Below, piece after piece: positions 1-64,000 of a DNA stretch of 64,000 nucleotides. The notes under the pieces are model-generated. The model was not told the DNA's origin and did no database searches. It saw only the letters and a list, made by a program, of their open reading frames with translations. Numbering within the stretch: position 1 is the stretch's first letter; each line of letters begins with the position of its first letter. Origin of the DNA: an uncultured Gammaproteobacteria bacterium (lineage in GTDB: Bacteria > Pseudomonadota > Gammaproteobacteria > Arenicellales > JAANXG01); contig CAVSUY010000027.1 in assembly GCA_963731035.1 (NCBI GenBank), positions 265,803-329,802 on the forward strand, given 5' to 3'. The translations under genes and the position numbers were made by a program.

Positions 1-86
1 GAAACGATGCCGTCGTTGGCACCGAGCACCGCGGCCCGCAGCCACCCGATTCGCGCCGCGTAATGTCCTTCCAGATGCCTACGCAT
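1..86 (-). CDS. VIT1/CCC1-family membrane protein, N-terminal fragment (runs off window)
   Basis: Reverse translation from the ATG at 84-86 gives MRRHLEGHYAARIGWLRAAVLGANDGIVS. The LRAAVLGANDGIVS block is the conserved N-terminal motif of VIT-family proteins. Only 28 codons are visible. Confidence 0.5.
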   Translation of the reverse strand, partial: MRRHLEGHYAARIGWLRAAVLGANDGIV

Positions 87-108
87 TTTCGATCCTCATT
101 GCCCGTTC

Positions 109-723
109 TCAGCCCCGGCGCAGGCGATACACGCGCGGGTCGACATTGCGCAGCGGCCCGGGCAGACCGGTGGCGTCGAAGGGTTCTTCGTCACTGACCG
201 TCCAACCTTCGAAGGCGTTTTCCAGATCACCTCCACTAGCCCCCCGAGGCAAAGGCCCCCTGCGACCCGGGGCCCAGGTCAGCATCAGGATCGTGGCGTC
301 ATCTGCAGCTACGGCAGTTATCTCCCGGCCCACGGCCTGCCTCTGCTCGAGACTCAGGCCATGTACGGTCCCGAAATCCCATATCAGCCGGAAGCCTGCC
401 CCGATGCCGGTGTCCCGAAGCCGTGTCACGTCCCCCTGAAGGAAAAGCACATCGACGCCCGCGGCCCTGGCGCGGGTACGGGCAGCCTCTAGGGCCCTCG
501 GCACCAGGTCCACGGCGGTAACGGACCAGCCCCGCTGGGCCAGCGTCACGGCCCATTGGCCCCTGCCGCAGCCCAGATCGAGGGCACTGCCGAACGGTGC
601 TTGACGCCCGCGCTCCTCGCGCTCGAACAGCGCGGTGATTTGCCGGGCCGCCGGGGGATGCGTTCCGGCGCGCTCCCACGGCGCGAAACCCAATCGATAC
701 GCCACCGAATAGAACAGGCTCAT
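109..723 (-). CDS. class I SAM-dependent methyltransferase
   Basis: Internal ATG (cat at 721-723) of the 109..1047 ORF. It contains the LDLGCGRGQW motif I and AVDL motif II of the Rossmann methyltransferase fold. The N-terminal 108 aa of the long ORF are Arg/Gly-rich and look non-coding. Confidence 0.8.
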   Translation of the reverse strand: MSLFYSVAYRLGFAPWERAGTHPPAARQITALFEREERGRQAPFGSALDLGCGRGQWAVTLAQRGWSVTAVDLVPRALEAARTRARAAGVDVLFLQGDVTRLRDTGIGAGFRLIWDFGTVHGLSLEQRQAVGREITAVAADDATILMLTWAPGRRGPLPRGASGGDLENAFEGWTVSDEEPFDATGLPGPLRNVDPRVYRLRRG

Positions 724-839
724 TACTCTCCTCCTTGCACGCTTACCGTGCGACTTCACCGCGCCCGATGTGAAATGGACAAAGCCGATTGCGCGCCGAG
801 AATCACGACATGCGGTCGAGCGCAATGGTCCGGGGTACA

Positions 840-2033
840 CTAGCGACCGGCGAATACCACCACCGGTTCCAGCTTCAGTACCGGTCGGACGCTGATCGCC
901 GCGGCCGTCAGGCTCACGAGCAGCACGCCAATCAAACCGAATAGCGGCGTGAACCACATCATACGAAACGGATACCCCACCGTCGATACAATTTCGCCGA
1001 CAAGTGCGCAAGCACCGATGCCAAGCCCGGCCCCGAGCAATGCGCAAACCCCGGCTTGCACAATGACCATCTTCAGCAGCAGGCGATGCGAGGCGCCCAT
1101 GGCCTTGAGCACCGCGTATTGTTTCAGGTTCTCGTAGGTGAACATGTAGAGCATCACTCCGGTTACGCCGAAACCTACAGTCATGGCCAGTGTGAGCATG
1201 GCGGCCATATCCCCTACGTCCTCGGAATTGACCAGGTACCAGAGCACGGTATCCTCCTTGAACTCCGCTGCCGAACGGGCCCGTAAACCGGTTTGCTGGT
1301 GGATGCGGTTCGCCAGCTCCCGCGCCGACACCCCCTGCCGAGCGGCGACCAGGACGAAAGTCAGCCTGTCCCTTTCCCGGGGAAGAATGCGGACGGCATT
1401 GGAGTAGGTGGTGTAAATCAATGGACGGGGCGGGAAGCGGGGCACCGTCCGCGAGCGGCCGACGACCCTAATTCGATGATCGTTGACCAGCAACCCGTCG
1501 CCCGGCCTCAGCTCGCGGGTCGGAACGTCGAGGTGTACACCGTCGCCAGGCCACTGGTCCTTCGCCATGGCGGGCGTCTGCAGCTTGCCGCTGGTGCCGC
1601 CCGGATCGACGATCACGGCATCCGGAGTCCGCAGCGCCGAGGGGGACACACCGTCGATTGACTGCGGTGTTCCCTCGAGCGTGGCGTCATCAACGCCGAT
1701 GACCTGGAAGGACTGGAAACGGCCGTTCGGAAAACGGGCGTCCACGGTACCCAACGCGAGCGGCATGGCATAGCGCACACCTTCGACGCTCCGTACCCGG
1801 TCGAGGGCAGAGTCCGGCATGTTGATGGTGAGCTCCACCGAATCCACGGCCGGATCCATCACCCAGACATCGGCTGCGGGGTTTTCGCTGATCAATGCAA
1901 ATCCAAGAGTCATGAACCCCGCGAAGTAGGACATGGCGAAAGTGACGAGAAAAGCCGTGAAGGTGATACCCAGCAACAGGCCGGTATACTTCGCACGATC
2001 GCCCATCAGCATCTTCAAGGCGATATGGAGCAT
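840..2033 (-). CDS. ABC exporter permease, FtsX/DevC-like
   Basis: 397 aa. An N-terminal TM helix is followed by a large periplasmic domain and a C-terminal FtsX-type 3-TM bundle. It abuts the HlyD gene, which ends at 2034. Confidence 0.8.
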   Translation of the reverse strand: MLHIALKMLMGDRAKYTGLLLGITFTAFLVTFAMSYFAGFMTLGFALISENPAADVWVMDPAVDSVELTINMPDSALDRVRSVEGVRYAMPLALGTVDARFPNGRFQSFQVIGVDDATLEGTPQSIDGVSPSALRTPDAVIVDPGGTSGKLQTPAMAKDQWPGDGVHLDVPTRELRPGDGLLVNDHRIRVVGRSRTVPRFPPRPLIYTTYSNAVRILPRERDRLTFVLVAARQGVSARELANRIHQQTGLRARSAAEFKEDTVLWYLVNSEDVGDMAAMLTLAMTVGFGVTGVMLYMFTYENLKQYAVLKAMGASHRLLLKMVIVQAGVCALLGAGLGIGACALVGEIVSTVGYPFRMMWFTPLFGLIGVLLVSLTAAAISVRPVLKLEPVVVFAGR

Positions 2034-2951
2034 CTACGGATCCCGTTGCCCGCTCTTGTCCGCCGCCTGTATATACACGTCGAGCTGCTGCCCGATGTAT
2101 ACCGGCAGCGTTCCGCGCTCGAAGCCGAAGATGACTTGCAGAACGCGCGTATCGCTTCGCTCGGTTCCCAGCCCGGTCAGCGAGGTTTTCGGTACCATGT
2201 ACGGCTCGACATACTCGTATTGGAGCGGTATTTTCATCCCCGGATGGCCGCGTTGGAATGCCATCGCCTTGCAGCCGGGCTGGACACGCCATGCGTCGTG
2301 CTCGTCGACGTCGACGCGCAGGTACATCCTGTCATTGTCACCGAGCAGCATCAGCGGCGCGGAGCCGCTGCTGCCCTCAACGAACTCCCCTACGTGTATG
2401 TTCGACCGTAGTACATTTCCCGCGACGGGAGCGCGCACGGTGTGCATATCGATCTGAGTTTGAACCTGCGCCAGCTCGGCTTTGGCAAGCTCGAGGCTGC
2501 TCCGGGCCCCGGCTACTTCATCGTGTAGATCGCTCAGGTCCTGGGCACGGACGGCATTGCGGTCGCGCTTCTCCAGATCCCGGGCGAATTCCAGACGGTG
2601 GGTCGGCTTGAGCAGGGCGGCGGCAGCCTGGTCCACCCGCGCCCGCGCCGTCACGAGCCGCGCCTGCAGGTCGCGGTCGTCGATCTTGAACAGGGGATTT
2701 CCTGGCTTCACGTGCTCGCCAACCTTGACATACATTTCCGCGACGATGCCGGAAACCGGCGTTCCGACTGCGATATTGCCGGTGCTCGCCTCCACGATTC
2801 CTGCTCCGGCCACGTATGACGCGTAGGGCGCCTGAAGCGGCGACGCGGCCGCCGCATTCGCGCTCGGGGGCTCATTGTCGTGCAACACGGCGAGTACCGC
2901 GCCCACGATACCGACGAGCGCCGCAAAGGGCAGGATGTAGACGCGTTTCAC
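2034..2951 (-). CDS. HlyD/DevB-family periplasmic adaptor
   Basis: 305 aa with an N-terminal TM anchor, a lipoyl-like VSGIVAEMYVKVGEHVKPGNPLFKIDD segment and a coiled-coil segment. It overlaps the ATPase gene by 4 nt. Confidence 0.8.
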   Translation of the reverse strand: MKRVYILPFAALVGIVGAVLAVLHDNEPPSANAAAASPLQAPYASYVAGAGIVEASTGNIAVGTPVSGIVAEMYVKVGEHVKPGNPLFKIDDRDLQARLVTARARVDQAAAALLKPTHRLEFARDLEKRDRNAVRAQDLSDLHDEVAGARSSLELAKAELAQVQTQIDMHTVRAPVAGNVLRSNIHVGEFVEGSSGSAPLMLLGDNDRMYLRVDVDEHDAWRVQPGCKAMAFQRGHPGMKIPLQYEYVEPYMVPKTSLTGLGTERSDTRVLQVIFGFERGTLPVYIGQQLDVYIQAADKSGQRDP

Positions 2952-3673
2952 GCCAATCTCGCTCCTTCGTCGCCAGCACCGATATCGATAATCCTGCCGT
3001 CATCCATGTGGGCAACCCGGTCGGCGAATTCGAGTATACGGGGGTCGTGGGTCACCACGATCAGGGTTCTGTCGTCGCTTCCCGCTACCCTGCGCAGGAG
3101 CGACATCATCGCGTGCCCGCTTTCATGGTCCAGGCTGCTGGTGGGTTCATCGCACACGATCAGCTCCGGGTCGTGAATCAATGCTCGTGCGATAGCCACG
3201 CGCTGTTGCTGTCCACCGCTCATCTCTCCCGGCACCGCCTCCGCGCGGGATGTCAGGCCCACCGTTTCGAGGGAGGCCCGCGCCCGTTCCATCGCGGCTT
3301 TGCGGACCACGCCTCCGATCAGCAACGGAACGGCTACATTCTCTATGGCGGTCAAGGCGGGAAGGAGGTTGAACATCTGGAATACGAACCCGATGCGTCT
3401 CCCCCTGAAATGTACCTTCTGTTCGTCGCCCAGGGATGCGAGCTCTTGCCCCAGCACTTCGCAGCGACCCTCGTCCTCATCGAGGATGCCGGAAATGATG
3501 GATATCAAGGTGGTCTTGCCGCAGCCCGACGGTCCTGCCAGCATAAGCAGCTCTCCCCGCTTTACTTCCAGGTCGATCCCCCTCAGGGCCGCGACCCGGG
3601 CCGGCCCCGAACCGTACGTCTTGGTTACACCAAGGCAGCGAACGGCAGGTTCATAGTCGATCCTCGATATCAT
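2948..3673 (-). CDS. ABC transporter ATP-binding protein (DevA/MacB-type)
   Basis: Walker A GPSGCGKTT, signature LSGGQQQRVAIARAL and Walker B LIVCDEPTSSLD are all present. Confidence 0.9.
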   Translation of the reverse strand: MISRIDYEPAVRCLGVTKTYGSGPARVAALRGIDLEVKRGELLMLAGPSGCGKTTLISIISGILDEDEGRCEVLGQELASLGDEQKVHFRGRRIGFVFQMFNLLPALTAIENVAVPLLIGGVVRKAAMERARASLETVGLTSRAEAVPGEMSGGQQQRVAIARALIHDPELIVCDEPTSSLDHESGHAMMSLLRRVAGSDDRTLIVVTHDPRILEFADRVAHMDDGRIIDIGAGDEGARLA

Positions 3674-3861
3674 GGAATCACCGGACTGGGTGCATCGCGC
3701 GAGCCCCCGGGAGCACGCCCGCAGGTCGCGACCGAGTCTGACATTTCGATGTTAGGTATTGCTTAATCTTCCATTCCCAGGCGGATTTCAAGGCCTCGAC
3801 AGGGCCGGAGAGGTTCGAAAGGCGCAACGAACAGTCGGTGGTTGGATTTGCCGCGGCCGGT

Positions 3862-4476
3862 TTAGTTCTGACCCAGTCTTCGGATAGCGGCAATCCTGAC
3901 GGGGGGCAGGAGCATCTGGCCGCTAGCGGGCTGCGTCTGTATGGTTCGAACCACATCCATGCCCTCGATGACGTGCCCGAAAGCGGCGAACCCCTTACCA
4001 TCGGGATTTCGACTGCCGCCGAAGTCCAACTCAGGCTGGTCCCCGATACAGATAAAGAATTCGGAGCTTGCCGAATCCGGCGCCAACCTGGCCATTGATA
4101 GCGTACCGTCCCTATGTGCGAGACCCGTCTCCCTGGTGGTTTCGAGCGTGATCGGCGGCAATCGCAGATCGTTCGCGGCAAAGCCTAAGCCCCCTTGTAT
4201 TACCTCGATCTTCACGTCGTTGCGAGGCTGATTGTCCATTCGAACTGCCCGGTAGAACGCCGCCCCACGGTATCGATCTTCATCGACATAGCGCAGGAAG
4301 TTGGACGCCGTGAGCGGTGCGTGCCGTGGGTCCAACTCAATAACGATCCGGCCCAGGTCGGTCTCCATCACCACTTTGGGAGAACTGGCACGCGGCGCGG
4401 ACTCTTGGGAGCACGCCCCGAGGAACACCACGGGCAGCACAAGACAGAGAAGGATCCTTCCCACCGTCCTATTCAC
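3862..4476 (-). CDS. cyclophilin-type peptidyl-prolyl cis-trans isomerase, probable lipoprotein
   Basis: Cyclophilin blocks FYRAV...VIQGG, GTLSMAR, SEFFICIGD and FGHVIEGMDVV are present. The start is placed at the GTG at 4474-4476, which gives the signal VNRTVGRILLCLVLPVVFLGAC. The ATG-most ORF start would overlap the upstream gene extensively. Confidence 0.75.
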   Translation of the reverse strand: MNRTVGRILLCLVLPVVFLGACSQESAPRASSPKVVMETDLGRIVIELDPRHAPLTASNFLRYVDEDRYRGAAFYRAVRMDNQPRNDVKIEVIQGGLGFAANDLRLPPITLETTRETGLAHRDGTLSMARLAPDSASSEFFICIGDQPELDFGGSRNPDGKGFAAFGHVIEGMDVVRTIQTQPASGQMLLPPVRIAAIRRLGQN

Positions 4477-5401
4477 GTACGCGCACACCCTTCTCCTTGT
4501 CCCAGTGCAGGATCTTGTCGCTCTTTGGCAGCGGTGCTTCCGGCACCTCGCCCACCGAGACCCCATACTTCCAATCCGGAGGACAGATAGCGACGTACCG
4601 GGCATAGCCGCCCAAACCACCCTTGAATTTCGGGTAGCCGATGGTTACCAGACAGCCGGTCTCGGGGACCTTGTCAAGGTGTGCCACCCCTTCGGCTTGA
4701 GTGTAGCCGTGATGCATCAGCCAGTCCTCGCCTTCCAGGGTCGGCGTTGCATCGGTATCCAGCGGCTCATGGCCGTGGAAAAGAATATGGCGTTGAAGGT
4801 GCAGGAACTTGAGCGCGTCCAGCGACACACCGGGGAAAACCGACTCCGTGGCCAATGCCGGATCGGGCCATCTCCTGGACCAGTCCGAACGCACCATCAC
4901 CACCGACCCCGCGGGTATCTCGCCGTTCCTGGATTCCCACTCCTTGATATCCGATACCTGCAGCGCGTACCCGGGATCTTTGGCAACCTGCTCAACGATG
5001 GAGATGACCACCAGCGGTCTTACGGCATAGGTGGCCGGCAGCTCGTCTATGGACGGGTACTCCGGCGCCCAGTGGGCCGGCGGATCGAGTTGGGTACCAT
5101 ACTGATCGGTACTTAGAAAGTACTGCGTCGCTTCGAAACCATCCTTTTTATACTGGTAGGGCTTACCCGTGTCCGGATTGACCGTCGGACCAAACTTCGC
5201 CGGGCCGAAGCCCCTCCAGACGGGGATTGACGGCGTGAGCGTGTGTGTCAGGTCGATGTACTTGGCATTCTTGAGGGCCTGATCGTAGACCGCCCATAGA
5301 CCGTGGCCCGACATGGCCGCCGAATCGGCGGTCTGGACGAACGCGCCCAGAAGAACCGCCACCGCCGTCGTCATAAAAGGATGTCTGCGTGCTCTCATCA
5401 T
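4469..5401 (-). CDS. secreted cyclase-family (kynurenine-formamidase-fold) protein
   Basis: IDLTHTL and QYGTQLDPPAHW blocks align to the cyclase-family HxGTHxDxPxH region, with both leading His replaced by Gln. The start is placed at MMRARRHPFMTTAVAVLLGAF, which reads as a signal peptide. Confidence 0.55.
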   Translation of the reverse strand: MMRARRHPFMTTAVAVLLGAFVQTADSAAMSGHGLWAVYDQALKNAKYIDLTHTLTPSIPVWRGFGPAKFGPTVNPDTGKPYQYKKDGFEATQYFLSTDQYGTQLDPPAHWAPEYPSIDELPATYAVRPLVVISIVEQVAKDPGYALQVSDIKEWESRNGEIPAGSVVMVRSDWSRRWPDPALATESVFPGVSLDALKFLHLQRHILFHGHEPLDTDATPTLEGEDWLMHHGYTQAEGVAHLDKVPETGCLVTIGYPKFKGGLGGYARYVAICPPDWKYGVSVGEVPEAPLPKSDKILHWDKEKGVRVRE

Positions 5402-5593
5402 ACGTGGCTCCCTATACAGGATGTTGAACAGTCGGGCGACACCGACGACCTCCCGGATTCCGACACCGTCGGATGCCGGACCAATACACCAGCTAAAGCC
5501 TCGGTACAATCAATCTCCGAATGCCGGTATGGGGCGGCGGGCGGTCTGCACGAAACCCTGGGATTCGATCCGTCTCACCGAAGCGTCCGGAAC

Positions 5594-6076
5594 TCAGTCC
5601 GGTTTCTCTTCCGGCACACCTGCCGAAGGAAACCTGGAGGAGCCGTAGCGGATGACCAGATTGGCCAGGGCCAGCAGTAGAATGGACCCGGAAAGGTAGA
5701 TGACGGTGACATTCCACTTGTGCTCGAGCTGGATGTCCGCGATCAACACCCGGGTCAGGGCGGTGATCGCCACATAGATCAAAAACCTCACCGGCATGTG
5801 ATTGGTCTTGAAATAGATCCCCACCATTGCCCCAAGCTCGAGGTAAATGAACAGAAGCAGGATGTCCGCGATGGAGGCGGTGCCCTGCTCGCCCATGGCC
5901 ACGAATGCAAATATCGCAGACCAGACGATGGCGCCTCCTATTGCGAACAGAGCCAGATAGTGAAAGGCATCGACCAGAAGGTTGCCGACCGTGTCGGCGG
6001 CGTGCCTCAGCTTTGTGTTCAACGCGCTGGTCTTCTGCAGCTCTCTTGCCATGCGAAGCTCCCCATGTCCCGTCAT
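5594..6076 (-). CDS. psiE: PsiE-family phosphate-starvation-inducible membrane protein
   Basis: 160 aa with four predicted TM helices and a PVRFLIYVAITALTRVLI block typical of PsiE. The start could instead be the second Met, at 6052. Confidence 0.65.
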   Translation of the reverse strand: MTGHGELRMARELQKTSALNTKLRHAADTVGNLLVDAFHYLALFAIGGAIVWSAIFAFVAMGEQGTASIADILLLFIYLELGAMVGIYFKTNHMPVRFLIYVAITALTRVLIADIQLEHKWNVTVIYLSGSILLLALANLVIRYGSSRFPSAGVPEEKPD

Positions 6077-6170
6077 GTGTTCCAGGGCATTCTTGCTTCC
6101 CGGTCATCTCCGGTCAACCGCGCCACGCACCGAGCCGTGCCGATTGCCGGCGGGGCCGCGCCGCTCCAGT

Positions 6171-6238
6171 CTTGAGAGCAGCCCTGGCTTGAGAGCAGCC
6201 CTGGCTTGAGAGCAGCTCTGGCTTGAGAGCAGCTCTGG
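6171..6238. repeat. 4 x 17-bp perfect-phase tandem repeat (cttgagagcagcYctgg)
   Basis: Read directly: units at 6171-6187, 6188-6204, 6205-6221 and 6222-6238. Units 1-2 carry C and units 3-4 carry T at position 13. The array lies in the divergent psiE/SDR intergenic region and ends 20 bp before the SDR ATG. Confidence 0.95.
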
Positions 6239-6257
6239 CCCTGGGTATGCTTCACCA

Positions 6258-7043
6258 ATGGACTTGAGACTGAAAGGTAAACGTGCCCTCGTGACGGGGT
6301 CAAGCGACGGCATAGGCGCCGAAATCGCCCGATGCCTGGCAGCCGAAGGTTGTGCGGTGCTGGTGCATGGCCGCAATTCCGCGCGTACCGAGCGGGTTGC
6401 GGCAGAGCTTCGATCCGCCGGTGCCGAGGTTGACACAATCCTCGGCGAGCTGGGCTCCGATGATTCCGCCGCGGCGGTGGCCGCGCGTGCGGTGGCCTGG
6501 CAGACCGACATTCTGATCAACAACGCCGGTCCCTTCGCCGAACACGATTGGGAGACCGCCGACCCGAAGGCGTGGATGGACACGATCAATCTCAATGTCC
6601 TGTCCGCCGTTCGGATGATCCGGGCGCTGGTTCCCGGTATGCGGGAACGAAGCTGGGGCCGGATCATCAATCTGGGTACCCGGGGTGTGGTGACGCCGTT
6701 GCCGAACATGGTGGAATATTCGGCGGCGAAGGCGGCGGTGGTGAACATGACCACGACGCTCGCCAGACACCTGTCCGGAACCGGAATCACCGCCAACACG
6801 GTGAGTCCCGGTGTGACACTGTCGCCCGGCATGCAGCACATGTTCGAAGAACGCGCGAGGGCCCAGGGTCACAGCACCGATGCGTGGCCTGAGATGGCCG
6901 AGGCGTACGCACCCAACCCCTGCGGCCGACTCGGGACGGGTGAGGATATCGCCACGGCGGTCGCGTTTCTCGCCAGCCCGCTCGCGGGATACATCAACGG
7001 CGTCAATCTCAGGGTTGACGGGGGTATAAGCGGGGTCCCCTGA
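6258..7043 (+). CDS. SDR-family oxidoreductase
   Basis: TGSSDGIG cofactor motif, NNAG, and the YSAAK catalytic YxxxK motif are present. Confidence 0.9.
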   Translation: MDLRLKGKRALVTGSSDGIGAEIARCLAAEGCAVLVHGRNSARTERVAAELRSAGAEVDTILGELGSDDSAAAVAARAVAWQTDILINNAGPFAEHDWETADPKAWMDTINLNVLSAVRMIRALVPGMRERSWGRIINLGTRGVVTPLPNMVEYSAAKAAVVNMTTTLARHLSGTGITANTVSPGVTLSPGMQHMFEERARAQGHSTDAWPEMAEAYAPNPCGRLGTGEDIATAVAFLASPLAGYINGVNLRVDGGISGVP

Positions 7044-7173
7044 GCAGGAACGGAGTGGGTGGGGCGCGGAGGTTCCACTTCATCGCATAGTCACGGGTCG
7101 ATGCATCCCGACGATCCGGCGGAACCGGCAACCTCCGGTCCCGGCAAGAATAACTCAAGAAAGGCGAACAGCT

Positions 7174-8919
7174 ATGAAAAAGTGCTGGTGGCGTGGACCG
7201 GCGGGCGTGGTGCTGATGCTGCTCGGTATCACGATATGCGCGGCGGCGGGTGCCGGGCGTCAGTCCGACGGTGCCTCCGCGTCGTCGGACGTGCTGATCG
7301 TGTCCGGCACGGTAGTGAACCCCCAGGGCGACGGCATCGAGGATGCCGAGCTGACCTTCTACCTGAACGGCCGGTCCCTGGGCCCGACCGGACAAGTCAG
7401 CACGGGAAACCAGGGCGCCTTCGAAGTGGAGTTGTCACTACCGAAGGGGATCTCATCCGACGACAAGCTGACGATGGACGCCGCACGTGCCTCCTACAAA
7501 GCGATCGAAGGGACCCCACTGGAGCACGTACTGGTCGAACAGGTGGACGCCGGCGGCGGCCGTCATTTCATCGCCCACATCAACCTGACCCTGCACCGGG
7601 ACACAACACCCGCCCTGTGGATCGCGGCGATCGTCCTCCTGGCCGTCTACGTCTTTATTGCCTTCGAGATGATGCATCGTACGCTGGCGGCCCTGGTGGG
7701 TTCCTCCCTGCTGCTTTTCATCAGCTACACCCTCGGCAGCTTCGACCCGGGGTTCCGCATCCTCACCTTCGACGAAGCCATGAAGTCCATAGACGGCAAC
7801 GTTATCTTTCTGCTCATGGCGATGATGATCATCGTCGGGGTACTCAAGAAGACCGGGATCTTCCAGTGGACGGCTTACAAGTCATTCCAGATGGCCCGGG
7901 GCAACATCTATGTGTTGTCGGTTCTCCTGATGTTCGTCACGGCTGTGACCTCGGCGTTTCTGGACAACGTGACCACCATGCTTCTCATCGTCCCGGTAAC
8001 GATAGAAATAGCACTGGCTCTCAGAATCGACCCTCTGGCGTTCCTGCTGCCGGAGGTCTTCGCGTCCAACGTGGGCGGCACCGCCACCTTGATCGGCGAC
8101 CCCCCCAATATCATGATCGGGTCCTACGCCGGCCTCACGTTCGTCCAGTTCGTGGAGAACCTGGCGCTGGTGTGCTTTGTCGCTCTTGCGGTTTCCTCGG
8201 TCTACTTCGTGCTCTGGTTCCGCAAGGATTACCACGCCGCCAAGGTCAGCGACGTGCCCGCCATGACAGCTCGCTTGCGGGCGGAGTACCGCATCACCGA
8301 TAAGGCACTGCTGATAAAAGGCGGCTTCGTGCTGGCGCTTACCATTGTCCTGTTCGTGATGCACGGCAGCCTGCACATGGAGCCGAGCATCGCCGCCATG
8401 GCCGGTGCCTCCCTGCTGTTGGTTATAAGCGGGGTCCACATCGTGGAAATGGTCGAACGCGAGGTCGAATGGCCGACCCTGGTGTTCTTCATGATGTTGT
8501 TCATATTGGTGGCCGGTGCCGAACAGACCGGGCTCATCCAGATAGTCGCCGACTGGGTACGCGAGGCCTCGCAGGGATCGGCGGTGCTGGCCATAGTGAT
8601 GGTCATCTGGGCTTCCGCCTTGTTATCGGCAATTGTCGACAACATACCTTTCACTGCGACGATGCTGCCGATCGTGGCATACCTCAATGAGTCGATTCCC
8701 GGGATTCACGGATCGGTGCTGTGGTGGGCCCTGGCGCTGGGTGCATGCCTGGGCGGCAACGGCACGTTGATCGGCGCCAGCGCCAACGTGGTAACGGCGG
8801 GACTGGCGGAAAAAGCCGGGCATCCCGTCTCCTTCGTGCGTTTCCTGCGGGTGGCGATGGTGCCGATGCTCATCACCGTGGCATTGTCCACGCTGTGGCT
8901 GCTGGCATTCGGCTTGTAG
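7174..8919 (+). CDS. ArsB/NhaD-superfamily (SLC13/CitMHS-like) anion permease with an N-terminal extracytoplasmic domain
   Basis: 581 aa. A signal peptide and a roughly 130-aa soluble beta-rich segment precede a polytopic permease with duplicated hairpin-like motifs (SNVGGTATLIGDPPN and LGGNGTLIGASAN). Confidence 0.75.
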   Translation: MKKCWWRGPAGVVLMLLGITICAAAGAGRQSDGASASSDVLIVSGTVVNPQGDGIEDAELTFYLNGRSLGPTGQVSTGNQGAFEVELSLPKGISSDDKLTMDAARASYKAIEGTPLEHVLVEQVDAGGGRHFIAHINLTLHRDTTPALWIAAIVLLAVYVFIAFEMMHRTLAALVGSSLLLFISYTLGSFDPGFRILTFDEAMKSIDGNVIFLLMAMMIIVGVLKKTGIFQWTAYKSFQMARGNIYVLSVLLMFVTAVTSAFLDNVTTMLLIVPVTIEIALALRIDPLAFLLPEVFASNVGGTATLIGDPPNIMIGSYAGLTFVQFVENLALVCFVALAVSSVYFVLWFRKDYHAAKVSDVPAMTARLRAEYRITDKALLIKGGFVLALTIVLFVMHGSLHMEPSIAAMAGASLLLVISGVHIVEMVEREVEWPTLVFFMMLFILVAGAEQTGLIQIVADWVREASQGSAVLAIVMVIWASALLSAIVDNIPFTATMLPIVAYLNESIPGIHGSVLWWALALGACLGGNGTLIGASANVVTAGLAEKAGHPVSFVRFLRVAMVPMLITVALSTLWLLAFGL

Positions 8920-8998
8920 CGTACATCCAGCGGACGAGGCTGGCCGCGCCGGGCAATGAGTCACGGACTGCGGGAAATCAGGACCCCCCGGAGCCGGC

Positions 8999-9709
8999 TT
9001 AAACGTCGGCTGCGGTATCGGTGAGAGCGCCAATGACGCTGCGGTAACCGCCGCGATCCCGCCCGATCATGGTGTAGAAACGCTGCCTGACGTCGGCCGG
9101 AGCGGACGCCGGTATCGACGGCCGGGCCTCTATGGACTTCCACCAGCGCGTGACCTTGGGCCGAGACTCGCCGAACAACCCCATCGACGGGTACAACTGG
9201 TTGGCGAAGTCCAGACGCTGGAGAGCGGGTACATACGCCGCCTCCACCAGCGACATCGACTTGCCGAGAAAGAAGGGGTCTTCGCCCAGTTCCCATTCCA
9301 GGCGGTCCAATTTGGACCTGACACGCTCGACGACGGGGGCCAGCGCCTCCTCGTCCCTGGCGGCGGTGAGGGCGAAACAATCCTGCAGCAGCGCAGTCCC
9401 GAATTCAATCCAGGAACGCACCCTGGCCCTGCGCAACGGGTCGCGGGGCAGCATGGGCGCATCCCCGGCGACCTCGTCCAGATATTCGTTGATCACCAAA
9501 GACTCGAAAAGAACCACCCGCTCACCGTCGTCGGTGGTCACTTCCAGAGTCGGTACCTTGGAAGTCGGCGATATTTCGACGAACCAGTCGGGCTTGTCCT
9601 TCAGGTCTATCTCTTCCAGATCGAAGTCGACGCCCATCTCGCGGAGCATAACCCGGCTGCGCTGCGCAAACGGGCACAGATCGTGGCTGACTAGTCTGTA
9701 TTTCGGCAT
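8999..9709 (-). CDS. glutathione S-transferase family protein (Cys-type, CPF active site)
   Basis: Start at MPKYRLVSHDLCPFAQR (cat at 9707-9709). It has a thioredoxin-like N-domain with VPTLE and ESLVINEYL blocks and a helical C-domain. Confidence 0.8.
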   Translation of the reverse strand: MPKYRLVSHDLCPFAQRSRVMLREMGVDFDLEEIDLKDKPDWFVEISPTSKVPTLEVTTDDGERVVLFESLVINEYLDEVAGDAPMLPRDPLRRARVRSWIEFGTALLQDCFALTAARDEEALAPVVERVRSKLDRLEWELGEDPFFLGKSMSLVEAAYVPALQRLDFANQLYPSMGLFGESRPKVTRWWKSIEARPSIPASAPADVRQRFYTMIGRDRGGYRSVIGALTDTAADV

Positions 9710-9737
9710 AAGGTACAAGTATCTCAGGGTTTGATAC

Positions 9738-11379
9738 GTGAAGACAAAGCTGCGTGCCGCGAGTTCCGGGATCGCCAGTCCCGTGGGGCAGACCGATATT
9801 GAAGCATCGCCCTCGCGCCCGCACAATCCAGAGCATGGCAATTTGCGTGAAATACCTCCGACGGGGCGCTTGTTGAGCACAGACAGCACCCAATCCGCGT
9901 CGGCCGTTCCGCGGCTTGAGAGCACCTACGCCCGTCTGCCGGAGCAGTTCTATGCCAGGCTGGGACCGACAGGCATGCCGGAACCCTCGCTGGCCCGCCT
10001 GAACCGGCCCCTGGCCGAACAGCTGGGGCTGGATCCCGATTGGCTCATGACCTCCGAAGGCGTCGAGTTTCTTGCCGGCAAGCGGGTTGCCGACGGCGCC
10101 GAGCCCTTGGCCATGGCCTATGCCGGCCACCAGTTCGGGCAGTTCGTGCCCAGCCTCGGAGACGGTCGCGCCCTGCTTCTGGGCGAGCTCGTCGGGGCCG
10201 ACGGCGTGCGGCGCGATATCCACCTCAAGGGATCGGGCCGCACCCCATTCTCCCGTTCCGGGGACGGCCGCGCGCCACTCGGTCCGGTGTTGCGGGAGTA
10301 TATCCTCGGGGAAGCTATGGCGGCGCTCGGTGTCCCGACGACGCGCGCCCTGGCCGTAGTCACCACCGGGGAGCGCCTGTTCCGAGAACGTATGGAGCCC
10401 GGCGCGATCCTCGCCCGGGTGGCCACCAGTCACGTCCGCGTCGGCACTTTCGAGTATTTCTACCGCCGCGGGGATCTCGACTCCGTGCGCATCCTCTCGG
10501 ACTACGTCATAGAGCGCCACTATCCGTACTGTCGCGAGGCCGACAATCCCTACCGGGCGCTGCTGGACGAAATCGTCACGCGCCAGGCAGACCTGCTTTC
10601 GCAATGGATGCTGCTGGGCTTCATCCACGGCGTGATGAATACAGACAATATGTCGGTCTGCGGCGAAACCATCGACTATGGGCCGTGCGCATTCATGGAC
10701 ACCTACCGGCCGGACGCCGTCTACAGCTCCATTGACCACGGGGGACGCTACGCCTACAACCAGCAGCCACGCATCGCCTTCTGGAACCTGACGCAACTCG
10801 CCCAGTGCCTGCTGCTCGCTGTTCGACGACGATGAGGACAAGGCTCTGAGTTGCGCCCGAGAGACCCTCGAGACCTACGCCAGCCGGTTCGAAGCGAGTT
10901 ATCACGCCGGAATACGGTCCAAGATCGGCTTGCCCGGAGAACGCGACGACGATACCGACCTGGCACTCGACCTGCTGAACCGGATGAGCGGCGAGCGGGC
11001 CGACTACACCAATACCTTCCGAGGTCTTTGCGAGGTCAACACGAGGGACGCGGCCGCCGACGGACACGTGCGCAGCCTGTTCGAGGATGCGGATGTCTTC
11101 GACGAATGGGCCGCACGATGGCGCAAGCGCCTGTCGGCGGACAATCGTACGCAAGCCGAACGCTGCGCCGCGATGCGCGCCGTGAACCCCGCCTACATCC
11201 CCCGCAACCATCGAGTCCAACAAGCGATCGATGCGGTCGTGCTCGAAGGCGACCCCGCGTCTCTGGAAAACCTGCTCGCGGTAACCGGACGACCGTTCGA
11301 GGACAACGCGCTCCTGTCCGACTACGCCCGGCCACCCCGTCCCGACGAGGCCGTCTTGCGGACTTTCTGCGGTACCTGA
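9738..11379 (+). pseudogene. selO: selO (YdiU/UPF0061 protein adenylyltransferase) interrupted by a +1 frameshift near 10816
   Basis: ORF 9738..10835 carries the SelO N-terminal and catalytic region ([15 protein letters not shown]) and stops at 10833-10835. The C-terminal part, ending RTFCGT, continues in another frame to 11379. Removing one T from ctgctgcTcgctgttc restores [12 protein letters not shown]. The true start is uncertain (GTG at 9738, or TTG at 9870/9873). Confidence 0.8.
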
Positions 11380-11631
11380 AAACATACCTGACGTGCCAAT
11401 CCCGGGACGGCCACCCTTGCGGGCGCCGGGCCTCGATCCATGCGCCAATCCTGTGCACGGCCACGGCCGTCCCGACCCGGGCCGCGACGCTTGCTTGCAT
11501 TCCCTGCCGGTCGGTTGTAATCTACTAAACGTCCGTTTAATAAGAGACCGGTATCACGTCGTCAGTCGTTGCCCCCGAGTCGCGACAAAGGCGTGACACG
11601 ACCGACAACCACACAAAGGGGAGAAATCATC

Positions 11632-13266
11632 ATGACCAATTCGTCGACCCAGTCCGCAGCCGGCCCCGGCGTGTTTTCCCGCAAGGCGTCCGGCCTGCTT
11701 CGCGTCGCCGGGGCCTGGGACACGTTCATCTTCAATATCGGCCTCGTGTCGGTCGGTATCGCCATCGCCCTGAATCAGTACTACGGCCCGAGCCTGTACG
11801 GCGGCGCAGCCCCCTGGTTGTCCACGATCATCGCCGCAGTCGGAATGCTGTTCGCGGCCGGGACCTTCTATCTGTGGTCGGTCACTTTTCCCCGTTCCGG
11901 CGGCGTCTACCTGTCACTCTCTCGCGGCGTGAGTCCAGGGGTCGCCTTCGTGATGACACTGATCGAGACCCTCATCCTCATGTACTATGCCGCGCTCGCC
12001 GCTTCCTTAATCGTCTCCGTCGGGTTGTCGTCGTTCCTGGGGTCCATCGGTCTCGTCGCCGGCAGCGACAGGCTCATCGCCTGGAGCGCCGTAGTAGTAA
12101 CTCCCAATGGCATGTTCATCTGCGGCAGCATCATCCTGCTGCTCGCCGGCATCCTGCTGGCATCCGGTACTCGAAACTACTTCTTCGTTCAACGGATTCT
12201 GTTCGTGGTTGCAGTGATCGGGACCCTGGTGACCATCGGCGTGCTGATGTTCGGCAGCGAAAAGACTTTTCTCGACAATCTTCACAATCTTACCGGGCTC
12301 GATAGCGACACCGTATTTTCGGTGGCCAAGGAAAACGGCTGGGCACCGGCCGAGTTCAGCTGGAGCCAAACCTTCGCCTTCCTGGTGTGGCCGCTGCTGC
12401 CGCTGCTCGGCGCAATCCAGTCCGTCGGCATCGGCGGAGAGATCAAGCGAGTCGACCGCTCACAGCTCTATGGCATGTTCGGCGCCGTACTCACGGCCGC
12501 GGCCCTCATCGCTCTGGTGGGTTATCTGTCCGACCGCACCTTCGGCTACGATTTCCAGGCCGCTCTCGCCTACAACTCCATTCTGGGGAACCTGAATGGG
12601 TCAATCGAGAATGCGGCGGGCGCCGCCCCGTGGTTCACCGTGCTTGCGGGCATCCTCACGGACAGCGTGATACTCACCACCATCGTTATGGCGGCTTTTG
12701 TCGCCTGGATATGGTTCTGGATTCCGGCCGAAATCGCCTATACCACCCGGACCATGCTGGCCTGGTCGTTCGATCGTCTGGCGCCGGACGCCCTGGGGCA
12801 GGTGAGCGAGCGGCTGCACACACCGGTCGTCGCCATAGGGCTGTCCACCGTCATCTCGATCGTGTTCATGGCGCTCATCGCCTATGCCAATATCTCCCTG
12901 CTGACCCTCATTGAAGTGCTTCTGGTCATCTGGGGCCTGTCCATGCTGGCGGCGGTGTTCTTTCCTGTAACCAAACCGGAACTCTTCAAGCTTTCCCCGG
13001 CGTCGCGCGTGCGCTTTGCGGGCATGCCCGTGATGTGCATCACCGGCCTGATCTCCACCGCCTTCTTCGCGGTCGTGATCTGGATGCTTTGGAACGATCC
13101 GAACGCTGCGGGTCCCCTGGTTTCCTCAGCGGGGACCACCCTGGAGTTCTGGATCATTCTCGCCGCCGTTGTCCTCGGCATCATCTGGTATCGGGTGATC
13201 AGGGCCCGGCGGCGCATGGAGGGCATTGATATGGATATTGCATTCCGGCAGCTGCCCATCGAATGA
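11632..13266 (+). CDS. APC-superfamily amino acid/amine permease
   Basis: ATG at 11632 is preceded by aaaggggag. The product is a roughly 544-aa polytopic protein with APC-like topology. It is the first gene of a tightly spaced plus-strand operon. Confidence 0.8.
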   Translation: MTNSSTQSAAGPGVFSRKASGLLRVAGAWDTFIFNIGLVSVGIAIALNQYYGPSLYGGAAPWLSTIIAAVGMLFAAGTFYLWSVTFPRSGGVYLSLSRGVSPGVAFVMTLIETLILMYYAALAASLIVSVGLSSFLGSIGLVAGSDRLIAWSAVVVTPNGMFICGSIILLLAGILLASGTRNYFFVQRILFVVAVIGTLVTIGVLMFGSEKTFLDNLHNLTGLDSDTVFSVAKENGWAPAEFSWSQTFAFLVWPLLPLLGAIQSVGIGGEIKRVDRSQLYGMFGAVLTAAALIALVGYLSDRTFGYDFQAALAYNSILGNLNGSIENAAGAAPWFTVLAGILTDSVILTTIVMAAFVAWIWFWIPAEIAYTTRTMLAWSFDRLAPDALGQVSERLHTPVVAIGLSTVISIVFMALIAYANISLLTLIEVLLVIWGLSMLAAVFFPVTKPELFKLSPASRVRFAGMPVMCITGLISTAFFAVVIWMLWNDPNAAGPLVSSAGTTLEFWIILAAVVLGIIWYRVIRARRRMEGIDMDIAFRQLPIE

Positions 13267-13296
13267 ACCGGCGCCACTACCGGCCACGAGTCTCTC

Positions 13297-14088
13297 TTGC
13301 CCGCGTCAACTGAGGCACCGGATTGGCTGACGGTCCGCGAGGAGGCGCTCGGCCTCGTCATCGCGGCCGCGGAACAGCAACTCATGCTGCGACTCGTCGG
13401 TTCCGTTGGCATACGCCTGCATGCCCCGCACCTGGAGCACTTGATGGAACGGCTGCGTCCGGCGCCCAAGGACCTGGATTTCGTCTGCCGCAAGCAGGAC
13501 CGCAGCGCGCTGCGTACATTGCTCGAGGCACGGGGCTACGAAAACGACCGCAACATGCTGGTGGCCATGGAGGGCCAGCGCTACCTGTTCATCCATAGGG
13601 AAACAGGCCTCAAGCTCGACATATTCGTGGATCAGTTGGACTTCTGTCATCGAATCGATTTGCGTGGCTGCCTGCACAGACACCCGGTCACCATCCCCGT
13701 GGAGCAGCTGATCCTGCACAAGCTCCAGATCGTGGAACTCACCGAGGGTGACCTGATCGATCTCGGCATAATGCTCTCGAGCTTCGCACCGGGGAAGGAG
13801 GGCGACACCGGCGCCTACTCCCTGGATCGGCTCCTCGCGCCACTGGCCGAGACCTGGGGGTTCTGGCGCACCGCGACCGGCAATCTGGACCTCGTACGCG
13901 ATCTGGCAGAGCGCGGCAGCTACCCCGTGCTCGACGAGCATGCCCAGGCGCGCATAGCCGCCCGGGCGAATGCGCTCCTCGAGGCGGCGCACGCCGTGCC
14001 CAAGCGCGTTCCGTGGAAGCTGCGGGCCAGGCTGGGGGAACGCATGCAGTGGTGGCAGGACGTGGACGATCGCGAGGGAACCTACTGA
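13297..14088 (+). CDS. hypothetical protein with a minimal nucleotidyltransferase-fold signature
   Basis: The pattern LVGSVG ... DLDFV ... KLDIFVD fits hG[GS]-x-DhD-x-D of pol-beta-type nucleotidyltransferases. The TTG start is uncertain. Its stop overlaps the next ATG (TGATG at 14086-14090). Confidence 0.45.
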   Translation: MPASTEAPDWLTVREEALGLVIAAAEQQLMLRLVGSVGIRLHAPHLEHLMERLRPAPKDLDFVCRKQDRSALRTLLEARGYENDRNMLVAMEGQRYLFIHRETGLKLDIFVDQLDFCHRIDLRGCLHRHPVTIPVEQLILHKLQIVELTEGDLIDLGIMLSSFAPGKEGDTGAYSLDRLLAPLAETWGFWRTATGNLDLVRDLAERGSYPVLDEHAQARIAARANALLEAAHAVPKRVPWKLRARLGERMQWWQDVDDREGTY

Positions 14089-15092
14089 TGGCGCTCCTCG
14101 ACCTCCTCAGGAATAGAAGCGCGCCGCAACGCCCCGCCGGAGCGCGAACCTTGTTCTTCGCCACTGACTTCCACGGCTCCGAGATCTGTTTTCGCAAGTT
14201 TCTCAACGCGGCGGGGGTTTACGGCGCCGACCTCCTTATCATGGGTGGAGACCTGTCCGGGAAGCTCGTGATCCCTGTCGTGAACAAAGGCGCCGGATCT
14301 TACGAGGCAAGCCGCCACGGCGAAACCCGCCTGATCGATGCGGCCGACCTGCCCGATTTCGAAAAAGAAATCCGCAACCAGGGCTTCTACCCCTGGCATC
14401 TCGAGGCCGACGAGTTGGAGCACTATCGAACCCATCCGGACGAGGTGGAACGGCTCTTCGAGCAAGCGATCGTCGACACCGTGCAGCGGTGGATCGATCT
14501 CACCGAGGATAAGTTTCGGGGCAGCGACATGCAGATAGTGTTCGCACCCGGCAACGACGACCCGGAAGTCGTCGATCGGAGCATCGCCGAACGCCGCAGT
14601 GAGCATTTTCGGCTGGTGGAAGGCACCATCATTGAAGTGGCGCCCGGCCACGAGATGCTCTCCACCGGCTACACCAACATAACACCGTGGGGCACGCCGA
14701 GGGAGTATCCCGAGGAAGTTATACGGGACCGTATCGAGCGTATCGCTCAGGGGCTGACCCGTCCAGAGACGGCGATCTTCAATCTCCACGTTCCACCCTA
14801 CGCGTCGCAACTTGATACCGCGCCGCTGGTCAACGTGGACCTTTCCGTGCAGACCTCGATGGGACAACGCATGACAGGGCCGGCGGGATCGACCGCCGTA
14901 CGTGAGGCGCTGGAGAAGTGGCAGCCGCTGCTGAGCCTGCACGGTCATATCCACGAATCCGGCGGCACCGCGCGTATCGGCCGGACCCTGGCAATCAACC
15001 CTGGGTCGGAATACAGCGAAGGCGTGCTTCGCGGCGCGCTCGTCACCATCGGGGATGGGAAGCTCCTTAGCCATCAACTGACAACCGGCTGA
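14088..15092 (+). CDS. calcineurin-like metallophosphoesterase
   Basis: Motifs ATDFHG (DxH), MGGDLSG (GD), APGNDD (GNxD/E) and LHGHIHE (GHxH) appear in canonical order. It is translationally coupled to the upstream ORF. Confidence 0.75.
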   Translation: MALLDLLRNRSAPQRPAGARTLFFATDFHGSEICFRKFLNAAGVYGADLLIMGGDLSGKLVIPVVNKGAGSYEASRHGETRLIDAADLPDFEKEIRNQGFYPWHLEADELEHYRTHPDEVERLFEQAIVDTVQRWIDLTEDKFRGSDMQIVFAPGNDDPEVVDRSIAERRSEHFRLVEGTIIEVAPGHEMLSTGYTNITPWGTPREYPEEVIRDRIERIAQGLTRPETAIFNLHVPPYASQLDTAPLVNVDLSVQTSMGQRMTGPAGSTAVREALEKWQPLLSLHGHIHESGGTARIGRTLAINPGSEYSEGVLRGALVTIGDGKLLSHQLTTG

Positions 15093-15142
15093 CTGCGGCT
15101 CGCCGCTGCGGCCTTTCCTGTAAACAAGAACGGGGAGATTCA

Positions 15143-16504
15143 ATGTCTACAATCGCGGAACTCAAGGAACGTCTTCGCAATGAGGGGGTCCGGTACTTCT
15201 TCGGCGCCTACGTCGACGGCCTTGGTGTACCCAAAGCAAAATGCGTGCCCCTCGAGCATCTGGATGATGCGGTGGGGGGCTCGGAGCTCTACACCGTCGG
15301 CGCGCTGGAAGCCATGGGGGCGCTCGGCCCGAACGAGGACGAATGCGTCGGCCTCCCCGACATGGAAACCACGACGGTCCTGCCGTGGGACAAACGCTAT
15401 GCCCTGGCATTCGCCGACCTCCACTTCCGGGGACAGCCCTATGACCATTGCTCGCGAACCGTTCTGAAGCGGCAGATAGCCGCCGCCCGGGCCATGGGAT
15501 TCGGCGTCAATATGGGAGTCGAGCCCGAGGTATACGTCCTGCGCGAGGAGCCGAATGGCGACTGGTTGCCTTTCGTACCCAACGACGCACTGAACGACCC
15601 CACGCGTGGCTACGACATCGAGACGACGATGCTGGCGGACGGGTTTCTCGAGCCCATGGTGAGATATATGAACGAGCTGGGCTGGGACATCTACTCTTTC
15701 GACCACGAAGGCGGTGACGGGCAGTACGAGTTCGATTTCGGCTACTGCGACATGCTGGCAATGGCTGACCGCATGGTCCTGTTCCGGTTGATGTCCAAGC
15801 ACGTGGCACGGCAACTCGGTTGCACGGCCACTTTCATGCCCAAGCCGTATTCCCGGGCGTTCGGATCCGGCGCCCACTTCAATATCAGTCTCGCCGATGT
15901 TGAAACCGGCCGCAACGCCTTCGAAGCCGTCAGCCGGACCGGCACGGGCGCACTGGGCTACAGCGATATCGCGTACCAGTTCACGGCAGGGGTGCTCAAG
16001 CACGTCGATGCCATTACCGCCATCGTGTGTCCCACGGTGAACTCATACAAGCGCCTCAACCCCCGCGGGTTGATGCGCGAGATGTCCTGGGCGCCGGTCT
16101 ACCAGGCCTTCGGACACAACAATCGCACGCTGGTGTGCCGCCTGCCGATGAACCGCAGCTGCCTCGAGCTCCGCCACGCGGACAGCGCGGTGAACTTTCA
16201 CCTCGGCGCAGCGATCACCCTGGCCGCCGGGCTGCGGGGCATCCGCGACGGCCTCCAGCCCGGCGATCCAGTCGAGTTCAACACTTACGAGAAAAGCGAA
16301 GGCGAGCTCGCGGAACGCGGCATCCGCCGGCTTCCGAGAACTCTGGGCGAAGCCATCGAAGCTTTCGCCAACGACGAATTGGCCCGGGAAACGCTCGGGC
16401 CGGCGTTTCACAAGACATACACCGACTACAAGCGCGCCGAGTGGGACGAGTACTGCGTGGTCGTGGGCGAGTGGGAGCGCGAGCGCTACCTTCATATGTG
16501 GTGA
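15143..16504 (+). CDS. glutamine synthetase-family ATP-dependent amide ligase (gamma-glutamyl-amine synthetase-like)
   Basis: GS catalytic blocks are present: GVEPEVYVL, DHEGGDGQYEFDF, KPYSRAFGSGAHFNISL, NSYKRL and NRTLVCRLP. Confidence 0.85.
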   Translation: MSTIAELKERLRNEGVRYFFGAYVDGLGVPKAKCVPLEHLDDAVGGSELYTVGALEAMGALGPNEDECVGLPDMETTTVLPWDKRYALAFADLHFRGQPYDHCSRTVLKRQIAAARAMGFGVNMGVEPEVYVLREEPNGDWLPFVPNDALNDPTRGYDIETTMLADGFLEPMVRYMNELGWDIYSFDHEGGDGQYEFDFGYCDMLAMADRMVLFRLMSKHVARQLGCTATFMPKPYSRAFGSGAHFNISLADVETGRNAFEAVSRTGTGALGYSDIAYQFTAGVLKHVDAITAIVCPTVNSYKRLNPRGLMREMSWAPVYQAFGHNNRTLVCRLPMNRSCLELRHADSAVNFHLGAAITLAAGLRGIRDGLQPGDPVEFNTYEKSEGELAERGIRRLPRTLGEAIEAFANDELARETLGPAFHKTYTDYKRAEWDEYCVVVGEWERERYLHMW

Positions 16505-16548
16505 TCCCCGTGAACCCCGTCATCTGAATCGAAACCCAGGACCGCACG

Positions 16549-17805
16549 ATGTCTGAATCACCAGCAATGCGCTACCAGGCAAACGCCGAGGCCTTTCGTC
16601 GACTGGACGAAAGCGACCCCATGCTGATCGACGTACGACCCGCCGGCGAGGTCGTTCCGGGCATGACCTCCTCCACCGTCTTGACCAGCGGCCGTCCGAT
16701 GCCCTGGGACCGGTATACCGGCGGCCAACGACGCTCCCTGCTGTACGGCGCGATCTACGAAGGACTCGCCGCCGACGAATCCGAGGCCGAGGCCAGGTTC
16801 GCTTCCGGGGAAATCACCGTCGGAGCCTGCCATGAGCATGGATGCGTCGGCTCCGTCGCGGGCATTTATACGGCGTCGATGCCGGTATTCGTGGTGGAGA
16901 ACCGGACCCACGGCAACCGGGCCTTCTGCAACTTCTATGAAGGCGCCTCGCGGCGGCGGCTCAACTACGGCGCCTACGATGACGACGTGCGCGACGGTCT
17001 CGTCTTTCTGGAGAAGATCGTGGCCCCGGTCATCGAGCGGGCCGTACGCCGGGCCGGCGGCATTCCGCTCAAGCCCATCATGCAGCGAGCCGTCCGCATG
17101 GGCGACGAGCTTCACAGCCGGAATACGGCGGCGACCATTCTGTTCGCCCGCGAGTTGACACCCTATCTCTTCGACCTCTACGGCGAGGACCCCGAACCCG
17201 TGCGCAGGACCTACGACTTTCTGACCGACAACGAGTATTCCTTTCTGCGGCTCTCCATGGCCGCGGCCAAGGCTACGGCGGACGCCGCACACGGAGTGGA
17301 AGGATCCAGCGTGGTTAGCGCCATGACCATCAACTGCCGCGGATTCGCTCTCCGCGTCAGTGGGCTCGACGGGGCCTGGTACGACGGCCCCGCGGCGGTG
17401 GTCGAGGCCCAGCTGTTCGACGGATTCACCAAGGATGATATCGAATGGATCGGTGGTGAGAGCCACATCACCGAGACCATCGGTCTCGGCGGTTTCGCAC
17501 AGGCCGCCGCCTTCGCCTTGCAGCGCTACCAGGGGGGGTCGCCGGAGGCGATGGCCGAGAACAACCGGCGGATGTATGACATCACGGTGGGCGAGAACAG
17601 CACCTTCCAGATCCCCTTCTTCGGCTACCGGGGGACACCCACCGGTATAGACGTATTCAAGGTACTGGAAACGGGAATCACCCCGATGATTGACGGCGGC
17701 ATCGCCGGCCGGGACGGCGGGCAAATCGGCGCCGGTATCCTGAGAGCACCTGTCGAGTGTTTCGAGGCTGCACGAGACGCCTGGAACGCCCGCTACGCCG
17801 GTTAG
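16549..17805 (+). CDS. DUF1116-family protein (YlbE/AllH-like)
   Basis: At 418 aa, the length and blocks (VGACHEHGCVGSVAG, FCNFYEG, MGDELHSRNTAAT) match my recollection of the YlbE/DUF1116 family. No FdrA-like or DUF2877 partner is present in the window. Confidence 0.65.
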   Translation: MSESPAMRYQANAEAFRRLDESDPMLIDVRPAGEVVPGMTSSTVLTSGRPMPWDRYTGGQRRSLLYGAIYEGLAADESEAEARFASGEITVGACHEHGCVGSVAGIYTASMPVFVVENRTHGNRAFCNFYEGASRRRLNYGAYDDDVRDGLVFLEKIVAPVIERAVRRAGGIPLKPIMQRAVRMGDELHSRNTAATILFARELTPYLFDLYGEDPEPVRRTYDFLTDNEYSFLRLSMAAAKATADAAHGVEGSSVVSAMTINCRGFALRVSGLDGAWYDGPAAVVEAQLFDGFTKDDIEWIGGESHITETIGLGGFAQAAAFALQRYQGGSPEAMAENNRRMYDITVGENSTFQIPFFGYRGTPTGIDVFKVLETGITPMIDGGIAGRDGGQIGAGILRAPVECFEAARDAWNARYAG

Positions 17806-17815
17806 AACCTTGGAT

Positions 17816-18535
17816 TCAGCGCTTTCTTGCGGCCGCCAGGCCGATCCGCTTGCCGGGCTGATACCCGAGTTGCTGCCAGAGGATGTCGCGCAGGTTCGCC
17901 ACCAGCACCTTGACGTCGGCATCGGCACGCATCATGGACGCCAGAAAGATACCGTCGAGATGGACCGATACGAACAAGGCCATTTCCTCGGTATCCACCC
18001 GGTGAAACAGCCCGGTGCGGATACCCTCGTCTATGCATTCGGTGAAAAGGTCTGTTTCGCGCTGGTACAGATCCGAAATCAATCGGTCGATCTCTTCGTC
18101 GCGGGCATCGGAGTACGCGTAGTCCACCGAGATCTTCACCAGCTTGACCAGGCTGCGGTAGACGGAAATGTTGATCTCGAACCAGCCCTCGATCAGCTCC
18201 ACGGGGTCGTCCGCCCTGCCGCGAAGCTTCGCATACTCGCCGAGGGCTTCCCGGATCGAGGACTCGATGGCGGCGCGAAACAATCCTTTCTTGCTGCCGA
18301 AGTAGTAGTAGATGAGCGCGATATTGATATCGCAGGCCGTGGCTATATCCCGGATCTTGACGCTCTCGTAGTAGCTCTTCGCGAAGAGATCCAGTGCAAC
18401 GGACAGGATCATGCGCCGGCGTTCATCAGGCGGCCTGCGGCGGCGTCTGGCGGGCGGCTGCTGGGCCTCGGTCCCTGTATCCTCGTCGTCTGGCAAAGTG
18501 GTTTGAGTTCGTTCTGTGACGAATTTGAAGAGCAT
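17816..18535 (-). CDS. TetR/AcrR-family transcriptional regulator
   Basis: N-terminal HTH segment ILSVALDLFAKSYYESVKIRDIATACDINIALIYYYFGSKKGLF. It is divergent from the formamidase gene. Confidence 0.85.
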   Translation of the reverse strand: MLFKFVTERTQTTLPDDEDTGTEAQQPPARRRRRPPDERRRMILSVALDLFAKSYYESVKIRDIATACDINIALIYYYFGSKKGLFRAAIESSIREALGEYAKLRGRADDPVELIEGWFEINISVYRSLVKLVKISVDYAYSDARDEEIDRLISDLYQRETDLFTECIDEGIRTGLFHRVDTEEMALFVSVHLDGIFLASMMRADADVKVLVANLRDILWQQLGYQPGKRIGLAAARKR

Positions 18536-18538
18536 TTT

Positions 18539-18564
18539 AAAGGACCGGTTTCAACCGACCCTTT
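18539..18564. promoter_or_regulatory. imperfect 26-bp palindrome, candidate TetR operator
   Basis: aaaggaccggtttcaaccgacccttt matches its own reverse complement at 10 of 13 half-site positions. It fills most of the 44-bp gap between the TetR and formamidase starts. Confidence 0.3.
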
Positions 18565-18579
18565 CAGCGGCGCGCCGAA

Positions 18580-19527
18580 GTGACCGCAACTCGCCTGAAG
18601 CATACCATACATGCCGAACACCATCACTGGTGGTGGGATCGCGCCATCCCGCCCGTCCTCGAAGTCGAACCCGGAACGGTTATCGATCTGGAGCTCAACG
18701 ATCCGGGAGGGGGTCAGATCGGCCCCGGCTCGTCAACGAGCGAGTTGCTGCAGCTGGACTTCAGCCGCATCAACCCGGTCACCGGTCCGGTATGGATCGA
18801 CGGCGCCGAGCCCGGAGATGCGGTGCACATCGAGCTGCTTTCCGTCGAACCCTGCGGCTGGGGATGGTCGGCGCTGATCCCACGATTCGGTCTGCTCGCG
18901 GATGACTTCCTGGAACCGCATCTCGTGCAATGGCATTACGACCGCGCCGGACAGGTGCCGGCGGCCTTGCAGGGAGCCGGGCGTGTTCCCACGAACCCGA
19001 TGATAGGCTCCCTGGGCCTCGCACCGGGCGCGCCGGGTCCGCACGATATCCTGCCCCCGAGGCGCGTTGGCGGAACCATGGACATCAGGGATATGGTCGC
19101 CGGATCGATCCTCTGCCTTCCCGTGGAGGTAGCGGGAGCCCTCCTGTCCTGTGGCGACGGCCATGCTGCGCAGGGCGACGGCGAGGTGTGCGGCACGGGG
19201 CTGGAAACGGCCCTGAAAGTAAGCCTGCGCGTGAATCTGGAGAAGCATGCCGCGCCGCGCGCACCGAGGTTCTCCGTGCCGGGGCCCGTCACCAGCCATC
19301 TCGACGAGGCCGGTTACGACGTCACCACCGGAGTGGGTCCTGATCTGATGACCGGCGCACGCGACGCCGTGCGCTCAATGATCGACCTGTTGAGTTCGCG
19401 CGAGAAGATGACTCCCGAGGATGCCTACATACTGTGCAGCGTCGCCGGGGACCTGCGCATCAGCGAGATCGTCGATGCGCCGAACTGGATCGTCTCGTTC
19501 TACTTCCCTCGCATCGTCCTCGAATAA
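18580..19527 (+). CDS. acetamidase/formamidase (FmdA_AmdA) family amidohydrolase
   Basis: 315 aa, GTG start. The blocks GPVWIDGAEPGD, GGTMDIRD and HAAQGDGEVCGTG(L)E are typical of the family. Confidence 0.8.
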   Translation: MTATRLKHTIHAEHHHWWWDRAIPPVLEVEPGTVIDLELNDPGGGQIGPGSSTSELLQLDFSRINPVTGPVWIDGAEPGDAVHIELLSVEPCGWGWSALIPRFGLLADDFLEPHLVQWHYDRAGQVPAALQGAGRVPTNPMIGSLGLAPGAPGPHDILPPRRVGGTMDIRDMVAGSILCLPVEVAGALLSCGDGHAAQGDGEVCGTGLETALKVSLRVNLEKHAAPRAPRFSVPGPVTSHLDEAGYDVTTGVGPDLMTGARDAVRSMIDLLSSREKMTPEDAYILCSVAGDLRISEIVDAPNWIVSFYFPRIVLE

Positions 19528-19599
19528 AGCGCATGGGAGACCGACGCATGTCCTGAAGATACCGCGACGGCCTCCGCCGGCGGCGCCGGGTTGCAGGCG

Positions 19600-20604
19600 T
19601 CAAACTACGAGGACAATCTTGCCGAAGTGCCCGGCGCCGGCCATGGCGTGAAACGCGGCGGGGGCGTTCTCGAAGGAGAAAGTACGGTGAATCACCGGCT
19701 TCAGCGCATGGAAGGCAATCGCCCGATTCATTTCCGCGAACATGCTTCGCGGGCCGACGTAGATTCCTTGAAGCCGAATGGATTTGCGCATGACCATCAC
19801 GGGATTGATCTGCCCGCCCGTAAGTACCCCAATGAGAACGATGGTGCCCGCCACCCGGGTCGCGGCGATGGAACGCTCGAGGGTACCGGCTCCGCCAACC
19901 TCGATCACCGCATCCACGCCGCGCCCTCCAGTCAGTGCCAGCACTTTCCCGTCCCAGTCGGGGCGGGCGGCATAGTTGACGGTCTCCCATGCGCCCAGTT
20001 CTCGCGCACGAGCCAGCTTCTCCTCGCTCGACGAGGTGATAATCGCGCGGACACCCAGCAACCGCGCGAACTGCAGCGCGAACACCGACACACCGCCGGT
20101 GCCGAGCAGAAGCACGGTATCTCCCGCCTTGACCCGCGCCACTTCAACCAGGGCCCGCCACGCCGTCAAAGCCGCGCATGGCAGCGTCGCGGCTTCCGCG
20201 AAGTCGAGATGTCCCGGAATTGGCACCACGCCCCGCGCCTTCAATACCACCTCCTCGGCCAGCACGCCGTCCAACGCGCCGCCCAGCGCGCTGGCCATCG
20301 CCGTCTGTGAGCACGGCCCGGCCTCCCAGTCCTGGAAGAAACAGCCGGCAACGCGGTCGCCCACCGCCACGCCCGCGACGCCCTGACCGACGGCGACGAT
20401 CTCGCCCGCCCCGTCCGAGTTGGGAACGCGTGGAAACGGCAAATTACGAGACGCCGGATCCCGCACGGTCGCGAGGTCGCGATAGTTGATGGACGACGCC
20501 CGCATCTTCACACGGACTTCTCCGGGCCCCGGGTCGCGGGCTTCGCGTTCCACACATTCCAGTGCATCGATGCCGTCGTTCGAATTGATCTGCCACACAC
20601 GCAT
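19600..20604 (-). CDS. zinc-type medium-chain alcohol dehydrogenase/quinone oxidoreductase (MDR family)
   Basis: Start at MRVWQINS (cat at 20602-20604). It has a GroES-like N-domain (DGAGEIVAVG) and a Rossmann LLLGTGGVS segment. Confidence 0.85.
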   Translation of the reverse strand: MRVWQINSNDGIDALECVEREARDPGPGEVRVKMRASSINYRDLATVRDPASRNLPFPRVPNSDGAGEIVAVGQGVAGVAVGDRVAGCFFQDWEAGPCSQTAMASALGGALDGVLAEEVVLKARGVVPIPGHLDFAEAATLPCAALTAWRALVEVARVKAGDTVLLLGTGGVSVFALQFARLLGVRAIITSSSEEKLARARELGAWETVNYAARPDWDGKVLALTGGRGVDAVIEVGGAGTLERSIAATRVAGTIVLIGVLTGGQINPVMVMRKSIRLQGIYVGPRSMFAEMNRAIAFHALKPVIHRTFSFENAPAAFHAMAGAGHFGKIVLVV

Positions 20605-20976
20605 TGTCCGGTCTCCTCGACTGCGCGAAGGTTCGGCGCCGCCCGCAGCGACGCATTGCAACGGCCCCTATTCTAATGCAGGCGCGACATGGCCGGGATG
20701 GAGGAACCGAAGATCGCGAGACCGGGTCAGCGCGCGTGCCGCCGTGCGGCTTCTTTCGCTGGATAGCCGCGCCGGCTGCGCCGCCTCGCAATGACCAACA
20801 GGGGCGGATGCGCCGGACAGTCGGCTGGTCATGGCAGGGAACGAAGCGACGAAGCAATCCGGTGATACTGCCAACTCGTCGCTTTTCCGGCGGCCGTCAT
20901 GCGGATCATAGCAGCCGGCATCGCGCCCACGATGGGCACGTAGTATCATCCCCACGATCCCCACTCCAATCCCCTG

Positions 20977-22191
20977 ATGCTTCATAAAGACGAACTGTCG
21001 GCGGCTCTCACCGGCATGGTGACCCTGGCCGTGGCTATGGGCATCGGACGCTTTGCCTTCACGCCCCTGCTGCCAATGATGCAGGATGATGTCGGCCTGT
21101 CGATCTCCGCCGGAGGGGGCCTGGCGGCGGCCAACTACGTGGGCTACTTCATCGGCGCCGTCAGCGCCCTCTGGCTGCGCTTTTCGCCGCCGGCCATGAT
21201 CGGTCTCGCACTTGCGGCGGTGTCCGTGTCCACCGCCGCCATGGGAGTGGTTCACGCTCCGCTTGCCTGGTTGGCGCTGCGCGCGGCAGCCGGCATCGCA
21301 AGCGCCTGGGCACTGGTGTTCGCATCGGCGTGGACCCTGCGACTGCTCGCGGTGCGCGACCGCCGGGGCCTCAACGGCGTACTGTTCGGGGGCGTCGGCC
21401 TCGGCATCGCGGTGACGGGTATCGCTTGCCTGGTGTTCCTGACGCCGCTGCACTGGTCCAGCGACCGGGCCTGGCTGGCGCTGGGCGGTCTCGCCTGCCT
21501 GGCGTCGGTACCCGCGTGGTATGTCTACCACCACCTGTTCCATCGCCTGGAAGCCACCGTCGCCCAGGCCACGGGGGAGCAAACGAATCCATCGACCACT
21601 TCCTCGCGGGCCTGGCTGCTGGTGATCTGCTATGGGGCTTTCGGCTTCGGCTATATCATTCCTGCCACCTTCCTCCCGGCCATGGCCCGCCATCTGGTAG
21701 CGGACCCCGCGGTGTTCGGCTGGGCGTGGCCCATCTTCGGTGCCGCGGCCCTGGCATCCACTCTGGCGGCGGGGCGTCTGGCCCGGCGCTTCTCCAGTAG
21801 GACGCTATGGATCGCCGGGCACCTGATCATGGCGGCGGGAGTGGCGGTTCCAATAGCGTGGCCCGGCATGACCGGCATCGTCGTTGCAGCGCTGTGTGTC
21901 GGCGGAACGTTCATGGTGGTGGCTATGACCGGCCTGCAACTCGCCCGTGAAGGCGCACCCCGAAACCCGCAGCGCTTGATGGCCGCCATGACCGCCTCGT
22001 TCGCTTTGGGCCAGATCCTCGGTCCCGCGCTCGTCAGCCTCGCCGGGAGAGACGGCTTGACCGGGTTGTCCGTTGCCGCAGCAGTCGTCCTGGTGCTCAG
22101 CGCCGCGGCACTGGGGCTGCGCACAAGCGGCACACCTGCGCGGAACGACGGCCTCGCCCCCTCTGGAGAGAACGGTCCCTTCCCTACGTAG
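20977..22191 (+). CDS. YbfB/YjiJ-family MFS transporter
   Basis: The N-terminal block AMGIGRFAFTPLLPMMQDD is characteristic of the family, and the protein has about 12 TM helices. Confidence 0.75.
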   Translation: MLHKDELSAALTGMVTLAVAMGIGRFAFTPLLPMMQDDVGLSISAGGGLAAANYVGYFIGAVSALWLRFSPPAMIGLALAAVSVSTAAMGVVHAPLAWLALRAAAGIASAWALVFASAWTLRLLAVRDRRGLNGVLFGGVGLGIAVTGIACLVFLTPLHWSSDRAWLALGGLACLASVPAWYVYHHLFHRLEATVAQATGEQTNPSTTSSRAWLLVICYGAFGFGYIIPATFLPAMARHLVADPAVFGWAWPIFGAAALASTLAAGRLARRFSSRTLWIAGHLIMAAGVAVPIAWPGMTGIVVAALCVGGTFMVVAMTGLQLAREGAPRNPQRLMAAMTASFALGQILGPALVSLAGRDGLTGLSVAAAVVLVLSAAALGLRTSGTPARNDGLAPSGENGPFPT

Positions 22192-22308
22192 GCAACTGCC
22201 GCGAGGGTCTTCGTTTGCGGAAGGTCCGGATCGAGCCCATCGGCGGTGCCCTGTCGTGCCAGGGCGAGACCGGCTTCGCGGCCGGACAGAGTGAAGCCGT
22301 AATCCAGC

Positions 22309-22851
22309 TCAGTAGGTCCCCTTCTTACCAACGCCTACGTAGGTGAACTCCCAGCTCACATCGAAGGGCGGCCACCACGCCGCGACCCCGGTTTCCTCGT
22401 CCGTATGCCGATAGAAGCCCTGGTAGGGGGGAGGCGTGACGTGATACGCGACGTGGTATTTGCCCGGTCCGTCAAGCTTGATATTCGCACCGTAGTGCGG
22501 GCCGTCACTCGCCACCATGGGCATGAAAGCACCGAAGGTCTGCCAGTCGGCGCCCAGCTTCTCGATGCGATAGGTGATGCCGAGGTAAGGCACCCACGAT
22601 CCCGGTGGGAAACCGTTAGGGTTCTTTGCCAGAGCATGGATGTCGGCTTCGAGATGGATGTCCGCCGCACTGCCGTCCATCCCCGCCAGCGCCGGCTTCA
22701 TGACTACCGGCTGCAGGTACACGGCGCCCACCTCCATGTAATTCTTCTCGAACGCGGCGCCCAGGGGATACTCGGCCGCGTTCACCGCGCCCACCGAGAG
22801 CAGCACGGCGGCGCCGATGCACGATGAAAGGATCCTGCTCTTGTGACTCAT
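22309..22851 (-). CDS. P19/FtrA-type periplasmic iron(copper)-binding iron-uptake protein
   Basis: This is the last 180 aa of the 696-aa ORF, starting at MSHKSRILSSCIGAAVLLSVGAVNA (signal peptide; cat at 22849-22851). The blocks HLEADIHA, PHYGANIKL and YHVAYHV resemble Campylobacter P19 and Bordetella FtrA. Confidence 0.8.
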   Translation of the reverse strand: MSHKSRILSSCIGAAVLLSVGAVNAAEYPLGAAFEKNYMEVGAVYLQPVVMKPALAGMDGSAADIHLEADIHALAKNPNGFPPGSWVPYLGITYRIEKLGADWQTFGAFMPMVASDGPHYGANIKLDGPGKYHVAYHVTPPPYQGFYRHTDEETGVAAWWPPFDVSWEFTYVGVGKKGTY

Positions 22852-22958
22852 GGTTGGCTCTCCTGCTTTGAGGTAAGAATGAATGAGACGCATTCGCGGT
22901 TTATGACTAAAAAAAGAGACCCCCAACCCGTTCCGCGTCGCGGCTGTCTTGTCTGCCC

Positions 22959-24374
22959 TCAGACGCCGAACATCACCGGCCACCAGGCCGCCGCCACGGC
23001 CAGGGTACCGGCGGCACCCGGCACGAGGGCCGGCCATCGACGAGTACCGCTCAGACCCTGGCGAGCCAGAATACGATTGCCCAGGTGCAGACTCCACAAC
23101 AGACTGCCGGCAAGCAGCGATATCTTGATAACGGCGGACAACTCGGGTTGAAGCCGTGCCAGACCGGCAAACAGCTCGGAGGCCAGACCCAGGATTAGTG
23201 ACACCATGGCCACCGGCGCGTATTGATAACCGAGCTCGACGAATCTTTGGCGAAACTCGCCCGAAGCCCCCAGCCGGCCGGCGGCCGCGGCGGCCAGGAC
23301 CGTGGTCAGAGACAGCACGGCTGCCATCACCAGCATCCAGCCGCTCATGTAACCGATGATCATGGAGAAATCGAGCCAGTTGAATACCTCGCGCTGCGCG
23401 GGGTGCACGCTCATCAGCCACCAGGGTCCGGGCTGGCCGATCCAATAGGCGCCCTGGTCTATCGCCCACTCGCCGACCGCCTGCCGCCACGCCTGGTACG
23501 AAGGCAGCACCAGCCACAGGAACCCCCCCAGAGACACCCCGGTTCCCAGGAACAGAAATGCCACTTCGGCAGCGTTGGGATGGTGCTCGCGAATGGCTTC
23601 TATCTCCTCGCCGGGGTGCCGCAGGCGCACCATGAGACCCCCTTTGCGGTCCGGGTGCACGCAGCGGAAACACTCGATGCAATGGCGCGATTCCTCTTTG
23701 CGCGGGATATCGATCATGGTCGGGCACATACCCTTGGTGGTATAGGCGTCGCCCCCCGGCTTCTTGTGCTTGGGTGTAAACTGCACTATCCCGAGGCGCG
23801 AAAAGACTCCCAGCAGTAAACCGATGGGACAGGCATGGCGGCACCACGCGCGCTTGCTGCGGCCATAGAGGAACCCGATCACCAGCGCTGCCACCAGGGT
23901 GCCTCCGAACACTTCCAGCAACGCGTCCGGATAGTCCCGCACACCGACGGTCTGCCCGAGAATGGTGATCAACACGAAGCTGACTACCGGCGTACCTTCC
24001 CAGCGCAGCCACCCGGGTACGGGCCGCTTCAGACCCATGCGATTCACCCACTCGGAGGCCGCCCCCATCGGGCAAAGTACACCGCACCAGCTGCGTCCGC
24101 TGAACAGTACCGAGACGAACACGAGAGGGAACCAGATACCCCAGATCAACCAGTTGCCCAGATCCCCCAGTTCGGACGTGAGCGTGTCCTCCGGCAGCAA
24201 GACCGGCCCGACCAGCAGCACCAGAAACAACACGAACATCCCCGCGTGGAGCCACGGCAACCATGGCCGAAGCCGTACCCCCGCACGCTCGACCCAGGCG
24301 GCCCGTCCCCGCGCGGACACGGGCGACACCGGTTCCACCGTCACCGGAATGGGCAATCTCGGTATGCTGCTCAT
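22959..24374 (-). CDS. membrane polyferredoxin (NapH/MauN/FtrD-like 4Fe-4S binding protein)
   Basis: 471 aa, polytopic. Cys clusters: WCGVLCPMG, WCRHACPIG and HCIECFRCVHPD. Confidence 0.75.
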   Translation of the reverse strand: MSSIPRLPIPVTVEPVSPVSARGRAAWVERAGVRLRPWLPWLHAGMFVLFLVLLVGPVLLPEDTLTSELGDLGNWLIWGIWFPLVFVSVLFSGRSWCGVLCPMGAASEWVNRMGLKRPVPGWLRWEGTPVVSFVLITILGQTVGVRDYPDALLEVFGGTLVAALVIGFLYGRSKRAWCRHACPIGLLLGVFSRLGIVQFTPKHKKPGGDAYTTKGMCPTMIDIPRKEESRHCIECFRCVHPDRKGGLMVRLRHPGEEIEAIREHHPNAAEVAFLFLGTGVSLGGFLWLVLPSYQAWRQAVGEWAIDQGAYWIGQPGPWWLMSVHPAQREVFNWLDFSMIIGYMSGWMLVMAAVLSLTTVLAAAAAGRLGASGEFRQRFVELGYQYAPVAMVSLILGLASELFAGLARLQPELSAVIKISLLAGSLLWSLHLGNRILARQGLSGTRRWPALVPGAAGTLAVAAAWWPVMFGV

Positions 24375-24458
24375 TCTTCCCCCGAAGATGATCTGTCACG
24401 AATGCGCCGGGTGGTCAGTGCGCCCGAAGGTCCCGGCTCGATTTGTTGGATATTAAAC

Positions 24459-24477
24459 GCGAATGATTCGCATTGTC
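24459..24477. promoter_or_regulatory. candidate Fur box upstream of the polyferredoxin-P19 operon
   Basis: gcgaatgattcgcattgtc matches the 19-bp Fur consensus GATAATGATAATCATTATC at 13 of 19 positions. It lies about 85 bp upstream of the start at 24374. Confidence 0.35.
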
Positions 24478-24583
24478 AATTCTTGATCCAAAATACTCCT
24501 CGATAGATGCATGCGAAGGACGTGCATTGATCTCCACCGGGGTACACTAGAATAGAAAGCGACACACATCGAGGCGACGAGCC

Positions 24584-24937
24584 ATGCCCGCCCACAATGA
24601 CACGCTGAACCAGGTGGTGGCTGCTGCCCGGCATGAGCGGGAGCGCCGGGAACAGGGTTACCGCGAACGAGCCCTCAAGATGTACCCCTGGGTGTGCGGC
24701 CGCTGTGCGCGGGAGTTCACCCGCCGCAACCTACACGAGCTCACCGTTCATCATCGCGACCACGACCACGACAATAACCCCGAGGATGGCAGTAACTGGG
24801 AGCTGCTTTGCATCTACTGCCACGACAACGAGCACGCGCGCTACGTCGATAGCCAAGGCGGCGGCGCCGGCGAGGCGCAATCCGCCGCAGCGACTCACCG
24901 TCCTTTCGCGGATCTTTCGGATCTTTTGAAGAAGTAG
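24584..24937 (+). CDS. yajD: YajD-family HNH nuclease
   Basis: 117 aa with CGRC ... HHRDHDHDNN ... CIYCHDNEH, the HNH/zinc-finger pattern of YajD. Confidence 0.85.
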   Translation: MPAHNDTLNQVVAAARHERERREQGYRERALKMYPWVCGRCAREFTRRNLHELTVHHRDHDHDNNPEDGSNWELLCIYCHDNEHARYVDSQGGGAGEAQSAAATHRPFADLSDLLKK

Positions 24938-25081
24938 TCCGGAAACCGGGGCGCACAGCGGGATCCTACCGGACCAGGCGAAGCTTTCGCGATCTGTCGA
25001 GCAACCCCATTTTCTTCTTCGTAGCAGCTTCGGGCGCGCGGGAACACCGCGAGCCTGTCATCCGGCAACGGCCGTCCGGGA

Positions 25082-25873
25082 TCAGCGGCCCTTCCAAACC
25101 GGTGGGCGCTTCTCCGCGAAAGCGCGGGCCCCCTCCAGCTGATCCTCGCTGGAATACAGCTTCTCCACCGTTGGAAACCCGCGCCGCATGATTTGCGCAA
25201 TGGCCTCCTGGAACGGCATGTTTTCGGTCTCTCTGGCGACTTCCTTGATCGCGGCGAACACCAATGGCGGGCCTTCGCCCAGCACAGCGGCCATCTCGTG
25301 CGCACGCGTCATGAGCCGCTCGCGCGGCAGAACCTCGTTGACCAGCCCCCACCTCAGGGCCTCGTCCACTTCCATCCAGCGGCCGGTGTAGAGCATGTCC
25401 ATGGCCACGTGATACGGGATCCGGCGCGGCAGCTTGACGGTAGCGGCGTCCGCCAGGGTGCCGGCCCTTATCTCAGGCAGCGAGAAGCGCGCGTTCTCGG
25501 ATGCGAGGATCAGGTCGCAGGACAACGCCAGCTCGAAGCCGCCGCCGACCGCAAGACCGTTGACCGCCGCGATCACCGGCTTGTCGAGGTCGGGCAGCTG
25601 CTGCAAGCCTCCGAATCCGCCGACCCCGTAATCGGTGTCCGGCGCCTCGCCGGCGGCAGCGCCTTTCAGGTCCCAGCCGGCGCTGAAGAACTTGTCACCG
25701 CCGCCGGTTACGATGGCGACCCGTAGATCCGGATCGTCCCTGAAGCGGGCAAACGTGTCTCCCATCAGTCGACTGGTCTCGCCGCTGATGGCGTTGGCTT
25801 TGGGCCGGTCCAGCACGACTTCGAGAACGGTCCCGTGGCGCGTGACGCGCAGTGGTGATTCGGTCATAAGCAT
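25082..25873 (-). CDS. crotonase-fold enoyl-CoA hydratase, CaiD (carnitinyl-CoA dehydratase)-like
   Basis: FSAGWDLK and AAVNGLAVGGGFELALSCD oxyanion-hole blocks are present, with overall similarity to CaiD. The start is ATG at 25873 or 25867. Confidence 0.85.
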   Translation of the reverse strand: MLMTESPLRVTRHGTVLEVVLDRPKANAISGETSRLMGDTFARFRDDPDLRVAIVTGGGDKFFSAGWDLKGAAAGEAPDTDYGVGGFGGLQQLPDLDKPVIAAVNGLAVGGGFELALSCDLILASENARFSLPEIRAGTLADAATVKLPRRIPYHVAMDMLYTGRWMEVDEALRWGLVNEVLPRERLMTRAHEMAAVLGEGPPLVFAAIKEVARETENMPFQEAIAQIMRRGFPTVEKLYSSEDQLEGARAFAEKRPPVWKGR

Positions 25874-26110
25874 GTACCCAGTGTTTGGTTTCTACAGAAT
25901 CGGTTCCTGAAGCCGATCCGCCCCACGTCCTGACCTCCACGGAAGGAGGAAATGCCGGGATTGCCTGGAGCAATCCCAGTGCACATCGCTGCAGGTCGGC
26001 GGCTCCGCCTCCCCGGATATCGGGATTCTATCGCGACGAGTGCTTGTAGCCTTCCCCCCGCCGCTGTCAGTATGAATACCGATCCACCGAGGGGGCGCGT
26101 CCCCGGTCGA

Positions 26111-28204
26111 TTAGTCGACATGGAGCCGGATCAACGCGTCGACAGCCACTACGCCCTGCCCTTCGGGAAGCACCAGCAGCGGGTTCACGTCCAGCTCATG
26201 CAGGAGATCCTCGTTGGCCCGCGCATAGCGAACCACCGCGTCCACGGCCTCGAGCATCGCGTGGATGTCGCCCGCCGGCCGCTTGCGGTAACCCCCGAGC
26301 AGCGGGAACACTTTGAGGGATTCCAGCGCCGTGCTCACCTGTTCGCGGGTAGCTGGTAGCAGGACTGTGGCTGCGTCCTGAACCAGCTCAACCAGGACGC
26401 CGCCCGCACCGAGCGTCAACGCAAGACCGAACTGGGGGTCGCGGTGCACGCCGACGATGAACTCCGCCACCGGAGCCGGCGCCATGCGCTCCACCAGGAA
26501 GTGGTCCGACAAGCCGCGCATCGACTCGACAGCCGCCCGGACTTCACCGGCATTGCGCAGGTTCAAGGCTACACCTCCCGCCTCGGTCTTGTGGGCCAGC
26601 GTGTGCGAGAGGGCCTTGACCGCCACCGGCCAGCCGACACCCACCGCGGCTTCCGGCGCTCCATCGGCATGGGTCACCACGCCCTGCGGCACCGTCAAGC
26701 CGAATTCGGCCAGCGCACGCTTGCTCTCCCATTCGTCCAGCGTCCGCGCGGCTCCGTGCCGCGGCGCACCGGGCGCCGACAGCGGCACGGCTTGCTCCAC
26801 ACGCGCCTGGGCCGCACCAACCCGCGCGGCGGACTCGATGGCGTCAAGGCAATCCGGGATCCCCTGCATGGGTGCGATGCCTTGCGCGAGCAACCTCTCG
26901 CCGACTGCCTCTGACAATCCTTCGGGCATCGACGCAACCACCGAGGCGCGGGCCTGATCACCGCTGGCCTGCCGCGCGGCGACGAACGCATCGAGCGTCG
27001 TGTTCCAGTCCGGCGTCGTGCACCGGTCTTCGCGTGGGAAGTCGAGCACCAGCAGGTGGGCATCGAAGCGGCACTCCATGACTCCGGTGAAGCACTCGGT
27101 CTGGGCGGCCAGGTCGCCCCAGATGTAGGTGTGGTAGTCGAGTGGATTGGCGATACTGACCCGATCACCCAGCACCCGGTGTAGTCGGGCCCGAGCCGGT
27201 TCCGGGATCTTCGGCAACTCCAGGCCCCGCGGCTGCGCGAGGTCCGCGACCAGCGTCGCTTCGCCGCCGGAACAGCTCGCGGATATCAGCCGCCTGCCGG
27301 GGAGCCCTCCGTGCACGGCCACGAACTTGAGGGTTTCCAGCAGGCTGGCAGGATCGTGCACGCGGGCAACCCCGAAACGTCGAAACAGCGCGTCATACAG
27401 GACGTCCGACCCGGCCAGCGAGCTGGTGTGGCTGACCGTGGTCTCGGCCCCCAGCTCGGAGCTGCCGGCCTTGAGCACCACCAGCGGAACGCGCCGCCGC
27501 AGGGCCTTGATCGCGCTCCTCGAGAACGCGGCGACGTCATCCAGACCTTCAAGGTGCAGGCCGATGGCACTGACCCGGGGGTCGTCCAGCAATGCGTCCA
27601 CAAGATCGTGAACGTTGATGCCTGCCTTGTTGCCAACCGTGAGCAGGTAGGCGAACGGAAGCGAGCGGCGCTGCATGGTGAGGTTCAAACCCATGTTGCC
27701 GCTCTGGGTGATGACGGCGACACCGCTCGCCACGTGTTTGCCGCCATGCTGGTCCGGCCACAGCGCCGCGCCGTCGAGGTAATTCAATACGCCGTAGCAG
27801 TTGGGTCCGATGATTGCCATGTCACCGGCCGCTTCCATCAGCCGCCGTTGCAGCTCGATGCCCTCGCCGCCCACCTCGGCGAAACCCGAGCTGAAGCACA
27901 CCACGCCGCCCGCGCCGCGCCGTGCGAGCGCGGCCACGGTTTCCGGCACCGTCTCGCGCGGGATCGCGATGAAACTGGCGTCGGGCGCGTCCGGCAGGCC
28001 GGCAACATCACGGTAGCACGGCAGCCCTTCCACGGTGTCATGGCGCGGATGCACCGGCCAGATCGCGCCCTGAAAACCGATGCGCCGGGACTGTCGTACC
28101 ACCTCGGCCGCCCACTTGCCACCGAACACGGCGATATGACGCGGGGCGAGCAGGCGCCGCAGGTTCAGCGCCCGGCTCTGCGCCGTAGATGAGGAGTTGC
28201 CCAC
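26111..28204 (-). CDS. ADP-forming acyl-CoA synthetase (CoA-binding, SCS-like and ATP-grasp domains)
   Basis: IAVFGG and IIGPNCYG CoA-binding and ligase blocks are followed by a C-terminal ATP-grasp domain. The start is placed at the GTG at 28202-28204, behind a GGGAG Shine-Dalgarno and 16 nt after the ACAD stop. Confidence 0.8.
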   Translation of the reverse strand: MGNSSSTAQSRALNLRRLLAPRHIAVFGGKWAAEVVRQSRRIGFQGAIWPVHPRHDTVEGLPCYRDVAGLPDAPDASFIAIPRETVPETVAALARRGAGGVVCFSSGFAEVGGEGIELQRRLMEAAGDMAIIGPNCYGVLNYLDGAALWPDQHGGKHVASGVAVITQSGNMGLNLTMQRRSLPFAYLLTVGNKAGINVHDLVDALLDDPRVSAIGLHLEGLDDVAAFSRSAIKALRRRVPLVVLKAGSSELGAETTVSHTSSLAGSDVLYDALFRRFGVARVHDPASLLETLKFVAVHGGLPGRRLISASCSGGEATLVADLAQPRGLELPKIPEPARARLHRVLGDRVSIANPLDYHTYIWGDLAAQTECFTGVMECRFDAHLLVLDFPREDRCTTPDWNTTLDAFVAARQASGDQARASVVASMPEGLSEAVGERLLAQGIAPMQGIPDCLDAIESAARVGAAQARVEQAVPLSAPGAPRHGAARTLDEWESKRALAEFGLTVPQGVVTHADGAPEAAVGVGWPVAVKALSHTLAHKTEAGGVALNLRNAGEVRAAVESMRGLSDHFLVERMAPAPVAEFIVGVHRDPQFGLALTLGAGGVLVELVQDAATVLLPATREQVSTALESLKVFPLLGGYRKRPAGDIHAMLEAVDAVVRYARANEDLLHELDVNPLLVLPEGQGVVAVDALIRLHVD

Positions 28205-28220
28205 TACACTCCCGCGGCAG

Positions 28221-29381
28221 TCAGGCGCCGTGGGGGCGCAGCAGGCCCCGGGAGATGATGTGGCGCTGGATCTCGCTGGTGCCGTCCCAGATGCGCTCGA
28301 CCCGCGCGTCGCGCCAGAAGCGCTCAATAGGCAGCTGGGACATCAGCCCCATGCCGCCGAAGATCTGCAGCGCCTGGTCGGTCACCCGCGCCAGCATCTC
28401 CGAGGCGGCCAGCTTCGCCATGGCCGCGTCGATATCGGTCATCCGGTTCTCGTCCAGCTTCCACGCCGCCCGTAGGGTTAGCAGCTCCGCCGCCTCGATG
28501 TCCATGGCCATGTCGGCAAGCTTGAAGCCGGTGCCCTGGAACCGTCCGATGGGCCGGCCGAACTGCTGACGAGTGGCGGCCCAGTCCACCGCCATGTCGA
28601 ATACCCGGTGGGCGCGCCCGACGCTGGTGGCGGCCACCGTGAGCCGGGAGGCGCCCAGCCACTCGTTCATGAGCTCGAAGCCCTTGCCCGCCTCGCCCAG
28701 ACGGTTGGCAACCGGCACCCGGCAATCCGTGAAATACAGCTCGCACTGGTGGTACCCGCGATGCGACACACAGGGCGAGCCGCGCCGCACCTCGAGACCC
28801 GGGGTGTCCTTGTCGACCAGCAGGGCGGTGATCAGTTTCTTCTCACCGTGCTTGGTTTCCTCCACTCCGGTAGCGGCGAACAGAATGATGAAGTCCGCCA
28901 TGTCGGCGTGGCTGATGAAGTGCTTGTTGCCGTTGATGACGTAGTCGTCGCCATCGCGCACGGCGCGGGTGCGCATCGAGCGAACGTCCGAGCCGGCGTT
29001 GGGCTCGGTCATCGCCAGGCAATCGTGGCGCTCGCCACGGATGGCGGGCAGCAGATAGCGCTCGACCTGGTCACCCTGGCATGCCTTCAGGATATTGCTG
29101 GGCCGCGCCACCAGCATCTGCAATCCATAGGAGGCGCGACCCAGCTCACGCTCCAGGAGCGTGGCGGAGAAATTGTCCAGGCCGCCGCCTCCCAGTTCCT
29201 CCGGCATGTTCGCAGCGTAAAGACCGGCTTCGATCGCCTTGGCCTGGATCGATCGCGCCAGCTCGAGAGGCACTTCGTCCAGCCGCTCCACCTCGTCCTC
29301 GTGCGGATACAGCTCCGTGTCCACGAAATGGCGCACGGCATCGACGATCATCTGCTGCTCAGTGGTCAGTTCGAAGTTCAT
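28221..29381 (-). CDS. acyl-CoA dehydrogenase
   Basis: 386 aa with canonical ACAD N, M and C domains (CLAMTEPNAGSD, QIFGGMG, ERIWDGTSEIQ). Confidence 0.9.
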   Translation of the reverse strand: MNFELTTEQQMIVDAVRHFVDTELYPHEDEVERLDEVPLELARSIQAKAIEAGLYAANMPEELGGGGLDNFSATLLERELGRASYGLQMLVARPSNILKACQGDQVERYLLPAIRGERHDCLAMTEPNAGSDVRSMRTRAVRDGDDYVINGNKHFISHADMADFIILFAATGVEETKHGEKKLITALLVDKDTPGLEVRRGSPCVSHRGYHQCELYFTDCRVPVANRLGEAGKGFELMNEWLGASRLTVAATSVGRAHRVFDMAVDWAATRQQFGRPIGRFQGTGFKLADMAMDIEAAELLTLRAAWKLDENRMTDIDAAMAKLAASEMLARVTDQALQIFGGMGLMSQLPIERFWRDARVERIWDGTSEIQRHIISRGLLRPHGA

Positions 29382-29455
29382 ATGGCCGTCTCTGTTTGAT
29401 ACCTCGTTGATGAAGCCCTGCCGTTGTCACACGAATGGCGGGTTAGAATCCCGAC

Positions 29456-30412
29456 CTATACTATGCCGTGGCGCGCCTTGGCACCCTGGATCGCTTCCAG
29501 CACGCTGATGATCGCATCGTCGCGGTAGGCCTCCAGTTCCTTGATCGAGTGGGCGCCCTGTTGCTCGGCGGTGCCTTGCACGACGTCCTCGATCAACCTG
29601 TCCGTCAGCGGCGGCGCGGCCAGCCTGGTCCACGGCAGCTCCAGAGCCGGACCGAACTGCTCCATAAAGTGACGCATACCGGCCTCCCCACCAGCCAGGG
29701 TATAGGTCAGGAACGTACCCATGAACGACCAGCGTATGCCACAGCCGAAGCGCACCGCGTCGTCGATCTCCCCGGTGGTGGCCACCCCGTCGTTGACCAG
29801 GTGCAGGGCCTCCCGCCACAAGGCTTCCATCAACCGGTCGGCGATAAAGCCCGGTACCTCCTTGCGCACCTTGAGCGGCCGCATCCCCAGCGAAGTATAA
29901 ATAGCCTCGGCCGCATCCAGCGCCTCCGGCGCCGTACGGCCGCCGCCCACGACCTCCACCAAAGGCAGGAGATAAACGGGGTTGAACGGGTGCCCAACCA
30001 GACAGCGCTCGGGAGCCACGGCGTCGGCGTAGAAATCCGATGGCAACAGGCCCGAGGTGGACGAGCCGATCACGGTATCACGCCGCGCGGCCCGGGAGAT
30101 CCGGGCGTGCAGCTCGCGCTTGAGGTCCTCGCGTTCCGGCGCGCTCTCCTGAACGAAGTCTGCCTCCGCGACACAGTCCTCGACGCTGGACGCGAACCTC
30201 AGCCGCGAGATGGAGGCGCCGGGCTCGAGCCCCGTGCGCTCCAAAGCCCGCCAGGCGTTGGCGACGTTGGCCCGCAGCTGTCGCTCGGCGCCCGGCGCCG
30301 GGTCCCAGGCCACCACGTCCAGGCCCCTGGCGAGCGCCCTCGCCGCCCAGCCACTGCCGATGACGCCGGCGCCTATGGCGGCGAAGGTCCTGATGTCAGT
30401 GGTGAATTTCAT
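29456..30412 (-). CDS. cdhA: L-carnitine dehydrogenase (3-hydroxyacyl-CoA dehydrogenase family)
   Basis: Start at [23 protein letters not shown] (Rossmann fold). The [13 protein letters not shown] and GFIADRL blocks and the carnitine-cluster context support the call. Confidence 0.8.
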
Positions 30413-30425
30413 GTCGCGCCGCGCC

Positions 30426-31319
30426 TCATGCGCCACGCTTTTTCAGGCCGAGCTTTCCGCGTCCCTCCTCGGGGGTCAGCGGTCTCGCGCCCAGGCGGGT
30501 GATGATCTCGCAGGCGCGTTCGGTCAGCGAGCCATTGCTCGCGTGCACCCCCTTCTCCAGGTACAGGTTGTCTTCCAGACCGACACGCACATTTCCGCCG
30601 AGCAATATCGCCTGCGCCAACATGGGCATCTGCATGCGGCCGATCCCGAAGCCGGCCCACACTGCGCCGTCTGGCATGTTGTCCACCATCGCCTTCATGG
30701 TGCCGGTATCCGCCGGCGCCCCCCAGGGAATGCCCAGACAGAGCTGGAACAACGGTGGAGTGTCCAACAGGCCTTCACGTTGAAGCTGCCTCGCAAACCA
30801 CAGGTGCCCGGTGTCGAAAATCTCCAACTCAGGCTTCACCCCGAGCTCCTGGACACGCTTGGCGCCGCTCCGCAACTGATTGGGGGTCGACACGTAGATA
30901 TAGTCGCCGTCGCCGAAGTTGAGGGTGCCGCAGTCCAGGGTGCAGATCTCGGGCAGCAGCTCCTCGACGTGGGCCAGGCGGGTCAGAGCACCGACCAGAT
31001 CAGTGGCCGCTCCGAATTCCAGGGGATCCTCTCCCGCACCGATCTCGAGGTCGCCGCCCATGCCGGCAGTGAGGTTCACGATCACATCGACCCCGGACGA
31101 GCGGATGCGGTCCACGACCTCGCGGTAGAGATGGACGTCGCGGCTGCCCTTGCCGGTGTCCGGATCCCTGACGTGGCAATGCACCACGGTGGCACCGGCT
31201 TTGGCAGCTTCGACCGCCGCTTCAGCGATCTGCGCGGGGGTTACGGGAATGCCGGGATGCTTGCCCACCGTGTCTCCAGCGCCGGTGACGGCGCAGGTTA
31301 CGATCACGTCGTAGTTCAT
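30426..31319 (-). CDS. cdhC: BKACE-family (DUF849) beta-keto acid cleavage enzyme, dehydrocarnitine cleavage enzyme-like
   Basis: Start at [13 protein letters not shown] (cat at 31317-31319) with a ggaggagg Shine-Dalgarno. The HCHVRDP zinc-ligand block is present. Confidence 0.85.
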
Positions 31320-31493
31320 GTCTATGCCTCCTCCAGGCAGGAACAGAATGTTCCGAAAATACAGGGACTTGTGCCGTCGACAACGCGCCACAGCGACACA
31401 CTGTTGACTGGCCACGACATCGCCAGTGGCTGCAAAAAGCCCGGTCCGCTGGCATATACTGGCGGCGTGTCCGACGCCAGCCAAAACCCGCCC

Positions 31494-32501
31494 ATGAAAC
31501 CGGAGAGGATCCACTTTCTGCTCATGCCCGGCTTCTCCATGCTGGGCTTCAGCTGTGCTCTGGAGCCCCTGCGTGCGGCGAATCGTTTCGGCGGTGGTCT
31601 CTACGAGTGGCATATCGTCAGCAGCGATGGACGGCCGGTGCCGGCAAGCGGCGGGATCACGATCATGGCCGACCGTTCGATCGCCGACGTACCAAAGGCG
31701 GAATGCGTATTCGTCGTCGCCGGCTACAACCCGCTGGAACACCACGCCCCCGCCATCGCCGCCTGGCTGCGGAAGCTCGACCTATTCGGCGCTACCATCG
31801 GCGCGGTGGACACCGGATCCTTCGTGCTGGCGGAGAGCGGGCTGCTGCACCGGGAACCGGTCACCTTGCATTGGGAAGCCATGCCCGCCTTCGTGGAATC
31901 GTATCCGGGTCTGACGGTGACCCAGGAGTTGTTCGAGATCGGCGACCGCCGGATCACCTGCGCCGGCGGCACCGCGTCCCTGGACATGATGCTTCACCTC
32001 ATCGGCCGCAGGCACGGCAGCGGCCTCGCGGTGCAGGTATCCGAGCAGTTTGTTCAGGGCCAGATCCGGGACCGGTCCGACCACCAGCGCATGGAGATCG
32101 CCGCACGCTACGGGGTGCACAACAAGAAGCTGGTGCAGGTCCTCGGCATCATGGAAAGCCACCTGTCCGAGCTGTTGTCCACCGATGCACTCGCCGTCAG
32201 GGTGGGAGTCACCCGCCGCCAGCTCGAGCGCTTGTTTCGGGAGCACCTGCACGATTCACCGTCCAACTTCTACCTGCGGCTGCGCCTCGACCGGGCCCGC
32301 CAGCTGCTGCAGCAGACCGATATGAACATCATGGAGGTCAGCATCGCCTGCGGCTTCGAATCGGCTTCGCATTTTTCGCGGACCTACCGCGCGCGCTTCG
32401 ATGTCAGTCCGAGCCGGGACCGCGAAGCCCTCCATCCAGCACCCGTTGCCGGCGTGACGCGGGCAACCGCCATCCAAGCGAGTGCCCGGCATGAGCAATG
32501 A
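31494..32501 (+). CDS. cdhR: GlxA-family (DJ-1/PfpI-like plus AraC HTH) regulator, CdhR-like
   Basis: This is the last roughly 335 aa of the 763-aa ORF. The N-domain reads [21 protein letters not shown] and the C-terminal AraC HTH reads [18 protein letters not shown]. It is divergent from the BKACE operon. An alternative GTG start lies at 31467. Confidence 0.8.
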
Positions 32502-32982
32502 CCCAGTGGACTCCCTGAACACACCGCCGGTCTCGTACCGCGACCGCGTGCGCGCGGAGTGGGTCGACTACAACGGCCACATGAGCGAAGCCTACTACGT
32601 TCTGGTGTTCGGTCATGCCACCGATGCATTCTATGATCTCATCGGCATGGACGACGACTACCGCCGCGCCACGTCGCGCTCAGTGTACACGCTGGAGTCG
32701 CACATCAGTTATCTCATGGAGATCGGAGAAGGCGAAGAGCTCGTGGTGCGCACCCAGGTGCTGGGCGCCGATCACAAGCGCATACACCTGTTCCACGCCA
32801 TGCATCACGGCGAGCCCGGAGATCTGCTCGCCACCAGTGAGCTCATGCTGCTGCACGTCGATACCACGACCCCCGGCGCCGTCGCCTTCGCGCCGGAGGT
32901 CCGGAAACGGCTCGACAAGATCGCGCAGGCGCATACCGATCTCCCGCGTCCGGGCCGCGCCGGGCGCTCCATCAGCCTCTGA
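32491..32982 (+). CDS. cdhB: hotdog-fold acyl-CoA thioesterase, betainyl-CoA thioesterase (CdhB)-like
   Basis: About 163 aa with a 4HBT-type pattern (VDYNGHMSEAYYVLVF). It overlaps the regulator stop by 11 nt. Confidence 0.7.
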   Translation: MSNDPVDSLNTPPVSYRDRVRAEWVDYNGHMSEAYYVLVFGHATDAFYDLIGMDDDYRRATSRSVYTLESHISYLMEIGEGEELVVRTQVLGADHKRIHLFHAMHHGEPGDLLATSELMLLHVDTTTPGAVAFAPEVRKRLDKIAQAHTDLPRPGRAGRSISL

Positions 32983-33014
32983 CGAAGTCGGAACTTGCAG
33001 GCCGGGGACCACTC

Positions 33015-34307
33015 ATGAGCCGATCGCGCGGCATCGGCTTTGTCGAAGCCGCCTCCATTGGCATCGGTGGGATGGTGGGCGGCGGGGTATTCGCGGTCCT
33101 GGGATTGGCGGTGTCCATGGCGCACGGCGGCACCGTGGTTGCCTTCGCCATCGCCGGAGCCGTCGCCCTGCTGACCACCTACGCCTATGTGAAGCTCTCG
33201 GTAACGTTTCCCGGGCAAGGCGGCACAGTGTCTTACCTCAATCGCGCGTTCGGCAAGGGTCTGGTGACCGGTGCGCTCAATGTCCTGCTGTGGTTGAGCT
33301 ACATCATCATGCTGTCGCTGTACGCCTACGCTTTTGGAAGCTACGGGGCCACCTTCTTTCCGGATGCGGCGCAGATCGTGGCCCGGCACGTACTGATCAG
33401 CAGCGTCATTCTCTGTATCGCCCTGCTCAACATGCTCAGCGCCGATGTGATCGGCAAGGCGGAAGACTGGATCGTCGGTTTGAAGCTTTTGATACTGCTG
33501 GTATTCGTGGCACTGGGGTCCACTGGAATAGAGCCGGCGCGCCTGGCGCCGAGCACCTGGTCCCCCACCGTCGATCTGGTGGCGGGCGGTATGATCATCT
33601 TTGTGGCCTACGAGGGCTTCGAGCTGATCGCCAATGCGGCCGGGGACATCCGGGATCCGACCCGAACGCTGCCGAAGGCGTTCTACGCGTCGGTCACCGG
33701 CGTGATCCTGCTCTACCTGCTGATCGCGGCGGTCACGGTCGGCAACCTGCCATTGGCGAAGATCGTTGCAGCCAAGGACTACGCGCTGGCCGCCGCCGCC
33801 AGACCAGTCCTGGGCCAAGCGGGTTTTGCATTGATCGCCGTCGCTGCACTGCTGTCTACGGCTTCGGCCATCAACGCAACTCTGTACGGCGCGGCGCGCC
33901 TGTCCTTCGTGATCGCACGGGATGGCGAATTGCCGAAGTTGTTGGAAAAGAAGGTCTGGAACAAGCCGCTCGAAGGCCTGATCATCACCGCACTGCTGAC
34001 CCTGTTGATCGCCAACAGCCTCGACTTGTCCAGCATCTCCACCATCGGCAGCGCCGGCTTCCTGATCATCTTCGCCGCAGTCAACGCGGCGAACGTTCGC
34101 CTGCGGGCAACCACCGGCGCCGCCGCGTGGATCTCGGCCGTGGCTGCCGCCGCCTGCCTCGGCGCATTGGCGGCCCTGATCTGGCGTACCGCCCTCAACC
34201 ACCCTGCGCGCCTGTGGGTGCTGGGGGCGATGCTCGGGCTGGCGGTCCTCATTGAGGTCGGTTACCGCCTGGTCGGCCGGCGCGCAATCGATCTCCTCGA
34301 GGAATGA
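33015..34307 (+). CDS. APC-family amino acid/quaternary amine permease
   Basis: 430 aa with 12 TM helices and the GIGGMVGGGVF block. It is the last gene of the carnitine cluster. Confidence 0.8.
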   Translation: MSRSRGIGFVEAASIGIGGMVGGGVFAVLGLAVSMAHGGTVVAFAIAGAVALLTTYAYVKLSVTFPGQGGTVSYLNRAFGKGLVTGALNVLLWLSYIIMLSLYAYAFGSYGATFFPDAAQIVARHVLISSVILCIALLNMLSADVIGKAEDWIVGLKLLILLVFVALGSTGIEPARLAPSTWSPTVDLVAGGMIIFVAYEGFELIANAAGDIRDPTRTLPKAFYASVTGVILLYLLIAAVTVGNLPLAKIVAAKDYALAAAARPVLGQAGFALIAVAALLSTASAINATLYGAARLSFVIARDGELPKLLEKKVWNKPLEGLIITALLTLLIANSLDLSSISTIGSAGFLIIFAAVNAANVRLRATTGAAAWISAVAAAACLGALAALIWRTALNHPARLWVLGAMLGLAVLIEVGYRLVGRRAIDLLEE

Positions 34308-34377
34308 AGTCCGCTCAGTCACCCTTGCGGGCGGAGGCGCCCGGCCGCGAGAACGATGGCGATGGGGGCGGCGTCGG

Positions 34378-34965
34378 TCAGCCGCCTATCCAGCGCCACG
34401 CCAGGACGAGCACGATGATCACGCCGGCAGTCCTGTACAACCAGTTTCGGCCGCGGGCAATAATGCCAGCGTCACCGGCTTCGGCGCCGCCCGATTCCGT
34501 TCCCCCGTCCCCCGCCGGGGTCTGGGCAGGCGCCACGATCCGCTCGAAGCGGGAAAAAAAATCGTCCGCCATCTTGCGCGCGGCACCGGCCACCAGACGC
34601 TGTCCGATCTGCGTAATCTTGCCGCCGATCTTTGCATCCACCGTGTAGTGCAGGTGGGTGCCCTCAGAGCCCGGCTCGAGCCGCACCGCCGCCGAACCCT
34701 TGCTGAAGCCCGCGGCGCCGCCGCTGCCGTTGAATTCGAGGATATAGGACTCGCCGGGAACGATGTCGCGCAGGCCGAGTTCCCCTTTGAAGGTCGCCGA
34801 GACCGGGCCCACTTTGGACTTCAGAGTGAGTGTGTATTCGTTGTCGCCCGTGCGCTCCATGCTCTGGCAGCCGGGTATACATTGCTTCAGGACGTCGACG
34901 CTTACCAGGCTGTCCCATACGGTCTTTGCATCGGCCTGGATAAGGCGTGAGTTCTCCAGTTTCAT
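34378..34965 (-). CDS. coxG: CoxG-family SRPBCC protein with a C-terminal membrane anchor
   Basis: MKLENSRLIQADAKTVWDSLVSVDVLKQCIPGC ... matches CoxG (carbon monoxide dehydrogenase subunit G family). A C-terminal TM helix reads AGVIIVLVLAWRWI. Confidence 0.8.
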   Translation of the reverse strand: MKLENSRLIQADAKTVWDSLVSVDVLKQCIPGCQSMERTGDNEYTLTLKSKVGPVSATFKGELGLRDIVPGESYILEFNGSGGAAGFSKGSAAVRLEPGSEGTHLHYTVDAKIGGKITQIGQRLVAGAARKMADDFFSRFERIVAPAQTPAGDGGTESGGAEAGDAGIIARGRNWLYRTAGVIIVLVLAWRWIGG

Positions 34966-35122
34966 GGCTTGGCTCCGGATTGGAATGACCGTGAGATCAA
35001 GCGTATGTGTTTCAACCGCCCGTCCAGCCCCACCGTCTTTCCCCAGCCCGCGTCGCTAAGCCACAGTCCCTTCTGCCAGCCCCTTTCATCCGCGGAGCAT
35101 GCCGTTTATCCTGCCTATCCGT
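34853..35122. repeat. direct repeat copy A (270 bp, identical to 46003..46272)
   Basis: Block-by-block comparison of the printed sequence shows every 10-mer block identical at an offset of 11150. The copy covers the coxG 5' 113 nt plus 157 bp upstream. Confidence 0.95.
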
Positions 35123-35232
35123 ACGAGGCCGATCCGATGATCTGTCCCCTCTGCCAGGGCGAGATGCGGGTGATTACGGTAATTCATGACCGGGGTGTGA
35201 TCCGCCGGATTCTGGAGCATTTGAAGCTGTGA
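35123..35232 (+). mobile_element. IS91-family transposase C-terminal remnant
   Basis: It translates to ...ADPMICPLCQGEMRVITVIHDRGVIRRILEHLKL-stop, the CxxC zinc-ribbon tail typical of IS91/ISCR (Y2) transposases. The remainder of the gene is absent. Confidence 0.55.
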
Positions 35233-35505
35233 AACCTCTGCCCATCAAACCGTAGTCCCCCTGATGACCCTGCCCCGCACTGGCCGACCCGGCCCCCGGG
35301 CGTTGGAATAGCTCATTCACACGATCAGCCAACGTGTCGGTGCTTACATGGAACGCGAAGCTAACATACCGTAGTTTCCCCGATACCTTTTTCTGCCAGT
35401 TCTGATACTCTCATAATGAGCGATGAGTCATGGAATCTTCAAACGAAGCAAATGGTTGTTTCGGGAAAAATGCCAGCACCAATTGGCCCTCAAGGAGATA
35501 GAAAG

Positions 35506-36003
35506 ATGAAAAAGACATTATCAGTTTTAGCAGCATTTGGGTTTGTCCTTGGCATGAGCGGCATGGCGATGGCAGCCGGCACCGCATCCGGCACTATGAC
35601 CGTCACGGCGACCTTGAGTGAAGCTTGTTCGGTGAGCAACGCTACGATGATCTTTCCTCCGTTCTCCCCATTTTTAAGTGGTGATGTGGTTGCGGATACG
35701 GCCGGAACGCTGATGATTAACTGCACTGCCGGGACGACCGCGCCGTTGATTTGGTCAGATACGCCCCGGCTCCTGGTTGGCCCCGCCGCGGCCACCATTG
35801 CCTTTTCCCTGGGTCAGACTGTTGCTACTGCATTAACTAATGCCCTTCCTTTAATATCCACAGGCGAAGCGATTGCCGCTCCTTTTGCCGCAACTGGTGT
35901 GACACAAGCAGTGCCCCTGCATGGATTGATAAAGGCAGCAGACTATGTTGGCAAAGCTCCCGGTGTCTACAGCGCAGCTATCATCGTGAATGTCAGTTAC
36001 TGA
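35506..36003 (+). CDS. spore-coat-U (SCPU/Csu) domain pilin subunit
   Basis: ATG is preceded by aggaga. It has a signal peptide MKKTLSVLAAFGFVLGMSGMAMA, a Cys pair (EACSV ... INCTAG) and a C-terminal ...IIVNVSY strand typical of CsuA/B-type subunits. Confidence 0.8.
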   Translation: MKKTLSVLAAFGFVLGMSGMAMAAGTASGTMTVTATLSEACSVSNATMIFPPFSPFLSGDVVADTAGTLMINCTAGTTAPLIWSDTPRLLVGPAAATIAFSLGQTVATALTNALPLISTGEAIAAPFAATGVTQAVPLHGLIKAADYVGKAPGVYSAAIIVNVSY

Positions 36004-36410
36004 TCGCTCCGGGGCACTTACCCCGAAGCTCGGCTTTGATAAAAGATATAGTTAAGACGCTAATATCCCGCGGCGTGCTGCGGGGGGGTGTATGTCCCTC
36101 TCCGGGTACCCGACGATCTCTGAATGAACTGGTGCTGTCCGCACATCGCCACATCATGTGGGCACGGCAGACGCTTATCATGCCGCACTCAACGCACCGT
36201 CTCACCTGTACAAAACAGGTCGGACTCGCCTCCCCCCTGCTCTACAACAGTCCCATTTTCTTTCTGAACTACCTGCCATGCCGCACCTCTTCCCTCTGAG
36301 TACGCATCGAAATGTCCTTACAAAAGATTCCGTCGGGATATATAGCTAGTTATTGATTCAGGATGACCTTATATCGGGTATTTACAAAGAACGATCAAAG
36401 AGATGGGAAA

Positions 36411-36902
36411 ATGAATAAGGCGCTGTCAGTTTTGGCGGCAATCGGGCTGGTTCTTGGCACGAGCGGGATGGCGGCAGCTGCGGGAACCGCGACGGGTACA
36501 GTGACTGCTTCGGCAACCTTGGAAAATTCGTGTACTGTGAGTGATGACGCCACCATGACCTTTCCCAATTCTGCCGCGCTCTTGAGTACCGCTGATCAAA
36601 CCGCGGATACGGGCACTACGCTGAAAGTCGCCTGTACCACCGGGACCTCGCCGACGATCTGGTCAGACACTCCCCGCATCCTGGTAAACGGCCCCGATTC
36701 CTTTCCCTTCAACCTGAGCCAGGTGAGTGGAGCAGCTAGTAATGACCTACCAACGACGGCTCCAGGTCAAGGTATTCCTGGTTATATTGCGGATGGTTCG
36801 GAGAAAGTCGTGCACCTGTATGGCAAGATCATGGCATCAAATTTTGGTGGCTTACCTGGTAAGTTGTACGCTGCAAACATCACCGTGACTGTTAGTTACT
36901 AA
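36411..36902 (+). CDS. SCPU/Csu-domain pilin subunit (paralogue)
   Basis: It has a signal peptide MNKALSVLAAIGLVLGTSGMAAA, a conserved Cys pair and a C-terminal ITVTVSY strand. It is clearly paralogous to 35506..36003. Confidence 0.8.
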   Translation: MNKALSVLAAIGLVLGTSGMAAAAGTATGTVTASATLENSCTVSDDATMTFPNSAALLSTADQTADTGTTLKVACTTGTSPTIWSDTPRILVNGPDSFPFNLSQVSGAASNDLPTTAPGQGIPGYIADGSEKVVHLYGKIMASNFGGLPGKLYAANITVTVSY

Positions 36903-36919
36903 TCGTTCCGAGGTGTCCA

Positions 36920-37660
36920 ATGTCTGTATCAACTGATGGCAGGATGATGAATGGACAGTTGCGCTGGCTGATGTTGGTTGTCATTTTCGGCACTTTTTCT
37001 GCAAACAGTGCACGGGCCGTAACCATATCACCGGTGATGGTGGAATTGACGCCAGCCCATCGAGTGGTGGCGGTCACCGTCAGCAACGAATCCGATCTCC
37101 CCGTGATCTTGCAAACCGAAACTCTTGCATGGACACAGCTCAACGGTGAGGACCGCCACGAAAAAAACGACGATCTATTGGTCGCGCCGCCGATCGCTGA
37201 AATCAAACCAGGAGGCAGCCAGATTTTTCGTGTTACGCTGCGAAGGCCTGCCTCCGCAGTTGCAGAACGTGCCTATCGTCTGGTACTCGATGATGTGAGC
37301 GCAATCAAAAAAGTGACCAAGGGAATCGGCGTCACCTTCAGCTTTTCGCACCGTCTGCCTGTTTTTGTCGCCGGCACCGGTAAAATTGGTCCGAAACCGC
37401 ATCTTGGAGCGTGCCCGGCCCCTGCCTCGTCCGGCTGCGTGCGCCTGGATAACGAAGGGGACCGTTTTTACCAGGTCAAGCGTCTGAACGTGAAGGGGAA
37501 CGATTGGCATAAGGAGCTGAATGCCGGCACCCGCGTCCTGGCTGGCGCCTGGAAGCAATGGACCTTCGCCTGGCCGGCCAACCATAACGAGCTGCTGACA
37601 GTGAATGCCGAGACTTCGGCCGGGCCGGTGTCCCTTGAACTACCGGCCCCAAGCCAATAA
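36920..37660 (+). CDS. periplasmic pilus chaperone (PapD/CsuC-like)
   Basis: A gaggtg Shine-Dalgarno precedes the start. A signal peptide is followed by the VTISPVMVEL G1-strand-like motif. Two Ig-like domains are inferred from the size (246 aa) and the position between subunits and usher. Confidence 0.75.
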   Translation: MSVSTDGRMMNGQLRWLMLVVIFGTFSANSARAVTISPVMVELTPAHRVVAVTVSNESDLPVILQTETLAWTQLNGEDRHEKNDDLLVAPPIAEIKPGGSQIFRVTLRRPASAVAERAYRLVLDDVSAIKKVTKGIGVTFSFSHRLPVFVAGTGKIGPKPHLGACPAPASSGCVRLDNEGDRFYQVKRLNVKGNDWHKELNAGTRVLAGAWKQWTFAWPANHNELLTVNAETSAGPVSLELPAPSQ

Positions 37661-37684
37661 CGATTAATTCTCATGCCTTGACAG

Positions 37685-40111
37685 ATGTCTAGCAGCGGGG
37701 ATTGCAGCCATACATTCTGCTATCAACCCTATTCACCTATAGATTGTAGAAGGCGATTAGATTGTAGAAGGCGATCAGTTCCGATACTGACATGTCTCCT
37801 GCTGGCCTCCCTGTTGCTCGCTTGTCCGGCGCCGGCAGCCGTAAATGGCAAAGGCGATGATAACGGATCCGCCGAAACCCTGCTGCTCGACGTGACTGTT
37901 AATACCCAGCTCCTGCCCGAGATTGTACGCGTGGAAAAGCTCGCCGATGGCCGCCTGGCCCTGCCGTTGGATGCCTGGCATGCTGCCCGCCTGCGGCTGC
38001 CGGAGGGCGAGCCCTTGTCGCTGCCCGACGATCAGCGCGGCTACGCGCTGGATTCGGTACCCGGCTTGACCTACAAGCTCGACCGCAGCCGGTTGACACT
38101 GGCGATTACGGCCGCAGCGGCGGCTTTTCAAGGCAGCACCATCGACCAGAGTCGCGAAGGCACGGCGCCCCCTAATCTATCGCCTCTCGGTTTCTATCTC
38201 AATTATGATGCCAGCATTACCAGCGTTACCAGCGGCGACTTTGGCTACGACAGCTACGGTGCCTTGGTCGAAGGGGTGGCCTTTAACAGCTGGGGGTCCG
38301 CCGTCGCCGGCGTAATACTGCGCGGCGACCGGGATGGCGATGAGGCCGTACGTGGAGAGACCTTCTTGCGCAAGGATCTCCCCGGTCCAATGGAAACGCT
38401 GGTACTGGGTGACACCATCGGCAGTGGTGGTGCCTGGAGCCGGCCGGCACGCTATGCCGGTATCCGCTGGGCCCGCGATTTTTCCCTGCGGCCCGGGTTT
38501 ATTACCATGCCGATGCCCAACATCTCTGGTTCGGCGGCTTTGCCGTCTACCATCGATATACTGGTCAATAATCAGCGGCAACTAAGTGAACGGGTTAACC
38601 CCGGCCCATTCGACCTGACCAATGTACCGGTAACGAGCGGCGCCGGTGAGATAAACCTGATAGTGCGGGATCTGCTCGGCCGCGAAACCGTCATTTCCGA
38701 AAGCTATTATGTCACGCCACGTCTGCTGGCGAAGGGCCTGACTGATTTTTCTCTGGAGATTGGGGCCTTGCGCAAGAATTTCGGCAGTGAAAGCAACGAT
38801 TATGGTGATGGCTTTGCCGCCGGCACCTGGCGCCATGGACTAACCTCGGCCCTGACCGGTGAAACGCACATCGAGCTGCAACAGATGCGCCAGGCTGCGG
38901 GGTTCGATCTGGTTGGTCTACTGGGCACACTGGGCGCGGCGGAGGTCTCAGCGGCTGTCGCCGACACCGATGGTGTCGTGGGTAACCATTATTTACTCGG
39001 CCTGGAACGCAGAACACCCACTGGTGCCGGCTCGCTCAGATGGGAATACTTTGATCGCTATTTCATTCAGTTTGGCTCATTGTCCGGCGAAACCAGACCA
39101 CGGGAGCGGTACAGTGCAAACCTCGGCGTGTCGCTATTCGAGAAAGTGTCGGCGGGGATAAACTACACTTGGCAAGATACCTGGGAGGGTGAGCGTTTCA
39201 GCCTGGCCACGGCTAGTCTGGGCGTATCACTGCCAGGGGACATGAATCTGAACGCCTTTGCCAGCCAACGCCTGGAAGGCGGTCACGACTGGAGCGGTGG
39301 CGTCAGCCTGAGCATGCCGCTGGGTAAGCAGCGCACGGCAACCGTCAGCACCAATCGCGGCAGCGGCGGCCGCACGAGCAACACGGCAGCAGTGAGCCAG
39401 TCGATACCGCCCGGCCCGGGACTTGGCTGGCTGGTGCGTGCCGGTGACGATCCCACCCAGCGATGGCAAGGCGGTCTCACCTGGAACACCAATGTCGGCA
39501 GTGTCAGCACCGAGGTCAGCGACACCGCTAACAATCCGGCCCTGCGCCTGGGCACCAGCGGCTCGGTCGGCTTATTGGGGGGGCATCCCTTCGCCACTCG
39601 CAATATCGGTACCGGCAGCTTTGCCGTGGTCAAGGTCGGCGACCTGGAGGGTATACCTGTCTACCGCAGCAACCAGCTGGTCGCTACTACCAACGCCAGC
39701 GGCTTGGCCCTGGTACCTGACCTTCTTCCCTACCAGGAGAACCAGCTCACCATTGATCCGGTTGAGCTGCCCTTCGACATTGAGATCGGCGGCGTCAAGG
39801 AAACGGTCCTGCCCTATGCGCGAAGCGGCCTCTTCGTCGACTTTCCGGTGCGCCGTTCGCGCAACGCTCTGGTGCTGCTGCGCCGGGCCGACGGTTCGCC
39901 GATGCCTGCCGGCGCCCGCGTGACGGTGTCGCCGGGTGAGAACGAATTTCTCGTTGGTAAACGGGGTGAGGTCTATCTGATGGATCTTGTCGATAGCAAC
40001 CGCCTTTCGGTGAAGTGGAAGGGGGCCACCTGCCACCTGATCCTGCCCCTTGACCCTAAAGGACCGAGCGAACCGCGCATCGGACCAGTGACCTGTGGAG
40101 GACAACCATGA
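37685..40111 (+). CDS. outer-membrane pilus usher (CsuD-like)
   Basis: 808 aa and beta-rich, positioned after the chaperone. Its stop overlaps the next ATG (ATGA at 40108-40111). The N-terminal region contains an 18-bp tandem duplication. Confidence 0.75.
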   Translation: MSSSGDCSHTFCYQPYSPIDCRRRLDCRRRSVPILTCLLLASLLLACPAPAAVNGKGDDNGSAETLLLDVTVNTQLLPEIVRVEKLADGRLALPLDAWHAARLRLPEGEPLSLPDDQRGYALDSVPGLTYKLDRSRLTLAITAAAAAFQGSTIDQSREGTAPPNLSPLGFYLNYDASITSVTSGDFGYDSYGALVEGVAFNSWGSAVAGVILRGDRDGDEAVRGETFLRKDLPGPMETLVLGDTIGSGGAWSRPARYAGIRWARDFSLRPGFITMPMPNISGSAALPSTIDILVNNQRQLSERVNPGPFDLTNVPVTSGAGEINLIVRDLLGRETVISESYYVTPRLLAKGLTDFSLEIGALRKNFGSESNDYGDGFAAGTWRHGLTSALTGETHIELQQMRQAAGFDLVGLLGTLGAAEVSAAVADTDGVVGNHYLLGLERRTPTGAGSLRWEYFDRYFIQFGSLSGETRPRERYSANLGVSLFEKVSAGINYTWQDTWEGERFSLATASLGVSLPGDMNLNAFASQRLEGGHDWSGGVSLSMPLGKQRTATVSTNRGSGGRTSNTAAVSQSIPPGPGLGWLVRAGDDPTQRWQGGLTWNTNVGSVSTEVSDTANNPALRLGTSGSVGLLGGHPFATRNIGTGSFAVVKVGDLEGIPVYRSNQLVATTNASGLALVPDLLPYQENQLTIDPVELPFDIEIGGVKETVLPYARSGLFVDFPVRRSRNALVLLRRADGSPMPAGARVTVSPGENEFLVGKRGEVYLMDLVDSNRLSVKWKGATCHLILPLDPKGPSEPRIGPVTCGGQP

Positions 40112-40575
40112 TGAGAACATCTGTATGTATTGCCGCAGCGCTGCTGCTGTTAGCTTACCTGTCGATTGTCTCCAGTGCGACGGCGGCCAGCTGCACCGTC
40201 AGCTCCTCTGGTGTCAAATTCGGTAGTTTTAGCCCACTGACCCTCGCTTCTGTTGACAGTACCGGTAGCATCACTGTCAATTGTACTGATGTCAGCTTGT
40301 ATTCGGTCGCGCTCTCGACCGGCAATGGCACCTACAGTCAGCGCCGCATGGTATCCGGAGATAATTATCTCTCCTATAACCTGTATCGCGATGCCGCCTG
40401 CCAGCAGGTCTGGGGCGACGGCATCTCTGACAGCAGCTTCACGGTGACTCTCACAAATCCAAGCAATGGCCACAACAACGTCCACACCGTCTATGGCCGT
40501 ATTCCACTCAGTATTCAGCGCGCTGCCCATGCCGGCATCTACAGCGACACCATCACCGTCACCGTGAGCTATTAG
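40108..40575 (+). CDS. SCPU/Csu-domain subunit (distal gene)
   Basis: 155 aa with a signal peptide, a Cys pair (ASCTV ... VNCTD) and a C-terminal ITVTVSY strand. Confidence 0.8.
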   Translation: MMRTSVCIAAALLLLAYLSIVSSATAASCTVSSSGVKFGSFSPLTLASVDSTGSITVNCTDVSLYSVALSTGNGTYSQRRMVSGDNYLSYNLYRDAACQQVWGDGISDSSFTVTLTNPSNGHNNVHTVYGRIPLSIQRAAHAGIYSDTITVTVSY

Positions 40576-40661
40576 CCTGACTTTTTGAGCGTTTCATTGA
40601 GCTCGTTGAAGGGTGAAACTCGGGACAGCAGGCTGCTGGTCACGGGAGCGGCATCCTCGAT

Positions 40662-41178
40662 GTGGTAGATGCTGCCTTGCACCGAATCGCTTGGCTCACC
40701 ATCCCGCAAAATATTCTTCGTCGTCGAAAATTCGTGCTGGCTGCCCTGGTGCCAAAACCGCGCATGAATCTGACCCGTTTCCACGGCGTGTTCGAACCTT
40801 CATGCCCTCCGTTTGGGTGCAACAGTGCACTGCGGCACCACATCACTCCCGCAGGCCGGGGCAAGCGAAAGTCCATCGAGACCAAGACCCCGGCCCAGCG
40901 CCGCGCCGCGATGGTCGGCTTTTGCTCCTGCAAAGCCGCCATACATGCCATCCATGGCAATAACCTCGGCCCAGCGCCTCAAGCGGGTGCTCAAGTTCGA
41001 CATCCAGACCTGTGACCGGTGCGGCGGCGCGGTCAAGGTAATCACCTGTATCGAGGAACCCGCGCTCGTGAAACGGATCCTGGACCACCTCGAGCAACGG
41101 TCCGAGTCCGGTCGAACGATGACACGCCCGGCACGAGCGCCGCTTTACGCCGCCAAGCGGCAGGGAACAATTAGCTAA
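40662..41178 (+). pseudogene. IS91-family transposase 3' remnant, frameshifted
   Basis: One frame gives VLAALVPKPRMNLTRFHGVFEPS. A second frame gives TSAQRLKRVLKFDIQTCDRCGGAVKVITCIEEPALVKRILDHLEQ. Both are conserved C-terminal blocks of IS91-type transposases. There is no catalytic N-terminal part. Confidence 0.6.
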
Positions 41179-41375
41179 CACCAGTCAGAAAGCCCATAAC
41201 CAGGGCACTGAAGACATCCCGAGCTGCGTTTGCCAAGGGTGGCTACGTGGTGGCGCGGGTGCCTGCACTATCGTGCAGAATACTCCGGCCCCACGTGCTA
41301 CGCACCCAGTACCCGGCCGGGGCGACTGGATAACTACTTCTGTTGGAGCACGCTGCCGCCGAATGAAACACTAAA

Positions 41376-41396
41376 GGGGGTACTCAAGCTGCCCCC
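41376..41396 (-). terminator. weak intrinsic terminator candidate after the PAS-GGDEF-EAL gene
   Basis: On the minus strand, just after the TAA, the sequence reads GGGGG-cagcttgagta-CCCCC followed by tttagtgtttcatt. Confidence 0.3.
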
Positions 41397-41398
41397 AT

Positions 41399-44300
41399 TC
41401 ATTTATGCCGCTTCTCAGCCATAGCGGTCAATGTGATGGCTTTCTCGACCATGAACTTTGCTTCAAAAACTTCCAACGGGACCGCCTTGCTGAACAGGAA
41501 ACCCTGCATTTCGTTGCAGTTGAGCAACCGAAGCAGTTGCGATTGCTTCTCGGTTTCGACACCTTCCGCCACCACCTTGAGGTTCAGCGCATGCGCCAGG
41601 CTGATAATAGTGGAGACCACTGCCAGACCTTCCGGCCCCGCGGTCGTTCCCATCACGAAGGCGCGATCGATCTTCAATGTGTCCACCGGCAGTTTTGTCA
41701 GGTAGCTGAGTGAGGAAAAGCCGGTGCCGAAATCGTCTATGGCGATGGTGACACCCAAGGCGCGGATCGCCTTCAGGGTGGCGATGTTACGCTCGACGTC
41801 ATCCATGATTACACTTTCGGTGATTTCCAGCTCCAGCCCCACCGCCGCATGCGCGTCAAGAGCGATTGCCTGCTTGATTTCGGCTATGAAGTTGACATTG
41901 CGCAGTTGCAACGGCGACACGTTTACCGCGATCTTTACAGCAGGCAGGCCTGCGTTTCGCCAGCGCAGATTGTCTTCGATCGCTTTGCCCAACGCCCAAC
42001 GCCCGACTTCATAGATCAAGCCGATTTCTTCCAGGATCGGTATGAATATACCAGGCGGCACCAGGCCGGTGCGTGGATCATTCCAGCGGATCAGAGCCTC
42101 GGCGCCGACGACCTTGCCGCTCACCAGGTTCACCTTGGGCTGGTAATGCAGCACGAATTCCTCGTTGTCGATCGCCTTGCGCAACTGATTTTCCAGAGTG
42201 AGCTTGCTGGCCACCAATTCGGTCATTTTCCGTGTGTGGAACAGGTATTTTTCTCCGGTCGCCTTTGCCTTTTTGAGTGCGGCCTCGGCGTTCCTGAACA
42301 AGATGCCGGCGTCGTCACCGTCATCCGGGAATAATGCGATGCCGGCCTTGATGCTGATACGGAGCTCGGCCTTATCCATGTGGAACCGATGCTCCAGAAA
42401 AGCAGTAATCAAATTCGCGACCAGCTTTGCCAGGTTGCCGTCCGACTTTATATTCGGTAGGACGATGGCAAATTGATCTGCATCGAGACGCGCCAACAGA
42501 TTGGCGTCCCCCATTTTGTGGGTCAGCCACTCCGCTACCTGTTTCAACAGCGCATCACCGCTTTGACGGCCGAGGCTGTCGTTGATGCTCTTGAACCGAT
42601 CGAGGTCGATCAGGACTATGGCGAGTTTGTGCCCGCCGCTGGTCGCGCTGCGTATATACTGCACTACCCGCTCAAGAAACAGCATGCGGTTGGCGAGTCC
42701 GGTAAGCACGTCGTAGTAGGCGAGGTAATTGAGCCTTTCCTGCTTGTTGATGTGGTCGATCGCGTATGCGATGTCGCCGGCCAACTCGGTCAACAATTTT
42801 ATCTCAGGTCCCTGAAAGAAATTAATCTCGCTGGCGTAAAGCGCAAGTACCCCTACTGCTTCTCCCGAGATAATCAGCGGCAATATTGCCATCGAGTTTA
42901 CCCCTGCTTCGGCGTAGTGCTTGCCGAATAAAAGCCTGGGATCGTTTTGCGTATCGTATGTTACGACGATCTCTTTCTCCCTGAGTGCCTGCACAATCAT
43001 GGTCTTTTGCATACCTGCACTGGATGACAATACGTTTTTGATTTCTGCCAGAAGCTCTTCGTTCTTTCCTGCCGACGCGATCGAGGTAGACAGCATCGTA
43101 ACTGGATCAACCGTAACCAGCATGGCCATGCGGAACCCGCCTGCGTCGACCGCGATTTGGCATGTTTCCCTGAACAATTCATCGCGGTCCGTTACGCGCA
43201 CAATCAGCATGTTGATGCCGCTCAGCACGGAGAGCACCCGGTTGAGGTATTTGATACGGACTTCGGATTTTTTTCGTTCAGTGATGTCCTGGATCATACT
43301 CAGGTGGCGTGGGAGGGTTTCATAACCGAATTGCAAAGGTCTAATCGTCATGTCGATCCAGATGACTTCTCCATCGGGACGAAGATACCGTTTTTCCATC
43401 TGGAACCCGTTTATCTTGCCGGCGTTCAACAGTGCCATATTATCCTGGTCGGCCTGCACATCATCGGGGTGAGTGATTTGCGACCACTCGGTGTCTAGTA
43501 ACTCTTCCATAGACCTGCCGGCAATCTCGGCAAAGCGCATGTTGACTTCGCAGAAATGTCCACTGAGCGAATCGATCACGGCAATGCCCAACGGCGCCTG
43601 CTCAAACATGGTTCTGATACGTTCCTCGCTGGCTTGCAGCGTTTGTTCCGCCAGCTTGCGATCAGTAACATCCTGGTTGACGCCAATCAGTCGAACTGTG
43701 TTGCCCTGCAAATCCTTCTCGACGCTGAGACGCACTTCTACCCAGATAATTTCTCCTTGCCCGCTTAATATGCGAGTCTCGGTCACAGCTAAATAATCCG
43801 GATCACGGGTTTCGAAGGCCAATCGAACCTGTTGGCCAACCATGGGGCCGTCTTCAGGATGGACGTAGCGACCGATAAAATCCGCCGCGGACATACGGTA
43901 GCCGCCCGCATCCTCGGCAGTAATCCCGTGCAGCGAATAATATTGGTCATTGAATATGAATTCATCCGTAGCAAATTCATACTCCCAGTAACCTATTTTG
44001 GCGATTGTCAGCGCTTCAGAAAGTCGCTGTTCATATTTTTGTAGTGCAAGTTCAGTCGTCACGCGCTCGGTGATGTCGCGGATGTTGCACTGGATGACTT
44101 TCCGTTCGCCAACCGCATAGAGGTTGCTGACGAATTCCACGTCGATCCGCCGACCGTCCTTCGTTTCCAGCGGCAAGTCTTCGTAACGGATGTATCCGAT
44201 GGACTGCAATTCGTCGAACGCTTCCTTGCTGGCTTCAATGTCCTTGAACAGGCCGATTTCCCACAGCATCTTGCCCATGCACTCGTCGAGACGGTAGGAC

Positions 44301-45289
44301 AGCAGTTTGAGGATGAAGGGATTGGCATTCAGGATTTTCCCGGTTTCTGCATCCAGGATCAGGATGCCGTCCTTGGCCGTCTCGAACAGCCGCCGGTATC
44401 GGATTTCGGATGCTTGCAGCAGCCGCTTCACCTGCATGCGTTCGGTAATGTCACGGATGTTGCACTGAATCACTTGCCGCGCGCCAACCGCATAGAGGTT
44501 GCTGACAAACTCCACGTCAATCTGCCGGCCGTCTTTTGTCTGCAGCGGCATATCTTCGTATCGGACATGCCCCTTGGACTGCAATTTCCGAAACGCCGCC
44601 TTGCTGGCTTTGACATCCTTGAACAGGCCGATTTCCCACAGCATCTTGCCGGTGCATTCGCCGAGACCATAGGACAACAGGTCGAGAATGAAGGGGTTGG
44701 CGTCCACGATCTTCCCGGTTTCTGCGTCCAGGATCAGGATGCCGTCCGTGGCCGCCTCGAACAGCTGCCGGTAGCGCTGTTCGGTTTCTCGCAGTGTCTC
44801 GCTTAGCTGATTGCTTTCGTTGATATTTTCGAGGGTGTGTACCGAGTAGAGATAGTTGCCCCGCCCATCCTTGACCGAGTAAGCGCGCGAGCGGTAGCTT
44901 GTGTCGCCGGCCAATACTTCATCTTCCTCTTCTTCCGTTTTTTCCAGCTCTTGCAGGCAATTGTGCAGCGGTGCATGGATTTTGGGGAAAACTTCGTAGT
45001 ATGGCCGGCCGATGATCTTCTTGAAGGGAATGCCGGCGCTTCGCTGATAAGCCTGATTGCAACGCAAAACACGAAAATCCTTGTCGTGCACGAAGATCGG
45101 GTCGTCCGCCGCATCCAGCACAGAAATCCAGTTCTGGTGCGCCTGTTCGATTTGCTTGCGGGTATTCTCGGCTTCCTGGACGGCGGACTGGTGTTCGGTC
45201 TCCTGGCGAAGGTGACGCGCTTCAGCTTCGGCCAGCGCGCGTTGCGCAGCCGCCAGTTCGTGCTGCACCCTTTCCAGCGCGTCCCTCAT
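41399..45289 (-). CDS. multi-PAS/GAF sensor with a degenerate GGDEF domain (DADQF) and an intact EAL domain; predicted c-di-GMP phosphodiesterase
   Basis: ATG at 45287-45289 sits behind aagagg. The protein has a coiled-coil N-terminus, several PAS units and a GAF domain. The GGDEF-domain site reads ARLDADQFAIVL instead of GGDEF. The EAL blocks EALIRW, DDFGTGFSSLSYL, KIDRAFV, EGVETE and QGFLFSKA are intact. Confidence 0.9.
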   Translation of the reverse strand: MRDALERVQHELAAAQRALAEAEARHLRQETEHQSAVQEAENTRKQIEQAHQNWISVLDAADDPIFVHDKDFRVLRCNQAYQRSAGIPFKKIIGRPYYEVFPKIHAPLHNCLQELEKTEEEEDEVLAGDTSYRSRAYSVKDGRGNYLYSVHTLENINESNQLSETLRETEQRYRQLFEAATDGILILDAETGKIVDANPFILDLLSYGLGECTGKMLWEIGLFKDVKASKAAFRKLQSKGHVRYEDMPLQTKDGRQIDVEFVSNLYAVGARQVIQCNIRDITERMQVKRLLQASEIRYRRLFETAKDGILILDAETGKILNANPFILKLLSYRLDECMGKMLWEIGLFKDIEASKEAFDELQSIGYIRYEDLPLETKDGRRIDVEFVSNLYAVGERKVIQCNIRDITERVTTELALQKYEQRLSEALTIAKIGYWEYEFATDEFIFNDQYYSLHGITAEDAGGYRMSAADFIGRYVHPEDGPMVGQQVRLAFETRDPDYLAVTETRILSGQGEIIWVEVRLSVEKDLQGNTVRLIGVNQDVTDRKLAEQTLQASEERIRTMFEQAPLGIAVIDSLSGHFCEVNMRFAEIAGRSMEELLDTEWSQITHPDDVQADQDNMALLNAGKINGFQMEKRYLRPDGEVIWIDMTIRPLQFGYETLPRHLSMIQDITERKKSEVRIKYLNRVLSVLSGINMLIVRVTDRDELFRETCQIAVDAGGFRMAMLVTVDPVTMLSTSIASAGKNEELLAEIKNVLSSSAGMQKTMIVQALREKEIVVTYDTQNDPRLLFGKHYAEAGVNSMAILPLIISGEAVGVLALYASEINFFQGPEIKLLTELAGDIAYAIDHINKQERLNYLAYYDVLTGLANRMLFLERVVQYIRSATSGGHKLAIVLIDLDRFKSINDSLGRQSGDALLKQVAEWLTHKMGDANLLARLDADQFAIVLPNIKSDGNLAKLVANLITAFLEHRFHMDKAELRISIKAGIALFPDDGDDAGILFRNAEAALKKAKATGEKYLFHTRKMTELVASKLTLENQLRKAIDNEEFVLHYQPKVNLVSGKVVGAEALIRWNDPRTGLVPPGIFIPILEEIGLIYEVGRWALGKAIEDNLRWRNAGLPAVKIAVNVSPLQLRNVNFIAEIKQAIALDAHAAVGLELEITESVIMDDVERNIATLKAIRALGVTIAIDDFGTGFSSLSYLTKLPVDTLKIDRAFVMGTTAGPEGLAVVSTIISLAHALNLKVVAEGVETEKQSQLLRLLNCNEMQGFLFSKAVPLEVFEAKFMVEKAITLTAMAEKRHK

Positions 45290-45691
45290 CGGTTCAACCT
45301 CTTTGCCATGCCAAAATTGGCTGATCGCTTGGAGATTCAAGATCAACCCAATTCAGGATGCGTTACGGCGAACACATAAGCTTGAGTATAGTAATATATA
45401 TTGCCATACGGGAGATATGCAAAATTGAATATGCAATTTGGGCAATAGCCGCAATTTCATAAAACAGTACGGAATTGCCTCGTTAGGCACGACTCGGAAG
45501 TAACGGTAGTCGTTTCTTGTTTCCGCTTCTAGCTGAATAGCGACCGTTCACGAGTCGCAGTAGACAGGCAGAAATGGCCGGGTGGCCGACACTGGTTTGG
45601 GTAGCTTTGAATAATACAGAGTCAGATAAGCAATGACCTGATGGCATAAGCCAATCAGGTCATTACATCAAATGGTTATTTAAACGATCAT

Positions 45692-45912
45692 CCCCGTCAC
45701 CGTCATCCGGGAATAATGCGATGCCGACCTTGATGCTGATGCGGAGCTCGGCCCTATTCATGTGGAACCGATGCTCCAGAAAAGCAGTAATCAAACTCTC
45801 GACCAACTACGCCAGGGTGCCGTCCGATTTTACATTCGGCAGCACGATGGCAAAATGGTCTGCATCGAGACGCGCCAACAGATTGGCGTTCCCCATTTTG
45901 TGCGTCAGCCAT
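45692..45912 (-). pseudogene. about 220-bp remnant of a paralogous GGDEF-domain gene
   Basis: It aligns by eye to 42311..42531 of the large gene at roughly 85-90% identity. It has an in-frame TAG (cta at 45807-45809) where the intact gene encodes Lys, and it is truncated at both ends. Confidence 0.7.
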
Positions 45913-46002
45913 CAGTCGCCGGCACCACTCCGTGGCCGGCCTTCGCCAGCCGATCGGCGACCCCAGTGAGCTCCGGGTGAAGGGCACAGGTCACGCGCAG
46001 GC

Positions 46003-46115
46003 CGCTCCATGCTCTGGCAGCCGGGTATACATTGCTTCAGGACGTCGACGCTTACCAGGCTGTCCCATACGGTCTTTGCATCGGCCTGGATAAGGCGTGA
46101 GTTCTCCAGTTTCAT
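46003..46115 (-). pseudogene. truncated coxG 5' fragment (first 38 codons only)
   Basis: ORF 45912..46115 begins MKLENSRLIQADAKTVWDSLVSVDVLKQCIPGCQSMER, identical to coxG. It then reads into unrelated sequence at the repeat boundary. Confidence 0.85.
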
Positions 46116-46272
46116 GGCTTGGCTCCGGATTGGAATGACCGTGAGATCAAGCGTATGTGTTTCAACCGCCCGTCCAGCCCCACCGTCTTTCCCCAGCCCG
46201 CGTCGCTAAGCCACAGTCCCTTCTGCCAGCCCCTTTCATCCGCGGAGCATGCCGTTTATCCTGCCTATCCGT
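46003..46272. repeat. direct repeat copy B (270 bp, identical to 34853..35122)
   Basis: See copy A. This copy is followed by gttcgccgac, so the junction reads GTTC at 46271..46274. Confidence 0.95.
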
Positions 46273-46548
46273 TCGCCGACAACGTCGGGCTCAACACCTC
46301 GGGCAACACGACCCGGCGCCGGCCGAGCGATGACTATGGTGTAAGCTCATGATTTTGCGGGGAAAACGTATTCAAGGATATGCCATCTTTGGAATCCGCA
46401 ACCATTTGTTGGATTAACCCCTTCCACAAAACGTGCCGATTTGGATACTATGTATCCTATATGTAGAAGAAGCCATATATAGCAAGGCATGTGTGGCAGA
46501 AGTGCCGTGGGCACTCGCAAACACGGCAAAACCAAGCGGAGGACAGAT

Positions 46549-47067
46549 GTGAAAGCTCTTCAAATCGAACCGGAGAAGTGCACCGGTTGCCTACAGTGTG
46601 AAATGGCGTGCTCCTACGAGAACGAAGGTGTATTCAATCCCGCCAAATCCCGCATCAAAGTTTTCAGTTTCCATGACGAGGGCCGCTTCTCGCCGTATAC
46701 CTGCACGCAGTGCGACGAAGCCTGGTGTATGCACGCGTGCCCGGTGGAAGCCATCGCGGTCAATCAGGAGACAGGCGCCAAAGAGGTGTTCGATGATGTT
46801 TGCGTGGGATGCAAGGTCTGCACCATCGCCTGTCCATTCGGCACGGTCAACTACAATTCCTCCTCGGGCAAGGTAATCAAGTGCGATTTGTGCGGCGGTG
46901 ATCCGTGGTGTGCCAAAGCCTGCCCCACCGGGGCGATCACCTACGTCGACGCGGACAGCGGCGGCCTGGAACGCATGCGGGCCTGGGCGCAGCGGGGAAC
47001 CTCCCCGGCCAGCGCCAGCGTGAACGGGCCGGCGGAAAAAGACATCCAATCCTACAGATCGGCTTAG
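46549..47067 (+). CDS. aorA: poly-[4Fe-4S] ferredoxin-like electron-transfer subunit of aldehyde oxidoreductase (AorA-like)
   Basis: GTG start behind ggagg. There are four Cys clusters: CTGCLQCEMAC, CTQCDEAWCMHACP, CVGCKVCTIACP and CDLCGGDPWCAKACP. Confidence 0.8.
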   Translation: MKALQIEPEKCTGCLQCEMACSYENEGVFNPAKSRIKVFSFHDEGRFSPYTCTQCDEAWCMHACPVEAIAVNQETGAKEVFDDVCVGCKVCTIACPFGTVNYNSSSGKVIKCDLCGGDPWCAKACPTGAITYVDADSGGLERMRAWAQRGTSPASASVNGPAEKDIQSYRSA

Positions 47068-47084
47068 CGCCAGGGGGTTGAACC

Positions 47085-48935
47085 ATGGCTTGGACGAAGA
47101 AAGTTATGCGCGTGAACCTGACTGAGGGAAAAGTCAGCGAAGAACCCTTGAATATGGAATGGGCGCAGCAATACCTGGGGCAACGTGGCTTGGCCAGCAA
47201 GTACCTGTTCGAAGAAATCGATCCCAAATGCGATGCGCTCGGTCCGGACAACAAACTGATTTTCACTACCGGTCCCTTGACTGGCACCATGGCATCGACC
47301 GGCGGCCGTTACTCGGTCGTCACGAAAAGCCCGCTCACCGGTGCCATCGCGTGTTCAAACTCCGGCGGTTTCCTTGGCCCGGAGCTGAAGTTCGCCGGCT
47401 GGGACATGATCATTTTTGAAGGCAAATCACCCAAACCGGTGTTTCTGCTTGTTCAGAACGATCACGCCGAGCTGGTGGACGCTTCGGAGATCTGGGGCAA
47501 GTCCGTTTGGCAGGCGGACAAGATCCTGCACAAGAAATACCAGGACCCGGAGCTTCGCATCGCCTGCGTGGGGCGTTCCGCCGAGGCCGGGTGTCTTTAT
47601 GCCGGGATCATCAATGACCTGCACCGTGCGGCCGGACGCTCCGGCGTGGGGACGGTGATGGCGTCGAAGAATCTCAAGGCACTGGTCGTTCGCGGCACCA
47701 AGGGACTCGGCGGCATCAAGGACCCGATGGGTTTCCTGAAGGCCACGGAAGAAGGCAAACAAGTGTTGCGGGAAAACGCTGTTACGGGCCAGGGGCTGCC
47801 GACCTACGGGACACAGGTATTGATGAACGTCATCAATGAGTCCGGAGCCCTGCCCACGTTCAATATGCGAGAGGTGCAGTTCGATAAAGCGCACAACATC
47901 AGCGGTGAGGCGATGCATGAGCCGCGCAAGACGGATGGCCAGGCCAACCTGACCACGAATGCGGCCTGTTTCGGGTGCACCATCGCCTGCGGGCGCATCT
48001 CCACCATAGACCACAGCCATTTCACCATCGAAAACAAACCGGAGTACTGGCACAACTCCGGCGGACTCGAATACGAGGCTGCCTGGGCGATGGGAACGGA
48101 CACCGGCGTCGATGATCTCGATGCGGTGACCTATGTCAACTTCCTGTGCAATGAAGACGGATTCGATCCGATCACGTTCGGTGCAACCGTCGCGGCGGCC
48201 ATGGAGATGTACGAAGACGGCGTGATTACCGACAAGGAAACCGGCGGCGTCGAGTACAAGTTCGGTTCCGCCAAGGCCCTGCAACACGCCGCGGAGGCCG
48301 TGGCGAAGGGTGAAGGTTTCGGCAAGGACCTGGGCCTCGGCTCCAAGCGCCTGTGCGAGAAATACGGACGCCCCGAACTGTCCATGACGGTGAAAGGACA
48401 GGAGTTCCCCGCCTATGATCCACGCGGCATCCAGGGTATGGGATTGGCTTATGCCACGTCGAACCGGGGCGCCTGCCACCTGCGCGGATATACCGTTGCG
48501 TCCGAGATTCTGGGAATCCCGGAGAAGACGGATCCTCTCGTGTCGGAAGGTAAGGCCGGCCTGGTGAAAGCCTTCCAGGACGCCACTGCCGCGTTCGACT
48601 CGAGCGGTCTGTGCCTGTTCACTTCTTTTGCCTGGACCCTGGACAATGTCGCACCGCAGCTCGACACAGCCTGCGAGGGCGGCTGGACGGCCGAAAAGCT
48701 CGTGGAGGTCGGCGAGCGCATCTGGAACCTCGAGCGCGAGTTCAACCGCTTGGCGGGCCTCACCGGGAAGGACGACAATCTACCGCAACGATTGCTCAAG
48801 GATGCCGCAAAAACCGGCCCGGCCAAGGGCAAGGTCAACGAGCTCGACCATATGCTGCCGGAATACTATGAACTGCGCGGCTGGACCAAGGATGGCACGG
48901 TCACCGAGGAAACCAAGCAACGGCTTGGTTTGTAG
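47085..48935 (+). CDS. aorB: tungsten-containing aldehyde:ferredoxin oxidoreductase catalytic subunit
   Basis: 616 aa with full-length AOR-family similarity: the N-terminal RVNLTEGKV ... GGRGLASKYL-type block, GRYSVVTKSPLTG, the DxxGxC-type SGLCLF block and the CHLRGY Fe-S ligand region. Confidence 0.9.
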   Translation: MAWTKKVMRVNLTEGKVSEEPLNMEWAQQYLGQRGLASKYLFEEIDPKCDALGPDNKLIFTTGPLTGTMASTGGRYSVVTKSPLTGAIACSNSGGFLGPELKFAGWDMIIFEGKSPKPVFLLVQNDHAELVDASEIWGKSVWQADKILHKKYQDPELRIACVGRSAEAGCLYAGIINDLHRAAGRSGVGTVMASKNLKALVVRGTKGLGGIKDPMGFLKATEEGKQVLRENAVTGQGLPTYGTQVLMNVINESGALPTFNMREVQFDKAHNISGEAMHEPRKTDGQANLTTNAACFGCTIACGRISTIDHSHFTIENKPEYWHNSGGLEYEAAWAMGTDTGVDDLDAVTYVNFLCNEDGFDPITFGATVAAAMEMYEDGVITDKETGGVEYKFGSAKALQHAAEAVAKGEGFGKDLGLGSKRLCEKYGRPELSMTVKGQEFPAYDPRGIQGMGLAYATSNRGACHLRGYTVASEILGIPEKTDPLVSEGKAGLVKAFQDATAAFDSSGLCLFTSFAWTLDNVAPQLDTACEGGWTAEKLVEVGERIWNLEREFNRLAGLTGKDDNLPQRLLKDAAKTGPAKGKVNELDHMLPEYYELRGWTKDGTVTEETKQRLGL

Positions 48936-48944
48936 GGAGGAGCT

Positions 48945-50207
48945 ATGCACTACGTAGTGATTGGCGCGGGTCCGGCCGGCGTTGTGGCGGCGGAGCACCT
49001 GCGAAAATATGATCCCGCTTCGAAGGTGACCATCATCGGCGGGGAGAGCGAACCACCGTATTCGCGCATGGCCATTCCATATTATCTGGTCAAGATGATC
49101 AAGGAAGACGGTACGCATCTGAGGAAGACGTCCGGCCACTATGACCAGCTCGGCATCGGCGTCGAGCAAGGCCGCGTTACCGCGATCGACAGCAAATCCA
49201 ACTCGGTCAGCGTGGACGGCAGGTCCGTTAACTACGACAAGTTGCTGATTGCCACCGGCGCCAGCCCGATGACGCCGCCGATTCCCGGCACGGACCTCGA
49301 CGGCGTGCACAACTGTTGGGACCTGGCGGATGCCCGGGAAATCATCAAGTACTGCGAGCCCGGTAAACGCATCACTTTGATCGGCGCCGGGTTCATCGGT
49401 TGCATTATCCTCGAGGCGCTCGCGGAAAGCGGCGCCGAGGTCCACGTGGTGGAAATGGAAAACCGCATGGTGCCGCGGATGATGAACGACATGGCCGGGG
49501 GGATGATCAAGCAGTGGTGTGAAAACAAGGGCGTCCAGGTGCGCACCTCGACCCAGGTCAAAGGGATTGAAAAGAAGGGTGGAGCACTGAGCGTGTCTCT
49601 GGGCGAAGGCCGGGATATCGATACCGACCTGGTGATTACGGCCACCGGTGTTGCACCCAACATCGACTTCGCTCGGGACAGCGGAATCAATGCGGAGGTG
49701 GGAATCCTGGTCAACGAATATCTGCAGACCAGCGACAAAGACATCTACGCCGCGGGTGACTGCGCCCAGGGCCGTGACTTCTCCACCGGCGAGTTCAGCG
49801 TTCAGGCCATCCAGCCCACCGCGGTGGAACATGGCCGAATCGCCGCAAACAACATGGCGAGGGGAAACGAGCACTATCACACGGGCACCGTCAACATGAA
49901 TGTCCTGGCCACGATGGGACTGATATCCAGTTCCTTCGGCCTGTGGATGGGCATGGACGGTGGTGATGACGCCGAGCTGCTGGACCGGGACAGGTTCATG
50001 TATCTCAACCTGCAGTTCAAGGACGACGTGCTGGTGGGTGCCTCCAGTCTCGGGCTCACGGAGCACATCGGCGTCCTGCGCGGACTGATACAGTCCAAGA
50101 CCCGGTTGAAGAATTGGAAGGACAAGCTGATGGACGATCCGTCGCGCCTCATGGAAGCCTATCTCGCAAACACCCAAGCGGTAGGACATAACGCCCACGT
50201 GTTATGA
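48945..50207 (+). CDS. aorC: FAD/NAD(P)-dependent pyridine nucleotide-disulfide oxidoreductase (AorC-like)
   Basis: Two dinucleotide folds, VVIGAGPAGVVAAE and LIGAGFIGCIILE, and an AAGDCA block. Confidence 0.85.
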   Translation: MHYVVIGAGPAGVVAAEHLRKYDPASKVTIIGGESEPPYSRMAIPYYLVKMIKEDGTHLRKTSGHYDQLGIGVEQGRVTAIDSKSNSVSVDGRSVNYDKLLIATGASPMTPPIPGTDLDGVHNCWDLADAREIIKYCEPGKRITLIGAGFIGCIILEALAESGAEVHVVEMENRMVPRMMNDMAGGMIKQWCENKGVQVRTSTQVKGIEKKGGALSVSLGEGRDIDTDLVITATGVAPNIDFARDSGINAEVGILVNEYLQTSDKDIYAAGDCAQGRDFSTGEFSVQAIQPTAVEHGRIAANNMARGNEHYHTGTVNMNVLATMGLISSSFGLWMGMDGGDDAELLDRDRFMYLNLQFKDDVLVGASSLGLTEHIGVLRGLIQSKTRLKNWKDKLMDDPSRLMEAYLANTQAVGHNAHVL

Positions 50208-50455
50208 AAATAACGCTCAAGCTTTTTGCGACCTTGAGCGATAGGCTGCCGGCGAATTCCGTCGCCAACACGGTGGAAGTCGACGTGCCCGACGGCGCAA
50301 CCGCCATGCAGGTTATTGACCAGTTTCAGGTGCCCGAGGACATGGTGCACCTGGTACTGGTCAACGGTGTCTACCTGACTCCCGAGGCCCGCGGGAAGCA
50401 GGCGCTCAAACCCCGGGACGCATTGGCAATCTGGCCTCCCGTCGCCGGGGGCTGA
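50204..50455 (+). CDS. MoaD/ThiS-family sulfur-carrier protein
   Basis: 83 aa with a beta-grasp pattern and a C-terminal PPVAGG ending in Gly-Gly. It overlaps the aorC stop by 4 nt. Confidence 0.8.
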   Translation: MKITLKLFATLSDRLPANSVANTVEVDVPDGATAMQVIDQFQVPEDMVHLVLVNGVYLTPEARGKQALKPRDALAIWPPVAGG

Positions 50456-50500
50456 GCGGCTCCCGCAACCCGGAACTGCCCTGAAATTCGCGGCAGCGAC

Positions 50501-50782
50501 TTGAAGACCACGAAGGAAATGGGGGTTTCCCACGCCGAGTTCTTCTCCGTTCTGCCGCGTTTACTGGGTCAGGACGGTTACCAGGTCAGGGGGAACACCG
50601 TGGTGCACGAATACAACGGCAAACGCGTCACGTTCACGCTCGGCCCCGAAATGCAAAGAAAGATCGCCTCCATCAGCCTTCCCATTACACAAATCGAGGT
50701 TTCCCTGGACGGTTTCAGCGAGCCGGAACAAAGAGAATTCATGGAACGCTTTGATTTGCGTTTTCGGCGCGGCGGCGGTTGA
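50501..50782 (+). CDS. small conserved hypothetical protein at the end of the aor operon (AorE-like position)
   Basis: 93-aa ORF (TTG start; an alternative ATG lies at 50519) with coding-like composition and no recognisable motif. Confidence 0.45.
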   Translation: MKTTKEMGVSHAEFFSVLPRLLGQDGYQVRGNTVVHEYNGKRVTFTLGPEMQRKIASISLPITQIEVSLDGFSEPEQREFMERFDLRFRRGGG

Positions 50783-50867
50783 ACCCCGATTGATCTAAGT
50801 CCGCTTTGAGCTCAATCTCGACCAATCGGTGGCCGAAGCCGATAGAAAACCGCTAAGCGCCGCCGGG

Positions 50868-52151
50868 TCAATCCAGCAGCCCTGAGAAGCTAAGATAACT
50901 CACCCAGTCACCCTGAAGCAGTGTGGTGCCCGGTGGGATCTCGACCAGGCCGTCCGCCCATACCGCAGACGATAACACGTCGGAACTCTGATCCGGGTAG
51001 ATCCGGGCCACCGTGGCGCCCTGCGCATCCGAATACACCCGTGCGCGGACGAACTCACGCCGGGTACCCGGCTCCGGCCAGTCGAACCCGGCACGCACCC
51101 GGACCGGCGCGGGACCCGGCGGAGCTCCGGCCCCCTGCAGTGCCAACACCAACGGGCGGACAAGCAGCAGGAAGGTGACGAAGCTCGACACGGGGTTGCC
51201 GGGCAAACCGAGGAACGGAACGTCTTTCAGGCGACCGAACAGCAACGGTTTGCCGGGGCGCACGGCAATTCGCCACAGGGCGACCTCCCCGACTTGTTCC
51301 AGGGCCGTGCGGACATGATCCTCGTCCCCGACCGAGGCACCTCCGCTGGAAAGCAGCAGGTCATGGTCTTGGGCCAAGCGCTCCATGGTTTCGCAGGTGA
51401 TGTCGAGCTTGTCGGGAACAATGCCGGCGTCGCTGACCTCGGCGCCGGCGACCCGCGCCAACGCCGCAAGCAGATGGTTGTTCGCGGTGTAGCGATGACC
51501 CGGCGCCAGAGCCTGGCCGGGTAGCGCCAACTCGTCGCCCGTGGAAAACACCGCCACCCGTGGCCGTCGCCGCACCCGCAGCCCAGTCGCGCCGGTGGCG
51601 GCCGCGATGGCCACGTCCTGGGGCCGCATGCGCTGGCCGGCCGGCAGCACGGTGGCGCCGCGCGAGATATCGTGGCCGCGGGGCCGGACATGCTCCCCGA
51701 CCCGGGGCACGCGACCCAGCCGCACCTGATCACCGATGCGCTCGCATTCCTCCTGCATGATCACCGCGTCGGCGCCTTCCGGAAGCGGCGCGCCGGTGAA
51801 GATGCGCGCGGCGGTGCCGCCATGGAGCGGCTGCGAGTGATCGCCCGCACGGATCTTCTGGCTGACTTCGAGGAGCCCCGGCGCGCCGTCCGCCAGGTCC
51901 GCGCAACGAACGGCGTAGCCGTCCATGGCGCTGTTACCGAAACCGGGAACGTCGATCCCGGACACGAGGGGATCAGCCAGCACCCGTCCTAGCGACAAGT
52001 CCAGATCCACCACTTCAGTTTCGGCCAGCGGAACGACTCCGGCAAGTATGGCGGCACGTGCATCGTCCAGGCCGACCGGTGTCGAGACGGCGGCGGCATC
52101 CGTTTGGCGGGCGTCGGGACGCGTGACCATTTCAGGATCCAGGGCCGGCAT
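50868..52151 (-). CDS. moeA: molybdopterin molybdo/tungsto-transferase MoeA
   Basis: 427 aa with MoeA N, MoCF-binding (STGDEL ... SGGASVGDED) and C-terminal domains. An alternative start at 52130 would remove the overlap with the upstream ORF. Confidence 0.85.
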   Translation of the reverse strand: MPALDPEMVTRPDARQTDAAAVSTPVGLDDARAAILAGVVPLAETEVVDLDLSLGRVLADPLVSGIDVPGFGNSAMDGYAVRCADLADGAPGLLEVSQKIRAGDHSQPLHGGTAARIFTGAPLPEGADAVIMQEECERIGDQVRLGRVPRVGEHVRPRGHDISRGATVLPAGQRMRPQDVAIAAATGATGLRVRRRPRVAVFSTGDELALPGQALAPGHRYTANNHLLAALARVAGAEVSDAGIVPDKLDITCETMERLAQDHDLLLSSGGASVGDEDHVRTALEQVGEVALWRIAVRPGKPLLFGRLKDVPFLGLPGNPVSSFVTFLLLVRPLVLALQGAGAPPGPAPVRVRAGFDWPEPGTRREFVRARVYSDAQGATVARIYPDQSSDVLSSAVWADGLVEIPPGTTLLQGDWVSYLSFSGLLD

Positions 52152-52665
52152 CCGCCAGGGTCTCGTTCAAGGCTTCCCATGCCAGCAGAACGCAGCGGCG
52201 GCGTGCCGGAAACTTGCGCACCAGAGACAGGGGACGGAGCAGCTCGGGCGCGTCGTCGTCCTGGACGTCGCCATCTGCGAACCAGCGGTGCATGAAATCC
52301 GTCAGGCCACGGACTTCTTCGCGGCTTTGGCCGATGGCGGCTTCCGTCATCATCGATGCGGAGACGATACAGATGGCACAGCCTCGGCCCCGGAAGCGCA
52401 CCCGTCGCAGGGTATCGCCGTCGAAATCGACCCCGATTTCGAGATCGTCGCCGCAACGTGGATTGCGCCCCCGGTGAACCGGCCCGTACCGCCGCCGGTA
52501 ACACTCGACCACGGCGTCGATGAACGCATCGGGTTTCTGGGTGGCAGCCGCGTTGTCGAGATAGTGCAGGGACGACCCGCTCCCCTGCAGCAGGGGAAAC
52601 GCAGCCCGCAGCCGGCCGGCATCAAATCCGGCTTCGACTCGACTTTCCCGCAGGGGCCGGCTCAT
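52132..52665 (-). CDS. chimeric ORF: SufS N-terminal roughly 55 residues fused to a SufU/IscU-type scaffold core
   Basis: The N-terminal part LRAAFPLLQGSGSSLHYLDNAAATQKPDAFIDAVVECYRRRYGPVHRG parallels the E. coli SufS N-terminus. It continues directly as RNPRCGDDLEIGVDFDGDTLRRVRFRGRGCAICIVSASMMTE ... KFPARRRCVLLAWEAL, the SufU core with its three Cys. Confidence 0.7.
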   Translation of the reverse strand: MSRPLRESRVEAGFDAGRLRAAFPLLQGSGSSLHYLDNAAATQKPDAFIDAVVECYRRRYGPVHRGRNPRCGDDLEIGVDFDGDTLRRVRFRGRGCAICIVSASMMTEAAIGQSREEVRGLTDFMHRWFADGDVQDDDAPELLRPLSLVRKFPARRRCVLLAWEALNETLADAGPGS

Positions 52666-52670
52666 TTGCC

Positions 52671-53006
52671 TTAGCCGGCAGCCCGTGCCCGTGCCTCCCG
52701 GGGTTCCACCATGTCACGCAGACGCAGGCCACTGCCCCCGCGACGCAGCATCACGATCTCACTGATGATGCACAGTGCGATCTCCTCCGGGGTGCGGGCG
52801 CCAGGGTCCAGTCCCGCCTGGCAGGTGGTCGACTCGGCGCAGCCCCCGCCAACCCAACCGGCGACGATGCGTCCGTCGCCGTCGACGACCGCCTTGGAGC
52901 CGGTCTTGGCGGAAGCCGAACCGGTCGTCTCCACCACCGTCGCTACGGCATACGGCACTTTCTGCGCCCGCAACTCCGCGAGCACGTCCAATATCTCTCT
53001 TGCCAT
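52671..53006 (-). CDS. short XdhC/CoxI-family protein (N-domain joined to the extreme C-terminal motif)
   Basis: 111 aa. The XdhC_CoxI N-domain (YAVATVVETTGSASAKTGSKAVVDGDGRIVAGWVGGGCAE) is followed almost immediately by GLDPGARTPEEIALCIISEIV, which normally ends the Rossmann-like C-domain. Confidence 0.6.
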   Translation of the reverse strand: MAREILDVLAELRAQKVPYAVATVVETTGSASAKTGSKAVVDGDGRIVAGWVGGGCAESTTCQAGLDPGARTPEEIALCIISEIVMLRRGGSGLRLRDMVEPREARARAAG

Positions 53007-53283
53007 GACATACCCTCTGGCCGGGCATCCTGTGACGTATCCCGGTCGCGATCTGATTCATTGAACACATCATAACGCCTGGAACAGCCGCTGGGAAAGC
53101 GGCCCCGGACGCCGGACCCCGCGGGAAACGCCGTTTTGTCCGACGCGGTGTCCTGCTGCCCGGCACTTACACCCGCTCGATTCCCTGAACGTTCCTTCAG
53201 GCCGACACGTCGACCATCACCCATTTTTGTAGACGTGGGTCCGCTGCTGCTATCCTTTGGGTCTCGACCATCAAGGCGGCCCC

Positions 53284-54129
53284 ATGAACGCGATCTTTTA
53301 CTACGACGGCCAATGGCTGAACGAGAATCCCAGGCTTACCGGACCGATGGACCATGCTTTCTGGATGTCCACCATGGTTTTCGACGGCGCACGCGGCATC
53401 AAGGGCCTGGTTCCGGATCTCGACGCCCATTGTCGGCGACTGGGGAACTCCGCCCGCTCCATGATGCTGGAACCGACGCTGGAATCAGACGAGCTCGCCG
53501 ATCTGTGCCGGGAGGCGGTACGCCGCCTGCCCAGAGAGGCCGACTACTATATACGGCCGATGTACTTCGCCCGCGGCGGCTTCGTGGTCCCCGACCCGGA
53601 CACCACCGACTTCGTGCTGGCGGTCTATGAGAGTCCGATGCCGTCGGAGGACGGATTCTCGGCCGCAGTCTCATCCTACCGGCGCCCCGCCCGGGACATG
53701 GCACCGACCGACTCCAAGGCATCGTGCCTGTACCCGAACACCCAGCGGGCGCTCGCCGAGGCGGCGCGGCGCGGCGTGGACAACGCAGTGATCCTCGACG
53801 CGAACGGTAATGTGGCCGAATTCGCCACTGCCAACCTCTGGATCGCCAGGGGCGGTACGGCGCTGACCCCGGCGTGCAATGGCACCTTCCTGGACGGCGT
53901 CACGCGCCGGCGCGTCGTGCAACTGCTGAGCGACGCCGGCGTCGAAGTGATCGAGACGGCCTTGACCGTGAAGGACCTGAAAGAGGCGGACGAAATCTTT
54001 TCAACAGGCAACTACGGCAAGGTCATACCGGTTACTCGGTTCGAGGGCCGGGAATTGAAGCCGGGGTCCGTGTACCGGCAAGCCCGGGATCTCTACTTCG
54101 AGTTCGCCGCCGGTACCTCGGTCTTCTGA
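53284..54129 (+). CDS. class IV (branched-chain/D-amino acid) aminotransferase
   Basis: Start at MNAIFYYDGQW. The fold-type IV blocks YIRP, KASCLYPN, EFATANLW and LDGVTRR are present. Confidence 0.85.
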   Translation: MNAIFYYDGQWLNENPRLTGPMDHAFWMSTMVFDGARGIKGLVPDLDAHCRRLGNSARSMMLEPTLESDELADLCREAVRRLPREADYYIRPMYFARGGFVVPDPDTTDFVLAVYESPMPSEDGFSAAVSSYRRPARDMAPTDSKASCLYPNTQRALAEAARRGVDNAVILDANGNVAEFATANLWIARGGTALTPACNGTFLDGVTRRRVVQLLSDAGVEVIETALTVKDLKEADEIFSTGNYGKVIPVTRFEGRELKPGSVYRQARDLYFEFAAGTSVF

Positions 54130-54290
54130 CCCGGATCCGGCCCGGGGCAGGTCCGGTGCCTTCCAGCCCGGCATACCAGACGCGTACTATCGCAACAGAA
54201 GGACCAACATAAGCCGCGACCTCGAGGGTCGAAGGTTACAGCAGGCAGCAGGACGTGCCGCGCCGCGAGCAGGAAACCGCCGGCCGCCCG

Positions 54291-54650
54291 CTACCTGCAC
54301 CGGTAAACCGCGAATCTCCGACTGCCATTCTCTATGGCGGACATAGCAACGACGGTGTTGCCACCCATCTGGCCCGCCTCGTTGCGTGCCAGGGTAGCCA
54401 ACTCCCTGGCCTGCTTCTCCCGGCTGCGCTTCACGAACGCCACCTTGTCCAGAACGTGCGCGCTCGCCTCCCCCACCCGTTCGCAGTCCGCGGCTTCACC
54501 GATGTTCGCAACCCGTACCGATTTCCCGGCATCGGTCAACTTCACCCAGGTGCAGGCGCTCAACGAGGCGGCGAGAATCGTCATCGACAGCAAGGACCTG
54601 ATTATCAAGGCGGGCTCCCGTTCATGTACGGCAACTTGATTGCGGCGCAT
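54291..54650 (-). CDS. small lipoprotein (DUF4156-like)
   Basis: A LSAC lipobox is present. The C-terminal GGNTVV ... YRC pattern resembles DUF4156, as far as I recall. The start is uncertain (54650 or 54584). Confidence 0.45.
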   Translation of the reverse strand: MRRNQVAVHEREPALIIRSLLSMTILAASLSACTWVKLTDAGKSVRVANIGEAADCERVGEASAHVLDKVAFVKRSREKQARELATLARNEAGQMGGNTVVAMSAIENGSRRFAVYRCR

Positions 54651-54664
54651 CGTAAATCAACGCC

Positions 54665-55516
54665 TCAGGCGGCCGGCTCCAAGCCGTCGCTGAATGTAGT
54701 GCGGTAGAGCAGCCGCTCGTAGCCGTCGTAGTCGTTCACGGCGTAGTGCAAGGTGGTACGGTTGTCCCAGACGACCAGATCGCCGGCCCGCCATCGATGA
54801 CGGCAACAGAACTCGGGTCGCGTGGCATGGTGGTAGAGGCGGGCCAGCAACGGCGCGCTGTCCGCTTCGCTCATGCCCTCAAGGCGCGTGGCATAGATTG
54901 GATTCAGAAACAACGCCCGGGCCCCTGAAGCCGGATGGCGCCGCACCGCCGGGTGCACGCGCTCCTCGTCGGCGGCGGGGTCGCCGCGGGTCATCCTGAC
55001 CGAGGCCGCTGCGCGGGTCGCTGACGGCGGCGCGTACTTCACACCGTACGGTTTGCCGACGTGGATCACGCCCCTGCCCTCGAGTTCTTCCTTGGTGTCG
55101 TCGTCAAGGGCTTCGAAGGCGGCCACCTGGTTTGACCACAGCGTATCGCCTCCTACCGGCGGAATGGTGACGGCATTCAATACCGAGCCGGCGGGTGGCA
55201 CCGGCAGGAACGAGAAATCGGAATGCCAGTCTCCTCCGAAAACGCCCACCTTCACCTCGGCCGCGGACTTCTTAACCGCAATAACCTGTGGATCTTCATC
55301 GATGGGCACTACGTAGGGCAGTTGCATCGGCTCGCCGAACAATGTCGTTACCGCTTTCTGCTCGGCGAGGCTCAGTCGCTGCTCCGGCAGGAAGAGTACC
55401 TGGTGCCGGTACAGCACGTGGCGCAGCGCCTCCGCCAGTTCCTCGTCCAATGGGCCGGCGAGGTCCACGCCCTCTATCCGGGCACCGCAGTTGCGAGTAA
55501 TGGGCTCGACCTTCAT
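54665..55516 (-). CDS. TauD/TfdA-family Fe(II)/2-oxoglutarate dioxygenase
   Basis: WHSDFSF (HxD facial triad), GGDTLW and a C-terminal RxxH region are present. Confidence 0.85.
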   Translation of the reverse strand: MKVEPITRNCGARIEGVDLAGPLDEELAEALRHVLYRHQVLFLPEQRLSLAEQKAVTTLFGEPMQLPYVVPIDEDPQVIAVKKSAAEVKVGVFGGDWHSDFSFLPVPPAGSVLNAVTIPPVGGDTLWSNQVAAFEALDDDTKEELEGRGVIHVGKPYGVKYAPPSATRAAASVRMTRGDPAADEERVHPAVRRHPASGARALFLNPIYATRLEGMSEADSAPLLARLYHHATRPEFCCRHRWRAGDLVVWDNRTTLHYAVNDYDGYERLLYRTTFSDGLEPAA

Positions 55517-55569
55517 GAACCCCGAGCATAACAGAGTTCCGCAGCCCCGCCCGGGCGCCCTGCGGGACT

Positions 55570-56949
55570 TCAGTTGTTCTCGCGGGAGTCGTGATCGGAA
55601 GTGTCGGATTCCGAATCGGGCAGATACTTCTCGTCCACGATAATCCTGTCCCGCCCCGCCTGCTTGGCCCGGTACAGAGCCTTGTCCGCCCGATCGATGA
55701 AAGTCTGTACCGATTCGGCCCCGCCGTATACCGCCAGGCCGGCGGAGAAGCTCGGCACCGGAAGACGGGCGGTTCCATACACGCAGTGGGTGGCCGCAGC
55801 CTTGCTCCGCACCTTCCTGAAAGCGCGCAAAGCACCGTCCTGATCGGTGCTGGGCAGCAGTACCGCAAACTCTTCGCCCCCGTATCGGGCCACCATGTCG
55901 TAGCGCCGAAATATCGACAATATGTCCACGGTATAGGTGCGCAGTATCTCGTCTCCGACGTTGTGGCCGTATCGGTCGTTCATCTTCTTGAAATGGTCCA
56001 AATCAACCATTCCCAGCGTCAGCATGGACTTATCGCGCTGGGAACGTTCGATCTCCGCTTCGAGTCTTCTCAAAAAAGCGCGGCGATTGGGAAGCTGCGT
56101 CAATTCATCGGTGAGGCTCAACACGTGCACCTGGTTCAACTCGTTGCGCAGCTGCTCGTTGTTGTCGTCGACCTTGCTCAACAGTGAACGCGCTTCGTTC
56201 AACACCATGGTCAAGAGCCGCTGCGCGGAGACCAGGTCGTCCACCTCGCCCACGATACGGCGCCTGATGTCGTCCGCACCTTCGGCCTGCCCGACCTGCC
56301 TCAGCTTGTTCAGCAGGGACGCCAGGGAACCCGCGACCTTCTGTTGCTGGCGAGCGGCCTCGTCCACTTTTTCCGCGAGCGCTTCCTGTATCCTCTCCAT
56401 CTCCAGGCGCTGCTTGTCGAGGCGATGCCTGTATACCGACGTCACCTGTTGCTCGGCGGCGGCTTGGCTGGTCGGCTGCTTGGCCTCGGCGGCCTTCCAG
56501 GAAGGCGCGGATCCGGCTTCTCCCGTGCCGCCTTCCTCGTCGAGCAATGGCGCCAACGCCTCGCGAATCACGTCCTCGTCCACGGAGCCGATCTTGGCCA
56601 GGATCGCCGCAACGTTGGCCAGGTAAGCGTGCAGGGAAGTCAGCTCGTTCAGCGAGATCGGCGGGACCAGGCGCTGCTGCACGATCTGCAGCTCCAGATA
56701 CAGGCGTGAATCGCGAGGGAGCTGTCTCCGATAGGTCTCGATGAGGGTCAGCACCAGAGAGGCGTAAGCTCTGGTGATCCTGCTATGGGTCTGCTCGGTC
56801 TCGAGGATCAGTCGCTCTATCTGTTGGTACAGAACCGACCCGGACGGAGATTTCTTGAGCCCCCGAAGAAGGACTAGAAGCTTCCCGAACCCGTAACCGT
56901 CAATGACCTTCTTGTAGTGGCTTGATTGTTTTCGATCATCCTTTGCCAT
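55570..56949 (-). CDS. diguanylate cyclase (GGDEF) with an N-terminal coiled-coil/sensor region
   Basis: The GGDEF domain has an intact RYGGEEFAVLL active site and a DLDHFKKMND block. Confidence 0.85.
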   Translation of the reverse strand: MAKDDRKQSSHYKKVIDGYGFGKLLVLLRGLKKSPSGSVLYQQIERLILETEQTHSRITRAYASLVLTLIETYRRQLPRDSRLYLELQIVQQRLVPPISLNELTSLHAYLANVAAILAKIGSVDEDVIREALAPLLDEEGGTGEAGSAPSWKAAEAKQPTSQAAAEQQVTSVYRHRLDKQRLEMERIQEALAEKVDEAARQQQKVAGSLASLLNKLRQVGQAEGADDIRRRIVGEVDDLVSAQRLLTMVLNEARSLLSKVDDNNEQLRNELNQVHVLSLTDELTQLPNRRAFLRRLEAEIERSQRDKSMLTLGMVDLDHFKKMNDRYGHNVGDEILRTYTVDILSIFRRYDMVARYGGEEFAVLLPSTDQDGALRAFRKVRSKAAATHCVYGTARLPVPSFSAGLAVYGGAESVQTFIDRADKALYRAKQAGRDRIIVDEKYLPDSESDTSDHDSRENN

Positions 56950-57166
56950 TCATATGCCCCTTCCCCTAGTTGCATACGCTGCGCCCAGCGTCGCCGGTGT
57001 TCCTTGTTCTCCAACCTCCCCGCCGCACTTTGTCATATTTTGGACCCACGATACAAATACTATAATTCAGTGCACAAAGTCCTTATAAAGTATTGAAAAA
57101 CATACCGTAACAATAATCGTCGTGAGCGCTGGCCAAGGCGATCACCGACCTGGCCGCGTGCACGCC

Positions 57167-57826
57167 CTAGGTTCCAGCGGCGGAATCGAATACTCCGACC
57201 AAGGTATCAAGTAGATCCTCGTCGGCGTGCACGAGCGCGTCCCGCGTCGCATCCGCCACCCCGAGCATCGTCAGCAGCCCCAACGCCGCAAGCCAGGCGG
57301 TATACGCGAGGCGGCGCTTTCGAGCGCGTTCGACCTTGCTTGCCGAAGACTTCGCAAGTCGGGTTTCCAGTATATCGAACAGGCCTCGCGTTCGCGGATT
57401 GATCTCGTCACGCAGCACATCCGCGTCCAGAATCGCCGCCGATACCGGATACAGCTGTGACTGACAGTACACGGCTCTGAATGCGTCGAGACGACCGATG
57501 TAGTGGCGGTAAAAAGCGCGAATCAGAGCCCCGAGAACCCGGGCATCCGATTCCTCGCGCTCAACCGCGGCCACGAGGACTCCCACTTCCTCGTCCAGCA
57601 GGGTAACCACCAGACTCCGTACCAGGGCTTCCTTCGATGGGAAGTAGTGATAAAGAGCCTGCTTGGTCAAGCCGAGCTTCCCGGCAACCGAGCCCAGGGT
57701 CACCGCTTCGACACCGCCCTCGCGCAGAATCTCCCGTGAGGCTTCGAGGATTTCCTGCCGGCTGCGTTCCCGCTTCCGGCTGACGCGCTGCGAAGGCTGT
57801 CGTTTTCCTGATTTCTTCGTGGGCAT
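57167..57826 (-). CDS. TetR-family transcriptional regulator
   Basis: HTH segment ILEASREILREGGVEAVTLGSVAGKLGLTKQALYHYFPSKEAL. It is divergent from the MAPEG gene across an AT-rich 101-bp spacer. Confidence 0.85.
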   Translation of the reverse strand: MPTKKSGKRQPSQRVSRKRERSRQEILEASREILREGGVEAVTLGSVAGKLGLTKQALYHYFPSKEALVRSLVVTLLDEEVGVLVAAVEREESDARVLGALIRAFYRHYIGRLDAFRAVYCQSQLYPVSAAILDADVLRDEINPRTRGLFDILETRLAKSSASKVERARKRRLAYTAWLAALGLLTMLGVADATRDALVHADEDLLDTLVGVFDSAAGT

Positions 57827-57927
57827 GGAGATATATTTTAATATTGTTCAAATATTTTAACTATGTTAGATTCTTTTCTCAAGATGTATCAAGAGATTCA
57901 ACGATCACACACCTGGAGAGCCATGCC

Positions 57928-58401
57928 ATGCCCACCACCCATGCAATCCTCAGCATCGACAACCCGGTCTTTTGTACCTACGCGCTTGCCGCCAGCATCA
58001 TGATTCTCAAGCTCATGCTGCAACCCTGGATGACGGTAGTGCGAATGCTGAAGGTCAGCAGCGGATTCCGCAGCCCCGAAGACCTCAAGAAAAGCCCGGT
58101 CAATCCGCATCCTGCGGAGACGCAGCTGGAGGTCAACGAGTACGTGGACCGGTCACGCCGGATAAACCTCAACGACCTCGAAAGTATTCCCGGCTTCCTT
58201 GCAGCCGGACTGCTGTTCGTCCTGGTCAATCCGCCCCTGCTCCTTGCCCAGATCCTGATCTGGCTCTACGTCGGCTCGCGCGCCGCACATTTCGTCGCCT
58301 ATATGACAGCCCAGCTCCACGACATCCGCGCCTTCTGTTGGACATGGGGCTCGCTGTCGGTGATCGTCATGGCAGGCTATACCCTCGTGCGGCTATTGTA
58401 G
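57928..58401 (+). CDS. MAPEG-family (microsomal glutathione S-transferase-like) membrane protein
   Basis: About 157 aa with four TM helices and the RAAHFVAY and NDLESIPGFL blocks typical of MGST1-like MAPEG proteins. Confidence 0.65.
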   Translation: MPTTHAILSIDNPVFCTYALAASIMILKLMLQPWMTVVRMLKVSSGFRSPEDLKKSPVNPHPAETQLEVNEYVDRSRRINLNDLESIPGFLAAGLLFVLVNPPLLLAQILIWLYVGSRAAHFVAYMTAQLHDIRAFCWTWGSLSVIVMAGYTLVRLL

Positions 58402-58746
58402 GCCGGCCGGTGCGCGTGTCGTACCGCTCGAAGGCCGCAACCATATCCTGATGGAGAGCGAAAAGGCCGGAAGATATCCAAGAAAACTCCCAACAATCGG
58501 GACGCCGGCCTCTTGCGGTGGCTTGGTCATTCCCGCAATATCTGCCCATCGCAACTCGCGTCGACGAGGTGCCACCATGGCCCGGGTCCCGAATAGTCAG
58601 GTCAGGCGGCGCCAGGATCCCCTGCGCGAGCGATACCGGACCGCCGGAACGGAGAGGTCTGGTCGGTCAAGGGCGCACGAAGCTTCCACGCTGGCGGCCT
58701 CTGAGTACACCGCCTGTGTCACCGAATCCATCCACGGAGAATCATC

Positions 58747-58899
58747 ATGAGCACTGCCGGGCAACATGCCACAACCAGCAGCCCGTCGGTCCCCGCGCGC
58801 GCCGCCGCTGTTGTCTACGCGCTTGCTACATACCTCTACCGCAGCTACAAACGCGCCGTTCCGATGATCGTGCCTCTCCGCGGCAAGCGCGGCCGGTAG
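58747..58899 (+). CDS. candidate 50-aa small membrane protein (below the ORF-track cut-off)
   Basis: A GGAGA sits 6 nt before the ATG. The translation is MSTAGQHATTSSPSVPARAAAVVYALATYLYRSYKRAVPMIVPLRGKRGR. Third-position GC is about 78% by hand count, similar to neighbouring genes. A strong hairpin follows. Confidence 0.25.
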   Translation: MSTAGQHATTSSPSVPARAAAVVYALATYLYRSYKRAVPMIVPLRGKRGR

Positions 58900-58917
58900 C
58901 GAGGTCCGGGGTACTTC

Positions 58918-58943
58918 CCCAGGCGCGCTTTCGCGCGCTTGGG
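58918..58943 (+). terminator. GC-rich hairpin (11-bp stem, tttc loop) after the small ORF
   Basis: cccaggcgcgc-tttc-gcgcgcttggg has one G-U position. The downstream tract is only moderately T-rich. Confidence 0.3.
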
Positions 58944-59065
58944 AAAGTGGTTTACAATTTCGGTTCCCATCGTGGAATGCCAGGGACCTGAATCCTCGCG
59001 CGCCCTTGCCGTGCGGCGCGGATGACCACGGCACCGCAACCCCGCGCGGCCTCGCTGATAACAAC

Positions 59066-60568
59066 ATGAGCATCGAGATCACCGGAAAGGACCTGACCGT
59101 CCAGGCCGTGGTGAGCATCGCCCGCGCCGGTGAAAACGTGGTGCTCTCCACCGAAGCGCGCCGGGCGGTGGAATCCTGTCACGAATTCCTGCGCGCGTTG
59201 ATGGACAGCGGACACCCGATCTACGGCGTGACCACCGGATTTGGGGCGCTCAGCACCACGGGCGTCAACGCCCGCGACAACGTCGCGGCCCAGGAAAATA
59301 TTCTGCGCAGCCATTCGTCCGGCGTCGGCGAACCGATGTCCGCCGAGGCGGTGCGGGCCATGATGGCGCTGCGCGCCAACGTGCTGGCCACCGGCATGGT
59401 GGGCGTGCGCCCGGTGACGCTGGACGCACTCATCGCCATGCTCAACGCCGGCGTCGTCCCCTACGTGCCCGAACGGGGCTCGGTGGGGGCGTGCGGGGAC
59501 CTCGCGCCGTTGTCCCATATGGCGCTGCCCCTTATTCCCGACGGCCGCGCCTGGTACGAGGACGAGCTCCTGCCCGGCGCCGTGGCCCTGCGCCGCGCCG
59601 GAATCGAGCCACCCGGCGTGGCGGATCGCGACGGTCTGGCCCTCAACAACGGCACCGAGCAGACCACCGCGGTGGCGGCCCTGGCCGTCGCCGACGCCGC
59701 GCGGACACTGGCCGCGGCCGAGGCGACGGCCGCCATGACCCTGGAAGCGCTGGGAGCCGTATCCGACTCTTTCGACGAGCGGGTGGCGCTGGCGAAACCC
59801 CATCCCGGACAGATGGAGACCTCCCGGCGCCTGGGCGAGCTCACCCACGGCAGCGAGTTGGTGCTGCCGCCGGGTCCCGGCCACCTTCGGGACGCGCTCT
59901 CCCTGCGTTGCATCCCGCAGGTCATCGGCGCCGCGCGCGACACCTTGGAGATGGCGACACGGACCCTGGAGGTGGAAATCAACGCCGCCAACGACAACCC
60001 GATCTTCGATGTGAGCGGCGGCTGGGTGACGAGCAACTCGGGCAACTTCCACGGCCAGCGGGTCGGCGAGATCTGCGATTTTCTGGCTATCTCGCTCACC
60101 TCGGTGGCGGTGATCAGCGAGCGGCGCTCGGCCAAGCTGCTGGACGACCACCACAACAACGGGCTGCCGAAGTTCCTGGTCCATCCCCGGGCCAAGGCCG
60201 GCGTGAACAACGGTTTCATGATCCCGCAATACACGGCCGCGAGCCTGATCGCGGAGCTGCGCAAGAACGCCGCGCCCGCGAGTATCCAGTCGGTTCCCGT
60301 CGGTCTCGATACCGAAGACCATGTGCCCATGGCACCCGTCGCCGCACGCCACCTGGCGTGGGCGGTGGATACGGTGGAGACCATCGTCGCCATCGAGCTG
60401 CTGCTGGCCTGCCAGGGCCTGGACCTGCGCGAGAGGAAACCCGGTCCGCGCGTGCACGCTCTGCACGAAGCCGTCCGTAACCGGGTCCCGGTAATGATCG
60501 ACGACCGAGTGATCGCCGGCGACATCGCGGCAGTGAAGCAGCTGGTGCATCGAGGAGAGATCATATGA
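59066..60568 (+). CDS. hutH: histidine ammonia-lyase family enzyme with an Ala-Cys-Gly MIO triad
   Basis: YGVTTGFG, RSHSSGVG (Ser-His selectivity pair as in HAL), GSVGACGDLAPLSH and QEDHVSM-like TEDHVPM blocks are present. Confidence 0.85.
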   Translation: MSIEITGKDLTVQAVVSIARAGENVVLSTEARRAVESCHEFLRALMDSGHPIYGVTTGFGALSTTGVNARDNVAAQENILRSHSSGVGEPMSAEAVRAMMALRANVLATGMVGVRPVTLDALIAMLNAGVVPYVPERGSVGACGDLAPLSHMALPLIPDGRAWYEDELLPGAVALRRAGIEPPGVADRDGLALNNGTEQTTAVAALAVADAARTLAAAEATAAMTLEALGAVSDSFDERVALAKPHPGQMETSRRLGELTHGSELVLPPGPGHLRDALSLRCIPQVIGAARDTLEMATRTLEVEINAANDNPIFDVSGGWVTSNSGNFHGQRVGEICDFLAISLTSVAVISERRSAKLLDDHHNNGLPKFLVHPRAKAGVNNGFMIPQYTAASLIAELRKNAAPASIQSVPVGLDTEDHVPMAPVAARHLAWAVDTVETIVAIELLLACQGLDLRERKPGPRVHALHEAVRNRVPVMIDDRVIAGDIAAVKQLVHRGEII

Positions 60569-60656
60569 GCCGTCCCCGGCGCGCCGCGCGGGTTCGCAGG
60601 CGCGCGGGCCGTGGCCGGTCCTTTTCCAACAACCTTAGCTCCATCAGGAGGACGAT

Positions 60657-61826
60657 ATGAAAGCACGACGAGTCATGCGCCGGTTTCTACTCTCCACGGC
60701 GTTGGTCGCCGTCGCCGCGTTCGGCGGCACGGCTTCCGCCCAGGATACGCTCAAGATCGGCTTCTTCTCCCCGCAAACCGGCTTCGCCGGCGCCGACGGC
60801 GTGTCGGCGCTGCACGGCGCCCAGATTGCGGTGGACTTCATCAACGACGCCGGTGGTCTGATGGGCAAGAAGGTCGAGCTCGTCAGCTACGACGATGCCA
60901 GCAAACCGGACCAGGCGGCCAACGTGGCGCAGAAGCTCACCCAGAGCGACCGGGTACCGGTGGCGGTCAGCGGCTCGTACTCATTCCTGACCCGGCCCGC
61001 CGCCGCCATCTTTCAGCGTGCCAAAACGCCGCTGATGACGGCCTACGCGGTGCACCCGCAGATCACCGCCACCGGCAACTACATCTTTGCCACCAGCCTG
61101 CCGGCGGCCGAGGAAGGCGCGGCAGCGGCTTGGACCGTAGCCAAGGTAATGAAGAAGAAGAGGGTCGCCCTGGTGACCATGGACAACGACGCCGGTACCT
61201 CCCTGGCCGCTGCCTTCAGGAAGGAAGCCGGAACCCTCGGCCTCGATATCCTGACCGAGGAAAAATACTCACTGGACGACAAGGACCTGCGCCCAATCCT
61301 GAACCGCATCAAGGGCATGAACCCAGACGTGATCTACGCCAACGGCTATTACGACAACGCCGCGCTCTTGGTGAACCAGCGCCAGGAGCTGGGCATCGAC
61401 ATTCCGGTGCTGGGAATGGAAGGCTTCGATTCACCCAAATTCATCGAGTTGTCCAAGCCGGGCGCGGCCGAGGGCACGATGCTCACCACGGCACTTGACC
61501 GCGACAGCAAGAACCCTCTGGTGCAGAAGTTCATTACCCGGTTCCAGAAGCAGTACAACATCGCGCCGGACATGGTGGGCGCGTCATCCTTCGACGCCGT
61601 GACCATACTCGCGGAAGCGATCAAACGCGCCAACTCAACCGATGCCGACGCCGTGGTTAAGGCACTGCATGGAATCGACAACTTTGACGGCGTGGTGACC
61701 GGACCTTTCTATGGCTTCACCGACGACGGCCAGGTTATCAAGCCTTCGGTGGTGCAGATCGTGAAGAACGGAGCGTTTCACCACTACGCCGTTATCGACG
61801 ATCCGGCCATCCGCATGATGCACTGA
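60657..61826 (+). CDS. ABC transporter periplasmic substrate-binding protein (LivJ/LivK family)
   Basis: An aggagg Shine-Dalgarno precedes the start. It has a signal peptide ending ASA-QD and type I PBP blocks (KIGFFSPQTG, YDDASKP). Confidence 0.85.
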   Translation: MKARRVMRRFLLSTALVAVAAFGGTASAQDTLKIGFFSPQTGFAGADGVSALHGAQIAVDFINDAGGLMGKKVELVSYDDASKPDQAANVAQKLTQSDRVPVAVSGSYSFLTRPAAAIFQRAKTPLMTAYAVHPQITATGNYIFATSLPAAEEGAAAAWTVAKVMKKKRVALVTMDNDAGTSLAAAFRKEAGTLGLDILTEEKYSLDDKDLRPILNRIKGMNPDVIYANGYYDNAALLVNQRQELGIDIPVLGMEGFDSPKFIELSKPGAAEGTMLTTALDRDSKNPLVQKFITRFQKQYNIAPDMVGASSFDAVTILAEAIKRANSTDADAVVKALHGIDNFDGVVTGPFYGFTDDGQVIKPSVVQIVKNGAFHHYAVIDDPAIRMMH

Positions 61827-61856
61827 GGACGTCTTGACCTCCTCACGAGCCGGGAC

Positions 61857-62744
61857 GTGACCGTGTCCGGGCTGGGTCCGACCATTGCCAACATCCTGGT
61901 GACCGGCAGCGTCTACACGCTCATCGCCATCGGCCTCACCATGGTGTACGGGATGCTGCGCATCCTGCACATCGCCCACGCGGGGGTGTACGCCGTCGGG
62001 GCGATGGTCGGGTTGTTCGTGTTCAACGCCCTCCCCGTCGGTTTCTGGCCCGCCGCCCTGGCGGCAGTGGTCGCCTCGGGTCTGCTCGGGGTGCTCATCT
62101 ATCATCTGGCTTACCGCTGGGTGTTGAGCGCCCCGCGCGGTACCCCGCTCATCGTCAGCATCGGGATCTTCATCGCCCTGCAGGCGCTGATGGAGCGTCC
62201 GTTTCTGCTGGGTCCCACCACCCAAAGCTTCGATGCCGACGTCGGCCTGCCCACATTCGACGCCGGCGGCGCGTTTCAGCTCACCCCGGCGCAGCTCGCC
62301 ATCGTACTGGCCACGTCCGCCTGCGGTCTGGCGGTTTGGTACGTACTCAATCGCACCGTGCTTGGTCTCTCCTGGCGCGCCCTGTCCGAGGATCAGAACA
62401 TGGCGCGCTCCCTGGGAGTATCCACGGGGCGCGCAGTGTCCCTCAATATGTTCCTGGGCTCGGCCATGGCCGGGCTGGCCGGCGTGCTGATTGCGGTATA
62501 CCAGAACGGTGTCAACGCCCATATGGGTGAAGTCGTGGCCTACAAAGCCTTCGTAGTGGTGGTGCTGGGGGGCCTGGGGAGCGTCGGTGGAGCCGCCGCC
62601 GCGGCCTTCATTCTGGCCGCCGTGGAGATCCTGATCTCGACCTACCTGGGGAGCCTGTTTCCGCGCGACGCCATCGGCTTCGCGGTGCTGATCCTCATCC
62701 TGCTGTTCATGCCGCGCGGTCTGCTCGGCAAGAGCCTCGACTGA
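61857..62744 (+). CDS. branched-chain amino acid ABC permease (LivH family)
   Basis: 295 aa, polytopic, with LivH-type blocks (HIAHAGVYAVGAM, VVLGGLGS). Confidence 0.85.
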   Translation: MTVSGLGPTIANILVTGSVYTLIAIGLTMVYGMLRILHIAHAGVYAVGAMVGLFVFNALPVGFWPAALAAVVASGLLGVLIYHLAYRWVLSAPRGTPLIVSIGIFIALQALMERPFLLGPTTQSFDADVGLPTFDAGGAFQLTPAQLAIVLATSACGLAVWYVLNRTVLGLSWRALSEDQNMARSLGVSTGRAVSLNMFLGSAMAGLAGVLIAVYQNGVNAHMGEVVAYKAFVVVVLGGLGSVGGAAAAAFILAAVEILISTYLGSLFPRDAIGFAVLILILLFMPRGLLGKSLD

Positions 62745-62765
62745 CCGCCGCCCCGGCCGCCTCCC

Positions 62766-63662
62766 GTGGACGCCTATCTCGTTTCGGTGCTCACCTTCAT
62801 TGTCATCTGGACGATGATGGCGATGTCGTTGAACCTGCTGGTGGGCTACGCCGGACAGGTGTCCCTCGGGCATGCCGCCTTTTTCGGTATAGGCGCCTAC
62901 ACCGAAGCAGTGTGCACAGTGAACGTTCCGATGCCTTTCCCGATGGACCTGGTGATGTCGGTGCTGGTAAGCGCCGCCATTGGCGGACTGCTGGGTCTGC
63001 CGGCCTTGCGGGTGCGCCACGATTTCCTGGTGCTGGCCACCATCGGCATCAACTTCATCGTGGTGGCTATCTTCCGATACACGCCGGCTCTGGGCGGCGC
63101 GCTCGGTATCGTCGGTATTCCGCCTTTCGAGGTGGGCGGGGTCGAGTTCCTGGGTCTCAACATGCTGCTGCTCACGCTGGGTCTCGCGGTGCTGCTGTTC
63201 ATCGGCCAATGGCTGCTGCTCAGGAGCTGGTTCGGCCTGCGACTCATGGCCATTCGTGAGGACGAGGATGCCGCCGCCGCCATGGGCATCAATACCGCAT
63301 CCACCAAGATCTGGGCCTTTGTCATCGCCGCTGCGGCGGCGGGGCTGGCGGGCGCTTTCTATGCGCGCCAGCTCGGCAGCGTGTTTCCCGACAATTTCGG
63401 CTTCATCGAGTCGGTGAGCGTGCTGACCATGGTGGTTCTGGGGGGGCCGGGCACCCTCATCGGACCGGTGATCGGGGCCGTGATCATTGCCGGGATGCCG
63501 GAGTATCTGCGGCCAATCAGGGAATGGCGCTATGTAATCTACGGCATCATCCTGGTACTGCTCATGATCTTCGAACCTCAGGGCCTGTTCGGTCGTGGCA
63601 GCCATCTGCGGGTCTGGCTCTCAACGCTCGTCGGGGTACGCATGAAGAGAGACGCGGCGTGA
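62766..63662 (+). CDS. branched-chain amino acid ABC permease (LivM family)
   Basis: 298 aa with [16 protein letters not shown] and VVLGGPGT blocks. Confidence 0.85.
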
Positions 63663-64000
63663 TGGCGGACACCCTGCTCGCAGCACACGCGATTTCCAAG
63701 CATTTCGGGGGCCTGGAAGCCTTGTCAGGTGTGGATTTCGAGATCGGCCGCGGCGAGATCCTGGGGCTGATTGGTCCCAACGGTGCCGGTAAGAGCACCT
63801 TGTTCAACTGTATCGCCGGGGCTCTGCCCGTCACCGGCGGACGGATCGTGTTCGAGGGTCGTGAGCTGTCCCGGCGGCCGGCCGCCAGCCGTGCCCGCCT
63901 GGGGATAGGACGCACCTTCCAGCTCGGCAAGCTGTTCACGGAGCTCAGCGTGATCGAAAACGTGATCATGGGGCTCGGCATCGGCGCCTATGGATCGTTG
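63662..64000 (+). CDS. ABC transporter ATP-binding protein (LivG family), 5' part only
   Basis: Hand translation from the ATG at 63662 (ATGA overlap with the LivM stop) gives [49 protein letters not shown], which contains a Walker A motif. The gene runs off the window. Confidence 0.8.

What the first reader, a model, noticed from the sequence alone, without database searches (positions are those of the whole stretch)
11632..17805. Tightly packed five-gene operon with no pathway I can assign
The gene order is APC permease, nucleotidyltransferase-fold protein, metallophosphoesterase, GS-like ligase, then DUF1116. Gaps between consecutive genes are 30 bp, an overlap (TGATG), 50 bp and 44 bp, all on one strand, so co-transcription is likely. 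Each part is individually recognisable. I know of no described pathway that joins an amine/amino-acid importer, a nucleotidyl-transfer/phosphoester-hydrolysis pair, an ATP-dependent gamma-glutamyl-type amide ligase and a YlbE/AllH-like protein. One reading is uptake of an amine or amide-containing nitrogen compound, followed by activation or ligation (GS-like) and further processing. The divergent TetR and formamidase unit directly downstream may belong to the same regulon. Codon usage looks native (high GC3), so this is not an obvious mobile insertion.
Basis: inference. Interest (0 to 1): 0.6.

Follow-up and report, generated by a model that had tools for sequence, protein, structure and literature searches.

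The report
Conserved uncharacterised organic-nitrogen uptake cassette
The five genes are a real, widely conserved unit that also includes the downstream amidase. It is built from a transporter with two unknown partner enzymes plus an amine-ligating enzyme set, it probably imports and assimilates a small nitrogen-rich compound, and it matches no described pathway.

Summary
Five + strand genes lie at 11632-17805 with gaps of 30, -1 (TGATG), 50 and 44 bp. The fold calls for the two Pfam-less proteins are confirmed by invariant catalytic motifs and by confident AlphaFold models.

The unit is larger and more modular than described.
- **Module 1** is a trio of a divergent APC permease, a pol-beta nucleotidyltransferase (P2) and a metallophosphoesterase (P3). 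It recurs in about 75 of 80 P2-bearing loci, in five bacterial phyla and two archaeal MAGs, and in several gene orders. Its neighbouring C-N enzymes vary: agmatinase-type, CN-hydrolase, DUF917, MttB/corrinoid.
- **Module 2** is a GmaS-like ligase with an altered, more acidic amine pocket, an AllG/DUF1116 protein and a short FmdA/AmdA amidase. It was added once, in a mainly actinobacterial clade. The window's copy nests inside that clade.

P2 occurs in 2 of 400 genomes of the window's class and in 42 of 301 Actinomycetota. The own genome lacks AllF and AllH, so this is not oxamate carbamoyltransferase.

A palindrome, TTAAAC-N4-GTTTAA, lies upstream of the permease only in TetR-bearing loci. This ties the TetR/amidase pair to the operon.

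The substrate and the role of P2/P3 remain inferred. No literature describes the cassette.

The parts
11523..11542 (.). Operator-like palindrome (core CTAAAC-GTCC-GTTTAA, 11525-11540), 92 bp upstream of the permease ATG, between -35-like and -10-like hexamers
   Evidence: the repeat finder reports arms 11523-11531 and 11534-11542. TTAAAC-N4-GTTTAA with at most 1 mismatch occurs once in the window, L001, L014 and L017, always 70-105 bp upstream of the permease. It occurs nowhere else in 94 loci.
11632..13266 (+). Divergent APC-superfamily permease (544 aa), member of the conserved trio
   Evidence: PF13520 at 57 bits. No PDB relative at E<=0.01. Found next to P2 and P3 in about 75 of 80 loci. 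The extreme C-terminal tail is conserved.
13297..14088 (+). P2: pol-beta-fold nucleotidyltransferase (263 aa), PF14907-related
   Evidence: Invariant G35-S36, D59xD61 and D108. AF2 pLDDT 91.8. Foldseek matches 4ok0, LnuA and ANT(2'')-Ia. The family holds 3032 clusters at 50% identity.
14088..15092 (+). P3: metallophosphoesterase (334 aa) with an inserted cap region; start overlaps the P2 stop (TGATG)
   Evidence: DxH, GGD, GNDD, H235 and GHxH are invariant in 47 homologues. AF2 pLDDT 92.3. Foldseek matches 2yvt and 1uf3 at E 3e-13 to 5e-11, then UshA and Mre11/SbcD.
15143..16504 (+). GmaS-type gamma-glutamyl-amine ligase homologue (453 aa) with an altered amine pocket
   Evidence: Best PDB match is 9qur, Glu-methylamine ligase, at 6e-93; 7cql scores 1e-73. 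It has the Trp flap, lacks Asp50', and keeps D177 and E186. It differs at Q175S, N188D and W189F. The motif YSFDHEGGxGQYEF(D/E)F is conserved, with rare substitutions, in group A.
16549..17805 (+). AllG/DUF1116-family protein (418 aa) with no AllF or AllH partner in this genome
   Evidence: PF06545 at 248 bits. 3clq matches at 6e-84. It is 38% identical to E. coli YlbE. It is the only AllG in the genome, which has no AllH and no FdrA orthologue.
17816..18535 (-). TetR-family regulator (239 aa), convergent with AllG and divergent from the amidase
   Evidence: PF00440 at 47 bits, plus weak BetI-type C-terminal hits. The TetR + amidase arrangement is conserved in L001, L014 and L017.
18539..18564 (.). 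Imperfect palindrome AAAGGACCGGTT-TC-AACCGACCCTTT filling the 44-bp TetR/amidase intergenic region
   Evidence: Read from the sequence. The ACCGGT and TTTAAA cores are reported by the repeat finder. It is not conserved in L001, L014 or L017, so its meaning is uncertain.
18580..19527 (+). Short (about 315 aa) acetamidase/formamidase-family amidase; sixth gene of the cassette
   Evidence: PF03069 at 176 bits. Best PDB match is 2ii1 at 9e-36. It scores far below the FmdA equivalog cut-off, 96.8 against 500. It follows AllG directly in L010, L013 and others.

Best explanation
This is a six-gene, TetR-controlled cassette for uptake and assimilation of a small organic nitrogen compound. It is assembled from two evolutionary modules.

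Module 1 is the APC permease with the P2 nucleotidyltransferase and the P3 metallophosphoesterase. It is an ancient import core that different lineages plug into different C-N-cleaving enzyme sets.

Module 2 is a GmaS-like ATP-dependent ligase, an orphan AllG/DUF1116 protein and a short FmdA/AmdA-type amidase. It is the lineage-specific processing part.

Proposed working:
1. The repressor leaves the TTAAAC-N4-GTTTAA site when the substrate is present.
2. The permease imports a cationic, nitrogen-rich amine. The best guess is a guanidino- or ureido-type or other short amine, not methylamine.
3. The GS-like enzyme gamma-glutamylates its free amino group.
4. AllG and the amidase then release the nitrogen as ammonia or a carbamoyl unit and regenerate glutamate or glutamine.
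5. P2 and P3 make and break a nucleotidyl phosphodiester. I favour a reversible nucleotidylyl switch acting on the transport step (about 40%) over action on the imported molecule itself (about 30%).

Shown: gene content, catalytic competence of P2 and P3 by motifs and fold, the two-module structure, co-conservation, the lack of AllF/AllH, the altered amine pocket, and horizontal origin.

Inferred: the substrate class, the order of reactions, TetR binding to the palindrome, and the role of P2/P3.
For: Co-conservation: the order permease-P2-P3-GS-AllG recurs in L001, L003, L005, L008-L010, L013, L014 and about 30 genome-contig loci. All five genes are retained in shuffled order in L006 and L049.

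The trio is independent of module 2. Permease + P2 + P3 lie within 8 kb in about 75 of 80 P2 loci. These span Actinomycetota, Chloroflexota, Bacillota, Dormiibacterota, Pseudomonadota, Nitrososphaerota and Thermoplasmatota, in at least four gene orders.

Companion enzymes of the trio vary but all handle organic nitrogen:
- agmatinase family in 10 loci, of which 5 of the 7 scanned pass the TIGR01230 cut-off;
- CN-hydrolase in 6 loci and DUF917 in 6;
- MttB/corrinoid/Fe-ADH/Aldedh clusters in 4;
- M24/creatinase-like, amidase and FmdA in others.

The amidase belongs to the unit. It abuts AllG co-directionally in about 15 loci.

The GS-like enzyme is of GmaS type, with catalytic Asp and Glu kept. 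Two pocket residues changed to Ser and Asp/Glu, and this change is conserved.

P2 and P3 are catalytically intact, and P2-P3 translational coupling is conserved.

The operator palindrome occurs only in TetR-bearing loci.

One gain of module 2 and a nested alphaproteobacterial clade appear in the P3 tree.
Against: - There are no transcript, phenotype or biochemical data.
- No riboswitch or other ligand clue was found.
- No enzyme that would further convert a gamma-glutamyl amide (oxidase, dehydrogenase, gamma-glutamyl hydrolase) is in the cassette.
- AllG has no known activity on its own; OXTCase needs AllF, AllG and AllH (PMC11326118).
- In 7 of 8 other cassette-bearing genomes an AllH exists elsewhere, so AllG independence is shown only for this genome and one more.
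- The nearest structural relatives of P2 are small-molecule O-nucleotidyltransferases, and P3 has a capped pocket. Both features fit action on a metabolite better than on a protein.
- Each trio copy carries its own P2/P3, up to 3 per genome. This is not what a global regulatory switch would predict.
- The palindrome is not repeated in the TetR/amidase intergenic regions of the relatives.
Confidence: 0.5

Rival explanations
1. P2 and P3 act on the transported molecule, not on a protein. In one version the import substrate carries a hydroxyl or phosphoester group (for example a phospho- or nucleotide-linked amino alcohol or guanidino alcohol). P3 then removes the phosphoester and P2 nucleotidylylates or phospho-transfers it. 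In the other version P2 traps the solute as a nucleotidyl adduct and P3 releases it. The rest of the cassette works as in the best explanation.
For: P2's closest structures are LnuA, ANT(2'')-Ia and a small H. pylori NTase. P3 resembles TT1561, aq_1956 and UshA and has an inserted cap over the active site. Small-molecule kinases sit beside some trios: choline/APH-type kinase in 3 loci and an FGGY kinase in L063. Each permease copy has its own P2/P3 pair.
Against: The accompanying enzymes imply chemically unrelated substrates (guanidino compounds, quaternary amines, primary amines) with no obvious shared modifiable group. Making and breaking a phosphodiester on the same metabolite is futile unless the two enzymes cleave different bonds. 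No APC permease known to me imports phosphoesters (my own knowledge).
Confidence: 0.3
2. The GS-like/AllG/amidase module is a variant of ureide catabolism. AllG works as in oxamate carbamoyltransferase on oxalurate or another N-acylurea, with partners encoded elsewhere.
For: AllG is full length and 38% identical to E. coli YlbE. Most other cassette genomes also encode an AllH somewhere. The only known AllG reaction cleaves an N-acylurea (PMC11326118).
Against: The own genome is 97.5% complete. It has one AllG, no AllH, no FdrA orthologue and only SucCD-like ligase pairs. No carbamate kinase or allantoin gene lies in the locus. In the cassette, AllG is linked to the GS-like gene, not to FdrA.
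Confidence: 0.05
3. The cassette is a methylamine (GmaS) or polyamine (PuuA-type) gamma-glutamylation pathway with unusual accessory genes.
For: The best solved relatives are two GmaS enzymes. The next NCBIfam hits include gamma-glutamylputrescine synthetase. Pairing an APC permease with a GS-like enzyme recalls PuuP/PuuA (my own knowledge).
Against: Two of the seven methylamine-pocket residues named for RhGmaS, and the adjacent ribose-contact Trp189, are replaced, and the replacements are conserved. The protein is below the TIGR03105 cut-off and far below the PuuA equivalog cut-off, 239 against 650. No N-methylglutamate synthase or dehydrogenase, and no PuuB/C/D-type gene, was seen among the ten genes scanned between 11632 and 22191 or in the related loci.
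Confidence: 0.08
4. The cassette is biosynthetic or protective. It would make and export a gamma-glutamyl amide, or detoxify an imported toxic analogue by nucleotidylylation.
For: P2 resembles antibiotic-inactivating NTases. GS-like ligases are used in some natural-product pathways (my own knowledge).
Against: The regulators are of catabolic type: TetR, AsnC/Lrp, LacI, GntR. The partners are hydrolases and demethylases of nitrogen compounds. No biosynthetic scaffold genes are present.
Confidence: 0.05

Closest known systems
GmaS (gamma-glutamylmethylamide synthetase; PDB 9qur, 7cql) of the N-methylglutamate pathway
   Same: Same GS-derived fold and length. It has Trp in place of the Glu of the flap and lacks Asp50'. 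The catalytic Asp177/Glu186 and the metal and ATP residues are kept.
   Different: Pocket residues differ: Gln175->Ser, Asn188->Asp/Glu, Trp189->Phe, conserved in the whole group. It is below the TIGR03105 cut-off. No mgs or mgd genes are present. It is linked instead to AllG, an amidase and the trio.
Oxamate carbamoyltransferase AllFGH of E. coli (PMC11326118)
   Same: The AllG subunit homologue is 38% identical over its full length.
   Different: AllF and AllH are absent from the genome. The constant neighbour is a GS-like ligase. There is no carbamate kinase in the locus.
Puu pathway (PuuP permease + PuuA gamma-glutamylputrescine synthetase) and Streptomyces GlnA2/3/4 systems (my own knowledge)
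   Same: An APC-type importer is encoded with a GS-like ATP-dependent amine ligase for use of an amine as a nitrogen source.
   Different: No oxidase, aldehyde dehydrogenase or gamma-glutamyl hydrolase is present. The PuuA equivalog score is far below its cut-off. The extra NTase, phosphoesterase and AllG have no counterpart.
Small-molecule O-nucleotidyltransferases LnuA and ANT(2'')-Ia; H. pylori putative NTase 4ok0
   Same: Pol-beta NTase core with G-S...DxD...D, plus a helical C-terminal domain.
   Different: Only weak structural similarity (TM 0.38-0.60, 12-17% identity). The genomic context is a transporter and nitrogen-catabolic enzymes, not resistance.
TT1561 (1uf3) and aq_1956 (2yvt), uncharacterised Metallophos_3-type phosphoesterases
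   Same: Same metallophosphoesterase core and motifs.
   Different: P3 is roughly 80-110 residues longer, with an inserted beta-meander/helical cap. Neither relative has a known substrate.
GlnE/GlnD-type reversible nucleotidylylation of nitrogen-assimilation proteins (my own knowledge; functional analogy only)
   Same: A pol-beta-fold NTase is used in control of nitrogen assimilation. A make-and-break nucleotidyl cycle is the logic proposed here.
   Different: No sequence or fold match to GlnE or GlnD appeared in the top 50 Foldseek hits. Removal here would be by a separate metallophosphoesterase. The target is unknown.

Membership tests
Oxamate carbamoyltransferase (AllFGH) | AllG (PF06545) subunit present | tested here: met
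   248 bits; 38% identity to E. coli YlbE.
Oxamate carbamoyltransferase (AllFGH) | AllF (FdrA) subunit encoded in the genome | tested here: not met
   E. coli FdrA finds only 25-27% partial hits on the two SucD-like genes. Ligase_CoA occurs only as two beta/alpha pairs.
Oxamate carbamoyltransferase (AllFGH) | AllH (PF11392/DUF2877) subunit encoded in the genome | tested here: not met
   No match in the 97.5%-complete genome. The E. coli control rings.
Oxamate carbamoyltransferase (AllFGH) | Oxalurate phosphorolysis activity | not testable with these tools
   Needs an enzyme assay.
GmaS / N-methylglutamate pathway | GS-derived ligase of the GmaS type (Trp flap, no Asp50', Asp177/Glu186) | tested here: met
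   Alignment to 7cql and 9qur, read against the residues named in PMC7948447.
GmaS / N-methylglutamate pathway | Methylamine pocket residues Tyr147, Gln175, Asp177, Glu179, Glu186, Asn188, Lys30' | tested here: not met
   Gln175->Ser and Asn188->Asp; the neighbouring Trp189->Phe. Conserved in the group A loci.
GmaS / N-methylglutamate pathway | Linked mgsABC/mgdABCD genes | tested here: not met
   None among the ten genes scanned between 11632 and 22191, or in related loci. The rest of the genome was not searched.
True glutamine synthetase (GlnA) | Ammonium-site Asp50' and catalytic Glu of the flap | tested here: not met
   Tyr and Trp at the corresponding positions. GlnA equivalog 260 bits against a cut-off of 429.
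PuuA (gamma-glutamylputrescine synthetase) | Score above the NF045547 equivalog cut-off | tested here: not met
   239 bits against 650.
Pol-beta nucleotidyltransferase superfamily (P2) | G[SG] ... [DE]x[DE] ... third carboxylate, and the NTase fold | tested here: met
   G35 (invariant)-S36, D59xD61 and D108 invariant in 48 sequences. Foldseek probability 1.00 to NTases. PF14907 on homologues.
Metallophosphoesterase superfamily (P3) | Motifs DxH, GD, GNH(D/E)-type, H, GHxH, and the fold | tested here: met
   D28xH30, G54-G55-D56, N157-D158-D159, H235 and H286-G-H288-x-H290 are invariant. Foldseek E 3e-13.
APC transporter superfamily (permease) | Pfam AA_permease_2 above the gathering score | tested here: met
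   57.4 bits against 27. Subfamily undetermined: no PDB relative and TIGR00909 at 16 bits.
Formamidase FmdA (equivalog) | Score above the NF045496 cut-off; about 400-aa architecture | tested here: not met
   96.8 bits against 500. It is 315 aa and belongs to the short 2ii1-like acetamidase/formamidase type. Family membership in PF03069 is met.

The most novel reading that the evidence does not exclude
The permease-nucleotidyltransferase-phosphoesterase trio is a previously unrecognised module shared by bacteria and archaea. In it a dedicated make-and-break nucleotidyl cycle gates or drives uptake of organic nitrogen cations. The GS-like/orphan-AllG/amidase set is a new ATP-dependent assimilation route. 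One example would be gamma-glutamylation of a guanidine- or urea-type nitrogen, followed by AllG-type cleavage of the resulting N-acyl-urea to glutamine plus a carbamoyl unit.
Probability: 0.22. Interest if true: 0.85.

Novelty: new variant of a known kind. Interest (0 to 1): 0.62.

Why it matters
The P2 family alone comprises about 3,000 clusters at 50% identity. It occurs in about 14% of sampled Actinomycetota species genomes, mostly uncultured soil lineages. Neither it, nor its phosphoesterase partner, nor the cassette has any described function.

Working it out would add a route by which abundant soil bacteria scavenge organic nitrogen. It would also give the first function for an AllG protein outside oxamate carbamoyltransferase. 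Finally, it could reveal a new way in which a transporter is coupled to nucleotide chemistry.

The window's organism is one of very few in its class that carry the cassette. If it is culturable, it would be a convenient host for genetics.

Tried and rejected
- **Rfam scan** of 9000-23000 at E<=1: no riboswitch or leader, so no ligand clue.
- **Promoter and terminator scan:** no sigma-70 consensus site was found, and terminator-like sites were not above shuffles.
- **Sequence search of P2, P3 and the permease against PDB:** nothing useful. Fold search was needed instead.
- **TetR against PDB and NCBIfam:** only generic TetR hits and weak BetI-type C-terminal similarity. No ligand inference was drawn.
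- **Second copy of the operator in the TetR/amidase intergenic regions:** the window has a different imperfect palindrome (18539-18564) that shares TTTAA and ACCGGT with the permease upstream region. The relatives do not conserve it, so it was not used as evidence.
- **Apparent AllG::FmdA fusion in L008:** the same long-read MAG also splits AllG in two. It may be an indel artefact and was not counted as a Rosetta-stone fusion.
- **My own ORF caller on high-GC loci:** it first picked antisense frames. I replaced it with a GC1/GC2/GC3 rule. Neighbour tallies are therefore floors.
- **Literature searches** for DUF1116, PF14907, PF14582 and combinations of the enzyme names found no paper on this cassette.
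- **One call failed** because the 'of' argument was wrong.

Full report
**Observation**

The region holds five + strand ORFs exactly as described:
- permease, 11632-13266;
- P2, 13297-14088;
- P3, 14088-15092, whose ATG shares one base with the P2 stop (TGATG);
- GS-like, 15143-16504;
- AllG/DUF1116, 16549-17805.

The gaps are 30, -1, 50 and 44 bp.

Pfam and NCBIfam recognise three of the five: the permease (PF13520, 57 bits), the GS-like protein (PF00120, 298 bits; TIGR03105, 456 bits, just under its cut-off of 469.6) and AllG (PF06545, 248 bits). P2 and P3 have no family hit of their own.

Downstream lie four further genes:
- a convergent TetR gene (17816-18535, - strand);
- a divergent short acetamidase/formamidase-family gene (18580-19527);
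- a Zn-ADH;
- an MFS_4 transporter.

**The two Pfam-less proteins**

P2 homologues often carry PF14907. In an alignment of 48 homologues the pol-beta nucleotidyltransferase signature (G35-S36, D59xD61, D108) is invariant, together with a set of charged residues in the helical C-terminal half. The AlphaFold model is confident, with pLDDT 91.8. Its nearest solved structures are a small H. pylori NTase, LnuA and ANT(2'')-Ia. The similarity is weak beyond the catalytic core.

P3 has all metallophosphoesterase motifs invariant in 47 homologues: DxH, GGD, GNDD, H, GHxH. Its model has pLDDT 92.3. The model matches the uncharacterised TT1561 and aq_1956 proteins at E 3e-13 to 5e-11, followed by UshA and Mre11/SbcD. 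It has an extra inserted cap.

**Co-conservation**

Contigs encoding P2 or P3 homologues at 40-60% identity show the same order, permease-P2-P3-GS-AllG. These come from an alphaproteobacterial MAG (L001), a Trebonia MAG (L003), several soil metagenome contigs (L005, L008-L010, L013) and a Dongiaceae/Rhodospirillaceae MAG (L014). In L006 all five genes are present in a different order.

A scan of one genome per species with the P2 alignment gave 80 loci. tblastn of the seven window proteins on all loci showed two things.
- Permease, P2 and P3 lie together in about 75 of the 80 loci, in at least four gene orders. The taxa are Actinomycetota, Chloroflexota, Bacillota (Acididesulfobacillus acetoxydans, Peptococcaceae CEB3), Dormiibacterota, a few Pseudomonadota and two archaeal MAGs.
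- The GS-like and AllG genes accompany the trio almost only in the subgroup whose P2 is at least 40% identical to the window's (group A); L049 and L074 are exceptions.

In the P3 tree, group A is one well-supported clade (99 SH-aLRT, 29 rows). This fits a single acquisition of the second module.

**The amidase and the regulator**

In about 15 group A loci an FmdA/AmdA-family gene follows AllG on the same strand, usually with abutting or overlapping stop and start codons (for example L010 and L013). In the alphaproteobacterial loci (window, L001, L014, L017) a TetR gene is inserted between AllG and the amidase.

The actinobacterial and alphaproteobacterial amidases are only 29% identical. The activity, rather than one particular gene, seems to be what is retained.

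Upstream of the permease the four alphaproteobacterial loci share a palindrome, TTAAAC-N4-GTTTAA. In the window it reads CTAAACGTCCGTTTAA at 11525-11540, 92 bp before the ATG. With at most one mismatch it occurs once in each of these loci. It occurs nowhere else in the 64-kb window or in the other roughly 85 loci.

Actinobacterial versions carry a divergent AsnC/Lrp gene instead and lack the palindrome. This is the expected pattern if the TetR protein controls the permease operon. Binding itself is inferred.

**What the trio travels with**

I tallied the co-directional neighbours of the trio in loci without module 2. Agmatinase-family ureohydrolases occur in 10 loci. Seven of them were scanned, and five (L077, L086, L089, L092, L093) pass the TIGR01230 cut-off. 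CN-hydrolases occur in 6 loci, DUF917/thiohydantoin-desulfurase-like proteins in 6, and M24/creatinase-like proteins and amidases in others.

In four anaerobe loci the trio sits inside clusters of MttB-family methyltransferases, corrinoid-system proteins, Fe-alcohol and aldehyde dehydrogenases. By my own knowledge, such clusters are typical of quaternary-amine catabolism.

The common denominator is small organic nitrogen compounds, often cationic. The chemistry downstream of import differs from lineage to lineage.

One Trebonia MAG has three P2 copies and a Nitrososphaeria MAG has two. The P2 family has 3,032 clusters at 50% identity, and nearly all members are stand-alone proteins of 250-270 aa. 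Two members have N-terminal extensions that look, by eye, like an IclR-type HTH and a Roadblock/LC7 domain (not scanned).

**The GS-like enzyme**

Its best solved relatives are two glutamate-methylamine ligases, 9qur at 6e-93 and 7cql at 1e-73. I mapped the residues described for RhGmaS (PMC7948447) onto the alignment.
- Kept: the catalytic Asp177 and Glu186, the metal and ATP ligands, Lys30', and the Trp that replaces the flap Glu.
- Absent: the Asp50' of true glutamine synthetases.
- Changed in the amine pocket: Gln175->Ser and Asn188->Asp, with the adjacent Trp189->Phe.

The motif YSFDHEGGxGQYEF(D/E)F is conserved in nearly every group A locus, with a few substitutions at its first or last Tyr (L025, L034, L039). 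It is recognisable in the divergent L006, L049 and L074 copies. The enzyme is therefore a distinct orthologous group. A wider, more acidic pocket suggests a bulkier or doubly cationic amine than methylamine. That step is inference.

**AllG**

The protein is 38% identical over its full length to E. coli YlbE/AllG. The only known AllG function, oxamate carbamoyltransferase, needs AllF, AllG and AllH together (PMC11326118).

The window's genome is 97.5% complete. It has a single AllG, no AllH, and no FdrA orthologue beyond two SucCD-like pairs. Here AllG must therefore work without its known partners.

One caveat applies. In 7 of 8 other cassette-bearing genomes an AllH exists elsewhere. It lies beside a second AllG in about half of them (G159, G497, G676, G715, probably G597). 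In two genomes it is the only one, with no second AllG detected.

Across group A, AllG keeps 58-72% identity while P2 drops to 41-54%. It is under strong constraint.

**Origin**

Composition is native: GC3 is 0.75-0.82 in the cassette and in the flanks. P2, however, is found in only 3 of 61 relatives and 2 of 400 genomes of the window's class. It is found in 42 of 301 evenly sampled Actinomycetota. The window's P3 groups with three alphaproteobacterial MAGs inside an otherwise actinobacterial clade. Old horizontal acquisition is the simplest reading.

**Mechanism, and how sure I am**

I am fairly confident (about 0.5-0.6) that this is an inducible uptake-and-assimilation cassette for an organic nitrogen compound. 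I am also fairly confident that the GS-like enzyme ligates its amino group to glutamate.

The substrate class is a guess. Guanidino-, ureido- or other short cationic amines fit three things: the trio's companions, the acidic pocket, and the N-acylurea chemistry of the only characterised AllG system.

For P2/P3 I can only rank models.
- **Reversible nucleotidylyl switch tied to the transport step, about 40%.** It is favoured because the pair is constant while the downstream chemistry changes. Making and breaking a phosphodiester on one metabolite would also be futile.
- **Action on the imported molecule (trapping, or removal of a phosphoester), about 30%.** It is favoured by the small-molecule character of the nearest structures, by the capped P3 pocket, by neighbouring small-molecule kinases in a few loci, and by each permease copy having its own pair.

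**Earlier notes of this scan**

The notes describe the same six-gene operon in two other genomes. They also describe a related four-gene core 'usually beside enzymes that split guanidine-type compounds'. My neighbour tallies reproduce that association independently. I treat the notes as leads, not support.

**Not done**

No multimer modelling was possible. The cassette AllG subfamily was not systematically compared with AllF/AllH over all genomes.

Noticed in passing
L079 1-16700 (Acididesulfobacillus acetoxydans), also L071, L076, L087: In anaerobes the permease/P2/P3 trio is embedded in clusters with up to three MttB-family methyltransferases, a hydantoinase-like protein, DUF1638, a pterin-binding methyltransferase, Fe-ADH, aldehyde dehydrogenase and an aldehyde:ferredoxin oxidoreductase. 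This looks like quaternary-amine (choline/betaine-type) catabolism. A. acetoxydans is a cultured isolate and could be used for experiments.
   Followed up: partly
window 13200-13266 (permease C-terminus): The extreme C-terminal cytoplasmic tail of the permease (G-x-D ... L-P-x-E) is conserved across both groups of loci, although the permeases are only 25-30% identical overall. It is a candidate docking motif for P2 or P3.
   Followed up: partly
window 18539-18564: The whole 44-bp TetR/amidase intergenic region is filled by an imperfect palindrome, AAAGGACCGGTT-TC-AACCGACCCTTT. It shares TTTAA and GACCGGT with the permease upstream region (11534-11555) but is not conserved in the related loci.
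   Followed up: partly
L008 12112-14311: AllG is split into two ORFs, and the second is read through into the FmdA/AmdA gene, giving a 537-aa AllG+FmdA product. This is either a real fusion or indel errors in a long-read MAG.
   Followed up: no
P0305 and P0368 (P2-family proteins from the representative search): Two P2 homologues carry N-terminal extensions of about 140-150 residues. By eye these look like an IclR-type HTH domain and a Roadblock/LC7 domain. They were not scanned against Pfam and may be gene-call fusions.
   Followed up: no
L003 1408-2505 (Trebonia MAG), L005/L009 downstream of AllG: A RuBisCO-large-like gene lies upstream of the Trebonia cassette. A Peripla_BP_4 + creatinase_N/M24 + second amino-acid permease block lies just downstream of AllG in two actinobacterial contigs. 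These may be linked catabolic modules.
   Followed up: no
I saw the two ORFs (9738-10835 and 10851-11528) but did not examine the junction.
   Followed up: no
L063 9770-11308 (Nitrososphaeria MAG): An FGGY-family carbohydrate kinase directly follows permease-P2-P3 in an archaeal locus, and a glutamate dehydrogenase lies divergently upstream.
   Followed up: no

What the first reader, a model, noticed from the sequence alone, without database searches (positions are those of the whole stretch)
34853..46272. 10.9-kb low-GC insertion bounded by perfect 270-bp direct repeats duplicating the coxG 5' end and its upstream region
Positions 34853..35122 and 46003..46272 are identical block for block (offset 11150). 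Copy A is part of an intact coxG. Copy B retains only the first 38 codons and then breaks into unrelated sequence.

The 10,880 bp between them (35123..46002) contain transposase remnants, a pilus operon, a c-di-GMP phosphodiesterase and gene scraps. Sampled stretches of this interior are about 42-55% GC by hand count, against about 65-70% in the flanks.

A 270-bp repeat is far too long for a transposase target duplication. It fits Campbell-type integration, by homologous recombination, of a circular molecule that carried a copy of this chromosomal segment. Rolling-circle IS91/ISCR elements are thought to generate such intermediates when they read through their terminator end. Perfect identity suggests a recent event. 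It also provides a ready substrate for precise excision.
Basis: partly seen in the sequence, partly recalled or inferred. Interest (0 to 1): 0.7.

Follow-up and report, generated by a model that had tools for sequence, protein, structure and literature searches.

The report
Strain-variable gene island between 270-bp repeats
A 10.9-kb block of foreign-looking genes (a pilus operon and a c-di-GMP signalling gene) sits between two identical 270-bp copies of the start of coxG, and closely related wild strains carry either the block or the exact empty site, so this is an ordinary recombination-made gain/loss polymorphism and not a new kind of mobile element.

Summary
Positions 34853-35122 and 46003-46272 are identical (270/270). 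Copy A belongs to an intact minus-strand coxG; copy B keeps 38 codons. The 10,880-bp interior has 56.0% GC against about 64% in the flanks, and GC3 of 0.50-0.68 against 0.78-0.83.

Independent assemblies show both states. At least six carry the occupied arrangement. Two contigs (L014, L112) carry exactly the predicted empty site.

Three points change the reading:
- Copy B does not break into unrelated DNA. It is fused to a 91-bp relic of mocA, the gene that follows coxG in relatives. The intact coxG is followed by the complementary mocA relic (codons about 1-17). The repeat is therefore what remains of a second, decayed copy of the coxG-mocA locus.
- The IS91-type transposase piece starts exactly at the edge of copy A. 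It is a scrap of about 170 bp (codons about 430-485) with no catalytic domain and no element end. No transposase made that joint.

Best reading: recombinational insertion with duplication (Campbell-type or homology-anchored illegitimate joining), followed by decay, and reversible through the repeats. This is a known kind of event and of modest interest.

The parts
34378..34965 (-). Intact coxG (195 aa). Its first 38 codons (34853-34965) lie inside repeat copy A.
   Evidence: Pfam COXG, E 5e-31. 66% identical to CoxG of L110 over 193 aa.
34335..34393 (-). mocA relic, about codons 1-17 ('LTDAAPIAIVLAAGR'). It overlaps the coxG stop as in relatives, then breaks off next to the convergent permease gene (stop at 34307).
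   Evidence: Minus-strand translation compared with the MocA N-termini of L110 and L026. Coordinates are approximate.
34853..35122 (.). Repeat copy A (R): coxG codons 1-38 plus the 157 bp upstream of coxG.
   Evidence: Exact 270-bp identity with 46003-46272.
35123..35290 (+). IS91-family transposase scrap #1, about codons 430-485. It contains an in-frame TGA at 35230-35232, which is TGG in other strains. It has no catalytic domain and no element end.
   Evidence: tblastn with ISPps1 and T. lovleyi transposases. The closest relatives P0002-P0004 align only from 'YEADP' (35122/35123) to '...WP'. The TGG variant is seen in L021-L023.
35356..40575 (+). Chaperone-usher pilus module: SCPU 35416-36003, SCPU 36363-36902, PapD-type chaperone 36920-37660, usher 37685-40111, SCPU 40108-40575.
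   Evidence: Pfam. 85.5% nucleotide identity to L116 over exactly 35356-40575, and 78.6% to L113-L115 over the 3' part (36907-40575) with weaker matches to the pilin genes. All four loci lie in unrelated genomic contexts.
40737..41142 (+). IS91-family transposase scrap #2, frameshifted, about codons 340-480.
   Evidence: tblastn E 0.003 to 2e-6 with two transposases.
41399..45346 (-). PAS(x4)-GAF-GGDEF-EAL gene (1315 aa). It holds an internal PAS tandem duplication and repeat D3a (42313-42529).
   Evidence: Pfam; repeats D1 and D3.
45695..45911 (-). GGDEF pseudogene fragment (D3b). It is 92% identical to 42313-42529 and carries an in-frame stop.
45912..46002 (-). mocA relic, about codons 54-84, fused directly to coxG codon 38 of copy B.
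   Evidence: tblastn with MocA of L110 (61% over 31 aa) and of L026 (58%). E about 1e-5 against the whole window.
46003..46272 (.). Repeat copy B (R): 157 bp upstream region plus truncated coxG' (codons 1-38).
46273..46488 (.). Spacer between R and aorA. It is contiguous with R in the empty-site contigs. Two haplotypes differ at 46273-46308.
46489..50455 (+). aor operon: 4Fe-4S ferredoxin, aldehyde:ferredoxin oxidoreductase, FAD oxidoreductase, ThiS/MoaD-like protein. It occupies the place of coxSLMDE in relatives.
   Evidence: Pfam; synteny of L110.

Best explanation
**What it is.** The 10,880 bp between the repeats are a strain-variable accessory mosaic. The mosaic consists of a pilus module, a c-di-GMP signalling gene and scraps of two IS91-type transposases. 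It was placed between coxG and the aor operon by recombination, not by a transposase or an integrase.

**How the repeat arose.** The 270-bp repeat is the surviving overlap between two copies of the native coxG-mocA locus. One copy is still functional for coxG: coxG plus mocA codons 1-17, at copy A. The other copy has decayed: coxG codons 1-38 fused to mocA codons 54-84, at copy B.

**Most likely sequence of events (inferred).**
1. DNA from a sister lineage, either a circle or a linear fragment, carried the decayed coxG'-mocA' relic followed by the mosaic.
2. This DNA recombined with a chromosome that had an intact coxG next to aor.
3. A homologous exchange took place in or to the right of R.
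4. An illegitimate joint formed between the end of the 157-bp segment immediately upstream of coxG (35122) and the transposase scrap (35123).

The outcome is topologically a Campbell-type insertion-duplication.

**Consequences.** Both genes that flank the spacer keep their upstream DNA. The two identical repeats allow RecA-type precise loss. Both states occur in natural populations.

**Shown:** the repeat, the four junctions, the relics, the empty and occupied forms, and the foreign composition.

**Inferred:** the order of events, the form of the incoming DNA, and the direction of change (gain or loss) in any given strain.
For: - The repeat is exact and both copies sit in one contig, in the window and in L020.
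- Native flanks. coxG is intact at copy A, and a mocA N-terminal relic overlaps its stop codon as in relatives. R is contiguous with 46273 onward in the empty-site contigs L014 and L112, and in the unbranched unitig L007 of a lineage 0.5-1% divergent.
- Novel joints. Transposase homology begins exactly at 35122/35123, and the conserved residues just upstream have no counterpart in R. At the other joint, coxG codon 38 is fused to mocA codon about 54.
- Relatives have the order xdhC-nifU-moeA-coxSLMDE-coxG-mocA. Copy B plus the mocA relic is collinear with moeA in that ancestral order.
- No tRNA is present. No integrase or intact transposase was seen in the interior among the ORFs scanned with Pfam or by tblastn with two IS91-family transposases.
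- Interior GC3 is 0.50-0.68 against 0.78-0.83 in the flanks.
- The pilus module occurs at 78-85% nucleotide identity in unrelated contexts.
- The occupied form is seen in the window, ERZ25039500 and JGI 3300036915, -18 and -25. JGI 3300036922 and Logan SRR11829002 hold interior contigs only (L024, L022). Logan unitigs of SRR11828890, SRR11829002, SRR11827249, ERR11594398 and ERR11571143 also break at the repeat edge.
- In haplotype Rt-2 the three bases after R (ACG) equal the first three bases of the insert. This could be junction microhomology.
Against: - The order of events is not resolved. The empty form could be ancestral or could be a secondary deletion between the two repeats. SNPs at 51462 and 52309 show all four allele combinations among strains, so strain history is reticulate.
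- No donor allele was found. That would be the mosaic attached to a longer transposase gene, or a strain with only the decayed copy. No circular junction (mocA'-R-transposase) was found either.
- The microhomology exists only in one of the two haplotypes. The more divergent lineage carries the other haplotype.
- The short-read empty-site contigs could in principle be mis-threaded through a 270-bp repeat. Against this, the exact-match look-up for the SCPU3 pilin returned no contig from the sample of L014 (6 contigs read, 5 shown), and L007 shows no branch at the repeat edge.
Confidence: 0.55

Rival explanations
1. All events happened within one lineage. A duplication of about 1 kb or more of the coxG-mocA region arose, either as a tandem duplication or as a template-switch insertion flanked by a duplication. 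The mosaic lay at its joint. Independent deletions then trimmed each copy: coxG codon 39 to mocA codon 53 in copy B, and mocA codon 18 onward in copy A. Every empty site is then a later deletion between the two 270-bp repeats.
For: - The two copies carry complementary, non-overlapping mocA relics: codons 1-17 at copy A and 54-84 at copy B.
- Copy B is collinear with the ancestral moeA...coxG-mocA order.
- Copy B is still decaying: a 50-bp deletion in L018 and a 1-nt indel in L020.
- A second structure of the same design lies inside the insert, namely D3a/D3b with a 3382-bp indel between strains.
Against: - It needs at least four events, plus two independent precise deletions to explain the empty sites in two lineages.
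- The more divergent lineage (L112, L007) is empty. Parsimony therefore favours an empty ancestor.
- No strain with a longer copy B was found.
Confidence: 0.25
2. An IS91/ISCR-type element read through its terminator by rolling-circle replication and produced a circle that carried a copy of the coxG 5' region. The circle then integrated by homologous recombination.
For: - Two IS91-family transposase remnants lie in the interior, and one is exactly at the edge of copy A.
- One-ended transposition that co-mobilises adjacent DNA, and circular intermediates, are documented for this family (PMC13181058).
- The coxG side is the side, upstream of the transposase gene, that read-through would capture.
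Against: - The remnant is about 170 bp of internal coding sequence, codons about 430-485. It has no catalytic domain, no oriIS and no terIS.
- Homology to the closest relatives stops before the natural C-terminus, and the pilus module begins 65 bp later.
- The joint with R lies inside the ORF and not at an element end.
- The window holds no intact IS91 copy.
- The pilus and GGDEF-EAL genes lie on the oriIS side, which read-through does not mobilise. This point rests on my own knowledge of IS91/ISCR layout. documents only that read-through carries DNA beyond terIS.
- The mocA relic next to copy B is explained by locus decay without any IS.
Confidence: 0.07
3. The structure is an assembly artefact. 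The true state would be an empty chromosome plus a separate molecule, or a collapsed or mis-threaded repeat.
For: A short-read assembly graph for the occupied form is identical to the graph for an empty site plus an 11.15-kb circle. Many contigs and unitigs end at the repeat (L004-L009, L012, L013, L022, L023, L107-L109).
Against: - Two long contigs differing by about 0.5% (the window and the 639-kb ERZ25039500 contig) both carry copy A, the insert and copy B in order.
- In JGI 3300036925, copy B has a 50-bp deletion that copy A lacks, and the contig runs from the insert through copy B into aor (L018 against L003).
- No contig shows the circle junction mocA'-R-transposase.
Confidence: 0.03

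Closest known systems
Campbell-type (single-crossover) insertion-duplication.
   Same: Long direct repeats of a resident segment flank the inserted DNA. Each repeat has one native and one novel flank. The repeats allow precise loss, and an empty site equal to one repeat copy exists.
   Different: No functional IS or ISCR, and no element end, lies at either boundary. The repeated segment carries relics of the neighbouring gene (mocA), which points to recombination between two alleles or copies of the locus. No circular form was observed.
Homology-facilitated illegitimate recombination (one homologous anchor plus one microhomology joint), known from natural transformation
   Same: One side of the incoming DNA is homologous (R and the aor side). 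The other side is an illegitimate joint inside a gene scrap. In one haplotype that joint has 3-5 bp of possible microhomology.
   Different: The process is usually described with loss of recipient DNA. Here the duplication arises because the incoming DNA carries its own decayed copy of the anchor. Competence of this organism is unknown, and nothing here tests the process directly.
Integrase-type genomic islands flanked by att repeats at tRNA genes
   Same: A compositionally foreign, strain-variable block flanked by direct repeats that include the end of a gene.
   Different: No integrase was seen among the interior ORFs scanned, and there is no tRNA. The repeat is 270 bp, not about 15-60 bp, and it covers the 5' end of a protein gene plus upstream DNA.
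Tandem duplication followed by deletional decay (duplication remnants)
   Same: Complementary gene relics lie in the two copies, and the non-functional copy is still eroding.
   Different: 10.9 kb of foreign DNA lies between the copies. No strain with a longer second copy was found.

Membership tests
IS91/ISCR rolling-circle transposition unit | Intact HUH/Y2 transposase gene | tested here: not met
   Only about 55 codons survive (about 430-485 of about 510) at 35123-35290, plus a frameshifted scrap at 40737-41142. The 87-aa ORF spanning scrap #1 (34969-35232) gave no Pfam family at E 0.01 or below, and tblastn with two IS91-family transposases found only C-terminal pieces.
IS91/ISCR rolling-circle transposition unit | oriIS end next to a GTTC or CTTG target, and a terIS end; boundaries of the moved DNA coincide with these ends (PMC13181058) | tested here: not met
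   Homology to the closest transposases ends at about 35290, before the natural C-terminus. The pilus module starts at 35356. The joint with R lies inside the ORF.
Campbell-type insertion-duplication | Direct repeats of a resident segment flank the insert, each with one native and one novel flank | tested here: met
Campbell-type insertion-duplication | An empty site equal to one repeat copy exists in relatives | tested here: met
   L002/L014 (about 99.95%) and L112 (99.52% end to end against the reconstructed empty site).
Campbell-type insertion-duplication | A circular form or its junction (right end of the insert - R - left end of the insert) | tested here: not met
   No such junction occurs among the contigs at hand. 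The resolved paths are only L-R-insert, insert-R-aor and L-R-aor. Sampling is limited, and read-level data were not available.
Homology-facilitated illegitimate recombination | An illegitimate joint at a short microhomology next to a homologous anchor | tested here: inconclusive
   Haplotype Rt-2 shares ACG with the start of the insert. Together with the conserved Tyr codon of the transposase this gives (G)TACG. Haplotype Rt-1, which the divergent lineage also carries, shares nothing there.
Integrase-type genomic island | Site-specific recombinase gene and a short att repeat, usually at a tRNA gene | tested here: not met
   No tRNA in 64 kb. No integrase among the interior ORFs scanned. The repeat is 270 bp.
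Transposon target-site duplication | A repeat of about 2-14 bp made by staggered cleavage | tested here: not met
   The repeat is 270 bp. IS91-family elements make no target duplication at all (PMC13181058).

The most novel reading that the evidence does not exclude
The segment could be a recombinase-less shuttling cassette. In this reading it repeatedly leaves the chromosome as an 11.15-kb circle by recombination between the 270-bp repeats and re-enters related genomes through the same 270 bp. A pilus / c-di-GMP module would then spread through a population without any dedicated mobility gene. The presence of both empty and occupied sites on both sides of a reticulate strain history is compatible with this reading but does not show it.
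Probability: 0.12. Interest if true: 0.5.

Novelty: new member of a known kind. Interest (0 to 1): 0.3.

Why it matters
- **A documented example.** The region shows, at base level, how accessory genes with no mobility genes of their own are gained and lost through recombination with a decayed copy of the neighbouring locus. Both states are still segregating in wild populations of an uncultured gammaproteobacterium. The presence or absence of a pilus operon and a c-di-GMP enzyme may bear on surface attachment.
- **A caution on interpretation.** A transposase scrap at a junction does not show that a transposase made the junction.
- **A caution on assembly.** A 270-bp repeat is enough to break most short-read contigs of this locus, so metagenome-assembled genomes will often lack it.

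Tried and rejected
- **Transposase remnant spanning the edge of copy A.** After I suspected that the 157 bp upstream of coxG inside R were part of the transposase remnant. Copy A to 35123 would then be native and the empty site derived. The closest transposase relatives refute this. They align only from 35122/35123 onward, and the conserved 'AAWARLIYRV' just before that point is absent from R.
- **P0005.** This protein equals CoxG residues 36-195 and looked like a coxG cut at the left edge of R. It comes only from contigs that end inside the repeat.
- **Outgroup synteny from representative genomes.** The species itself is not represented; the best CoxG match is 75%. Only the moeA...coxG-mocA order could be used.
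- **coxE relic.** I searched for a coxE remnant in the coxG upstream DNA to prove native contiguity. None was found.
- **Plasmid search with the whole interior.** No match.
- **Metagenome scan with a 50-mer from R.** It gave a single contig, L112.
- **SNP-based polarity of empty against occupied forms.** A four-gamete test shows recombination among strains, so polarity cannot be read from SNPs.
- **Promoter and terminator scans of both repeat regions.** Nothing above shuffled expectation.
Full report
**1. Observation**

Window 34853-35122 and 46003-46272 are identical over 270 bases, and the identity stops at both ends (family D2).

coxG lies on the minus strand at 34378..34965 (195 aa; Pfam COXG, E 5e-31). 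Copy A therefore contains coxG codons 1-38 plus the 157 bp upstream of the gene. Copy B has the same 38 codons and then leaves the coxG frame (ORF 45912..46115).

The 10,880-bp interior holds the following:
- an IS91-family transposase scrap (35123 to about 35290)
- a chaperone-usher pilus operon with three SCPU pilins (35416-40575)
- a second, frameshifted IS91 scrap (40737-41142)
- a 1315-aa PAS-GAF-GGDEF-EAL gene (41399..45346, minus strand)
- a GGDEF pseudogene fragment (45695-45911)

**2. Composition**

| Region | GC | GC3 of genes | Tetranucleotide r to flanks |
|---|---|---|---|
| Interior 35123-46002 | 56.0% | 0.50-0.68 | 0.82 |
| aor region 46273-50800 | 59.1% | 0.72-0.78 | 0.89 |
| Flanks | 63.9% left, about 64% right | 0.78-0.83 | 0.92-0.97 (4-kb windows) |

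The discontinuity is real and lies mainly on the interior.

**3. The arrangement is real and polymorphic**

Look-ups by exact protein, plus one DNA scan, returned independent assemblies 98.9-100% identical to the window. Mapping them to the window gives these forms:

- **Occupied, both copies in one contig.** ERZ25039500 contig_19195 (639 kb; L001, L011, L020).
- **Occupied, one junction crossed.**
  - L003: coxG, R, transposase scrap.
  - L015, L018, L021: insert, R, aor.
- **Empty, L002 = L014** (JGI 3300043141, 10.1 kb). Bases 1-8626 match 54628-46003 and bases 8354-10124 match 35125-33355. The two matches share one copy of R.
- **Empty, L112** (Ga0055445). It matches the reconstructed empty site end to end at 99.52%.

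L112 shares R variants with L007. L007 is a unitig from a lineage 1.1% divergent, and it runs through the R/aor boundary without a branch. Unitigs of the close strains instead stop exactly 30 nt inside the repeat edge, as expected when the repeat has two continuations.

The exact-match look-up for the SCPU3 pilin returned no contig from the sample of L014 (6 contigs read, 5 shown).

No contig shows a circle or tandem junction.

Copy B varies among strains. It carries a 50-bp deletion in L018 and a 1-nt insertion in a C-run in L020.

**4. What the four junctions are**

- **Left of copy A.** This flank is native. coxG is intact. The minus strand after its stop reads 'LTDAAPIAIVLAAGR', which is the N-terminus of MocA, and it overlaps the coxG stop as in relatives. 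The relic breaks off next to a convergent permease gene.
- **Right of copy A.** This is a true breakpoint. I first suspected that transposase homology ran across it. The closest relatives of this transposase (P0002-P0004, 58-66% identical) align only from 'YEADP...', that is from 35122/35123. Their conserved 'AAWARLIYRV' has no counterpart in R. Homology continues through the TGA at 35230-35232. Relatives have Trp at that position, and strains L021-L023 have TGG. Homology ends at about 35290, short of the natural C-terminus. In an annotated ISPps1 transposase of 512 aa this stretch is roughly residues 430-465. The piece is thus an internal scrap with neither end of the element.
- **Left of copy B.** The 91 bp at 45912-46002 encode 'GLRVTCALHPELTGVADRLAKAGHGVVPATD'. 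This is 61% and 58% identical to MocA residues 54-84 and 69-99 of two relatives, with E about 1e-5 against the whole window.
- **Right of copy B.** This flank is contiguous with R in both empty-site contigs and in L007, so it is native.

**5. Ancestral context**

In relatives with 66-75% identical CoxG (L110, L111, L026) the order on one strand is xdhC-csd-nifU-moeA-coxS-coxL-coxM-coxD-coxE-coxG-mocA.

The window's minus strand has, in order:
- an internally deleted xdhC
- a csd stub fused to nifU
- moeA (70% identical)
- the aor operon on the opposite strand, in the place of coxSLMDE
- copy B with the mocA relic

Copy B is therefore collinear with the ancestral cluster. The fusion coxG'(1-38)|mocA'(54-84) is an internal deletion of about 0.6 kb in a coxG-mocA pair.

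The two copies carry complementary mocA relics. The 270-bp repeat is what two differently decayed copies of one locus still share. It is not a snippet picked up by an insertion sequence.

**6. Mechanism**

No transposase or integrase can account for the joints:
- There is no tRNA.
- No integrase appeared among the interior ORFs scanned.
- There is no intact transposase.
- IS91-family elements make no target duplication and insert next to GTTC or CTTG through oriIS (PMC13181058).

The topology is that of a single homologous exchange plus illegitimate joints.

The route with the fewest events that I can construct is as follows:
1. A sister allele had coxG-mocA decayed and the mosaic downstream of it.
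2. That allele recombined with a chromosome of the empty type.
3. A homologous crossover took place in R or on the aor side.
4. An illegitimate joint formed between base 35122 and the transposase scrap.

In haplotype Rt-2 (L013, L021, L008) the bases after R are ACG, as at the start of the insert. This gives a possible (G)TACG microhomology. Haplotype Rt-1 lacks it.

The main rival keeps everything in one lineage: a duplication of about 1 kb with the mosaic at its joint, followed by a deletion in each copy. Under that model every empty site is a later deletion between the repeats.

SNPs at 51462 and 52309 occur in all four combinations among strains. Strain history is therefore reticulate, and SNPs cannot settle polarity. 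The divergent lineage being empty favours an empty ancestor weakly.

**7. Age**

Close strains differ by about 0.05% in the flanks, so 270 identical bases say little about age. The arrangement is shared by strains that differ in four ways:
- a 3382-bp indel between the two D3 copies (L015, L021)
- 88 of 115 SNPs concentrated in 42.0-45.5 kb of the GGDEF-EAL gene (L020)
- 36 SNPs in its EAL part (L021)
- the Rt-1 and Rt-2 haplotypes

The structure is not brand new and it is not fixed.

**8. Origin of the parts**

The pilus module (35356-40575) is 85.5% identical at nucleotide level to L116, where it lies behind a two-component system. Its 3' part (36907-40575) is 78.6% identical to L113-L115, where it lies next to HU and, in L113, a phage-type integrase. 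None of these loci has coxG, aor or a GGDEF-EAL gene nearby. The interior has no close match among plasmids.

The names that sources attach to the nearest CoxG homologues suggest an uncultured gammaproteobacterium labelled Arenicellales.

**9. Verdict**

It is a recombinational insertion-duplication with a real, precise empty site, but the IS91 rolling-circle mechanism has no support. 'Unrelated sequence' and the GC figures need correcting. This is a well-documented member of a known kind of event and of modest interest.

Noticed in passing
window 42313-42529 and 45695-45911; L015, L021: A second direct repeat of the same design lies inside the insert. It is a 217-bp GGDEF segment at 92% identity; one copy is in the intact gene and the other is a pseudogene fragment. 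Strains L015 and L021 lack the 3382 bp between the copies and keep a single copy, almost wholly of the fragment type, with the EAL-side flank.
   Followed up: partly
window 42000-45500 against L020; 41500-42529 against L021: Strain differences pile up inside the PAS-GAF-GGDEF-EAL gene. L020 has 88 of its 115 SNPs in 3.5 kb, and L021 has 36 in 1 kb. Elsewhere divergence is about 0.05%. This suggests allele exchange or conversion within the gene. In L020 the gene is called as two ORFs (824 + 467 aa).
   Followed up: partly
window 44060-44359 and 44435-44734: A tandem duplication of one PAS domain (375-bp period, 82% identity) inside the GGDEF-EAL gene.
   Followed up: no
window 46273-46308: Five SNPs within 36 bp start at the first base after copy B and define two haplotypes: Rt-1 in the window and most contigs, Rt-2 in L013, L021 and L008. 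R itself is invariant between them.
   Followed up: partly
window 50868-53006 (minus strand) and 46489-50455: The cox accessory cluster has decayed. xdhC has lost residues about 68-224, and a csd stub is fused to nifU. The coxSLMDE genes of relatives are replaced by an aldehyde:ferredoxin oxidoreductase operon in the opposite orientation. coxG remains as an orphan.
   Followed up: partly
window 35230-35232: The stop codon that ends the transposase-scrap ORF is TGA in the window and TGG (Trp, as in intact relatives) in L021-L023. This is a recent nonsense change in a dead gene.
   Followed up: yes
L018 (JGI 3300036925), copy B, R positions 109-158 = window 46111-46160: A 50-bp deletion removes the start codon and the proximal upstream DNA of the truncated coxG in copy B. 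Copy A in the same sample (L003) is complete.
   Followed up: yes
window 6166-6233: A short tandem array with a 17-bp unit (CCTGGCTTGAGAGCAGC, about four copies) far from the finding.
   Followed up: no
L107-L109, L012, L013, L022, L023, L004-L009: Most short-read contigs and unitigs of this locus end inside or at the edge of the 270-bp repeat. No near-identical CoxG locus turned up among the representative genomes (best match 75%). A contig break at the repeat may be one reason; this was not checked.
   Followed up: partly
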